Below are positions 1 through 64,000 of a DNA stretch of 64,000 nt, piece by piece. This DNA is from Octopus sinensis (lineage: Eukaryota): the NCBI RefSeq assembly GCF_006345805.1, contig NC_043000.1, positions 72,292,001 through 72,356,000 on the forward strand, written 5' to 3'. The notes under the pieces were generated by a model. It was not told the DNA's origin and made no database searches. It saw only the letters and a program-made list of their open reading frames with translations. Position 1 is the stretch's first letter, and every line of letters begins with the position of its first letter. The position numbers were made by a program, and so were the translations under genes.

Positions 1-166
1 AAATGTTTGTGCAGTTGTCCGAAATGGAACCAGGGTAAATGTGTGGAACTGATGTATTATAATGAATAGTCCTTCTTGAACTGAAAACCAGTGGTGTAGC
101 ATATAAGAGCATAAGAGATCTTCTTCTAGCCAAAATGGATGACCAGTCTGAATGGCTCACCCCTGT

Positions 167-277
167 CACACACACACACACACACACACACAACACACAC
201 ACACACACACACACTCACACAGACACACACACACACACCACTCACACAGACACGCACACACACACACACACACACAC
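167..277. repeat. (CA)n microsatellite
   Basis: Direct inspection. Confidence 0.95.
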
Positions 278-430
278 GTTAGCTTACAATGTCTGTCAAC
301 AATTGACACTGTCGTATATATTAGCGTATCTATGTGTCTAAAGAGGAAGTGGGAGTAATAGGCAGAGTAAAGGCTTCAAAGTAAAAGAGTTAAATGTTAA
401 AATATTGAGTTTTCTCGAATTTTGTCTTAA

Positions 431-648
431 GTGGGGGTGAAATTGAAAGAAATTTTGTATGGCATGACCGAATGGAAGTACTTGTAAAAATCATAGGTAA
501 ACTGTAATTGAAGAAGTTGTGTGAGGAGTAAATCGTTATGTATTTATTTGTTTCTGTTTGCTGTTTTTTTTTGAGTAGTGTTGTAAGGTACACTTGCAAA
601 GAGAAAGTAGTAGAAATTAGGGTGATAGCATGAGTGAAGCAGTTCGCT

Positions 649-685
<37 letters not shown>

Positions 686-1430
686 AGCACACACTAAGAA
701 AAGCACTTCACTTACACACCACAATGCGAGTTTTCTCAAAATGTTGCTTAATTGGTGGTGAAATTTGAAAAACTGTACCTGGCACGACCCGATGTATTCT
801 ACTCTTAATAATGCTAGGTAAATTGTAATTGAAGAAATCCTATATTGTAGATTTCTATAAGAGACAAAGGGAGGCAGATAAAATCTGCCTTTTATAATAA
901 GAGATATATATATATATAACAATAATGGAGGATAAAACTTTAAAAAAAAATTATCAGCATATAAAAGGAAACCGAATAAGCTGAAATTATATGTATAATT
1001 ATAAGGGCTCCGAAAGAAATTTTTTAGCCTATATGCTGGAAAATAGACGCTAAATCGTTTCACCACTCAAAGAATTCACAAACACATGTGCTGAATTTGA
1101 CGCAACAAGCCAACGGAAATTATTAATAAAATAGATAGCCCTGTATCAGCTAATTTCTGGATCTGCCCAATGGATCTTCCGTCTTCAGCAGGACATGCTT
1201 AAGAAATAAAAAAAATATTTATTTATACTTACAGGAAAGCAAAACCCCAAATACATATAAAAACTCCAGATACCTTAGGAATGAATTTCGTAGCTTGCCT
1301 CAACAATATGTCTATTCGGTCGCCATAGCAGTTAGGTAGCTATGCTGTCCCGAAGTGAAGAAATTTTTCAATTACAATAATAGGGGATAAAACTTTTTAA
1401 AAAAGTTTGTGACTTCTTTGAGTGGTGAGA
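431..1430. mobile_element. Unclassified composite repeat with internal diverged direct repeats and a 23-bp inverted repeat; possible non-autonomous DNA element
   Basis: 431-520 resembles 757-840. caccactcaaagaattcacaaac (1061-1083) is inverted at 1405-1427 with 1 mismatch. No TSD or ORF found. Confidence 0.3.
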
Positions 1431-1486
1431 CATATAGACTAGAAAATTTCTTTTTAAGTCCTTATTATAATTATACATATAATTGT

Positions 1487-1597
1487 ATGTGTGTATATAT
1501 ACATATATATATACATACATATATATATATATACATACATATATATATATACATATATATATATACTATATATATATATATATAGATATATATATAC

Positions 1598-1648
<51 letters not shown>

Positions 1649-1649
1649 C

Positions 1650-1684
<35 letters not shown>

Positions 1685-1869
1685 ATATATATATATATAT
1701 ATTATATATATATATATATTATATACATATATATATAGATATATATATATATATATATATAATATATAATATATATATATACATATATACATATATATAC
1801 ATATACAATATATATATATATATATATATACATATATTATATATATATATATAATACATATATATATAT

Positions 1870-1914
<45 letters not shown>

Positions 1915-1924
1915 ATATATATAT

Positions 1925-1966
<42 letters not shown>

Positions 1967-1989
1967 TATATACATATATATATATATAT
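1487..1989. repeat. Interrupted (TA)n array
   Basis: Direct inspection. Confidence 0.95.
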
Positions 1990-2215
1990 CATATAATTAA
2001 GGGCTAAAGAGGGTTATTCTAAAGCCAAATACACTGTTTTATCCACTTATAATCCGCTTGTTACAGGAAAATTGAAACTGAAAACGGGCAACTAACCTTT
2101 AGAAAATTTAAATTTCGTTATCTCTATATTGAATCAATTTCGGACTTAATCTTATAAAAAAAGATATATTCCTTCTTCAGTAGAAATTTCGATGGGATAT
2201 AAATAAAATACTCAC

Positions 2216-3383
2216 GTATGATCATGGAAAAAGCACAAGCTAAAAACATAACTACACTTGAGTACATCATTTATATCTAAAAATAAAAATTCTTTGGTCA
2301 GCCTCAGAAAACAACGTCCAGACCTTTCGCCGCTACAAATTGTAATGGTTACCAGTCCTCCTGTAGCAAGCATCGAGTTTACTACTAAGCAATATAGGAT
2401 GAAGTCCCTTACTCTACAGCAAAGGAATTCATCAGGAAGCGTGGGCAGTATATTTAAAAAAACCGTTACGGTTGCAATATACATCATATAATTAAGGGCT
2501 AAAGAGGGTTATTCTAAAGCCAAATACACTGTTTTATCCACTTATAATCCGCTTGTTACAGGAAAATTGAAACTGAAAACGGGCAACTAACCTTTAGAAA
2601 ATTTAAATTTCGTTATCTCTATATTGAATCAATTTCGGACTTAATCTTATAAAAAAAGATATATTCCTTCTTCAGTAGAAATTTCGATGGGATATAAATA
2701 AAATACTCACGTATGATCATGGAAAAAGCACAAGCTAAAAACATAACTACACTTGAGTACATCATTTATATCTAAAAATAAAAATTCTTTGGTCAGCCTC
2801 AGAAAACAACGTCCAGACCTTTCGCCGCTACAAATTGTAATGGTTACCAGTCCTCCTGTAGCAAGCATCGAGTTTACTACTAAGCAATATAGGATGAAGT
2901 CCCTTACTCTACAGCAAAGGAATTCATCAGGAAGCGTGGGCAGTATATTTAAAAAAAACGTTACGGTTGCAATATACATCATATAATTAAGGGCTAAAGA
3001 GGGTTATTCTAAAGCCAAATACACTGTTTTATCCACTTATAATCCGCTTGTTACAGGAAAATTGAAACTGAAAACGGGCAACTAACCTTTAGAAAATTTA
3101 AATTTCGTTATCTCTATATTGAATCAATTTCGGACTTAATCTTATAAAAAAAGATATATTCCTTCTTCAGTAGAAATTTCGATGGGATATAAATAAAATA
3201 CTCACGTATGATCATGGAAAAAGCACAAGCTAAAAACATAACTACACTTGAGTACATCATTTATATCTAAAAATAAAAATTCTTCAGTAGAAATTTCGAT
3301 GGGATATAAATAAAATACTCACGTATGATCATGGAAAAAGCACAAGCTAAAAACATAACTACACTTGAGTACATCATTTATAT
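2216..3383 (-). pseudogene. Four antisense copies of the candidate signal-peptide exon (2216-2276, 2711-2771, 3206-3266, 3323-3383)
   Basis: Reverse complements of the 61-nt exon, with acceptor and donor sites intact. Confidence 0.6.
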
Positions 3384-3677
3384 CTAAAAATAAAAATTCT
3401 TTGGTCAGCCTCAGAAAACAACGTCCAGACCTTTCGCCGCTACAAATTGTAATGGTTGCCAGTCCTCCTGTAGCAACCGTAACGGTTTTTTTAAATATAC
3501 TGCCCACGCTTCCTGATGAATTCCTTTGCTGTAGAGTAAGGGACTTCATCCTATATTGCTTAGTAGTAAACTCGATGCTTGCTACAGGAGGACTGGTAAC
3601 CATTACAATTTGTAGCGGCGAAAGGTCTGGACGTTGTTTTCTGAGGCTGACCAAAGAATTTTTATTTTTAGATATAA

Positions 3678-3732
3678 ATGATGTACTCAAGTGTAGTTAT
3701 GTTTTTAGCTTGTGCTTTTTCCATGATCATAC
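3678..3732 (+). CDS. Candidate signal-peptide exon, copy 1 (MMYSSVVMFLACAFSMII, phase-1 donor)
   Basis: Acceptor tttttatttttAG at 3670-3671, ATG at 3678, hydrophobic 18 aa, donor GTGAGT at 3733. Phase matches the VWA exon acceptor. Confidence 0.6.
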
Positions 3733-4171
3733 GTGAGTATTTTATTTATATCCCATCGAAATTTCTACTGAAGAAGGAATATATCTTTTTTTATAAGATT
3801 AAGTCCGAAATTGATTCAATATAGAGATAACGAAATTTAAATTTTCTAAAGGTTAGTTGCCCGTTTTCAGTTTCAATTTTCCTGTAACAAGCGGATTATA
3901 AGTGGATAAAACAGTGTATTTGGCTTTAGAATAACCCTCTTTAGCCCTTAATTATATGATGTATATGCAACCGTAACGGTTTTTTTAAATATACTGCCCA
4001 CGCTTCCTGATGAATTCCTTTGCTGTAGAGTAAGGGACTTCATCCTATATTGCTTAGTAGTAAACTCGATGCTTGCTACAGGAGGACTGGTAACCATTAC
4101 AATTTGTAGCGGCGAAAGGTCTGGACGTTGTTTTCTGAGGCTGACCAAAGAATTTTTATTTTTAGATATAA

Positions 4172-4226
4172 ATGATGTACTCAAGTGTAGTTATGTTTTT
4201 AGCTTGTGCTTTTTCCATGATCATAC
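4172..4226 (+). CDS. Candidate signal-peptide exon, copy 2 (identical)
   Basis: AG at 4164-4165, ATG at 4172, GTGAGT at 4227. Confidence 0.6.
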
Positions 4227-4498
4227 GTGAGTATTTTATTTATATCCCATCGAAATTTCTACTGAAGAAGGAATATATCTTTTTTTATAAGATTAAGTCC
4301 GAAATTGATTCAATATAGAGATAACGAAATTTAAATTTTCTAAAGGTTAGTTGCCCGTTTTCAGTTTCAATTTTCCTGTAACAAGCGGATTATAAGTGGA
4401 TAAAACAGTGTATTTGGCTTTAGAATAACCCTCTTTAGCCCTTAATTATATGATGTATATTGCAACCGTAACGGTTTTTTTAAATATACTGCCCACGC

Positions 4499-4614
4499 TA
4501 TATATATATATATATATATATAATACATATATATATATATAATATACATATATATATATATAATATATATATAATATATAATATATATAATATATATATA
4601 TATAATATATATAT

Positions 4615-4649
<35 letters not shown>

Positions 4650-4825
4650 ATATATATATATACATATAATATATATATATATATATATATTATAATATAT
4701 ATATATTATATATATATATATAATATATATATATACATATTATATATATATTATATATATATATTATATATATATATATATACATATATATATACATATA
4801 TATATATATTTACATATATATATAT

Positions 4826-4893
<68 letters not shown>

Positions 4894-4911
4894 TAATACA
4901 TATATATATAT
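4499..4911. repeat. Interrupted (TA)n array
   Basis: Direct inspection. Confidence 0.95.
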
Positions 4912-5439
4912 TACGGTTTTCGGAGAGGAAAGACGTGTTTGCTTTAGCTCTGTGAAAAAACAAAAAGGTTTGCATAAATCGACGAAATAATCTACTAAAA
5001 GTAACAAAACGTAGAACTCATAAAGTACATTAAAATACATCAATTAAAAATATATTAATCAAAAACGTAATATATTTCGCTTGAAGCCAAATATAATACA
5101 GTAAAGTTAGTTATGCATGCTAGAAACTTCGCCGAAAAAGCACGTGGTGGCAAGTCTTTAATTATCTTCAGCCAAATGTAAGAAGGAAAAAGAATTGTTT
5201 TCTTTTCTGTTGTGAAAGAAAACTTCTTCGTACAAGCACGAGGGTTTGGACTGTACCTTTCAAGATAAGTATCGCTTGTAATTGTTTGTTTATTAATTTT
5301 TTATTTTCCTTTAATATAAGCTAACATCTCAGTTACGATTTACGACGCCATCTTTGTTTACATTCTGAGAATAACTTTCTTTCAATTTCTGTTTCGCTTT
5401 CATATGTTTATTTTCCTGTAATTAGTTTAGAATTAAATA

Positions 5440-6060
5440 ATTCCTTCATTTCCTCACTTTCCTCTACCTCCTCTCTCTTCCCTTACATATATTCCCCCAC
5501 TTCCAGCTCCTTTCTCCATTCCTTTATCTCTCTTTACGCTTACCCTTTCCCTCTCTCTTGCATATCTTACTCCTTTTCCCATCTCTCCTCCTCCCTTTCA
5601 TATCCTCCACTTCTCTCATTTCTCTTTCCTTTCCATCTCACCTCACACTCTCTCATATACTTCTCATTCGCCCATTCTTCTCACTCCGTCTCTCCCTCTC
5701 TCTCACATCCTTCATCCTGTCTCTCCTTCACTCTGTCTCTCTTTCTCTTGTTATCCTCTCCTCCCCTCTGTTTCTGTTTCTCTTCCCCTCCTCTCCTTCA
5801 CTCTGCCTCTCTTTCTTTTCCCCTCTTCTCCTTCACTCTGTCTCTCCTTCTATTCCCCTCCTCTCCCCCTACCTTCCTCTATCTTTTTAGCACACCACAC
5901 CCCCTTGCTTTCCTCCTATCACCCTCTTCATTTCTTTCATAGCACCTCTCTCTTTCCTTCCTATCTCCCTCTCTCTTTCCCTATTTCCCCCCTCTGTGTT
6001 TCTCCGTCTCTACCTTTCTCTATCCCTCATTACCTCTCTAGCCTCTACTCCCCCTCTGGA
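5440..6060. repeat. CT-rich polypyrimidine low-complexity tract, possibly partly the LINE 5' UTR
   Basis: Direct inspection. Confidence 0.85.
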
Positions 6061-6067
6061 CCTCAAA

Positions 6068-6900
6068 ACGAAGATAGCACCAAAGTGGGAAAAGAAAGAG
6101 TTAAATCTTCTGCTGAGAGCATGGACGATTGCTAGTGGTGATCCGCTGAACAACATCATCACTGCCGCGCTAAAAAACAATGGATTTCATAGAACCATTG
6201 ACCAGATAGAGCGGAAGAAAAGTGAGTTTATCCGGTCTTATATGCTTATAACACCACACATCAAAATACTGGACAACATAATTGAAAATTATTGTGGCAA
6301 AGCGGATGAGGATGAAGAGGACGAAAAAGAGAAGGAACTCAGAAGTCTCTGTGATCCAGGGGTTCCTCAGGAAAATGGATCACCTACCCCGGTGAACGAC
6401 CAGGTAGTGAAGGATAGGAGAACCAAGGGAGCAGAAACCGGAAGCCCCCCTGTACCAGTGGTCCTACGAAGAAATGAAAAATTAGAAAAACAGAAGAAAA
6501 AAGGAAGGACCGAAAACAAAATAAGGAGGGAAAAGGAGGAAAAGGCAAAACAACCAAAGCTGAAACCCCAACCCACCACACAAACAGCAGAGAACCCCAT
6601 GGAGGATCCAATGCCACCCAGTACACTTCAGAAACGAAGAAATCTGGAAGGCACCGAATAACCTGTAAGTTCTACCTGTGGGGCAAATGTTGGCATGGTG
6701 AGGATGGCAAAAACTGCCGGTTCGCCCACCCGACACCCCGCCAGAACTTCAGGGGACTCAAGGAGAAAAACTTTACCGAGGGAACACAAGAAATGTCTCC
6801 CAGGAAAACTTTCAAAATCGAAGTGCGCTCCTCAGATGTTCTGCGCAACGCAGCAGCTGAGCAAGAGTCTTTTTTATGCATGGCGGAAAGAATTGTCCGG
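6068..6900 (+). pseudogene. LINE ORF1: Myb/SANT-like trihelix domain plus CCCH zinc finger(s), frameshifted
   Basis: WEKKELNLLLRAW...IITAALKNNGFHRTIDQIERKKSEFIRSY (6086-6241). CKFYLWGKCWHGEDGKNCRFAH (6664-6729) lies in the -1 frame. Confidence 0.7.
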
Positions 6901-6980
6901 CAGCTAACCTGGCTACACCAAGCACAGAGAAGGAACCCTGCCCACCACTATGCAAGACCACCACAGTCAACAGACACGGG

Positions 6981-9942
6981 ATGGCCTCCCCTAACGCCTG
7001 CACAGCCGTCACCCCAATACTTTTACTAAATATTGGGGGCCTGTTGCATCAAAATAAAAACAAAATTTCTTTCCTGAGAGATCTTACTGCATCCAATCAA
7101 GCCCTATGCATAGCACTTGTGGAAACTCACCTCAACCCTGATATAGAGGACGCAGAAGTACACATACCAAACTATGCCATACTGCAAACAGACAGAAGGG
7201 AAAGGAGCCATGGTGGAGTTACTGTATACATCCGAGATGACCTCACACCCCAGGTCTTAATGACATACTCAAATTCGGTATGTGACACTTTAATATAGTC
7301 ATATGCAATACATATTGCCCACCGGATGCCCCAAATCACATAGGAAAGTTTGAAGATTGCCTCACAAGAATTAAAGAAATCCTCATGAATCTGGAACACC
7401 ACGTGACCGTATTTCTTATGGGTGATTTCAACTTCCCCAATGTCAAATGGTCCGAAGGTCACATACTCTCAGGAATGAATCATTGCAAGCAAGTACAGGT
7501 GGAGACCCTGCTCAACCTCACTAGTGCCTTATTCATGGAGCAAGTTGTACTCAAGCCAACTAGGGCGAATAACATTCTGGATCTCTGCTTCACCAACAAT
7601 ATGGACATCATTCATGATGTGAAAGTGACACCGACATCAGTTTCGGATCACAACATAATAGAGCTGTCTATGTTTGGGCCAAAAGTAACCAGAGACATAC
7701 AGCCTAAAGGAAGCACCCGAAATCTCTCCAATCTGAACTTCCACAAAGCAGATTGGAAATCGATCCAAAAAGAGATCCTCAGAGAGGACTGGCCGGAATG
7801 TCTCTCCACACCAGACATTGACATGAAACTAGAATGTTTCATGTCTTCTGTGCAAGCCGTATGCCAGAAATATGTCCCAGAGCACAAGGCCAAAACAAAT
7901 AGGAGCAAGATTCCAAGAGACAGGAAGATCCTCATGAGACGACGGACGAAGGTTGCATATCGTCTCAACCAACATCCCAAAAGTATCGAAACGCCCCGCC
8001 TAAAAATAACACTATGGAGATCGAAAAAAGGCTGCAACAACCCTATGTGAAGGAGAAAGCAGACAAAGAAGCCTGGGTTATAAAAAACATTAAATCAAAC
8101 CCAAAGGCCTTCTTTCATTACGCGAAAGAAACAGTCTCAGTGCACTACAAGATAGGACCCTCATCCAAAAGGATGGCTCCCTCACAGACAGTCCAACTAA
8201 GATCAGTGAGATGCTGAATGACCAGTTCAAAAGTGTCTTTACCACCCCGTTGGAACACAGACAAGTGAACGAACCAGTGGAATTCTTTGCCGCCTCACCT
8301 ATAACCAGCGAGGCGGTTACAATAGAATGTATTGGCATTAGCGAAAAATATGTCCTACTAGCCATAGATGAAGTGGACACAAACTCAGCTGCTGGTCCAG
8401 ACGGTTTCCCAGCAATCCTCCTCAAAGCGTGTAAGCATACCCCTCAAGATTCTCTTCCAGAGCTTTCTTGCGAATGGCAAACTGCCAAGCAAGCTGAAGG
8501 AGGGAATAATATGCCCAATACATAAAGGGGGAAGTAGAGCAGATGCCAAAAACTATAGGCCTATCTCTCTGACTTCACACATCAGCAAAGTCATGGAACG
8601 GATAGTCAGAAAGAAACTAGTCGCATTCCTTGAGGAAAATAACTTGCTGAGTGATACCCAGCATGGTTTTCGACCAGGTAGGAGCTGCCTGACCCAGCTC
8701 TTACAGCATTATGACTGGGTGTTGAGGCAGTTACTCAACAAATCAAATGTGGACGTAATCTACCTTGATTTTGCAAAAGCTTTTGACAAGGTGAATCATG
8801 GTATGATATGCCACAAACTGCATGACCTTGGCATAGCTGGAAAACTTGGAGTGTGGTTGCATGACTTCCTGAAAGATAGGAGCAAGGCAGTAGTGGTTAA
8901 TGGAGCCACCTCTATGAACACACAAATAGTGAGCGGTGTTCCACAGGGCACTGTCTTGGGACCACTGCTTTTTATAGTGGCCCTCTCAGATATGCCCTCA
9001 AATGCCTGGATAGCCACTCTGGCCAGCTATGCAGACGATACGAAAGTCTCGCAGAAAATACAGAACCCCAGCGATGTTGCACACCTGCAGCAGGAGTTGG
9101 ACTCAATTTACAGATGGGCTGAGGATAATAATATGCAGTTTAATGCTGAAAAATTCCAGGTCCTGCGCTACTAGCATCCAAAACTGAATATTAAACTTAC
9201 AGGATACACCGGTCCACAGGGAATTTCAATCCCAGAGCCTAAGTCTGTGAGGGACCTGGGTATCGACATGAGTGATGATACCTTTTTCCAAGTGCACGTT
9301 ACCAGGATGGCGACAAAGTGCAGACAACTGGCTGGGTGGATCCTAAGAACATTCAGAACCAGAGATAAGGAAACCATGATGGTCCTCTGGCGGACATTCG
9401 TCCTCAGCCGCCTGGATTACTGCTCACAGCTATGGTCACTCACCAGTGTAAAATTAACAGCGGACCTTGAAGCAATCCAGAGAAGATTCACAAAGAAGAT
9501 CGTCTCTTTGCAACAGCTCAGCTACTGGGAAAGGTTGAAACAGCTAAGACTCTACTCCCTGGAGAGAAGACGGGAGAGGTATGCAGTAATATATGTCTTG
9601 AAGATCCTGGAAGGAATTGTGCCAAATTTTGGCATTGTAAGCTACACCAATGCTAGAACGGGACGACACTGCATAATGCCAAAGATCCCAGCAATGCCAT
9701 CACGCTTCAGGACCAGCTACTGCACAAGCCTGGGTTTCAAGGGCCCACAGCTTTTTAATATTCTCCCAAAGAGTCTGAGGAACATGCACAAAGTAGATGT
9801 AGCGGTTTTTAAATCAAAGCTGGACATCTTCCTGTCAAGAGTCCCAGATGAACCTACCTCACGGCAAGAGGTGCAAATGAGAGTAGCTATATCAAACTCC
9901 ATTCTTCACCAAGTGCCACATATTAGACGAGGTTCGTCGTAA
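6981..9942 (+). pseudogene. LINE ORF2 (APE endonuclease + reverse transcriptase) with stops and frameshifts
   Basis: Pieces at 6876-7298, 7385-8050, 8211-8525, 8368-9174 and 9247-9942. In-frame TAG at 9172-9174. Confidence 0.92.
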
Positions 9943-10001
9943 TAACAGTGTAGCACAAAACGGCGGTGCATCAGTATGGCCGCAGCTCTGAGCTGAAACT
10001 A

Positions 10002-10060
<59 letters not shown>

Positions 10061-10114
10061 ATGTATACATATACAATCTGTCAGTAGTTCACAAATCCGA
10101 AAAGAAGCACACTC

Positions 10115-10292
10115 TAAAGCTTGGCGGGTTTCTTTCAGTTTTACTCTACTAAATCTACTCAGAAGACTTTGGTCGGCCTGAGGCTGTAGTAGAAGACACT
10201 AGCCAAATGTGCCTTGCAATGGGACTGAACTCAAAATCATGTGGTTGGGAAGTCATGAGGCTGGGAAGCTATACCTGTTCCTGTATATACGC
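10115..10292 (-). mobile_element. SINE family S1 (tRNA head + CORE-like domain), 5' part, decayed
   Basis: Similar to the reverse complement of 33623-33770. Confidence 0.75.
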
Positions 10293-10434
10293 ACATAAAG
10301 TAGATGCTTGAAAATACCTGTGGATAGAGACTTGTCCGTGGGTGATTTTATGTTAATTAATCGGATATTTCATTTTCGTTGTCGTCTACGATTTCAGCAG
10401 CATAAAGATACTCCTTGTTGTACCATTATTTCCC

Positions 10435-10465
<31 letters not shown>

Positions 10466-10955
10466 TGTATGTATGTATGTATGTGTGTATGCATGCATAT
10501 GTGTCTGTGTGTGTATGTATGTATGTATTTATGTATGTATGCATATATGTACAGACATATACACATCATATATAATTTATAAGTAGATATGTTTGTTACC
10601 CAAATAAATGCCCAATATTCGTAGGTATAAATCTGATATTACAATCCTAGGCAGTAAGTTGTAAATCTAATATTTACCACTAGTATTCGGACGTCTGCCT
10701 GTATTACTCACAAACTTTTACCAACTACTAATATTTTATGCAAAACACTATTAACCTTATAAATTTTCATTTCAACATTTAATGATTGAGAGAGAAAAAA
10801 AATCTATACGTATATACGTAAGTGCAGTAGTCGGCAAGATTAACCTGGCGTTATGCTATTTGAAACTTATCTTCGCTAAGCATTTTAGAAAGTGTCTGAA
10901 CATTACAGCTTTTTATTTTTATTTTGAATTAATGTTTACTCTATTCTCATTTCAG

Positions 10956-11551
10956 TTTGCAACAAAACTCAAGAAACAGATTTGATGTTCGTAGTCAATA
11001 ACCATTTGATAGGATATAATAAGACAGAGAAAATTGTGAATGTAGTTGCTGAGATTATCGACCTTCTCGGTAACGAATCGCCCATCCGCACTGGAATGAT
11101 GTACGATGACTGTGAAACAAAAGAAGATATTCCCCTCGGTTCTTTACAAGAAAAAACAGCTTTCATTCAGAGAATAGATAAAATAAAGTTTAATAGTTTT
11201 GCGGGGATGATTAGAAAACTCCGATTAAATGTTTTTCCGGTGGAAGACATAAAGACAAAGAATTCATCTCGGCGAATCGGCTTTCTTTTCCTGGATGAAG
11301 TGTCAAATATAAACGACTTCAACGTCATTAGAGAAGTGAAACGAAGTTTAGGCAATGGTATTCAGTTATACGTTGTTGTGATCGGTGACAGAGTCGATAT
11401 TTCTACCATTGAACGTAACATAGCTCCACGGGAACGAATTATTATAATACCATCATACAACGATCTAAAGTCACTGTTGCCTTCAAAATTTACTGAAAAA
11501 CTTTGCCGCTTAAAAGAATCTTCGCAACACTCGCAACTTGCAAGCACTTGA
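10956..11551 (+). CDS. Terminal exon encoding a von Willebrand factor A domain with a degenerate MIDAS motif
   Basis: Acceptor ctcatttcAG at 10954-10955, phase 1. Reads CNKTQETDLMFVVNN...RRIGFLFLDE...GIQLYVVVIGDRVDISTIERNIAPRERIIIIPSYNDL...KLC, matching VWA strands and helices with flanking Cys. Stop at 11549-11551; AATAAA at ~12330 and 12411. Confidence 0.8.
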
Positions 11552-12904
11552 AATTTGATAAGAGTTATATTTTTATTCAGTGACCAATTTATTTACCAAA
11601 ATATCGTCTGGTTTCCTTTTGCCACAAAATAATATGAAAACTTTAATGTGTGTATTCCATTGAAACAAAAAATATTTATTTCTAGTTATTTAAAACGCAA
11701 TCAATAATTAAAGATAACAGTTGCAATATATTATTTATTGCAAAAAGAACTTGTTTATTGGCATCGTGAAGTATGTTGTCCGTTCCATTGTGTTCCATAT
11801 GTCATTTTCCTCCTATGTCAGAACAATTCAGGTTATAATACTACTTTATTCGCTTAAGGAAAAATTTCCACTTGCAAATAATATTTATTTTTCTTGTAAG
11901 ATATTTTTTTTTCTCGTTAAAGCCGATTTCTGTTTAAATTAAACGATAGAGGGGCAGTTTGATGGCTAAAGTGGTTATCCAAGATTAGGTAAAAACTATT
12001 TTAAGGCTCAGAGCAATAATAACAATATGTTGGAAATTTCTTATCATCATAAAACAACTATAACTGCAAACTATGACACATAAAATTCATACCGTCAGAT
12101 TCTACTTTATCATATCGCTTGAAAACACGTTCATATTCTAGTTTTGCAGAATATGATATTATAGACCTCACAATAGTTTAGAACAATAAGTTTTAGTAAC
12201 ATGTAATCATTATATAACTAGAAAATATTTTAAAATGAACTACTCAATGAAACACGCGATATATGAAAACGTAGCTGTTGCTATTGTGGAGATATTTTAT
12301 TAGATATTAAATAATGATACAGCATTATAAATAAAACACTGCACTGAAAATGTTCATATATCAATAACAATCATCCTTTCACAAATTACTGGGCCTTCAT
12401 AAATTTTTGTAATAAACATGACTACGTAAATACACACACACACACACACAATTTTATTAACGCCGGAAAATCTTCCCAGAGTTTCACGTGACTGTTCGTC
12501 AGTCGTGATACAACAGAATAATTATTCTGCTTTATCGCAACTGTTTGACGAATAATTAAAAAATAGCATTTTGCTCTACCTTTTTGGTATTTCAGTGCTA
12601 TTTCCCCCACCTTGTTTTGTGCTTATGAGCTTGCTTGTGGGTATGACAGATGTCTGGATGTCAATATGTTAATATTTTCCTTTCTTGTTACACTTTTTAG
12701 ATATAGTATAATTATTTGGCAAATGCCAAATACGTTTGAGTGTATAGCTACAGATATATATGTACTTATACAAAATATAAAATTTGGCTTTGCTATCATC
12801 AGGTGTTTCAGAGTTTCATCCCACTGCGCGGTAATTTGGGCAAATATCTTCTAGACCTGTACGGAAACCCATTATGCATGAAACATGAAAAAAGAAAATG
12901 GTTA

Positions 12905-13151
12905 GGTTACCTTCTCAAGTTATGCCGACTCATAAGGGCCGGTTTGCCTGTTTCCATGGCGTGTACATTTTCCACCTAGACGGGAAAACGGTCCGGCGTT
13001 GGATTATACAGTTTTGTTTGCTGGGTGGACTGGAGCAACGTGACAATAAGTGCTTTGCCCAAGAACACAACGTATCACCCGGTCCAAGAATCGAAACCAC
13101 AATCTTATGATCACGAGTCCAACACCTCTAACCACTAAGCTACGCGCCTCC
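12905..13151 (-). mobile_element. SINE family S4 (tRNA-like head; Meta/V-type central motif)
   Basis: Head ggaggcgcgtagcttagtggttag...ggtttcgattc, then gtgttcttgggcaaagcactt...ttgctccagtccaccc. Confidence 0.75.
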
Positions 13152-13319
13152 ACAAACAAGTTGTCAATTGTGGAACACGACTGTCACTACATAAACCTGA
13201 TGATTAGTAACGCATGAAAGTACTAGTTTATTTCAGTATTGTAATATTGTAGAACTGTAAAATTGCAAAACTTGCAAATAATAAAACGTGAAAATCAAAC
13301 TAACTTGGAATTTCATTGA

Positions 13320-13373
<54 letters not shown>

Positions 13374-13487
13374 ATATGTAAAAAAGAAGTTTGAAAACGC
13401 CACTATATTAGATAAATTTTAATTTTCTTAGGAATTTTACGTTTTTCGGTTCTTGAAAAAACGAACCTTATCAAAAATATTTTAAAA

Positions 13488-14020
13488 AGTTAAGTGTAAT
13501 AGAAAAGTTCATAATTGTTTCTTACTGGTCTCAATAGAATCCATGTGGTTGTGTTTTGTCGGTAGTAGGTATAATAGCTATAAATTTCAAGTTGAGTGTA
13601 ATAAAGAAGTTCATAATTGTTTCTTACTGGTTTCAACAGGATCCACGTGGTTGTTTTTTAGCTTTCTTGTGTTCGAATGACCCGCGACTGAAATGGTAGT
13701 AGCAGTAGTGATTGTTGGTCGTAGTAGTAGTAACCATGGTGGTGGTTGGGGTTGCAGCAGCTCATTGGTTGTAGCGGCTTAGCTGTGGCAGTAGTAGCAG
13801 CAGCAGAATGACCAGTGGCTGAAATGGCAGTAGTAACAGTTACTGTTGGTCGTAGTAGTGGTAATCGTGGTGGTGGTTGGGGTTGCAGCAGTTAAGCTGT
13901 GGCCGTAGCAGCAGCAGCAGTAGTGGAGGACTGTTGATCTTAGTAGTAATAGTAGTGACCATGGTGGTTGTAGTAGTAGTAATAGTGAAAGCAGTCGTAG
14001 TGATCGTGGTGGTTGTGGTA
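13488..14020. repeat. Diverged ~100-bp tandem duplication followed by a GTA/GCA/GGT-rich tract with a ~130-bp internal repeat
   Basis: 13488-13558 resembles 13589-13658; gttggtcgtagtagt recurs at ~13714 and ~13846. Confidence 0.7.
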
Positions 14021-14264
14021 GAATTCCATTTTTCTTTTCGGAAGATCAATGTATTGTTTTAATATTCCTGGTCCAGGGTGTTCAAACTTGGTCTAAATTT
14101 TTTAATGAAATAAAGTTCTTTATTTTGGCGTTGAGTGAAGGTTACGCTGTCACTGAATTTGTAAAGTGGGCAAGTTGTAAATTTAGGATTTTTATTTGAA
14201 GCATATATATCTATGTGTCCGCTGACTGGTATTTTCCGGTATTCAGGATTTCTAATTTGGGATT

Positions 14265-14358
<94 letters not shown>

Positions 14359-14439
14359 TACAGCCTTAGCTGTGATAATAGCTATGTAAGATATAAACAC
14401 CTGTTTATAATATACAACATTCTCTCTTATATATATATA

Positions 14440-15004
14440 TATATATATCGGGTCAGCTGGAATGCTTTTCCAATCACAGGTCTTCTTTCAGGATTCCGGA
14501 AAGACGATTCGTCACATCCATGGCTAGCCACTTGTGGCGCCTCAGTAATGAAGGAACCCCATACGATATCAAGTGGAGGATCTTAGAGCGACCGGGATCC
14601 TACATCAACAGGAGCGAATGCTGCAAGCTTTGCATAGCCGAGCTAGCAAGGATACTAAGACACCCTGAAACCTGGATCACTGAACACTCGCCAGACAATT
14701 TACAGTTCCTGCATCTACTTCAAGCGCTACTTGCTGCAAGCATGGAATTCTCCGTTCTCCAGTTAAGCCCAGAAGGGTCCTTACGACCAAAAAGCCGACA
14801 AAAAACTGATCTAAAGGAGATAACCCGTCCTCACTGACCCCGGGCTATTTATTCTCTGATGACCAACTGACCAAATGACCGTAACGGATTCCTGCCTCCT
14901 AGAGGTGAAGAGTTACATTTGTCTTCGGCTTTAGAGTCTGACGAGGCGTCCACGAGGTTAAAGCCTTTGTGAATGCGAAACCATTGGTCACCCTACGACT
15001 GGAC
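14440..15004 (+). mobile_element. Penelope-like element 3' fragment (GIY-YIG C-terminus plus pLTR)
   Basis: ASHLWRLSNEGTPYDIKWRILER..CKLCIAE matches the PLE post-GIY-YIG segment; hammerhead motif downstream. Confidence 0.8.
14921..15004 (+). ncRNA. Type I hammerhead ribozyme with intact core
   Basis: CUGACGA at 14938-14944, stem II 14946-14976, GAAA at 14977-14980, stem III ACC/GGU, GUC site (C14989), stem I tagagt/acccta (5 of 6 pairs). Confidence 0.8.
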
Positions 15005-15115
15005 ATATATAACATACATACAAGACGTGTATATATACAATTATATTCTCTTCAATTATTCTGTCTCCTTCTCTTGTCCTTTTTGTACTTTGCTTACTCT
15101 TCAGCCTTTCTCGTG

Positions 15116-15167
<52 letters not shown>

Positions 15168-16379
15168 TCCTACTCTTGCTCTTACTACCACTTAAATTGT
15201 ATCACCATTTCCTATTATCGAAGATTTTTTTTTCTACTATGTCTGCAATGTAAACAGTCATGAGCAATTTGATAATGTTATTTTGTTTTCTACTTTCTTA
15301 CTTTCAATTCTTTTACTTGTCATTTATAAAGAATACACTCCGAAATGTTTATTGTCGGCATTTTCTTTGAATACATTTTTTATTGTTCTTTTGTTTTACT
15401 TTTTTGTGCTTTCCTACTTCTCAAGTTCCTTGCCTTGTTTCTTTTCTATCAAGATCTCTCTCCCTCTCTTTCTTTCTCTCTAGATATACGTGCGTGTGCG
15501 GGAACTTTTAATCACCGTGGTTTACAAAACGCATGCATTCTGCCTCCCAATTTTCATCCGATTCTATTGGTCTCTTGACTAAAACTCTGAACCAATTTTA
15601 TAGAATCCTTCTCCCCACCGAATTGTTAACCATGATTGTTCTGTAAGCAGTATTCCCATGGATGGAGCCTCTAAATGTATGTTGTACATTCATTTCCATA
15701 CATCACACACTGGGTAATTCTCCTCAAAAACTAAATTACAGGCTCACCACCATGTAGTCATTACATACCAATGTAAAAACACTCCTGGTAACTTCAAACC
15801 ATCAAGATAGCCGACCCTACCTATAGCTAGCCCCCATCAATCTTTGTCTTTCATTATTCATTCTTCCCATCTATCTGTCTCTCTCACTATCCACCTACGA
15901 GGGGTAAATCTCGATCATTGGAAACTTGCCAAGTATATGACTTGCAAGCTTGTACCAAATGCTGTAGAACGACAAACAACACAATATATAAAGTAATCTA
16001 TTGATACTCCACCAGGAAACACAATTTTCAGAACAAAATAATCATGAAGATAAGGCGAATATTTAAGTCCGACATCGAAGCCCAGGATACGATGGGAAAA
16101 TTTAACATTCTGCAGTAATACTGGTGGAATAAAAATGAGAGTTACCGTGCAAACTGAAGAGCCAATATTGTTGACGCATTGGCGAAATGACAAGTCTATT
16201 GAAGTAATTGGTGAATCAACTTTCAATATGATGATTGTTATAACAAGATGCAACAAATCTTTTAAATCACAGAATATGCACAGTTCGTTTCATTAAAAAT
16301 GAATAGTGACATGTCTTTGAAATACCTGGATACATTTACGGAATGCGTTTTACGACTTATAAGTTTTTTTATATCCTAG

Positions 16380-17600
16380 TGTTGGATATATAATTTAACG
16401 AAGCAGGGAAAAGAAAGTATTTACACGATGCAATACGATTACTATTACACCAGACTCAACCCTCTCAATCAATGGATCACAATGAACCGCTTACTAAACA
16501 ATTTCTCACCGTTCTTTATTTTATAACAATATGTCAGTCCACTTTTAGTTAGGGTGGTCGAAATCCTTTCACATCTCCCCTTAACTTCTTATGCTTAGGG
16601 TTGATTTCCAGTGTTTCCGTTCTTTTCCAGTTTCTGGTGCTAGAGCGTGTAGTTTCAAATTGTCTGGGTGTTGGTATCTCAAATTTCCATGGGGATTTCA
16701 TTTCTCGTGATTATTTTTCCGTGAATCTTCTTTAAAGTTGGTTAGTATATCTTTTATATTCGACATTTTCCATTTTTACCAGGAATAACATTCTTCCAAT
16801 TTGTTTCATAATTACACCGTCCTCCCAGTTTTCATTGTAGGCTTAAAAAACTTTGTCACCTAACTTGAGGTATTTTGAAGTATATTTGTTTGCCTTTTTT
16901 CTAGTTTCACTCGGTACCAACTTATCAAAAACAGATCTGATCTTTCTAACAAACATCAATTCTGTGGGTGACATTCCAGATGGGGTATTTGGATTAGGTG
17001 TTACTTGTTACACTCTTAGAAGTTGTTGAAGTGCTAGATCGTCTATTACTTCATTATTCGCCTTTTTTAATGCCTTTTTAATTCGCTTTTTTTAATGTCA
17101 ACAAAACGCACCGCTTGTCCATAGGATGATACGGCGGAGTGGTGACATGTTCAATCACGTACATTTTACAAAATTTTCTGAACTCGTCTGTTGTAAATTG
17201 AGTTCCATTATCAGACACAATAGTATCGGGAATACCATATCTGGCGAACAATTCGTGTGAAAAACTTACTGTAACGCAGATTTCGGCTTTTTACATTTAT
17301 GCACTTCCAGCCACTTTGAAAAACTGTCCACGATAACAAGGTAATATGAACCCTTAAGTGGACCTGCGTAATCAACATACAATCTGGACGGTGGAATATC
17401 TGTTTTGGGACCATGATTGTTATTTAGTGGTAAGTGCTTTTGCAGCTAGGGCACACCCTCTGCGTACTTTCAATAGTTCTTCAATGTCACGGTCTATTGT
17501 TGGGCAATATACATAACTTCTCATTAACGATTTCATTCTCAAAGTCTCTGGGTGACCAATGAGAAATTCCTTTAGTAATCGCTTCTATAGTGTGGCTGAC
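16380..17600 (-). mobile_element. Ty3/Gypsy remnant: integrase, polypurine tract and 3' LTR (16380-16573)
   Basis: KRLLKEFLIGHP..RGCALAAK..VDYAGP..YGIPDTIVSDNGTQF. PPT aagaagttaaggggaga abuts a TG...CA-bounded LTR. Confidence 0.85.
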
Positions 17601-17834
17601 ACTTTCTATTTTTAAACTTGAAACACACCCACAAGAAAATTAAGCAAAAAGATAAAGTACATTTTTGATTATCCTTGGATTTCACCGCGGGTATACTTTC
17701 ATATTTTAAAGCAAAATATTTTAAAGCAAAATACACAAATAGGGAAAGTGAAAGACTATCAATATTTATGCCTGTGTCATTAGAATGCAGACACACACAC
17801 ACACACACACACACTTTGTAAAGGTATATAATTT

Positions 17835-18314
17835 ATCTTTTACATGTTTCAGTCATTGGACTGCTGCCATGCTACGGCACCACATTGAAAGGTTTTAGCG
17901 AAGGAATCGACCTCAGTACTTATTTTTAAAGCCTGGTACTTTTTCTATCAGTCTCTGTTGCCGAAAGGCCAACTTTTGGGGATGTAAACTATATATATAT
18001 ATATATATATATCACGTGATCACGTGACCGACCAGACCATTAGATGTTGTTACACATCGCCGGTCACAATGCGTTCGCATTGTTTTAGCCTTCGAATGAC
18101 GCCACCCCGCTGGCTAAGCGAGCAGGCCATGAGAAGAAAGAGTGGGAGAAAGAGTGGTGAAAGAGTACAGCAGGGATCACCACCTCCTGCCGGAGCCTCG
18201 TGGAGCTTTTAGGTGTTTTCGCTCAATAAACACTCATAACGCCCGGTCTGGGAATCGAAACCGCGATCCTGCGACCGCGAGTCCGCTGCCCTAACCACTA
18301 GGCCATTGCGCCTC

Positions 18315-18350
<36 letters not shown>

Positions 18351-18600
18351 CGCACACACACATAAACATGAGTGTGCGCGTGAGCATGTGTGTGCGCGCG
18401 CGTATGTACGTGTATGCGTGTGTTTGTGAGTGCGCGCCGGGCTTCATCCTTTCAGTAGCCGTCTATCAAATCTATTCATAAGTCTTTGGCCGACTTGGGG
18501 CAATAGTAGAGGACACCTGACCAAGATTCCACGCAGTAGGGGAGGACCTGAAAGCATGTGGTTGAGAAGAAAACTTCTTACCGCACAGCCATGCCTGTGC
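17835..18600 (-). mobile_element. SINE S1 split by a nested S3 SINE
   Basis: S1 tail at 17835-17990 and S1 head at 18430-18600 flank 18011-18316. Confidence 0.75.
18011..18316 (-). mobile_element. SINE family S3 (tRNA-Arg-like head), full length
   Basis: A box tggcctagtgg, loop gactcgcggtc, B box ggtttcgattcc; tail ...ggtcacgtgatcacgtgat. Confidence 0.85.
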
Positions 18601-18602
18601 CT

Positions 18603-18795
18603 ATACATACATACATACATACATACATACATACATACATACATACAGACAGACATGCATACATACATACATACATACATACATGCATACATACATACAT
18701 ACATACATACATACATACATACATACAGACATGCATACATACATACATACATACATACATACATACATACATACATACATACATACATACATACA
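18603..18795. repeat. (CATA)n array
   Basis: Direct inspection. Confidence 0.95.
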
Positions 18796-18804
18796 TTGCA
18801 TTAC

Positions 18805-19590
18805 ATACATGTAGCTAGGACACTGCAAAATGAAATCCGTCGGAAAGATAACTCCGAGGAGAAAGAAATAAGAGCCCACAGTATCGTAGAATGCATAGCC
18901 TCTCATAATAAAAAAGGTGTACTGCTGGAATGTCCCAGTGAAGACCTCAATAAAATGTAATCACAATAGACCTCATATAATGATTTCAGATAAAGAAGAT
19001 AAACTGTGTAGAGCTGTGAAAATTAGCTACCCAGCGGATGTTAACAAAGTTGAAGATCAGTGAAAAAGGGAACAGCTAAGCTGAACTATTTAGAAATTTG
19101 CAGTTACTCTATCCAGATTACAAGTTCAGGTTTATACCTGTAATTATTGGGGCCCTGGGATATGTAAGACACTGCCTAAACACCAATCTTGAGAAATTAG
19201 ACTTCTCAAAACCAGAAAAGAGAAAGCTGATTCGAAGACTACAGATTCAATCCATCACTAGAACTGTAAAAATTTGTAAAACTTACCAGAAGCTTATCAT
19301 TTAAGTATATATGAGCATTTACTTGCATATCTAGATATGCATATCTAGATATACATTTACTTGCATATCTAGATATACATTTACTTGCATATCTAGATAT
19401 GCATATCTAGATATGCAAGTAAATGTATGAGAAGACATGCCTAAAACAAAACATACAAACCTGCATGCAGACATACATACATACAAAAATACCCAGTTGT
19501 TGATGTTGAACTTTCAATGAAGGAGACTTGGATCTGGGTTAGAAACCGGCTCTTTATTGGCAAGAAATTCTGAAATAAAACTGAATGATG
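18805..19590 (+). mobile_element. R4-clade (RLE-type) LINE family a, 3' fragment
   Basis: RLE-region HNRPHIMISDKEDKLC; IPVIIGALGYV; homologous to 36450-36790. Confidence 0.75.
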
Positions 19591-19989
19591 ACATACATGC
19601 ATACATACATATATGCAACAACATTTTGTAAACAAATCTTTGGAAGCATCGAATGTGTTTTGTATTTTATAGACAAGAAAGCAAATTACGAATGCCGTGA
19701 AAACAACAGAAAGAGTAGGTATTTTACCCTTATAAGACAGAAAAAGTTGTCAGCAGACAGCTATGGGAATTAAAATCGTACCTCTCCGATATAGGTTGAG
19801 TACTCTACTATTAAGCTAAACTGCACACTGACAGCAAAATGTTGTTGGATTCCAAAAGCTATTATTTAGCGTTTAATTTGACGCAAATTGCCAAGATACA
19901 TATATGTTTTATGTGTGTGTATGCATATGTGCGTGCGTGTAACCCAAAGACTGTAACCCAAACCTTGCATTTAACGTCAAGTGTGAACT

Positions 19990-21100
19990 GATTAAATCCG
20001 CGAAATCTGAGATCGGGCAGGAGAGAGAGAGAAAATCGGGAAACTGAAATCCAAGAAATTCCTGTCTAAGATCAAGGAACTGGAAGTCTTTGAAAATGAT
20101 GTTTTGGTCATTATGCTCCGCTTGAAAGTCCGTAAGACCTCTAACGCTATCCAACGTAATCTCGCAGCAAATATCAGCAGAGTAAAATCTTCTCGTAGGA
20201 TCCTTCCTTTTTTCTGGTATGACTAAAAACCTAGAGTAAGTAGTGATACATATGTACAGCTACTTAGCAGCAGCATCACACAGACTTACAAGAGGGCTGA
20301 CCCTCAAGCTTATGACAGCTTTAACTATGGAGCCAAAGATATGTTTAAACTAGGTGTAACGGTAGTGTAGAAATACTAACGAAGAAAAAGGCCTCTATTA
20401 CGATCAAACACCAAAAGCCAAATTTTATTCAACCCTCAGTATAGGCTGATTAACTCCGCGAAATCTGAGACCAACAAAAAGAGTGAGATTAGGTAGGTCT
20501 ACACTTGAGATTGAAGAAAAATGTTCGTGTAGAGGTAACGCAAGATGTCATTTTAATGACCACTGTTATTCGGAGGCCCCTGTTATATGAGGCAGAGTTA
20601 ACACCAATGGGCCCAAATGACAACCGAACGTGCAGAAGTATGTGGGAGCGACAGAAAGTCCATTCAGTACTAGATACAAGTACCACAAATCCTCCTTCAA
20701 TATTTCAGAGAGACGAAATGCCAGTGCCATAGACCTGGCCACATACGTATGGTTGTTAAAAGAAAGCACCGTGGAATACTACATAAAGTGTAAAATCTTA
20801 GATAAGTGGAATAGCAGCAGGAATTGGTGATTATGTTTAGCCGTGAAAAAAGCCATATTAAAGAACTCTCAGCACCCAGACATCTATCTAAACTGCAGAA
20901 GTGGAATGTTTAGTGTTGTTCACACGAAAGGGAGTATATGTTATCATGCATGCATGCCTCATCGTGACTATAACCACCGGTTCTCCACCTTCAAAACATA
21001 CACAAACAAATTCACCGGCACCTACGCGCCCTGACATGGGTGGATATCCACTCGCTACTCTTTTTCCGCCTCCACCAATATAAACTCACATACATATAGT
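19990..21100 (+). mobile_element. Internally deleted Penelope-like element
   Basis: N-terminal KIKELEVFENDVLVIMLRLKVRKTSNAIQ; GIY-YIG region KYVGATESPFSTRYKYHKSSF..LATYVWLLKE. Confidence 0.75.
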
Positions 21101-21504
21101 ACCCTTATACATATGCTATAACTATAAAAATACTCTAAAGAATTTAATCAGACATAAACAAAACACATACAAACAACCACTTATGCGCTTATGATTCTTT
21201 TGGGCATTCCATCAGCAACCCTATACACACCTAAAACGCTACATATATAGTACTACTGCACACATTTAAAAACCGACACTTCACCAACCCCTAAACATGT
21301 TTCAAGAAAGCTCATGTACCTCGGCAACACCCATTTGGTCGTTTGGTGCCAAGGGATATAACTCTTAACTTCATACTTCAGTTCCTTTCGTCTTTTATCT
21401 ACAGCAACCACAAGGTGGGTGAATTTTTAGAATTCCAACAACAGAGAGCTATCGCGAAACCGATTGGTAAGATCAGCCGCAATAGATATAACACTGCACG
21501 CTTT

Positions 21505-21543
<39 letters not shown>

Positions 21544-21599
21544 TATACACACACACACACACATACATGCATACATACATGCATGCATGCATGCATACA

Positions 21600-21653
<54 letters not shown>

Positions 21654-21860
21654 AAAAGCAATAAAGATTCAAGTCAATTTAAATGAATTTACTTGAATAT
21701 GGTACCTAACTTAGATGCACCAAAAAAAAACTATACTGTTTTAACAATACAGTAATGTGGGGTGATTATAAGAAGCAACAATGTGGGGCGAGAAAGAAGC
21801 AACAAGAATGGATAGGTTTTTGTACTAAAAACCTATCCATTCTTGTTGCTTCTTTCTCGC

Positions 21861-21940
<80 letters not shown>

Positions 21941-21958
21941 ATATATATACATATATAC

Positions 21959-21993
<35 letters not shown>

Positions 21994-22094
21994 GTTACTT
22001 CAAACATGAACAAAGAGAAAACACAACAACGCGAGGACGTGGAACAAGTATAGTGTTATTGGACGCTCAGAAATATATATACATATATATATAT

Positions 22095-22461
22095 GTATTC
22101 TTTTACTTCTTTCAGTCATTTGAGTGCGGCCATGCTGGAGTACCGTCTTGAAGTATTTTAGTGGAAGAAATCGACACCCAGAACTTATTTTTAAGCTTAG
22201 AATTAGTCTCTTTTGCCAAACCGCTAGTTTACGGGGACTTAATAATACCAACACCGGTTGTCAAGCGGTGATGGGAGGATAAACACAGACACATACACAT
22301 ACACATTTATTTATACGACAGGCTTCTTTCAATTTCCGCCTCAAAAGGCTTTGGTCGCCCCGGAGAAATAGTAGGAAACACTTGCATAAGATGCCACGCA
22401 GTGAGACTGAAGCCGGAACCATGTTATTGTGAAGCAAGCTCCTTACCACACGCCTACGCCT
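22095..22461 (-). mobile_element. SINE S1, near full length
   Basis: Collinear with the reverse complement of 33623-34052. Confidence 0.85.
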
Positions 22462-23583
22462 ATATATATGTATGTATGTATATATATGAGAATATTTATA
22501 TAAACAAACTTCGAAGCACCTAGTGAGTTGGTATTTTATAGAAAATAAAGGAAGTCTCGAACACAAAATAGCTGAGTACAAAGCACTCAACCGGAATTTG
22601 AGAGATACAGGGTTGGACACTGTAAGACCTTGCTAGCCAATTTTTGCCTCATCTAAGGGTATGTACCCAAACTTGTAAGCTGATTTCACAACTATTCTGT
22701 GTTTGAGACTTCCTTTTATTTTCTGTAAAATACACACAAACACACACGCACACACATACACGATGGGATTAATATGGTTTCACTCTACCAAATTCACAAT
22801 TTCGCCTACAAGGTATTGTTCCCATGCCGCGAGACTGAAGCAGAAATCACGTCGTTGGGAAGCAAACTTCTTAACAGCACAATTATGCATGCATGCATGT
22901 ATGTATGTATGTATGTGTGTGTGTGTGTGTGTGTGTTGCGGCAAGAGTCATTGACACCTCTGTGGGATTGGATGAATGGACTAGCTGAACTCTTATAAAG
23001 AGTAGCGTATTCGTTGACGAAGTCGTAGGAGTCGCTGAGAGTTCATGGAAGTCGTTGAGAGTTTGTATTTATTGGAATATCGTGTTTAGTGGAGTATTTT
23101 GCAGTACATTGTGTGAAGACAGTTATGCCTATCCTCGCTTCGTGAAATCTGTATATCCACTATATACAAGTATATAAAAGTGGCCACGAGTTTATTCGAA
23201 GCTTACGCCAGGCGTTAACTTTTTTTTTTTGATACAATAATCAAAGAAAAATTAATTAACATGGAATATTTATTAGCCTCCGTGGTGCATCTGCAAGAGC
23301 AACAGCAGCAACAGTTATAGCAACAATGAAAACAACAACACCAATACCAACAGTTGCTGGAATTAATGTTGAAGTTCAAAAATACTTCAGGTTTGTTCTC
23401 GCCAGACGGCAATTGCAGAATTTAGTTATAACCCAGAAGGTATTACTTTTTCTGCATATTTCCGAAGATATGAAGAAATCTTCAAAGAGGAATGCAAAAA
23501 TTGGACGGACAATGAAAAGGTACGACTACTTTTAAGAAAATTATCCCCTGCCGAACACGAAAAATATTGTAACTACATTCTGC

Positions 23584-24214
23584 GGAGCTTTTCCTTTTGA
23601 ACGGGTCATGTCAACACAATTTCTAGTCAACTAAACACTTTAAAACTTCGTATACTGGTAGAATGTGTCAAAATAAAACATTTTTTTCTCTTGGCTTTCT
23701 TGATAAAATTGTAATTCGTTTGTTTAACGTAGTTTAATTTTTCGAATTTTAACCAATGAATCACCTCTAATTGAGCTAAAATCATTTGCTGCGTCTAAAA
23801 CTGGGACAACATTCAGTCACTAACCCTAACCCTCACCCTAAATTTTAGCCTTTCGTTTTTTTTCTTCTTAATTGTTAAATTAACTTAAGGATAAGAATTA
23901 AGAAAAAAACGAAAGGCTAAAACGAAAGCAATGGAAAATAAAATTTAGGGTTAGGGTTAGGGTGAGGGTTAGGGTTAGTGACAGGATGTTGTCTCAGTTT
24001 TAGATGCAGCAAATGATTTTAGCTCACTAGAGGCGATTCATTGGTTAAAATTCGAAAAATTAAACTACGTTAAACAAACAAATTACAATTTTCTCAAGAA
24101 AGCCAAGAGAAAAAAAATGTTTTATTTTGACACATTCTACCAGTATATGAAGTTTTAAAGTGTTTAGTTAACTAGAAATTGTGTTGAAAACTGCCGTTCA
24201 AAAGGAAAGGATCC
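23584..24214. mobile_element. 631-bp foldback MITE with 8-bp TSD (CATTCTGC), GG termini and internal telomeric repeats; Merlin-like
   Basis: TSD at 23576-23583 and 24215-24222. Arms are inverted along almost their whole length. Removing it restores gag YILPK. Confidence 0.88.
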
Positions 24215-26033
24215 CATTCTGCCAAAAATCCACGTGAAATTTGTTACGACGAAACAATTAAATTGTTATCGAATTTTTTCAGTGAGAGAAGTTCCCTGTT
24301 CAGTACTTGCTGGGAGTGTTTGAATTTAGTTAAAAAAAGATGAAGATTTCGTCACCTATACCAGAGTCGTCAATCGAGAATGCGAAAGATTCAAACTAAA
24401 AGAATTAACCCCAAACATGTTCAAATGTCTAATTTTTGTTCTAAGGTTAACTGCAAGCAAAAATGCAGAGATACTTCTCCGGATATTGACAAAATTGGAA
24501 CAGGACCTAATTGAAGAAAACTCTCACATACATTGCGTGCTGACCTGTAACGGATATGGAAACAGAAAAACGTAGATCAAGACCCAATTCATGCTATGAG
24601 TTTGGAGGTCTACATTTAAAAAATAACTGTCCGTTTAAAAATTTAAAATGTTTTAACTGCAAAAAAAAATCGGACATAAAAGCTCACATTGCAGAGCAGA
24701 GAAAAAAAGGTCGGACGGAAAAAAATCTGGAAATGTTTTCTCAACAGAAAGTTTAGGTGAAGCTCATAAAAGTAAGTTTGTGTACGTAAAAATTAATAAT
24801 GTGAACGTGAAGTTACAGCTAGATACAGGCAGTAATATTACAATTATTAACACTGACACATAGAGAAAAATAGGAAAGTCTACATTAAAAATTGCGAAAG
24901 GTGTCTCAGGAAAAAATTACATCTTTTGGGCGAAATGATAACTGAAGTTACATTTAGGTGTTAAACCTTGAAAACGAAAGTTTTTGAGTTAATTAATGCA
25001 ACAAACTTGTTCGGTACTGACTGGATGGAATTGTTTAATTTATGGGACCTCCCCATAAATCTTTTCAGTAAAAATATAAATAGTTTTTCCTTCAGTAAAA
25101 ACAAGTCGTCAGACGAATTGAAAGAAAAAGTAAAAATATTTTTCCTGAATTTCTGTCCGATAAATTAGTTCTGTGTACCAAAACAAGGGCGTGTTTTCAA
25201 ATAAAAAAAAACGTCAGACTAGTATTTAAACCTAAACGAATGGTACCCTTCGCAGCGATGAAGCAAGTCAATGAAGAACTAGAGAAACTAAAAAAATTGG
25301 AGTTATCCAAAAAGTGGAATATTCTAAATGGGCAGCACCAACTGTATATATTAAGAAAATGAATAATATATTCAGTGTGCGCTGATTTTTCCACTAGTTT
25401 AAACGAATATCTTAAAACGTTACACTATCCGCTTCCTACTCCGAAGAATATTTGTGCGAATTTATTTTTCTAAATTGGATCTCTCTGACACGTACCTACA
25501 AATTAGAATAGACGATTAATGCTCTAAATACCTAACAATTAACACACCTAAAGGACTGTATAGGTTACCATTTGGTTTAAAAGTGGCACCAGCGATTTTT
25601 CAACGGATTATGAATGCAGTGTTAGCAGACTGTGAATTCGCAATTCCATATCTGGATCATACACTCAACAAAAGCGAATCCAGGGATCAAAACATTGAGC
25701 ACGTAAAATATGTATTTGAAAAAATTAGGGATTACGGCTTTACCTTGAATGAAGAAAAGTGTGAATTGTTCTTACCGGAAATAAGATATTTGACAAATAT
25801 AGACGACGACCTGACCCGTCGAAGGCAGACGCAATCAAAAGTATGCCTCTTCCGACAAATATAGCCACCTTACAAACATTTTTAGGACTCGCAAATTATT
25901 ACCAAAATTATATCCCAAATATGCATAAGGTTAGAGTTCCACTGAATAATTTGTTGAAAAAAGATATGAAATAGGATTGGACAGAAAATTGCCAAAAGGC
26001 GTTTCACGAAGTTAAAAATATATTAACATCATA

Positions 26034-26156
26034 GGCGTAGAAGTGGCTGTGTGGTAAGTAGCTTGCTTACGAACCACATTCGTTCGACTAAAGGTGGTGC
26101 TCCAGCATGGCCGCAGTAAATTATTGAAACAAATAAAAGGATAAAAGAATAAAATA
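26034..26156 (+). mobile_element. SINE S1 head joined directly to tail, inserted in Gypsy pol
   Basis: 46-nt head followed by ...cgactaaaggtggtgctccagcatggccgcag tail. Confidence 0.85.
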
Positions 26157-26949
26157 ATCGGATTTGTCGTTAGATCATTTTGATCCTGCAGCGGAGATTG
26201 TTGTAGCTTCAGACCCTTCTGAGCACGGCATAGCAGCAGTAATGCTACATAAATATAAAGATGGTAACATGAAGGTGGTGATTCATGCCTCACATTCTCT
26301 GATATCAACAGAGAAAAATTATGGCCGACCATTATTATCGCTATTTGGGTCGAAAAAAGGAATTCCTACCCATACTGTTAATAGGTTACAACGCTGGGCA
26401 ACGATATTATTAAACTACGATTTCAAGATGGAGTATATATATTTTAAGAGTTTAGGCCATGCGGATTGTTTTCAAAACTGATTTCAATAAACGTGGAACC
26501 ATTTGAAGATACTGTGATTGCCGCTTTGCGAGCGGAAAATGAAATTTAAAATGTTTTGTGTAACATCATTCGTGAACTGCCAGTTATGTTACCAAACATA
26601 AAAGCAAAAGCGGAAAATGATAAATTCATTATAAAAATGAAGGAAACACTGAAGACTAAAGAAAATAAAAAATATGCTTCTTTGTTGGAAGAAAAGAGGA
26701 TTTACAGTAAAAACAAACCCTCAGCCCTCCCTCCAGCGTATAAATTACTTTAAAAAGAAATACTTTAAAAGGGAAAAACGTGAGAAAAAATATTTAATTA
26801 AATTAAGGATAGACAAAAACATGTGCATTCTCGCACGTAAACACATTATTCACACATATACAAACATACGCAGACGCAAATATTGAAGTACTAAATGGCA
26901 CGTCAAATGATATTTAACCGTGTGGAACATTTTACATGCATATCAATAT

Positions 26950-29900
26950 TCTAAAGTTGGACCTACTATTCCTTATCCTAAAGCTGCTTCAGGCAACTAG
27001 GAAGGGTTCCTGACTCGTTTCACCGTCTGCTTTCAATCTTGGATTGTGATTCGGTTCAGCCCAAACTCTCTCAGATTTTGTCTGCTGTTGCCTACTCCTA
27101 CAAGGATTGCAGCTGTTTTTGTTCCTGCTTTAACTCAGATTTGTCCTAGAGCCCATAGAAGATTGTTTTTGGTCAACCATCTATCATGTCAGCTACCTAC
27201 AGATCGAAACTGAGATCTGCGAGAAGGGCTTCTTATCAGTCCTACCTCTGGTCGCATGCTGTAGTGCTGACAGAGAAAGTGAATTGAGGGCGAATCGAAG
27301 TAAAGTAGATACCTCCGTCAACGATGCTATCTCTGATACCCCTTATTCTGCTTGTTCCCCAACTCCCGCCCCTCAAACTTCACAGCTCAGCATCGTCTAT
27401 ACCAACTCGAGCTCCTTATTTCCAAAGTTCAGCGAACTATTTACACTGACCATGCGTGATTCTTCTGATGTGATAGCTATCACCGAGACTTGGCTGACTC
27501 CAGCAGTAAAGGACTCAGAAATCCACCTACAGGACTACGCCCTCTTCAGATGTGACAGAGAAAAAAGGCGAGGTGGAGGTGTTGCTGTGTATGTTAAATC
27601 TGATCTCAAACCGTCCAGCGGTATTCTACCCACTAATGCTCAACCTACAACAAAATTCGATGCCGTCTATTGCAAGCTGAGCCTATCCGGGTTTTGCCTG
27701 CCCGTGTTAGCTGTCTACAGGCCGCCTCTTGCCGACCCCCAGGACGATGCTCATTTACTCGAAGCGATAAGGTTCGTTTCAGCTTCTCATGACTGTTTGA
27801 TATTAGGAGACTTCAACTCTCCCACGATCGATTGGCCCGCATCAATTTGTACATCATCTTCCCGGTTCGGCCAGGCCCTTCTTGACGTGGCTGAAGATTG
27901 TTTTCTATCGCAACATGTTGAATATCCGACAAGGCATCGGTCTGGGCAGCAGCCATCTATGCTGGATCTGGTATTCTCCCGCTATCAAGATCAGTGTCAG
28001 ACGTATCTGTGTGTGCCCTTCTTGCCAAGAGTGATCATGCGGTCCTGAAGTTCGTCATACACACAACTTTTTCTACGCCCACGACTACTTCGCTGCCACG
28101 TAGAGTCTTCTCTGCAATTAATCTTGAAATTCTAACCGAGGCTTCCGCGCTTCTGGACTGGTGATCCCTGATGACGTTGTCCTCAGTTGACGAACTATGG
28201 TCATCCCTTAAAGCATATGTAATCTGTTTGACTGACCAGGCAGTTCCCGTTGGGATTCCCAAGAAGAAGAAACACAAGCCCTGGGTGACGAAGAAGGTTA
28301 AACGAGAACTTCAACTCAGAGATATTGCTTGGGCTGAATTCAAAAATCTGGATTCAACTGCAGCTTTTGAGGTGTACAAAACTCAACGAGACCGAGCCGT
28401 GAAAATTGAAATGGAAGAACGCTTCAGTTATGAATACAAAATCGCGGCAAACGCCAGTACCAATCCAAAAACCTTCTTTGCCCATGTTCAACGGAATTCC
28501 CGCTTGAACAACCAAATTGCAACGTTGGTAGACTCGAGGACCCTTATCAACAGAGTCAATTATTTGCCGAAGCTTTTTCAACTATTTTCAAACAAGACGA
28601 TGGTCGTGAACCCCCTCCATTTGATAGATCGGTACCTCCAATGCTTCGATTGGTCATCACGCGGGACGAAGTCGAACGCGTTATTCAAGGCCTCGATGTC
28701 AACAAGGGTCACGGCCCTGACTGCATACACCCACGGGTTATCAAAGCGTTGGCTCCGGTCATCTGCAAGCCCTTAACACATCTATTCAATATGTCATTGG
28801 CGACGGGTGTTATACCTGCGGACTGGACAACAACGATAATCTGCCCAATTTTCAAGAAAGGGAGCCGCGAAGACCCACTTAACTACCGACCGGTTTCCCT
28901 TACATCAATAATCAGCAAGATGTTCGAAACCATCCTTAAGAAAAGTATGATGCTCCAGCTCCAAAACACAGCCTCTATCTCTGATTCCCAACACGGCTTC
29001 GTGCCGAAGAGATCATGCTTGACCAACTTACTGGTAATGGAAGAATTGGTGACGCGCATCCTCGATGATAGTGATGCTGTTGACATCGTTTTATTGGACT
29101 TTGCCAAAGCTTTTGACTCGGTAAACCACCGCCTATTACTTGTCGAGCTTCAAGCATATAGTTTCCATCCGGATATTGTACGATGGGTTGGTGCCTTCCT
29201 CTCAGATCGCTCCTTCCAAGTCCAAGTTAATGGTTCGCGGTCCGACATCTCCAGTGCGAGCAGTGGCGTGCCTCAAGGTTCAGTGCTTGGGCCCTTATTG
29301 TTCTTAGTCTTCATAAATGACTTGCCCGACGACCTCACGCAACACACCCTTCTATTTGCCGACTACTTCAAACTGGTCGCTCCTCGCAGTGATATAGAGG
29401 ATCTTCGTCGATGCCTCCACCAAATTTGGAGATGGTCTAACGAATGGGACCTGTGTCTGAACGTGTCAAAGTACTGTCATCTGCCTGTTGGCTCTCCTCC
29501 TGCAACTCAATTTGATTTCGAGCCGGGTCGTCTGCTGCTGGAGAGGACCGATCAGGTAAAGGACCTGGGTATATTGGTGGATTCCTCCTTTTCGCCTTCG
29601 GCCCAGTGCGTCCATGCTGCCAACAAAACACGCGGAATTCTGTTCTTGATTCGACGGTCATTCGGAATGCTCACAGCAGCCATATTCCTACCGCTCTATG
29701 TCACGCTGGTGAGACCCATATTGGAGTATGGGATTCAAGCCTCGTCTCCTTATCTCCTCAAAGACATACAGCATCTCGAAAGAGTCCAGAAGCTGGCTAC
29801 CCGCATGGTTCTTGGTCTCAAGAATTTGTCTTATGAAGAAAGGCTGAAGACGCTCGACCTTTATTCTCTAGAAAAACGACGACGCCGTGGAGATCTCATT

Positions 29901-30240
29901 CTTGCTCACAACATCATAAGCGGAAAGTGTAACCTCTCGAAAGAGCTGTTCTTCACTCCTGCTCCAGAGCGTCGGCTGCGGGATCATTCCGAAAAGCTCT
30001 ATCTGCGACGATTTCATCTCAATCGAAGGAGAGGGGCTTTCTCCGTCCGGGTTGCGGATCCGTGGAATAAGCTGCCTGACGAGATGGTGAAGATGCCGAC
30101 GACCGCTCGGTTCAAGGTCTCCCTTGACCTCAAGTGGCCTGAACTCTTTACATGTACCGCCCGGTACATAACTCCATGTCCCCCTACAAGGCCTTGCTTT
30201 TTGCTTTTTGAGCCAAAAAACTAACTGAATAACTAACTAA
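26950..30240 (+). mobile_element. CR1-clade LINE (APE + RT), lightly mutated, nested in Gypsy pol
   Basis: ORF pieces 27284-28048, 28171-28776 and 28641-30224; AITETWL, GDFN, LDFAKAFDSV, GVPQGSVLGPLLF, YEERLKTLDLYSLEKRRRRGDLI; (CTAA)-like tail. 5' boundary uncertain. Confidence 0.92.
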
Positions 30241-30670
30241 TGCAAACAGTTTCTCACTGTGCGACAATGTGTATGCACAAAGAGTCGTAGTGCCAGCCGA
30301 ACTACAAAACGTTTATTAAAGAAATTTTATATTGGTCACCCTGGGATTTCGAGAATGAAATCACTCGGTGAAAATCCTGCAGAGGCTGCGCCCTTGCAGC
30401 CAAGTCACTACAGGTAAAATTCCAACCTAAAACCGAATGTCCGTGGACCAGGCTTCATATAGAGTGTGCTGCATCAGTAAATGGCACTTAGTACCTGATT
30501 GTAGCAGAAAGTTATAAGTGGCCGGAAATATGTAGATGTGGGAAATCAATCTCTACGGTAACAATAGAATTTCTTCACAAACTCTTTACAAGATATGGTG
30601 TCCCGGACACTATAGTATCTGATAACGCTACGCAGTTTATGGCGTATGAGTTTTTAAATTTTTGCAAAAT
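30241..30670 (+). mobile_element. Continuation of the Gypsy pol: integrase
   Basis: RVVVPAELQ..IGHPGISRMKSL..CRGCALAAK..YGVPDTIVSDNATQF. Confidence 0.85.
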
Positions 30671-31696
30671 ATGCATCTCTATCCCTTTTGTGCATTAGGT
30701 ATTTGATTGATATTTCCTGTTCCTGGATAGCAAACGCATACCCTTCAAAGTGGGAGTAAGTAATCCGGTTATTGGTCAATGATAGTCTTCTTTGAGGATG
30801 AATGTTAGTACTAACTTGGAGCGTTATACTAACACATCCATACATAGTCTTCTGCTCATATATGCTCATCCTTTCATCTGGTGATACGTTGCGGTGGAAT
30901 TGTGCGACTTCTTTGGGCATGTATTTAAAGTTATCAGACAAGGAATGCTGCTTAAGGAGCGGCCTTCCAAGTCTTATGATGTTATCAGCCTCGTGTAAGC
31001 AAACGTTGTCAAGGGATGCACTTCAACACATGGTGATTAAAAGATGTTGCCGATGGGATATGATATGACATTTAAAGTCCTTTTGAACTGATCTTAAGCC
31101 TCTGTAGGCTCGTTTACGTTTTAGGTAGAGGCGATCTACGTCACTGTTGATGTGGAAATTATGTGTGCTGGTTAGTAACTTCCACGTTTTCCCATCAATG
31201 GATTGGATTTCATCAAGCATCCAATCAAGCAGTCCAAGCGTTGGTACGAGTACTGGCACTGCAAACACATTGTGGGCCACTGTTCTATTGAATACCGAAT
31301 CGTGAGGTCCAAATTTTCTTTATTCAGTTGTAATACTCTTTAGTGCCACGTGTTTTGTTACAGAGGCCATTGTAAGATGTTTTCATCCACCTCTAGATAC
31401 CTGTAACTTTCCTCATCAGATATAGGGGAAAGAGTCAAATCATTGATGGAGATGTTGCAAGTTTGGTATACAGTCTTCCCTCTTTTCACAACTATGTAAC
31501 AACATTTATCCTGACCAAACTCTAATACTACATCCTTTGAGAATGTTGTAACTAGGTGAAGGCTCTTTTTCATCGTGTGTATATTCTTTACATAAAGTTT
31601 CAAGTCATCCACAAAAACAGTTTGTAATTTTGGTATTTGTTTCCTTGCGAAACAGTGAGATATCCGTCAGACTTCCTGAACATCAATGACAAAGGG
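30670..31696 (-). mobile_element. R4-clade LINE family a, internal fragment
   Basis: FVDDLKLYVK..EFGQDKC; DVDRLYLKRK; homologous to 35330-36340. Confidence 0.8.
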
Positions 31697-31756
31697 GGTA
31701 TGTATGTATGCATGTCTATCTATTTATCTGTCAATCTCTCTCTCTGTCTCTCTGTC

Positions 31757-31824
<68 letters not shown>

Positions 31825-31869
31825 CATATATAAATGTACATATGTATATATATATATGTGTGAGTAATA

Positions 31870-32045
31870 CAGTTCTATATTTAAGAGATGAGGAATTATG
31901 TACATTATTTACTTTTGCCGGATATTTCTCATCTTCTTTGTTGTTAGCACAACGTTTCGGCTGATATACCCTCCAGCCTTTATCAGGTGTTTTGGGAAAA
32001 TTTCGAACCTGGGTTCTCATTCCTAAGGTATTTTTCGATATTATT
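31870..32045 (-). mobile_element. Short PLE-LTR-like repeat carrying a minimal hammerhead-like motif (31947-31990)
   Basis: Minus strand acac-CTGATAA-A-GGCTG..CAGCC-GAAAC-GTT-gtg. Confidence 0.55.
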
Positions 32046-32221
32046 ATTATTATTGAGTGAGAGAGTAGTGCATGCCATCAAAGTGACACTGGGGAAAAAT
32101 ATACGAAGCCCAGTATACCCATCATGACTACCCGCCTGATAAGGGTACACTAGGCACATGCATCACAACCATATGTGCGCGACATAGTGATCTCATATCA
32201 AGATAAACAGCACATGACCTT

Positions 32222-32300
32222 AAATCAGCAAAATGTGGAACCTGAAGACTAAAACAATACCTGTTGTCATAGGTGCCCTGGGAATGATAGCGAAAGGGAC
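32222..32300 (+). mobile_element. Short fragment of Dong-like family c
   Basis: Near-identical to ~49056-49135. Confidence 0.8.
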
Positions 32301-32671
32301 TAATACGAAAAAACCCTCCCGGCTACATCCCGAAAATTCATTTCGTTGCCGAATTTCTACAATGTTTACGGCGATTCGTTTTTATATCTTGAATTCTTAT
32401 TTTTCATGCAATTTACGCATGCTTGCACGCGTGGTGAACACAGTTCACGTCAAACAGGTGACTGAGTAAAGTTCACTATTCAATGCATGGGATAAGGCCT
32501 AAACAAATATATTATCGATTTTTCCACTTGCGAGATGAATTTCGGAACAGAAATAGCGCAGTTCAATTTTCATTCGCCTAAACTTTAAGTGACCCATTTT
32601 TGGAGGTTCTACGCTTTGTTGGCTAGGAGGAGATGTGCCGGGAAGTTAAACACACAGACACACAAGTTGAG

Positions 32672-32800
<129 letters not shown>

Positions 32801-33622
32801 TAAGGACCGAAATCCTTCAAAGGGATGTTAAACATCCAAATTCACCGGTTCTAAGAATATATATAAATCTATATATTCAATATCGGTACAATAAATAAAG
32901 TATAATAAGGAAAGGAAAAATAGAAGTGTAGACATTACTTTATTCCAAGTTGGTACATATATGAGATTATTAGTCGTACTATGATTAATGACACGCTTTA
33001 AAGTAGCATTAAGAAAATACTTCCTTTTCTCACTCTAAGCACTCCCATTACTTAATTAAGGAAAATATTTATTTCATTCCTATAAAATTCATAAATCAAC
33101 TAAGTCTGTCACTTAAGTCTTCTCGGAAGAGAATTCACATATATAGCTAAGGTACACAGAGTTGGTAATAGTGACCTAGCGTTATCTGTAATTTGATATA
33201 CTATTCTCAGTACTAATTTTACTCATTACCTTGGTTTCTCTTTTTCCTATATTTTATCCTCGTCATCGAATCGTTTTGAGCTCTTGTTTCCCATATATAC
33301 GCATTTGCTTGTCGTATTTACAGGTCTTATTTTACAGTTTTAGTTTTATGCCTTTTTTTTGCGTGATTTTATTATTTTTTTTCTACTTTTGTATTTATTA
33401 TTTATTTACGTTTTTTACCTACGTATTTTTGTGGTTTCTTCTTGCCCATGTGATGAAACAGTTTTTATGTTCTGTAATTACTTCTGCTTTATTGCCGCAT
33501 GATTCTTTGCTATATAATAGTTGTACTTTTAAATCAGCTTAATATTTCCGTATTTTTCACCTTATGAATATGGTTTGCAAAAGATTATTGAAACGTGCAT
33601 AAGGAAATTTTCGAAAGAAATA

Positions 33623-33770
33623 GGCGTAGAAGTGGCTTACGAACCACATGGTTCCGAGTTCAGTCCCACTGCGTGGCACTTTGGGCAAGTGTCTTCTACT
33701 ATAACCTCGGGCCGACCAAAGCCTTGTGAGTGGATTTGGTAGACGGAAACTGAAAGAAGCCCGTCGTATA

Positions 33771-33814
<44 letters not shown>

Positions 33815-34052
33815 GTGTGTGTGTGTGTGTGGTGTATGTTTGTTTGTGTATCTGTGTTTGTCCCCCAACATCGCTTGACAACCGATGCTGGTGTGTTTAC
33901 GTCCCTGTAACTTAGCGGTTCGGCAAAAGAGACCGATAGAATAAGTACTAGGCTTACAAAGAATAAGTCCTGGGGTTGATCTGCTCGACTAAAGGCGGTG
34001 CTTCAGCATGGCCGCAGTCAAATGACTGAAACAAATAAAAGAGTAAAAGAGT
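33623..34052 (+). mobile_element. SINE S1, full length with internal TA/GT microsatellite; extra tail copy at ~34100-34180
   Basis: B box gagttcagtcc, CORE-like ttgggcaagtgtcttctact, tail ggcggtgcttcagcatggccgcag...ctgaaac. Confidence 0.9.
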
Positions 34053-34989
34053 AACTTATCTCCTGTGTTTATATAGAGAGCGTTAAGCAGCAAATGTTGG
34101 TCGATTAGTTCAACTAAATCTTTAAGGTAGTGCGCAGCATGACCGCAACACAATGACTGAAACAAGTAAACGATAAAAGATAGATGTATACATACACACA
34201 CACATATTCTCTAGTATGAAGACGTGTCAGGGGCTGAAGTTCATTGCAGGCTTTCAATTCGTGAGCTGCACTCAAGCGCGTTGAAGTGTCTATGAGTGGA
34301 AAACATGAAAGACTCAAGATTTCCCAGAAAAAGTATTTTTTTTGGTGATGTGTTTATTTGTTGATGCAAAATTATTGCTAGCATTACAATAACTCTGATT
34401 CCTGTTTATATATAAAGAAACCAATGAGAAAAGTCCTCAATATTTCCTGAAAGGAGTGAATGTATTTGTATGTTATCTTTCACAAAACCTGGAGGATACT
34501 TCAGCTCGTTTAATAACAGGATAATAGGTTTCAGATTGCTAGGCATGCACTTGTTGATTCTAACATCCGAGATATGGTGGAATTTTATTGAAATAACACT
34601 CCCAAATATTATCTAGTTTATTATAAAGGATGTTCATGAAATTATAAGCAAATTAAATACGTCGCTTCAATTATTTACTATTACGTCGCCTGACCTGGGA
34701 CATTTAGTTTTCTTTAACACTCAGCATCGTTTGGAGAGCTTTTCCCGTGACACTACCCCGCAGCTAGGTGACGTATAAAGAAAACACATACACTCTGTAT
34801 GTGCGACCGATAAAGTTTGCATCATTAGACCTGCTTTTAAATTGAAATTTCGTACACACAATCACACACACACACTAGTTAGCTCTGGCAGAGATAAAAC
34901 CGATCCATAAACACAGAACCACCCACATGATAAAAGCTACCGGCAGATTGCATGCCAATGCTTCATGTATAAAATATATACATGTTTAA

Positions 34990-36790
34990 ACCTCTTCCCA
35001 ACAGAACAAGCTGCTGGGACGAAGGGGGTCTGGTAATGTGCCGAGAAATTGTTAATAAACAAAGTTGGGATGTCAGATCGCATAGAAAGAACTTAGTTTC
35101 AATATGGCTGGACTACAAGAAAGCCTTTGACTGGATGCCAGAAGCCTTTTGACATGATAAAGCTCTGATAAATACAGTCAAAAGTCATGGCTGACCTAGA
35201 CGTTATCGTGGGCCACCATCTTCAAATTAAGTACAAGGAGTGATTGTATTATCACTGATAGAATACAGTATCGTAGAGGCATATTTCAAGGAGATGGATT
35301 CTCTCTGATGTTGTTTATAGTTTCTGAAAATCCCTTGTCATTCATGTTAAGAAAATCTGACGGATATCTCACTGATTCACAAGGGAGTAGAACTATCAAA
35401 ATTACATACTGTTTCTTTGTAGATGACTTGAAAGTATATGCCAAGAATTTACACATGATAAAAAAGAGCCTTGACCTGGTTGCAACATTCACAAAAGAAA
35501 TAGAGTTGGAGTTTGTGACTATATGGTTGTTAAATGTGACTATATTGTTGTTAAAAATGGGGAAAACTATAAACCAGTCAAGCGTCATCTCCATCAATGA
35601 TTTAACTTTTTCCTCTGTCTGATGAAAGATGTTACAGGTATCTAAGGGTGGATGAAAACATATCTTGCAATGTTACCTGTAACAAAACGTGACACTAAAG
35701 AATATTACAGTCGAATAAAGAAAATTTAGACCTCAAAACTTTCTGCAGTCATTAAAACAATTGCCCACAATGTGTTTGTGGTGCCAGTACTCGTACCAAC
35801 GTTTGGACTGCTTGATTGGACGCTTGATGAGTTTCGAGCCACTGATGTGAAAACGTGGAAGTTACTAACCAGCACACATAATTTTCACATCAGCAGTGAC
35901 ATAGACCGCCTCTACTTAAAACGAAAGCAAGGCGGCAGAAACTTTATATCGATCCACACTGCCTTTGAATGTCATGTCACAGCCCTTCGGCAACATATTT
36001 TAAACACTAAGTGTCGAAGTGCAAGCCTTGACCAAGTTTGCATACACGAGGCTGATAACATCATAAGACTTAGAAGGCAGTTCCTTTAAATATATGCTTA
36101 AAGAAGTCGCACGACTCATACGCAACGTAACATCAGATGAAAGGATGAAGACCATGTATGGATACGTTAGTACGAAGCTCCGGGATGGTGGTAACATTGA
36201 ACGTCAAAGCAGTATATCATGGATCAACAGCCGAATTACTAACTCTCACTTTGAAATGTATGCGCTTGCAATCGAGAAAAAGAAAATATCAACCAAATAC
36301 CTGATACACAAAAGGGACAGAGACGCAGGAAAAGCAACAAACCTTGTGGAGTAAATACCAAAAATATCACCCACATCATACGCAATTGTCCGGATGGATT
36401 GGTACAACCGTTACATCATTGACCATATCGTCATTTAATAAAAAATATTTTACGTTCTGTATAATGAGATCCGTCGGAAGGATAACTCCGAGGCCAGAGA
36501 AATAAGAACCCACAGTATGGTAGAAACCATAGCCTCTCATAATAAGAAAGAATACTGGTAGAATGTCCCAATGAAAACCATAATAAAATCTAAGCACAAA
36601 TTACCTGATATAATGATTTGGGATAGAGAAGAGAAACTGTAGAAGTCAGCTGCCCAACATAAAGCTAACACTCAGCGAAAAAGAAAATACCTTCGCTGAC
36701 TTATTGAAAAATCTACAATTACTCTATCCAGATTGCAAGTTCAGATTTATACCTGTAATTATTGAGGCACTTGGATATGTAACATATATA
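34990..36790 (+). mobile_element. R4-clade LINE family a, decayed RT to RLE
   Basis: IWLDYKKAFD; FFVDDLKVYAK; DIDRLYLKRKQGGR; RLE region. Confidence 0.8.
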
Positions 36791-37159
36791 TAAATATATA
36801 TAAGAACTTTTTGCGTTCATATTAACCGCCGAAACCAACTTCACGTTCGACACCAAATACTGTGTGAGCTGTTCGACATGAATTTTGCCTGGCAACATCT
36901 CACACATCGACCGCATGGCACTACATGAAAAGCCTCTCACGTCGACTTTCATCACGTGGGCAATACTAATCTTTATACTTCGCCCTCACCGTAAAAGCGC
37001 GCCAAAATCACACCGCCTACTCTTTAAACAGTCACATGAACACAAAGAATTATCTTTTCGTCTTTGCTTGTAAAACCAGAGAACGGTGTTCTAATTCACT
37101 TCGTACGAATGAAAAGTTATTTGAATATAATTTTTTTCGTTCGTAACAGTACATACGTA

Positions 37160-37183
37160 TACATATATACATACAACTACACG

Positions 37184-37258
<75 letters not shown>

Positions 37259-38920
37259 GTTTTTTTGTTGTTTCTTTTATTATTTTATTGTTTTTATAAA
37301 TTATTGTCCTTATACACAAACACATACACACACATACTCACGTATCCACGAACACACACATACCTCCTACACACCACACACATACAACATACATGCACAT
37401 ATACGCACACATATTTCCACACACATACACACACGCATACATACACAAATACACACACCCACACGCACACACACACATATGCCCGTGCACACACATACGT
37501 ACACAAACGTACACACACGCACAAGAATGCACAGAAACCTATCCCATCCAGCACACACAGACACACATACCTTTAGACACACACAAAAGCGTACACATAG
37601 ACACATACACGCACATACTCAAGCACACGCGCGTACACACAATAAAATAAACACAACCTGACACACATCTCCACGGTCACACACACGCACATACACATAC
37701 ACGCACGTACATACGCACACAATACATGCACACACACATACACACGTACATACACCAGCACAGATGCCCCCATATACCTCCAACAAACAATACTCATACA
37801 GATACGCACACACTTATACACACATGGGCACAGACACACACGCACATACACGCACGCAAGCGCACACACGCACACAAGCACACGCACGCATATTACGCCC
37901 ACACAACTTCCCCCCACACACACGCATACACAAATTCGCATACACACCGATACATATACATACACACAATATATGCCTACACGCGCACACACACATACAC
38001 ATACGTATACACATATATATTTCTTTACTACCCACAAGGGGCTAAACATAGAGGGGACAAACAAGGACAGACGAAGGGATTGAGTCGCTTATATCGCCCC
38101 CAGTGCGAAACTGGTACTTTATTTATCGACCCCGAAAGGATGAAAGGCAAAGTTGACCTCGGCGGAATTTGAACTCAGAACGTAACGACAGACGAAATAC
38201 CGCTAAGCATTTCGTCCGGCGCGCTAACGTGTCTGCCATATAGACACAGACACACACACACGCACACAAAAACATGCGCACACATACGCACGCACACACG
38301 CACACGAATGCACACACCCAAAACTCACAACCCCACGGATACACGTATATACACCCATATACGCTTACACACATACATACAAACGCACACGTACACGCAC
38401 ACACAACTACACGCACATACGACACGCACGCATATACATACACACACACACACAAATGAACCCACATATACATCCCATACACACGGCACACAATTATACA
38501 TACATGTATACACACATACGCATGTACAAGCACACACGCACACATACACTAAGTAAAACACAGTTATTCGTTACACACCCAAACTCTACGCATACACACA
38601 CGAACACACACATACACACACACACACTACAAACAAAACACACACACGATATATATACATACACGCACACACATACTCCAAACTAGCAATACCTACTACT
38701 TGACCTGTGGTAGAGACAAAAGCCGCCACTCCCAATTCCTTCTTCCTCCTTCCTTCTTCCTCAACCTTAACACTACTAGCCCTACAACACGCATTGATTA
38801 ACAGCCACAACCACACACACATACACACTCACACGTGTCATCATTGCACACATACACACAAACACACACACGCAGACCACCGCGCTCGCACATATCCACT
38901 CTTACACGCACATTCCTCCT
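37160..38920. repeat. CA-rich degenerate low-complexity region, including a (CTAT)n block
   Basis: Direct inspection. Confidence 0.9.
38018..38238 (-). mobile_element. SINE family S2 (tRNA head + Deu/Nin-like domain)
   Basis: B box gagttcaaattcc; gcctttcatcctttcggggtcgataaa..gtaccag resembles the Deu/Nin core; Tx1-like tail. Confidence 0.85.
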
Positions 38921-39208
38921 CCTCTACCACTCTCCTGTCTTTGAAAGAACCACTCTCCTGTCTTTGAAAAAAACCTTTCTTCATCCATTTCCTTCCGGTC
39001 TTTCAAAATGTGACCGCATGTGTACCGTTGGCGATTTTTTTCCCTGCCTTCCCTTCTCTGGATCTTTCCTTCTCCTATGTTTACGACGAAGAGCTCCGCT
39101 CGAAACGTTAAACCCTCCTTCTTTCCTTCTTTCCTGAGCGTCCAATAATACTATATTTGTTTCACGTCCTCGAGTTGTTGTGTTTCTTTTGTGCTTTCTT
39201 GTTTGGAT

Positions 39209-39210
<2 letters not shown>
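38920..39210 (+). mobile_element. PLE-LTR-like repeat with a degenerate hammerhead (39079-39113); partial antisense copy at 21995-22072
   Basis: gttt-ACGACGA-A-GAGC-TCC-GCTC-GAAAC-GTT-aaac; ctgagcgtccaata..cacgtcctcg is shared with 21995-22072. Confidence 0.55.
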
Positions 39211-39258
<48 letters not shown>

Positions 39259-39822
39259 TACACACACACACCAATGGATGCCACCAACAGTAAACAACAT
39301 GAAATACGAAAAACAAATGAGTCCAATACGAAAGCAACGAGAGGAACACATGGAAAACAGGTTAAGTAACATAAAGAACGAGCCTTCATCAGTTGTTGAC
39401 TGTCTATCTACTCCTCATGTCGAGCATTGAACGACAATATGAGTCTTCGAAGACAGTTTCTTCCAAAAATACCAAAATAAAATTTGGGATTTATGGATGG
39501 TCAAATCTGGGTACAAAAACAGGACGGTGGAGACATACAAGGAAACCGTACGAAAACAAACATGGAGGGTCGTTAGACCAGAACGAGGATAAAATAGCGA
39601 ACGCTGGAGAAATATTTTCTTTGACAAGAGAAAGGTTATAAGAGAAAGATAGGAGACGTTCAATCCTTAGGATAGCCCTAGAGAGGAAGACAGATAGAAA
39701 AAGGCTGTCCTAGGACTGTAATTGGTAATCTCTCTATCACTGCACTTGGCAAATAACAAGTTTATATTGGTGCGTACTCTTCCTCATTTAACCTTTGCTG
39801 GAAGGTTGAATGAAGAAGAGTA

Positions 39823-40015
39823 CGCAATGGCCCAGTGATTAGGGCAGCAGACTCGCGGTCGTGGGATCGCGGTTTCGACTCCCAGACCGGTCATTGTGAG
39901 TGTTTATTGAGCGAAAATACCTAAAGCTCTACGAAGCTCCGGCAGGGAGGGGTGGTGAACCCTACTGTACTCTTTCACCACAACTTTCACTTTTTCTTCT
40001 TGCTTATGTTGTACC
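39823..40015 (+). mobile_element. SINE S3, 3'-truncated
   Basis: Similar to the reverse complement of 18130-18310. Confidence 0.85.
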
Positions 40016-40039
40016 TGTATTTCTCGACATTTCACTCAG

Positions 40040-40880
40040 CATTCATTCCACTCTCACCATCTTCATCCACTACAAACACACAGACTGACACTCATACCTC
40101 AACTTCTCCTCCTCCCACCCTAAACAGACCAAACTCTCCATCCCTATTCTTAATTCGTCCGTTTACGCAGGCTCTGCTGTGACAACCATGACTTTGAGAT
40201 TCAGTCTCAACTCAAGGCTCGCCACTTCATCCTACGTGGATATCCCTTCACCACTATCCACACCGCCCTTGCTAAAGTACATTCCGTCACCCATCTTCCG
40301 TTTCCTCTCACCTACCACCCCACCACCCTACATCTCCAACGCATCACTCCTTTCAGCGACTCCAGTCAGACCCCACCACTTCACACATCTTCCCTAACCG
40401 ACCTTTCCCTTCCTTCAAACAAGCCCACAACTTACGAGACCTCTTGGTCCACAGCTTCTTCTGTAACCCAACCTCTCAATGCGGTTCGTTCCACTGAGCC
40501 AGCCCACGCTGCCACACTTGCCTTAGCCTCTCCAACACCACATTCCTCACAGGCCCCCATCATCGACCCTATCACTACACTGACTCCTTCACCTGCACTT
40601 CTCGCAACGTCATCTACTGCATCTCCTGCTCTCTCTGTCCTTCTCTATACATCGGTCAAACGGGACACCACTTGGCTGACCGGTTCACGGAACACCTCAG
40701 AGACACTCGAGTCGGCAATGACACCTCGGTCTCGTGCCATTTCCGCTCTACTGAACCTGTCTGTGTTCAGATTGTCCTTTCGCAAGGGCCATCTGAACTA
40801 CCGTCTTCGCCGTGAGCAGGGATTAATCTTCTCTCTTCGCTCCTTTGTGCCATATGGGCTCAACTTTCCTACCCTCTTCA
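40040..40880 (+). mobile_element. Penelope-like element fragment (RT thumb + GIY-YIG); probable LTR at 41570-41810
   Basis: HSYLNFSSSHP..VRLRRLC..RGYP; FTCTSRNVIYCISCSLCPSLYIGQTGHHLADRFTEHL. Confidence 0.85.
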
Positions 40881-41144
40881 TCTAATCCTTCTCCTCTCTA
40901 CTCTCTTCCTCTCACACCTACTTCCTCTCACCCACCTCTCCTCTCTTGCTCTGGCACCTACTTCCTCTCTTTATTCCTACCCTTTTCTCCCTTCCACTCT
41001 CTCCCTTCATCGTCACCCCTCCCTCGTTTCCCCAGCCCTACACATTCCAACCCAACCATCCATATACATCCCATCCCAACCCCACCCCATCCCTTAGACC
41101 CACCCTTGCTTCCGCCACTCTCGCCTCTCACACACCCCAACACC

Positions 41145-41372
41145 TATTTCTTTACTACCCACAAGGGGCTAAACACAGAGGGGACAAACAAGGATAGACA
41201 AACGGATTAAGTCGATTACATCGACCCCAGTGCGTAACTGGTACTTAATTCATCGACCCCGAAAGGATGAAAGGCAAAGTTGACCTCGGCGGAATTTGAA
41301 CTCAGAACGTAACGGCAGACGAAATACGGCCACGCATTTCGCCCGGCGTGCTAACGTTTCAGCCAGCTCGCC
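41145..41372 (-). mobile_element. SINE S2, full length
   Basis: Collinear with 38018-38238; head ggcgagctggctgaaacgttagcacgcc. Confidence 0.88.
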
Positions 41373-41820
41373 ACCACACCACACACCACCACACCACCAC
41401 ACCACACACACCACACCCACCATACCACATCACACCACTCCGCACACACTAGCACTGACCAATTCCCAGCACCCACACCATCAACCACACACCTACATAT
41501 GCACATACGCACACGTCAATGTCACCAGCCCCCTTTCACACGCACATACACGCTCTCACATACATACGCACGTTCACCTCTGTTTTGGGATCACCACTAT
41601 TTATTATCTCCCCTTCTTCCTAGCTCTCCTGTGTGATCCCTCTGTCCGGCATTTGCCATGATGGATCGCTAGCCACTGTTCCTTTCTGTCGAACAGCGTA
41701 GGCTCGAAACGTAAAAGACTTTCACACTTCCCGAGCACTAGACTAATACACCTGTTTGTTGTTTACACACCCGTCTTCGTCTTTTGTTTTCTTGTAAATT
41801 CTCACTATATATAAAATAAC

Positions 41821-43033
41821 TGTCTTGAATGGCACAACGATGCACTATAATAACAACAATGGACTATAATAACTGTTATAATTTAATTATCCTAGTCTGA
41901 TATAATAATAATATTTAGGAATACAAAATTCCTTCTTCAGATATCGCTAGGAATTGTTTGAGCCACTGCTACATTCGTTTTTCCAACGGTTACTGAAATT
42001 GTTTTACCGAAAGCGTCTCTGCATTGTTCTCACGAAGCGTCTTCCGGAATTTCTCATGAGAAGTGCGCGAGGGTGACCATGTCTCAAGCTCGTGTGTGTT
42101 GGCAAATCCGCAGCGCTGCTTCTAAGTTATGTATTATACGTGCAGTTTCTTTTTTTCTTTTTCTTTTTCTTTAAATAATGCATGCTTCCTTAAAATGCCC
42201 CATTTTAACGAGAGGATAACTACAGCCATCCGAAGAGCCATAAGAAGAGAAGGGCTCGACATACAACTAGCCCACACCGGCCCCTCTCTGAGAAGAAATC
42301 TAGCAAAGAAACGAGCAAGGGACAGCAATCAATGCACACTAGCAAACTGCCAAATCCGTGACACAGATTTATGCCAACGGGTAAATATTGTGTATAGAAT
42401 ACTATATAACAAATGTAACAAGTTCTATGTGCGAGACTGTTACACATTCGCATCAAAGAACATCTGAATACGAGAGCCTCCTGCTTCAGAAAACATTTAG
42501 GCAGATGCCGGAACACCGACGAAAGCATAACAGTCACAACTGAGGCCAATGAAAGAAATTTGGGTAATCTAAGAATTAAGAAAGCTATCCTCACGGACAG
42601 ACTAGTGCCCCAAATTAACAGCAGGCAAGAGGTTGGCAATCAATATATTATTTAGCTATGTCTGGATGCGTGTAGGTTCATTTGTGATAACATGCTCATG
42701 TATTATTTTAAAAAAGAGACGGCACGTATAATACATAACTTAGAAGTAACGCTACGGATGTGCCAACACATACGAGCATGAGACATGGCCGCCCTCACGC
42801 ACTTCTCATAAGGAATTCCGGTAGGAGCTTCGTGAGACCACTGCAGAGACGCTTCTGGGGAAAAACATTTTTCAGTGACTGTTGAAAACCGATTATAGCA
42901 ATGACTCGAACAATTCCTAGCTATATCGGAAGAAGGAATTTTTGTATTCCGAAATATTATTATTATATCAGACTATGGATAATTAAATTATAAGTTATTG
43001 TTGTTATTGTGCATCGTTGTGCCATTCAAGACA
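41821..43033. mobile_element. Long-TIR element (arms 41821-42150 and 42715-43033) enclosing a Penelope GIY-YIG fragment
   Basis: Arms align in inverted orientation over ~320 bp. The interior encodes MPHFNERIT..NIVYRILYNKCNKFYV..IRIKEHL. Confidence 0.8.
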
Positions 43034-43084
43034 CATTATATTTTACAAACAATACGCAATGCTTCAAGCGAGCTACAATACACT

Positions 43085-43150
<66 letters not shown>

Positions 43151-43929
43151 ATATGTGTGTGTGTGTGTGGTGTGTGTGTGTGTGTGTGTGTGTGCGTATG
43201 TGTGTGTTTATATTATACATATATACGCATATGTACATATATATATGCAAACGTATAAATATATACTCACTCAGATATATTCAGATTTTACATATAGGTG
43301 GACATGTACATGCCTATGTAAATATACATATTAAGATATGCATCCCTAGATTTATACAGATATGCATACATATCTGTGTGTGTATATACTTACCAAAATA
43401 TAGACGTAAATATAAGTGCGCGCACGCACACACACGCACACACACACGCACAAATACATACCTATACATATAGCAAATATTTATACGGAATCATAGAAGC
43501 ATAATTGTATAAGCAAATACCTGATCCATAATGTTAAACAGTAAACAGTTCTATTTTAACCTGCCAATTGGATTATAAAAATAAAGTTAATGAATCATGC
43601 ATAAAATAAAAGGGATATAACATCTAAGATAGATGCAAACAGGAGTGCGATGTTTTGAGGTGTAGAATTATAGAGCCAAGGCGGTCATTAGAGGGTAACA
43701 ACTTCAATAATATATTTAAATAGTTCAGGCATTAAATATGGGTATAAAAGATTGGAATGTTATACATCAATGTGTAAGAAGTATTTTTACAAATAACAGA
43801 ATGTTGAATATGGTCTAGTATTCATTATCTACCTCATTATCTATCACTTAGTTAAGACCAAATTATAGTTAACCAAGCTAGGGAATTGTCGAATTGCTTT
43901 GATCTAAATTACAAAGCTTATTAATGTAG

Positions 43930-44740
43930 GTGTAATAGTTAAGTGTAAGTTTAGGTATATTTAGCATATACGAACGATTTGTATTTAAGGTGCTGGCATC
44001 TTACAATCAATTCATCATACAGATTAATAATATTCAATGCAATTTTATTAATATGAAATGCCTCAGATACACAGAGCCCACACCAATCATCGCCACCTTT
44101 ATATGGTTGTGCATTACATATAAAAAAAAAACAAGTAATTATAAATTCAATCCTATTACCAGTGAGAGAAGGTACGAATTTAGTTAGAGATGTACAATTA
44201 TCATTATGTCTAAATGCAGATTTGTGGTTTTTCCAGCGAAGGTTCAATGAGGAAGAGTACGCACCAATATAAACTTGTTATTTGCCAAGTGCAGTGATAG
44301 AGAACATACACATTACATTTTTTTCTAAGGCACTTGTTATCAACGGAGCACAATGATTAGCCTGAAAGAGCAAGATTAGCCTGATTATTAGTATGTATGA
44401 TGGGTTTAGCTTGACTATCAGTAATAGTATTATTATTGAAATCAGGTACTTCATTATGTCGATTATTTGCAGTAGATTCTGTACTGTGGTTTTTTAGGTG
44501 ACTAGGATTTATAGCATTAGATGGACGGTCAGATCCTTTATATATATATATATATGTATAACAAGTTGCACAGTTTAATTTACTACGGCTAAATTTTGTT
44601 ATACATTCAGCAATATTAGGCATGGTAAAGCACGCCAGTTTAACCGTATGTTTATTGTAGATTTTATGATACGGGCTAGAGTAAGGGAAATGTTTATCTA
44701 AGGCTTGAAAAAATGTTCTAGCCATATTAGAAGCAAAATT
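43930..44740 (-). mobile_element. Penelope-like element fragment (thumb linker + GIY-YIG)
   Basis: FFQALDKHFP..YHKIYNKHTVKL..MPNI; QVYIGAYSSSLNLRWKNHKSAF..CGLCVSE. Confidence 0.8.
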
Positions 44741-44970
44741 TAGACTGAAGATGGTGGCGGGGGGGGGGGGGTCACAAGATATTGTTACGCAAACTATTTT
44801 TGTTCTTTTAATGTTTTTAAAGCTTATTCGGGTTAGATGTAGTGGGGCCTAAAGAAATTTGACTATTATGGCAATTATTCGCAATCATATCTGATTTAAC
44901 CATACGACTACTAATTATATTATATCAATAATAATAATAATAATAATTGCTCTGATGCAGTACCAGGCAG

Positions 44971-46681
44971 ATTGCTTGGAAAAAGTATGGCGAATTGGAG
45001 GACGGACCTGACAGCATACAGAAGTTTAGGGACAGTAGAAATTAGGAAGGGGATCTTCCAAGGGGACTGCCTGTCGTCACTGATATTGGTACTGTGCTTG
45101 ATACCACTGACACTGATTCTGAGGAAAGCAAAAGCTGGGTATGTATTCAAAAGCCGCCAACAAAAAGTCAACCATTTGTTATTCATGGATGACCTCAAAC
45201 TTTATGGTAAAGATGAATCCCAAGTCAGTTCCCTCGTTGATACGGTGTATACCTTCAGTGCTGATATCAGAATGTAGTTCGGACTGAGAAAGTTTGGTGT
45301 GTTAGTGTTGAAGAGAGGCAAAATCAAATGTATGGACGGAGTCAAGATACCGTCGGAGTAGGTTATGTAGCAGATAGAAGAGACGGGCTAAGTACTTGGG
45401 GATTTTGGAAATTGATAAATTGATAGAGAAAGCAATGACAGAAAAATATAAGGTGGAGTACTTACGCAGACTGAGACTGATCCTTAAATCGAAATTAAAC
45501 AGAAGGAATACGATCGAAAATAACGACATCTGGGCGGTTTCATTCCTTAGTTATGGAGTAGGAGCAAACGCATGGACAGTAGACGAACTAAACAGCTTAG
45601 ACAGAAAGACAAGGAAGTTGCTAACTAGATATGAGTCACTCCACCCAAAAAGTAACACAGACGGACTGCATGTACCAAGAAAAAGAGGGGTGAGAGGATT
45701 TATCGGATGCGAACACAGCATTAGAGCAGAAGAAAACGACATAGCATGGCATGTAAAAAATGCCACGGAACCGCTATTATTAGATGTAGGAAGGTCGGGC
45801 TTGTGTGGGATGAAAGATTGCAAGATAAATCAGTGCACAAGAAATTGAAAACGAATGAAACTGAAAATAGGTGGGTAAAGAAAAGAATGCATGGTCAATT
45901 TCATAGGGACAAAGGAAAAAGATGGCTATGGATGACTAAAAGTGATTTAAAACCAGAAACGGAGGCTCTAATCTGTGCTAAGAACAAACTACATAAAATA
46001 CAGAATGGACAACACATCAGAAAGTGATAAGTGCAGAATCTGTGGACAAAACGTTGAAACCGTATGGTATATTACCAGCCAATGAGCGCCACTAGCTCAG
46101 AAGCAATATAAGAGACGCCACGACAATATAGCCATACTTATCCATTGGACATTTTGTAACAAGTATGGACTTCACAGAGAAAAGTTTTGTACGACCGCAA
46201 ACTTGAAGGCATTGTCGAAAATAGAAATGCAAAGATCCTATGGGATTTTATTATTTAGTGCGACCATGAGATTGAGAATAGGAAGCTGGACATAGTCTTA
46301 ATTGATAAAGAAAGCAAACTATGCTGGATTATAGACATAACATGCTCAGTGGACAATAAGGCATGCGATAAGGAAGAAAGAAAGAAAAGTCGAGAGACAT
46401 TACAAGTTAGCTTGGGAAGTTAAGCAGTTGTGGTCGATGAAAAAGGTAGTAGTAGTATCAATAATTTTCGGAGCCCTGGGAACAGTGAGCAAAAATCTCG
46501 AGAAGTACGTGGAACAAATAGGGGCTGCAGTAAGGGTGGAGCACTCGCAGAAAACAGCACTGCTTAGAACCGCTCGAATACTCCAGAAGTTGCTCGAAAA
46601 ATAAGAGGTGTTACCTTAGTTCACTGTTAGTGAACAGCTGACATTGTAGTACATCTCCAGCGTTAGAAACTGTGCAAAGGC
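44971..46681 (+). mobile_element. R4/Dong-type LINE family b, 5'-truncated
   Basis: GIFQGDCLS..HLLFMDDLKLYGK; CCHC (CRICGQNVETV); RLE RKLDIVLIDK..IDITC. (AAT)7 at 44927-44947 upstream and an aat/aac tail. Confidence 0.88.
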
Positions 46682-46699
46682 AACAATAATAACAATAAG

Positions 46700-47898
46700 A
46701 ATACTTTCTTCATTGGCAACAAGAGCCCACACAAAAAACATAGAACATTACACAGAACTAACACGGGACGGTGAGGTTTAGACGATGCCTGTAAATAGTA
46801 AATAAACAAAAACAATTAACAATAGGATTCAAACAATTACATTCCTCCAGTAGGGAGGAAATCTAAATAGGAGCGTCCAAGGGAACCACACATATCATGG
46901 ACACCCTGATCACACAGGGTGCCTCAGGCAAGCACCCCTATCCTCTTCAACATCTCCAGCCTACAAGTGCACACATAGTGTAGGTCCATTCACACAGGCC
47001 ATCCTCACCACATTCACCCACCTTTCAACGAACTTTCTGGGCGACAGCACATCCCTCTTCACCCTCATCTTCCTTTTCAGGTGGAACCTGAAAAAGTTCA
47101 TGAGTCAATGGCCGAAGAGGAAAGTACTTGTCTTCAACCCTATCAGACGCGTCCATCACACAACCTCTTTCAGCATAACCACCAGAGAAAAACTGCCTGA
47201 CCTTCCCGGCCAAAGGAAGGTAGCGGGGCGATCTTCAGAATGGACTCGGACGGTAATCGGATCCGTCTCACACGCGACAACAGCTGTTCGACAAAGCTCC
47301 ACAAGTCAGTAATACCCAGGCAGGTAGAGCCCTCCACTTCCTGTAGCACTGCCATTTCAAGGATTTCTGGAAATTATCCATGGGCCCCGGTCCGAACTAA
47401 TCATACGGAACACCCAAATATTCCTCCAGAATGTCGTCGCTCTTTCCCTCCCCCAATCCCCTATAGAACGCCATGGGGGGGGGACTTCCACAGACCGTAT
47501 TGCCCAACTGGCCAAGAGATGTGAGCGCTTGGAGACTCTCTCAGTGTCAAACGCCCAGTCTCGGTCTACGCAAGATCCAGGGCTGTCGCTCCGTCAAAAA
47601 GATAAGCAACGGCAAAGAGCGTTTAACAAACGGCGCCCACACCTGTTCACCGATAACGTATCGTTGGAGATGTTGCAACCTCACCGTATGCCTGCGCGTC
47701 ATTAGCCACAGCATCCCCAGACATCCATGCAACGGTCAGGCGGTAATAGATGACGGATGCAATGTACGTATTTGCCACTACCGCCCGACCTTTCAGGGAC
47801 AGCTTTTTCTCATCCCATTTCTGGGTAAGATTGCTCACCCTGCTTGTGACCTCTTCCTAGTTCTTACCCACTTGGAGATCTGGACCAAACCAGGGCCC
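46700..47898 (-). mobile_element. Tx1-clade LINE 3' fragment (diverged subfamily)
   Basis: Homologous to 61330-62780 (WFGPDLQV..KLSLKGRAVVAN). Confidence 0.85.
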
Positions 47899-47937
47899 GC
47901 ATTTTATCTAGCGTGCTAACGATTCTGCCACCTCGCC
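47899..47937 (-). mobile_element. 39-nt S2 SINE 5' head fused to the Tx1 fragment
   Basis: ggcgaggtggcagaatcgttagcacgc..aaatgc versus the S2 head ggcgagctggctgaaacgttagcacgc..aaatgc. Confidence 0.75.
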
Positions 47938-47954
47938 ACTTTATCATCATCGTT

Positions 47955-47976
47955 AATAATAATAATAATAATAATA

Positions 47977-48008
<32 letters not shown>

Positions 48009-48015
48009 TAATAAT
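47955..48015. repeat. (AAT)n array
   Basis: Direct inspection. Confidence 0.95.
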
Positions 48016-49453
48016 AACAGGATCGAAGCGATCAATGCTTTAGCCATACCAGTTGTGACTTACAGTTTCAATATCGTTAACTGGTCAATTACTGAAATAT
48101 GTAATCTTGACAGAAAAATTCGAAAACTGTTGACAATGCATAGAATGCACCACCCTAAGGCAGATACAGAACGACTTTATCTGCCAAGAAAAGAGGGAGG
48201 CCGTGGACTTTTACAACTGGCAATAACAATGAAGATTGCTACAATTGGCCTAGACACCTACCTGAAAAACTCTGAGGACTGGATGTTAAAACTTGTCTCA
48301 AAACATGAAAACAAGAAAGCATCATACTCAGTAACAAAACAGGCAAAGGGATATCTAAGTGAATTCCGAATACAACAAATTTAGGAATTAGAGATAGACA
48401 TACAAGAAACAGGCACAGAAAAAGCTAAGCTCATGAAAACCCGTGCTAAATCTGCGGCCTTAGATATTCTGAATGTTAAATGGCAAGAAAAACCTCTCTA
48501 TGGCAAATACCCAAAGAGAGCAAATAATGCAGATGTTGACAAAGCCCTGACCCATCAATGGCTAATGGCCTCTGGCTTAAAATCTGAAACAGAGGGGTTT
48601 ATCATAGCAGCTCAAGATCAATGCCTACAAACAAGAAACTACCAGGCCAACATATTAAAGATCAGAAGCAGTCCAACGTGTCGTGTATGCCAGCAACAAA
48701 ATGGAACCATTGACCATGTGGTTTCCAAGTGCAGTCTTCTAGCGCCTACAGAGTATCTCAACAGACACGATAGAGCTGCACAATATATTCACTGGGTAAT
48801 CTGCAAAAACCTGGATCTGCCCCATGAAAAAAACTGGTGGGAACACAAACCAAGCCCAGTGCTTGAAAATGACCACATCTCACTCCTCTGGAACTTCACC
48901 ATTCAAACTGACAGAAAGATATATGCAAATAGGCCAGACATCATATTGAAAGACTTCAAACAAAGAACATGCCTCCTCATTGATATGACTGTCCCAATCG
49001 ATATAAACGTCAAGACCTATCAAAAACTGAGCAAATATAAAGATTCTTGAAATAGAAATCAGCAAAATGTGGAACCTGAAGACTAAAACAATACCTGTTG
49101 TCATAGGTGCCCTGAGAATGATAGCAAAAGGGGCTGATAGCTACCTAACTCAGATACCAGGAAACCCAAAAATGGCAGAAATTCAAAAGATAGTGCTCAT
49201 GGGAACTGCTCATATCCTACGCAAAATACTTTCTATGTAATCTCAAGGTTTAAAACAAACATAATTTTCGGTTTTTAAAAGAGAAAAAAAAAAATTCTTT
49301 TTTTTTTTAGACATTCATTAGTACAACACCAAAACTCCCCCCCCCCAATATATGGCACACTAGGCATAACAACATGAACTTCCAACTCTCTTGAGGTCTC
49401 TGGGTGAGACTTGGAGCCAACTTGTACAAATATAAAGCAAAACTCAAACATAG
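48016..49453 (+). mobile_element. Dong-like R4 LINE family c, 5'-truncated, (AAT)n on both sides
   Basis: RLYLPRKEGGRG; CRVCQQQNGTIDHVVSKC; RPDIILKDF..LLIDMTVP (PD-(D/E)xK-type RLE). Confidence 0.92.
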
Positions 49454-49505
49454 AATAATAATAATAATAATGATGATGATGATGATGATGACGATGATGA
49501 TGATG

Positions 49506-49551
<46 letters not shown>

Positions 49552-49577
49552 TGATGATGATGATGATGGTGATGATG

Positions 49578-49614
<37 letters not shown>

Positions 49615-49618
49615 CAAC

Positions 49619-49651
<33 letters not shown>

Positions 49652-49652
49652 T
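49454..49652. repeat. Compound (AAT)n/(GAT)n array
   Basis: Direct inspection. Confidence 0.95.
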
Positions 49653-52600
49653 AATTCTTTTTATTGGCCACAAGGGCTGACACACATGATTAGTAAACAT
49701 AAAGGGACAAAACAGGACGAAAGGTTACAAAGGGCTTTGTCCGTTTTTGAAAAAATCCGAGTAAAAACTGTTTAACAACGAAAGATTATAACAATGAAAA
49801 AACTCCCAATAGGGGGAGGCGCTTCGAAAGGTTCCTGGTGGAAAAAAAACCCATAAAAGCCAACGGGAGCCTGGTCAAAAGGGGGGTAGAGAGCCCCTTT
49901 CTCCTTTTATAAAACCTTTTTCAATCACAGGCGAAACCTGAGAATTGGTCCATTTATACTGGCCATTCTCGCACAATTCACCCACCTTTCAGAAAACTTG
50001 CTATCGGACAGCACTCTCCTCTCTAACCTCATCTTCCTTTTCAAGTGAAACTTGAAAAAGTTGATGAGGCCTTGACCAAAGAGGAAAGTGTCTGACTTTA
50101 GCCCTTTCAAACGGGTCCACCATACAATCTCTTTCGCCACAGCCACTAGGCACAGGAAAACGGCCTCGCCCTCCTTGTTAAAGGAGGTCGGCGGGGCAAT
50201 CTTCACTATGGATTCGGCTGATAGCCGGATCCGTCCTATACGCGACAGTAGCTGTTCGACATAAACCCATAGTTCAGCAATACTCGGGCACTGGACGAGT
50301 GCGTGCAGAACGGTTTCGTCGTTCTAGCAACACCTCGGGCATGCCCGGCTGACGGCACTTCCGTGCCGATAGAGTTTATCCCGAACAGGCAGAGCCCCTC
50401 GGTAGCACTGCCAAGCGAGCGACCTCTGGAAATTATCCATTGGCCCCGGCCCGAAAGTCCTTCCGAACAGACCGCTCAGTTCGTTATCATCAACGCCTAG
50501 AGTTTCCCCGAGAACGTCGTCGCATTTTTCCTCCACTAACCTTCTATAGAATGCTAGAGTGGAACTAAAACCGATCGCATTGCCCGCCCGGCGGAGGGCG
50601 GAGAGAGCTTGATGGCACTCGAGGTGCCAAGCGCCCTTTCTTGGTCTACGTTTGATCCAGGTCTGCAGCTCTGTCAAAGAGACGAGCTGCGGAAAGTCGC
50701 GTCTGACAAAAGACGACCACACCTGATTACCGTCTAGGAAACGCTTGAGATGTCGCAGCCTGAGTGCATGTCTGCGCATCAGTAGCCAAGGCCTCCGTTC
50801 AGCGGTCGTTGACAGCAGATGGATCGCCTGACCAGTGGCACCTGACCCTTCCACAAAAAGTCGAAGAGCAGGCGTACCAGCTTGGCCAACCAGCGGTTGG
50901 GACAAGGGACAACGGTCAAGCGGTAATAGATGACGGATGCGATGTATGCATTCGCCACCTCCGCTCGACCTTTCAGGGACAGCTTCCTCTCGGCCCATTT
51001 CTGGGTGAGACGTGCCACCCTGCTCGTCACTTCTTCCCAGTTTTTATCCACCTGGAGGTCCGGACCGAACTGGACCCCGAGCAGTTTAAAGGGTCCGTCT
51101 GTCCAGCGCCGTACGACGCTGTTGGACGGCATGGGCTTACCTCTCCAGGTGCCCAGTTGCAAGCCCACAGACTTTTCCGCGTTAATCTTTGCCCCTGTCA
51201 CCGCTTCGTACTCGTTTAGTGTCTCGCCAATCAGGCCAATGTGCCTGTGGTTCGACACCATCACGGTGACGTCGTCGGCATTGGCAGACATGCTGTTTCC
51301 GCCTCCTAGATCGCGCGGGATACCCCTCAAAGCCTCCAACTTGCGCAGTAATAGCTCGAGAGTCAATATGTACAAGAGGGAGGAGAGAGGGCATCCTTGG
51401 CGGACCGAACGCGAGATGTCAAACGGTTCCGAAAAGTGACTGTTCACCCGTATCACCGAGCAGATGTTGCTGTATAAAGCAGCGATCCACCCGCGGAAGA
51501 CTGGACCGAAGCCGGCTGCCTTGAGAACAGCTGCCAGGTACCGATGGTCGACCCTATCAAAGGCTTCACTCTGATCTAAGTTGATCAAAGCCCCACCCGC
51601 GCCAGCGTCGTTACCCACCCTCTCTATGATGTAGCGCATGAGATGGAGGTTGTCGTGTATCGACCTGGTCGGCACGCCGCATGTCTGCGTCTTGCCGACC
51701 AGCTTGTCCACGACAAGCGCCAATCTCTTGGCTAGCACCTTGGCCAAAATCTTCAACTCTGCATTGAGCAGAGTGATGGGCCGAAAATTCCCTATAATGT
51801 CCCCCTTGTTTGGGTCCTTTTTTAGCAAAGCCCCCATCCCCCCGACAGACAAAAGCAGGAATTCTCCCGTTTTGCTGCCAGTTGCAGTAGACGTTTGCCA
51901 ACAGGCCCGCAAACAAGTCTGGCATTGAAGTGTAAAGCTCGTAGGGCAGACCATCCAAACCCGGCGATCTACCTCTCGTGCAACTCTTCATCGCTTCCTC
52001 CACTTCCCAGGCAGATATCGGTCCTTCGCAGCACTCTGCCTCGCTGTCCGAGAGTTGCGGTAGGCCGTCCAGGTACACACCGAAGTCTGCACCATTGTGC
52101 GTTCCACCGCTCGTCTCAAACAGTTGAGCAAAGTACCGCTGAAACACCGTACACATCTGCTTCGGTTCGGTAAACTCGCGCCCGTTCTGGTCCACCAAAG
52201 ACCGAATGGTTGCTTTGTTGCCTCGCTTCGCCTCCGCCACGCGGGCCCATCGAGCGGCTCTAGTCCCCTCCCCGCTTAGCGAACGTGCCTTAGCTCTGAC
52301 AACGCAGCCTTCGTGTTTAGCGTCAAAGTTTTGTTCGAGGGCCAACCTTGCCGCCAACACGTCGGTCGCGATGTCAGTCTCAAGAGCCTCGTCTAGTTTC
52401 TTAACTAAATCTCGCTCTCTTCCTACGTTCAATAGCTAGAGTCTTACTAAATCTAATCGACTCTACTCTAATTGCTCTCTTGAGGGCAAACCACCAGTTG
52501 TTGTTGATGATTGCCCCCGTGAGCGCCCGCTTAACTAGTAAACTAATCCGGTCTCTGTAAGCTTTGCACGCCGTTAACGACGCGTTCAGCTTCCAGTAGC

Positions 52601-55014
52601 CGGGTCCCTGTCTATGTAGCCTATCTAAGTCGACCGTACAGATCACGAATTTGTGGTCCGTGTAGTCGACTAGGTGGAATTGTGGATACCCTATGCTGTC
52701 CTTATCCACTGGCCTACAAAACACTCTATCTAAGTACGATCTAGACGACCCGATGCGATTGATCCAAGTCCACATTGGCACATTCGGGTTGTTTAGTCGA
52801 AACCTGTCGGACAGCTGAAAGCGTCCGAGTAGGTTGGCGAGGCTCTTGCACCCTCTTCTCCTATCAGACGCTCCCCTGCCCACCCGATCGAAACGTTCGT
52901 CTAAGACAGCGTTCCAATCCCCAACTAACACTAGAGTGCGTGACGTTCCCAGGAAAACTTCCAGACGTTTGAAATAATCCGACTGCCCTGCTCCTGTCGG
53001 AGCGTAGGCAGCCAGCAGTCTGAAAGCACCGCCGTCACTACCGTCTACGTCGAGGACCACTAACTTACTTTCCGGATCCAGGAAGACTGTCCTTATTTTC
53101 AAGTCCAGCCCCTTCCGAAACAACATCGCAGTACCACCACCGCCCGCTCCCGGCCGACACGGAGATAGAAATATCTCGTATCAGCCGAAAAGGGCTGCGA
53201 GTTCCTGCGGGTCGGAGAGCCTGGTTTCACTGATGGCTGCTACATCCACATCATGAAACCTCAGGTCGTTTAACAGGTGACTCTGTTTCCAAGGTGACCC
53301 GAGGCCTCTCACATTCAAGCAACCGATTCTAAGTTTTGTCATGTTTCAAAGGTGGAAAAAAAAATAAAAGGAGAAAAAGGCTCTACGTACTGTTGTTGGT
53401 GGTGGGAGTGGCTCCCTTGTGCTTTTGCACGGGTGCTTCGATTATATTTTAATAAAGTTTCTTTGAGAAACTTTTCCCTAGCGATTCGACATCGTTAGGG
53501 AATATTTGTTTTATTTCACTATATGTTTTTTGATTGATTTTTATTGTGAGAATGTGTGCTGGTGGTGTGTTGTGTGTTGATATAACGAAATCTTCAATTT
53601 GTGTACTTGTATTGTCTTTTAGATATGTAACTATTTTTTCATTTTTTGTGTTTATTGCTGTAATCGTGTCTGTTGGTGTTGGTGTGTACGGCAGTGGCAG
53701 TAGTGGCGTCGAAAGTGTTGTTGTGAGTGTGTGTTGTTGTTGTTGTTGATGATGTTGGGAAGCACTATTTGTTCGTGCTTCCCCTGTGTGTCCTTTTGTT
53801 TTTTCCTCCTTTTCTTCTTTGGAGGCACTGTGTGCCATTCCCCTTTCTCGGTATCAGTGCTCGCACAATCCGAGCTGTCCTGATCCGGAAAGGGGATGGC
53901 TGTCAGCAGGGCGAAGGATTTTTGTTGGTTCTGCTGGTAGCGGTGGTGTTGCTGTGTCTATTGGTGATGATGACAGTGTTGGTGTTTCTCCTTGTTTCTT
54001 GTTGTCGTTTTTCTTGGTGCTGGGGTTGGTGTTGGTTTGGTGGTTGTTGTTGGAGGTGGTGTCGTTCGTCGTGGTGGTGGTGATGGTGTTGGTGATGTGG
54101 CAGCCTTTGGTGTTTCGTGCTGTTGTTGTTGTTTCTGTTGTTGTTGTTGTTGTTGTGTTGTTGTTGTTGTTGTTGTTGTTGTTGCTGCTGCTGCTGCTGC
54201 CTCTTGTTGAATGCCTCCATTCTTTTTTGTGAATGGGGCAGTCCTTCTTCAGGTGGTTTTCGCTACTGCAGAGGTAACATTTTGGCTTTCGCCCCTCCAC
54301 AGTAACGTGCAGCTTGGTTCCGTCTGGTAAAATGACTGAGTCAGGTATGGCATTAATGTTTTCCTGCTGGATTTGTACCAGCAGTTGAATACCCATACCT
54401 GACCAGTTCTTCTCTCTTACCCTTCGAACATCTAGAATAGTGGCAGTGTCCTCTATGTCATAGAGGACAGCCGCCACCAGCCATGATATACTGAGTTCGG
54501 GGGGTATTATATTAATTTTAATTTTTTGTACTTTCCGCCCAAGGTATGATGGGACCAGAAAGAAATTTTCATTTTGCAAGGGCGAAATGGCATGCGCCCT
54601 TGCATCGTCTTCCGTTGGGAAGCGAACCTCCACCGTCCCGTAACACTTCCCTCTTGTGACATAGCTCTTTTTGACCCATATGGGTTTAAGAGCCATTTCC
54701 AATTGTTGATGTGTTGCATTAGTTATTTTTTTGGTTTTCTTGTCGAAAACTTTATAAATTATAGTTTTTTTGTTTCGTTTATGAGTTGTTGAGGTGTATT
54801 GAGGAAGACACTATTTTCCTCTTTTTTCAACAACCCCTTTGCAGATTTTATTTCGTCAAATGTAATTTCAATTTGTTCTGTGTCTTGTTTTGTGATGGAA
54901 GCAAAATTGCTATGGTGGTTTGTTGTGTTGTTGCTGGTGGTGTTGTCGGTGATGCTGTTTGTTATTTTCTTTTCTTCTTTCTCCCCTACTGTTGCACTTA
55001 TGGAATGAAGTGAA
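49653..55014 (-). mobile_element. Tx1-clade LINE, nearly complete (ORF1 5'-truncated; ORF2 53342 to 49925 with several disablements)
   Basis: ORF1 zinc knuckle CYLCSSENHLKKDC; APE, GPGYWKLNASL, RT and CPRC..HALVQC; (ATT)n tail on its own strand. Confidence 0.93.
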
Positions 55015-57662
<2,648 letters not shown>

Positions 57663-57882
57663 CTCCCGACGCCGATGGACGTACGTGAATCAGCTCTGTG
57701 AGTTTTGTGCCAATTTTGTTGGAAATTTTTTAATAAGCTTGAATATTTTTTAATATTTTTGTAGCCAAACCGACCGGCTTCTTGCGGAGCTCGTCGGTTG
57801 GGCGAAGTTTTGCCCCTTCGGGGTGAAATTGCTCTTTATTACATTGAAGTTGACATTTTTTATGCACACACACATTTACAAA

Positions 57883-59027
57883 ATGGCTTTAAAACGAGCT
57901 GCTGGCTCTTCCCTCCTTCTTGCAACACCCCCTCCACAAGAACAAAAGGCAACGTCACGGGTTACGTACAACCCATTTCAAGCCGTAAAAGGCAACAAAG
58001 ATCCTCCTTCCGAACCGGAGTGCACGCGCTCGGTTCAAAAGGAGAATGCAAGCCAGGACGTCGCGTTCGACGTCACTCTTGATTTCCCTCCTCTGCCTTC
58101 AACAAGTGATGCTGTACCGAAGAGGGAGGAAAAGAAACTTATAGCAGACAAAAATACAGACAAGAACCAACAAAAAAATGTTAAAAACTCTAACGATTTT
58201 GCTTCTGCTGCGAAGCAAATTTCGGAAGATGTAGATATAACGATGGAGGACATAAAGATGGCACAAGATTTGTTGAGAAAGGAGGGGAACAGTGTTTTCC
58301 TCAACACACCTCAACAACTCACACAAGAGACAAACAAAAGAACAATCTTTTATAAAGTCTTCGAAAAGAAAACTAAAAGATTGTTTAACGCCACACCACA
58401 ACAGTTAGAGATGGCTCTGAAGCCCATTTGGGGCCAGAAGAGCTATGTGACAAGAGGGAAGCGATTTGGAACCGTGGAGGTTCGCTTCCCAACAGAGGAG
58501 CTTGCAAGGGCGAACGCCATTTCGCCCTTGCAAAATGAACATTTGTTCCTCGTCCCGACGTACCTCGGGCGTAAGGTACAAAAAATAACTATAAGCACAA
58601 TACCCCCCGAACAGAAAATCTCATGGCTAGTGGCGGCTGTCCTCTATGGCATAGAGGACACTGCCACTATTCTGAATGTTCGGAGGGTACGAGAAAAGAA
58701 CTGGTCAGGCATGGGAATTCAACTGCTGGTACAGATCCAGCAGGAAAACATCAATGCCATACCTGACTTTGTCATCTTGCTGGATGGGACAAGNNNNNNN
58801 NNNNNNNNNNNNNNNNNNNNNNNNNNNNNNNNNNNNNNNNNNNNNNNNNNNNNNNNNNNNNNNNNNNNNNNNNNNNNNNNNNNNNNNNNNNNNAAATAAA
58901 ACAAATATTCCCTAACGATGTGGGATCGCTAGGGAAAAGTTTCTCTCAGAAACTTTACAAAAATATCATTGAAGCACCCGTGCAAAAGCACAAGGGAGCC
59001 ACCCCCACCACCAACAACAGTAAGTAG
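57883..59027 (+). CDS. Tx1 ORF1 (RRM-like/knuckle-type nucleic-acid-binding protein), interrupted by the assembly gap
   Basis: ATG at 57883; homologous to the minus-copy ORF1; TAG at 59025-59027. Confidence 0.8.
58794..58893. other. Assembly gap (100 N, nominal size)
   Basis: N run. The homologous segment in the minus copy is ~800 bp and repeat-rich. Confidence 0.98.
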
Positions 59028-59068
59028 AGCCTTTTTTCTCCTTTTTTTTTTCCCCTAACTTTTGAAAC

Positions 59069-62000
59069 ATGGCAAATCTTAGAATCGGTTGCTTGAATGT
59101 GAGAGGCCTCGGGTCACCTTGGAAACAGGGTCACCTGTAAACGACCTGAGGTTTCATGATGTGGATGTAGCAGCCATCAGTGAAACCAGGCTCTCCGACC
59201 CGCAGGAACTCGCAGCCCTTTTCGGCGGATACGAGATATTTCTATCTCCGTGTCGGCCGGGAGCGGGCGGTGGTGGTACTGCGGTGTTGTTTCGGAAGGG
59301 CCTGGACCTGAAAATAAGGACAGTCTTCTTGGATCCGGAAGGTAAGTTGGTGGTCCTCGACGTGGACGGTAGTGACGGCGGTGCTTTCAGACTGCTGGCT
59401 GCCTACGCTCCGACAGGAGCAGGGCAGTCGGATTATTTCAAACGTCTGGAAGTTTTCCTGGGAACGTCACGCACTCTAGTACTAGTTGGGGATTGGAACG
59501 CTGTCTTAGACGAACGTTTCGATCGGGTGGGCAGGGGAGCGTCTGATAGGAGAGGGGGAGGGTGCAAGAGCCTCGCCAACCTACTCGGCCGCTTTCAGCT
59601 GTCCGACAGGTTTCGACTAGACAACCCGAATGTGCCAATGTGGACTTGGACAAACTGCATCGGGTCGTCTAGATCGTACTTAGATAGAGTGTTTTGTAGG
59701 CCAGCGGATAAGGACAGCGTAGGGTGTCCACAATTCCACCTAGTCGAATATACGGACCACAAATTAGTGATCTGTACGGTCGACTTAGATAGGCTACATA
59801 GACAGGGACCCGGCTACTGGAAGCTGAACGCGTCGTTAACGGCGTGCAAAGCTTACAGAGACCGGATTAGTTTACTAGTTAAGCGGGCGCTCACGGGGGC
59901 AATCATCAACAACAACTGGTGGTTTGCCCTCAAGAGAGCAATTAGAGTAGAGTCGATTAGGTATAGTAAGACTCTAGCTATTGAACGTAGGAAGAGAGAG
60001 CGGGATTTAGTTAAGAAACTAGACGAGGCTCTTGACACTGGCATCGCGACCGACGTGTTGGCGGCAAGGTTGGCCCTCGACCAACACTTCGACGCCAAAC
60101 ACGAAGGCTGCGTTGTCAGAGCTAAGGCACGTTCGCTAAGCGGGGAGGGGACTAGAGCCGCTCGATGGGCCCGCGTGGCGGAGGCGAAGCGAGGCAACAG
60201 AGCAACCATTCGGTCTTTGGTGGACCAGAACGGGCGCGAGGTTACCCAACCGAAGCAGATGTGTACGGTGCTTCAGCGGCACTTTGCTCAACTGTTTGGG
60301 ACGAGCGGTGGAACGGACACCAACGGTACAGACTTCGGTGTGTACCTGGACGGACTGCCGCAACTCTCGGACAGCGAGGCAGAGTGCTGCGAAGGACCGA
60401 TATCTGCCTGGGAAGTACAGGAAGCGATGAAGAGTTGCACGAGAGGTAGATCGCCGGGTTTGGATGGTCTGCCCTACGAGCTTTACTTTTCAATGCCAGA
60501 CTTGTTTGCGGACCTGTTGGCAAACGTCTACTGCAACTGGCAGCAAAACGGGAGAATTCCTGCTTTTGTCTGTCGAGGGGTGGTGGCTTTGCTAAAGAAG
60601 GACCCAAACAAGGGGGACGTTATAGGTAATTTCCGGCCCATCACTCTGCTCAATGCAGAGTTGAAGATTTTGGCCAAGGTGCTAGCCAAGAGATTGGCGC
60701 TTGTCGTGGACAAGCTGGTCGGCGGGACGCAGACATGCGCCGTGCCGACCAGGTCGATACACGACAGCCTCCATCTCATGCGCTACATCATAAAGAGGGT
60801 GGGTAACGACGCTGGCGCGGGTGGGGCTTTGATCAACTTGGATCAGAGTAAAGCCTTCGATAGGGTCGACCATCGGTACCTGGCAGCTGTCCTCAAGGCA
60901 GCCGGCTTCGGTCCAGTCTTCCGCGGGTGGATCGCTGCTTTATACAGCAACATCTGCTCGGTGATACGGGTGAACGGTCACCTTTCGGAACCGTTCGACA
61001 TCTCGCGTTCGGTCCGCCAAGGATGCCCTCTCTCCTCCCTCTTGTACATTTTGACTCTCGAGCCATTACTGCGCAAGTTGGAGGCTTTGAGGGGCATCCC
61101 GCGCGATCTAGGAGGCGGAAACAGCGTGTCTGCTTATGCCGACGACGTCACCGTGGTGGTGTCGATCCACAGGCACATTGGCCTGATTGGCGAGACGCTA
61201 AACCAGTACGAAGCGGTGACAGGGGCAAAGATTAACGCGGAAAAGTCTGTGGGCTTGCAACTGGGCACCTGGAGAGGCAAGCCCATGCCGTCCAACAGCG
61301 TCGTAGGGCGCTGGACAGACGGACCCGTTAAACTGCTCGGGGTCTGGTTCGGTCTGGACCTCCAGGTGGATAAGAACTGGGAAGAGGTGACGAGCAGGGT
61401 GGCACGTCTCACCCAGAAATGGGCCGAGAGGAAGCTGTCCCTGAAAGGTCGAGCGGAGGTGGCAAATGCGTACATCGCATCCGTCATCTTTTACCGCTTG
61501 ACCGTCGTCCCTTGTCCCGACCGCTGGTTGGCCAAGCTGGTACGCCTGCTCTTCGACTTTTTGTGGAAGGGTCAGGTGCCACTGGTCAGGCGATCCATCT
61601 GCTGTCAACGACCGCTGAACGGAGGCCTTGGAATGCCGTGGTTGCTGTTGCGCAGACATGCGCTCAGGCTGCGGCATCTCAAGCGCTTCCTAGACGGTGA
61701 ACAGGTGTGGTCGTCTTTTGTCAGACGCGATTTTCCGCAGCTCGTCTCTTTGACGGAGCTGCAGACCTGGATCAAACGTAGACCGAGAAAGGGCGCTTGG
61801 CACCTCGATTGCCGTCAAGCCCTCTCCGCCCTCCGCCAGGCGGGCAATGCGGTCGGTTACAGCTCCACTCTAGCGTTCTATAGAGGGTTAGTGGAGGAAA
61901 AATGCGACGACGTTCTCGGGGAAACTCTAGGCGTTGAAGACGACGAACTGAGCGGTCTGTTCGGGAGGACTTTCGGGCCGGGCCGATGGATAATTTCCAG

Positions 62001-62501
62001 AGGTCTCTCGCCTGGCAGTGCTACAGAGGGGCTCTGCCTGTTCGAGATAAACTCTACCGGCACGGAACTGCCGTCAGCCGGGCCTGCCCGAGGTGTTGCC
62101 AGGACGACGAAACCGTTCTGCACGCACTCGTCCAGTGCCCGAGTATTGCTGAAATATGGGTTTATGTCGAACAGCTACTGTCACGTGTAGGACGGATCCG
62201 ACTATCGGCCGAATCCATAGTGAAGATTGCCCCGCCGACCTCCTTTAACAAGGAGGGCGAGGCCGTTTTCTTGTGCCTTGTGGCTGTGGCGAAAGAAGTC
62301 GTGTGGTGGACTCGTTTGAAAGGGCTAAAGTCAGACACTTTCCTCTTTGGTCAAGGCCTCATCAACTTTTTCAAGTTTCACTTGAAAAGGAAGATGAGGT
62401 TAGAGAGGAAAGTGCTGTCCGATAGCAAGTTTTATGAAAGGTGGGTGAATTGTGCGAGACTGGCCTGTATAAATGGACCAGTTCTCAGGTTTCGCCTGTG
62501 A
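59069..62501 (+). pseudogene. Tx1 ORF2 (APE-RT-CCHC), open except for two 1-bp deletions (~59138 and ~61981)
   Basis: MANLRIGCLNVRGLGSPWK start. Comparison with the minus copy shows ctgtaaac vs ctgttaaac and ccgggccg vs ccggggcca. Confidence 0.9.
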
Positions 62502-62781
62502 TTTCAAAGAAAAAGGTAATGTAAAAGGAGAAGAAAGGGGACTCTCTACACCCCCTTTTTTTGACCAGGCTCCCGTTGGCTTTTGTAGGGTTTTTTCCAC
62601 CAGGAACCTTTCGAGACGTCTCCCCCTTTTGGGAGTTTTTCATTGTTTTAATAATCATTGCTTTAAAGTTTTTTACACGGATTTTTTAACAAACGGACAA
62701 AACCCTTTGTAACCTTTCGTCCTGTCTTGTCCCTTTATGTAATCATGCGTGTCAGCCCTTGTGGCCAATAAAAAAGAATTG

Positions 62782-62856
<75 letters not shown>
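62782..62856. repeat. (ATT)25 array
   Basis: Direct inspection. Confidence 0.95.
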
Positions 62857-62858
<2 letters not shown>

Positions 62859-64000
62859 AAACGAGGAATTAATGAAATATATAATAACACGCACAAACAT
62901 TGCACCAAAAGATTTTGTCGCACCCACAATCTCCCTACCTGCACACATACAAATCATTCAAACAATACAAAACATATACACACACTTAAAAACCCATTGC
63001 CCACAGGAAATCGGAGATTTTCGAGGGAATATCACCAAGATAATTCTTGGTGATTTGCTGTTGGAAACACCCCAAGCCAATAGGAGGGACGGGCAATCTG
63101 CCCCTCCAAACAAAGCCAAGTAAATTTTCCCTTTCATTTCGTCTCTTTTTCCGACAACATGGTTATGTACAAAATAAGCGGCGTGAATGTACATCAGCTG
63201 GGGTCGCCTTGGAAGCGGGGTCACCTGCTCAACGACCTCAGGGAACTAAATGTGGACGTGGTGGCAATTAGCGAAAGCAGAATTTCCGACCCACGGGACT
63301 TTCGACCTATTTTCGGTGACTCCAAGTCGTCCGGGGGCGGGAGGCGGAGTCGCCGTGATAGTTCAGAAAAATCTGGGTCTTGCAATACAGACGATCTTCC
63401 TGGACCCAGTATGTAAGTCGTTGGTCCTGGACGTGAAAGACAGCAAAGGACTTACTTTTAGGCCAGTTGTCGTCTATGCCCCGTAAGAGGCAGGGCGACC
63501 AGATTTCTTCAGACGCCTGGATACTTTCCTGGGAACTCCCCACTCTTAAATATTAGTGGGGGTTAGAATGGAGTTTTAGACGTAAAGTGGGACTGTGTAG
63601 GTTTAGCAGATAGGAGAGTAGGGTGCGAAAGCCTCGCAAACTTGCTCAGACGATTCCAACTGTCAGGCAGGTATCGACTGGATTTCCCGGAGGTGTCAGT
63701 GTGAACCTGGTCAAACTGCATCGGGTCATCCAGATCGTATCTAAGGCATTTTGTAGAGTAGCTGATAAGGATAGCATAGGTTGTCCACAGTTTAAAGCAG
63801 TCTACTATACAGACCACAAAATTCGTGATCTGTACAGTTGACCTAGATAGGATACTGGTTACTGGAACTGAACACGTCGTTGCCGGCGCGTAAAGGTTTC
63901 ACAAACCGGATTAGTGAACTAGTTGATGAGGGCAATAATCCAAAACAAATGGTGGTTCGCACTTAAAAGAATCAATAAGGTTTAGTAAAGGACTAGCAGT
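62857..64000 (+). mobile_element. Further diverged Tx1 subfamily copy, head-to-tail: ORF1 C-terminus plus decayed APE, running off the window
   Basis: KNEELMKY..DFV..PAHI matches the minus-copy ORF1 end; NVHQLGSPWKRGHLLNDLRELNVDVVAISE. Confidence 0.85.

What the first reader, a model, noticed from the sequence alone, without database searches (positions are those of the whole stretch)
1990..4498. A 2.5-kb palindrome that has amplified a signal-peptide exon into 4 antisense and 2 sense copies, bounded by (TA)n arrays
Seen: three tandem 495-bp units, a strand switch at a GCAA microhomology (~3473-3476) next to a small AACCG-TAA-CGGTT hairpin, then two and a bit inverted units. Copies are almost identical and both ends fall in (TA)n tracts. 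Each unit holds a complete AG..GTGAGT exon encoding MMYSSVVMFLACAFSMII. Established: long (TA)n tracts are cruciform-prone break sites, and tandem-plus-inverted products with microhomology typify template-switching repair. Inference: a read-through pre-mRNA would fold into a ~1-kb duplex covering the start-codon exon. That could be an ADAR or endo-siRNA substrate, or give alternative first coding exons. Near-identity also fits a fold-back assembly artifact.
Basis: partly seen in the sequence, partly recalled or inferred. Interest (0 to 1): 0.75.

Follow-up and report, generated by a model that had tools for sequence, protein, structure and literature searches.

The report
Fold-back duplication of a gene's start exon
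A 2.5-kb block inside a long (TA)n tract holds six near-identical copies, four inverted and two direct, of the likely start exon of a small secreted VWA-domain gene in what looks like an octopus genome. Its central joint matches the known footprint of snap-back DNA repair, so it is a tidy example of an ordinary mutational process, not a new kind of system.

Summary
Between two (TA)n arrays (1494-1989, 4499-4911) lie three antisense copies of a 495-bp unit, the third truncated. The strand switches at GCAA (3473-3476), followed by 2.08 sense copies. A 117-bp internal duplication gives a fourth antisense exon. Copies differ at three columns and one 1-nt indel.

New here: the sense exon (4172-4226, donor GTGAGT) is in phase with a conserved acceptor at 10955|10956 and a 198-codon exon for a VWA-fold domain. 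The splice would give a 216-aa secreted protein. Relatives are cephalopod proteins (Argonauta hians 56%), and dN/dS against an 86%-identical orthologue is 0.28.

The central joint is a fold-back signature. GCAA and TTGC lie 102 nt apart in the sense unit, the 102-nt spacer continues into the sense arm, and the predicted product matches the sequence except for one substitution 15 nt away.

A missed-adapter or chimeric-read artefact is disfavoured. The arms are not mirror images and both TA arrays have the same polarity. It cannot be excluded without reads.

Hairpin-RNA, ADAR or siRNA roles are untested. If each copy carries its own promoter, they point outward, so a hairpin would need outside read-through.

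Verdict: a new member of a known kind, of modest interest.

The parts
1494..1989 (.). Left (TA)n array, interrupted by C (24 C, 2 G on the + strand).
   Evidence: TRF; base composition.
1990..2476 (-). Antisense unit A1 (sense columns 489 to 1). Its outer end passes directly into the TA array. Contains exon copy 2216-2270.
2477..2971 (-). Antisense unit A2, complete (495 nt), with a private substitution at 2958. Contains exon copy 2711-2765.
2972..3279 (-). Antisense partial unit A3a (sense columns 495-188). Contains exon copy 3206-3260. Its last 117 nt (3163-3279) are repeated in the next part.
   Evidence: The duplication joint has a 5-nt TTCTT microhomology.
3280..3476 (-). Antisense partial unit A3b (sense columns 304-108). 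Contains exon copy 3323-3377. It has a private substitution at 3458, 15 nt from the inversion joint.
3473..3476 (.). Inversion joint. GCAA is shared by rc(sense columns 111-108) and sense columns 2-5.
3477..3578 (+). Single-copy spacer (sense columns 6-107), the loop of the inferred snap-back. It is continuous with sense copy B1.
   Evidence: pair I17 (197-nt arms 102 nt apart).
3473..3966 (+). Sense unit B1 (494 nt). Start exon 3678-3732, donor GTGAGT at 3733.
3967..4460 (+). Sense unit B2 (494 nt), the copy nearest the downstream coding exon. Start exon 4172-4226, donor GTGAGT at 4227.
4461..4498 (+). Truncated sense unit B3 (first ~39 nt of the unit), joined to the TA array at ...CCCACGCT|ATAT.
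4499..4911 (.). Right (TA)n array (8 C, 0 G on the + strand). It has the same polarity as the left array.
4227..10955 (+). Putative intron 1. Holds B3, the right (TA)n array, CT-rich repeats and a + strand non-LTR retrotransposon (endonuclease 6876-8050, reverse transcriptase 8368-9174). Ends in tttcag.
   Evidence: The acceptor is conserved in L001 and L002.
10956..11551 (+). Coding exon 2: 198 codons plus the stop. Encodes a VWA-fold domain that begins at a conserved Cys. The intron before it is phase 1.

Best explanation
WHAT IT IS. The block is a young local rearrangement of the 5' module of a small gene for a secreted VWA-domain protein, in what is probably an octopod genome. The module comprises a putative promoter or 5' leader, a 55-nt start-codon/signal-peptide exon, and the first 234 nt of intron 1. 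It lies within or beside a long (TA)n tract.

HOW IT AROSE (inferred from the joints).
1. The module was first duplicated in tandem with a 495-bp period. The unit-to-unit joint is GTATAT|TGCAA.
2. A break or collapsed fork occurred in the TA tract just upstream of the first sense copy and exposed a 3' end ...TTGC.
3. That end snapped back onto GCAA 102 nt inward on the same strand and primed DNA synthesis.
4. Synthesis copied the sense array outward and produced the inverted arm. It slipped back once by 117 nt at TTCTT, probably once more by a whole unit, and left two substitutions.
5. The new tail ended in the TA-like end of a unit and was captured by the self-complementary TA tract on the other side of the break. 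This closed the chromosome without forming a dicentric.

WHAT IT DOES (inferred).
- Most likely nothing adaptive.
- B2, and possibly B1, still serve as the start exon spliced to exon 2 at 10956.
- The four antisense start exons are orphans. No coding partner lies in the 2.2 kb to their left.
- A long RNA hairpin would form only if an outside promoter reads through both arms.
For: Structure and near-identity of the copies.

Fold-back geometry:
- Sense columns 2-5 are GCAA and columns 108-111 are TTGC.
- The predicted product, rc(columns >= 112) followed by column 2 onward, equals the observed 392 nt around the joint except for the 3458 substitution.
- The 102-nt spacer is continuous with B1, so the sense side is the original and the antisense side is the copy.

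Other joints carry microhomology: TTCTT (5 nt) at the 117-bp duplication and T at the right border.

Both non-boundary substitutions lie in the inferred newly made arm, and one is 15 nt from the joint.

The two TA arrays have the same polarity. C:G is 24:2 and 8:0, and shared C-containing 12-mers number 20 direct versus 0 inverted. The inversion therefore stops at the unit copies.

Published fold-back cases show the same footprint: a spacer plus 2-8 bp of inverted microhomology in humans (PMC3907307), and stems as short as 4 bp with large loops and a required secondary event in yeast (PMC7467729). Long TA repeats are cruciform-forming break sites (PMC9890227 and PMC12972899).

Gene model:
- Exon 1 ends in phase 1, and the acceptor tttcag|TT TGC restores the frame to give 216 aa.
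- An in-frame TAA lies directly before the ATG.
- Only one comparable short hydrophobic ATG..GTRAGT feature exists in the other ~123 kb of strand sequence.
- The exon-2 domain has 94 relatives, among them about 200-aa proteins with a hydrophobic N-terminus directly followed by the conserved Cys, which reads as a signal peptide plus a single VWA domain.
- Acceptor position and phase are conserved in Argonauta hians and in L001.
- dN/dS is 0.28.
- The predicted fold matches VWF A and integrin I domains.
Against: - No reads, second individual or sister-species locus confirms the structure. Every attempt to find the unit or the joint elsewhere failed.
- Some copy differences sit next to homopolymers (A7C to A8, TT to T), as long-read consensus errors do.
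- The antisense arm (3.0 units) is longer than the sense arm (2.08 units), so extra slippage or a later deletion must be assumed.
- The right border (column 39|TA) is not explained by the single event.
- Use of the exon is not shown by RNA. The spliced 216-aa protein is in no searched proteome.
- The nearest named relative has five further upstream coding exons, including a first VWA domain. Exon 2 could therefore belong to a longer gene that starts beyond the window.
Confidence: 0.58

Rival explanations
1. Assembly or library artefact. The genome has one or a few sense units. The inverted arm would come from a chimeric fold-back long read (or in-vitro snap-back synthesis) that the assembler stitched into the self-complementary (TA)n tract.
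For: - Copies are near-identical, and the differences are partly of the homopolymer type.
- The block is bounded by TA arrays, which are hard to sequence and overlap in either orientation.
- The scaffold carries a gap elsewhere.
- No independent occurrence of the unit or the joint was found.
Against: - A missed adapter gives exact symmetry about the joint. Here there is a 102-nt spacer.
- A chimeric read would make the left arm and its flank a mirror of the right. Instead the left arm has an extra 117-bp duplication, its third unit is complete and ends at column 489 rather than column 39, and the adjoining TA array carries C, not G, on the + strand right up to the border.
- The left flank 1-1493 is unrelated to the right flank.
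Confidence: 0.2
2. Same end product, but built without a broken end. Either serial replication template switches (FoSTeS/MMBIR) at a stalled fork made it, or several separate events did: unequal exchange between TA tracts for the tandem copies and a later independent inversion. Identity between arms would then be maintained by gene conversion, so the block could be old.
For: - At least four distinct joints carry 1-5 nt of microhomology.
- The arms differ in copy number, and the right border is unexplained by one fold-back.
- Arm-to-arm gene conversion keeps large palindromes near-identical (established knowledge from sex-chromosome palindromes).
Against: The central joint fits snap-back priming exactly, including a spacer continuous with one arm. 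A fork-switch model does not require this. The sequence alone cannot separate the two models.
Confidence: 0.15
3. The block is a working hairpin-RNA locus. A read-through transcript folds into a ~0.9-kb duplex covering the start exon and is diced into endo-siRNAs or hyper-edited by ADAR, regulating the VWA gene.
For: - A transcript across 3000-4499 would fold at -939 kcal/mol into a nearly continuous duplex.
- The arms are homologous to the gene's own start exon.
- hpRNA loci in Drosophila arise as inverted copies of pieces of their targets (PMC10317233 and PMC10292708).
- Coleoid cephalopods edit RNA heavily (PMC5705066).
Against: - There is no RNA evidence of any kind.
- If each copy carries its own promoter, they point away from the centre. 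No upstream + strand gene or promoter was identified in 1-1493.
- The arms show no divergence pattern that would indicate selection.
Confidence: 0.06
4. The unit is a mobile element or satellite, for example a Helitron-like rolling-circle element that targets AT dinucleotides and has captured a gene fragment.
For: - The block is inserted in TA.
- Each unit has a small subterminal hairpin.
- The copies are head-to-tail.
Against: - There is no other copy in the 64 kb or in the Argonauta locus.
- There is no 5'-TC...CTRR-3' terminus at the unit joint (ATACA|TCATA, read).
- The hairpin has only 5 bp.
- The truncated and inverted copies are joined by microhomology, not at element ends.
- There is no Rfam or protein signature.
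Confidence: 0.02

Closest known systems
Fold-back (snap-back) inverted duplications in human constitutional rearrangements (Hermetz et al. 2014, PMC3907307)
   Same: An inverted and a non-inverted copy are separated by a single-copy spacer. Short inverted microhomology (2-8 bp there, 4 bp here) lies at the spacer/inversion boundary.
   Different: The human cases are 10 kb to tens of Mb in size, have spacers of 0.77-70 kb, and lie next to terminal deletions or translocations. This one is 1.5 kb with a 102-nt spacer. It is interstitial, nested in a short tandem array, and closed inside a (TA)n tract.
Foldback-inversion rearrangements in yeast (Li et al. 2020, PMC7467729)
   Same: ssDNA hairpins with stems as short as 4 bp and large loops prime synthesis near a break. 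A secondary event is needed to stabilise the product.
   Different: The yeast events were selected in mutants and resolved by homologous recombination or telomere capture. Here the second end appears to have been captured by TA-repeat annealing. The genetic requirements are unknown.
Long (TA)n / Flex1 AT repeats as cruciform-forming fragile sites (PMC9890227, PMC12972899)
   Same: The flanking arrays of 413-496 nt are far longer than the (AT)34 repeat shown there to stall forks and break. Every outer border of the block lies in or beside TA sequence.
   Different: That the initiating break lay in the TA tract is inferred from the position of the joint (sense column 2, next to the TATAT remnant). 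It is not shown.
Duplication-inverted triplication-duplication and related replicative complex rearrangements (e.g. PLP1 locus, PMC4352052)
   Same: Direct and inverted extra copies are mixed, with several microhomology joints.
   Different: Those rearrangements depend on pre-existing inverted low-copy repeats and span tens of kb or more. No pre-existing inverted repeat is evident here.
Drosophila hairpin-RNA (hpRNA) loci (PMC10317233, PMC10292708)
   Same: An inverted duplication of a piece of a protein-coding gene that could fold into a long RNA hairpin.
   Different: No transcription or small RNAs are shown. The arms cover the promoter, start exon and intron start, not mature mRNA sequence. 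If each copy carries its own promoter, they face outward.
VWA-domain extracellular proteins (VWF A domains, integrin I domains, collagen VI, mussel PTMP1)
   Same: Exon 2 folds as an alpha/beta VWA domain bracketed by N- and C-terminal Cys residues and preceded by a signal peptide.
   Different: The MIDAS motif DxSxS is replaced by N-N-H. The Pfam score is below threshold. It is a single domain of 216 aa, where the nearest relatives have 2-3 domains.

Membership tests
Fold-back inverted duplication | An inverted copy adjoins a non-inverted copy of the same sequence. | tested here: met
   Arms 1982-3476 and 3473-4499 are 98-100% complementary.
Fold-back inverted duplication | A single-copy spacer lies between the arms and is continuous with the non-inverted copy. 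| tested here: met
   3477-3578 equals sense columns 6-107 and is continuous with B1. It has no partner next to the joint in the antisense arm.
Fold-back inverted duplication | Short inverted microhomology at the two ends of the spacer allows intrastrand priming. | tested here: met
   GCAA (columns 2-5) and TTGC (columns 108-111). The predicted product matches 391 of 392 nt.
Fold-back inverted duplication | Initiated by a double-strand break and stabilised by a secondary event. | not testable with these tools
   Inferred only. The joint lies at the first base of the unit next to a TATAT remnant, and the outer end of A1 merges into (TA)n.
Replicative microhomology-mediated complex rearrangement (MMBIR/FoSTeS) | Several joints with microhomology in one locus. 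| tested here: met
   GCAA (4 nt), TTCTT (5 nt), T (1 nt) and TA-like overlap at the left border.
Replicative microhomology-mediated complex rearrangement (MMBIR/FoSTeS) | Point mutations clustered near the joints. | tested here: inconclusive
   One substitution lies 15 nt from the inversion joint (3458) and one further away in A2 (2958). That is too few for statistics.
hpRNA / endo-siRNA locus | A long inverted repeat able to form dsRNA. | tested here: met
   Folding 3000-4499 gives -939 kcal/mol and a near-continuous duplex. About 921 nt are pairable.
hpRNA / endo-siRNA locus | One transcript spans both arms, and 21-22-nt small RNAs or A-to-G clusters map to it. | not testable with these tools
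   No RNA data are available. The spliced or unspliced products are absent from the protein collections.
Palindromic AT-rich repeat (PATRR) | The arms themselves are AT-rich and form a near-perfect palindrome with a symmetric centre. | tested here: not met
   The arms are unique sequence of ~33% GC. The centre is asymmetric with a 102-nt spacer. Only the flanks are (TA)n.
Helitron or other transposable element | Dispersed copies with defined termini (5'-TC...CTRR-3' and a 3' hairpin). | tested here: not met
   There is no other copy in the window or in L002. The unit joint is ATACA|TCATA with no CTRR.
Missed-adapter / chimeric fold-back read artefact | Exact symmetry about the joint, with the inverted arm and its flank mirroring the other side. 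| tested here: not met
   There is a spacer of 102 nt. The left arm has a 117-bp duplication and a different TA border. The TA arrays have the same polarity.
VWA domain (Pfam PF00092) | Score at or above the Pfam gathering threshold. | tested here: not met
   The exon-2 product scores 18.6 bits against a cut-off of 23.8, although the match covers profile positions 12-170 of 174. Relatives P0062, P0067 and P0024 score 65-72 bits over the homologous stretch.
VWA domain (Pfam PF00092) | Alpha/beta fold like VWF A and integrin I domains. | tested here: met
   The model has pLDDT 63.8 and pTM 0.65. The top 18 PDB matches are all VWF A or integrin I domains, with E 3e-5 to 9e-4 and TM 0.41-0.51. Model confidence is moderate.
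VWA domain (Pfam PF00092) | MIDAS metal site DxSxS. | tested here: not met
   The window has DLMFVVNNHLIG where P0002's first domain has DIVFVVDSSSSI.

The most novel reading that the evidence does not exclude
The inverted arms are transcribed together, for example from an upstream promoter or as part of a longer pre-mRNA. In that case a cephalopod gene has just produced, from its own start exon, a hairpin that is diced or ADAR-hyper-edited and feeds back on the gene. This would be a hairpin-RNA locus caught at birth, in a lineage known for heavy RNA editing.
Probability: 0.06. Interest if true: 0.65.

Novelty: new member of a known kind. Interest (0 to 1): 0.32.

Why it matters
If the assembly is right, this is a base-pair-resolved germline fold-back inversion in a cephalopod. 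All its joints are intact, and it sits in the kind of long (TA)n tract known from human and yeast work to break. It shows how such tracts can multiply and invert a gene's start exon, producing alternative first exons, orphan antisense exons and potential hairpins.

It also reveals an apparently unannotated small VWA-domain gene under purifying selection. Neither point changes current understanding. The value is as a clean natural example, and as a caution that this locus needs read-level validation.

Tried and rejected
- **Unit elsewhere in the window.** I searched with exact 20-mers and with blastn word size 9 and found nothing outside 1982-4499.
- **Mirror flanks.** The sequence left of 1494 and right of 4911 is unrelated, so this is not a large palindrome that includes the whole gene.
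- **Rfam.** Only low-complexity microRNA-like hits appear in the TA array, and nothing in the unit.
- **Independent evidence for the unit or the joint.**
  - Exact look-up of ten unit or joint ORFs found none.
  - A homology search with the 123-aa joint-spanning ORF found none.
  - DNA pattern scans of metagenome and viral contigs found none.
  - A metagenome scan with the exon-2 protein found none.
- **Species identification.** Exact look-up of ten window ORFs found none, and no paper mentions SRR11869385.
- **Argonauta-type upstream exons.** I looked in the window for the signal-peptide, first VWA and linker exons and found only noise.
- **Longer annotated orthologues (198-630 aa).** Only the Argonauta protein turned up.
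- **PDB sequence search with exon 2.** Only chance-level leucine-rich-repeat hits appeared, E 0.08-0.4. The fold search was informative instead.
- **Helitron reading.** Rejected on the termini and on the lack of other copies.
- **Antisense partners.** No phase-1 acceptor followed by an ORF of 40 or more codons lies left of the antisense exons.
Full report
**1. Is it there?**

Yes. Reading the sequence, the repeat finders and my own alignment of the copies give the following layout on the + strand:

- (TA)n array, 1494-1989.
- Antisense copies A1 1990-2476, A2 2477-2971, A3a 2972-3279, A3b 3280-3476.
- Strand switch at GCAA, 3473-3476.
- Sense copies B1 3473-3966, B2 3967-4460, B3 4461-4498.
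- (TA)n array, 4499-4911.

The unit is 495 nt long. The third antisense copy is not complete. It runs from sense column 495 to 188, repeats columns 304-188 (a 117-bp tandem duplication), and stops at column 108. This explains the four antisense exon copies (2216-2270, 2711-2765, 3206-3260, 3323-3377) and two sense copies (3678-3732, 4172-4226).

Among all copies only three columns vary, and one T is missing at the B1/B2 joint. The unit occurs nowhere else in the window. The only assembly gap is far away, at 58794-58893.

**2. What does the unit carry?**

In the sense orientation, columns 1-206 lie upstream. Columns 207-261 are ATG ATG TAC ... ATC ATA C, followed by GTGAGT. The rest is intron-like. 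The peptide MMYSSVVMFLACAFSMII is strongly hydrophobic, with a mean Kyte-Doolittle value of 2.0. An in-frame TAA lies directly before the ATG, so in this frame the exon can only be a start-codon exon.

The exon ends in phase 1. On the same strand, 6.7 kb downstream, an acceptor tttcag|TT TGC ... at 10955|10956 opens a 198-codon exon that runs to TGA at 11549-11551. Joining the two gives a 216-aa product: a leader followed directly by a Cys-bracketed domain.

That domain is real and conserved:

- Pfam VWA matches nearly the whole profile, though below threshold (18.6 against 23.8 bits).
- An exhaustive search finds 94 relatives. Their homologous stretches score 65-130 bits for VWA.
- A predicted model (pLDDT 64, pTM 0.65) matches VWF A and integrin I domains first in the PDB.
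- The named relatives are cephalopod proteins: Argonauta hians (56% identity), Sepia pharaonis and Octopus vulgaris.
- A short interspersed repeat in the window has many copies in the Argonauta locus.

I therefore infer an octopod source. The species was not determined.

An 86%-identical copy from another sequencing project (L001) conserves the acceptor and gives dN/dS of 0.28 with dS of 0.225. The Argonauta gene has its last intron at the same position and in the same phase. Several relatives of about 200 aa have a hydrophobic N-terminus immediately followed by the conserved Cys, which reads as a signal peptide plus a single VWA domain. This is the architecture the splice would give here. Outside the repeat, the other ~123 kb of strand sequence holds only one comparable short hydrophobic ATG..GTRAGT feature. 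A chance exon in a 1-kb target, in the right phase, is therefore unlikely.

Caveats on the gene model:

- No RNA evidence exists.
- The 216-aa protein is absent from all searched collections.
- The Argonauta protein has five further upstream coding exons, including a first VWA domain. None of these is detectable in the window. Exon 2 could belong to a longer gene that starts beyond position 1.
- I put the two-exon model at about two in three.

**3. How was the block made?**

The central joint fits snap-back priming exactly. In the sense unit, columns 2-5 read GCAA and columns 108-111 read TTGC, which are inverted complements 102 nt apart. Suppose a break lies just upstream of column 2 and is resected. 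The exposed 3' end ...TTGC can then fold back onto GCAA and prime synthesis along its own strand. The predicted product is rc(columns 112 onward) followed by column 2 onward. It equals the observed sequence at 391 of 392 positions, and the one difference is the private substitution at 3458.

The 102-nt spacer (3477-3578) is continuous with B1. The sense arm is therefore the original and the antisense arm the copy. This fits the orientation of exon 2.

This is the footprint described for human inverted duplications, which have a single-copy spacer and 2-8 bp of inverted microhomology (PMC3907307). It also matches yeast foldback inversions, which have stems as short as 4 bp, large loops and a need for a secondary stabilising event (PMC7467729).

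The other joints also carry microhomology: TTCTT at the 117-bp duplication and a single T at the right border. The outer end of A1 leaves the unit at column 489 in a TA-like stretch and merges into the left array.

Both TA arrays carry C and almost never G on the + strand (24:2 and 8:0). They share C-containing 12-mers only in direct orientation, 20 against 0. The inversion therefore ends at the unit copies. The arrays look like two parts of one polar tract.

A coherent sequence of events is:

1. Tandem duplication of the module.
2. A break in the TA tract next to the first copy. Long TA repeats are known cruciform and break sites (PMC9890227, PMC12972899).
3. Snap-back priming.
4. Synthesis outward with a 117-nt slip and probably a unit-length slip.
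5. Annealing of the TA-ended tail to the self-complementary TA tract on the other side of the break.

Steps 1, 2, 4 and 5 are inferred. The geometry of step 3 is shown by the sequence. The column 39|TA border on the right is not explained by this event and needs a separate deletion or switch.

**4. Could it be an artefact?**

I cannot map reads, so this stays open at about one in five.

Against the usual artefacts:

- A missed adapter gives exact symmetry about the joint. Here there is a spacer.
- A chimeric fold-back read stitched in through the TA tract would make the left arm and its TA flank a mirror of the right. Instead the left arm has the 117-bp duplication, its third unit is complete, and its TA border is at column 489 rather than 39.
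- The adjoining TA array has the wrong polarity for a reverse-complemented copy.

In favour of caution:

- Two of the copy differences sit next to homopolymers.
- No independent occurrence of the unit or the joint could be found.

**5. What does it do?**

Probably little.

- B2 is the copy nearest exon 2, and B1 is an upstream duplicate. Either could supply the start exon.
- Including B2's exon as an internal exon, through the AG at 4164-4165, would shift the frame.
- The four antisense exons point left. No VWA exon and no phase-1 acceptor followed by an ORF of 40 or more codons lies in the 2.2 kb available there.
About 921 nt are pairable, and the fold energy for 3000-4499 is -939 kcal/mol. 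It requires one transcript across both arms.
- If each unit has its own promoter, the promoters are divergent and transcribe away from the centre. A hairpin then needs read-through from an outside promoter, and none was identified.
- The hpRNA analogy (PMC10317233, PMC10292708) and ADAR targeting in cephalopods (PMC5705066) remain untested possibilities.

**6. Comparison and verdict**

The block works like, and meets the testable defining features of, a fold-back inverted duplication nested in a microhomology-mediated complex rearrangement at an AT-repeat tract.

- It is not a PATRR. The arms are unique sequence of ~33% GC and the centre is asymmetric.
- It is not a transposon. There are no other copies and no element termini.
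- It is not shown to be an hpRNA locus.
- It is a new member of a known kind.

Interest is modest. It is a clean natural example with all joints preserved, it affects the start exon of an apparently unannotated VWA gene under purifying selection, and it sits in a lineage where a hairpin would be worth checking. Read-level validation is the first thing needed.

Noticed in passing
window 49918-62508: Two full-length non-LTR retrotransposons lie head-to-head. The left copy is on the - strand (ORF2 about 49918-53272, gag-like ORF1 53854-54702 with a CCHC knuckle). The right copy is on the + strand (ORF1 57823-58793, ORF2 59089-62508). The ORF2 arms are 94-97% complementary and the ORF1 arms 83%. 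Between them lie an RT fragment (55205-55966, - strand), a 1.7-kb (TTA)n array (55968-57661) and the only assembly gap (58794-58893). This could be a second inverted duplication centred on a simple repeat, or two independent insertions.
   Followed up: partly
window 1494-1989, 4499-4911, 21862-21993: All three (TA)n arrays in the window are interrupted by C and almost never by G on the + strand (24:2, 8:0, 3:0). This strand polarity is unexplained. It could reflect a common origin of the interruptions (TACA variants) or a strand-biased mutation process.
   Followed up: partly
window 10126-10220; L002 at several sites (e.g. 17636-17710, 22595-22659, 24763-24857): A ~90-nt interspersed repeat in the putative intron has at least seven copies, in both orientations, in the 37-kb Argonauta hians locus at 76-84% identity. 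It looks like a SINE-like family shared across octopods.
   Followed up: no
window 10956-11551 and L001 517-1062: The VWA-domain exon has no annotated orthologue in any searched proteome apart from the 490-aa Argonauta protein. It is nevertheless conserved with dN/dS 0.28 and lacks the MIDAS motif. It looks like an unannotated small secreted VWA gene in octopods.
   Followed up: yes
window 5996-9942: A + strand non-LTR retrotransposon sits inside the putative intron 1, in the same orientation as the gene. It has an endonuclease at 6876-8050 and a reverse transcriptase at 8368-9174, and it is broken by frameshifts.
   Followed up: partly
window 3163-3396: The 117-bp tandem duplication inside the inverted arm has a TTCTT microhomology joint and creates the fourth antisense exon copy. 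It is absent from the sense arm. It therefore arose during or after synthesis of the inverted arm.
   Followed up: yes
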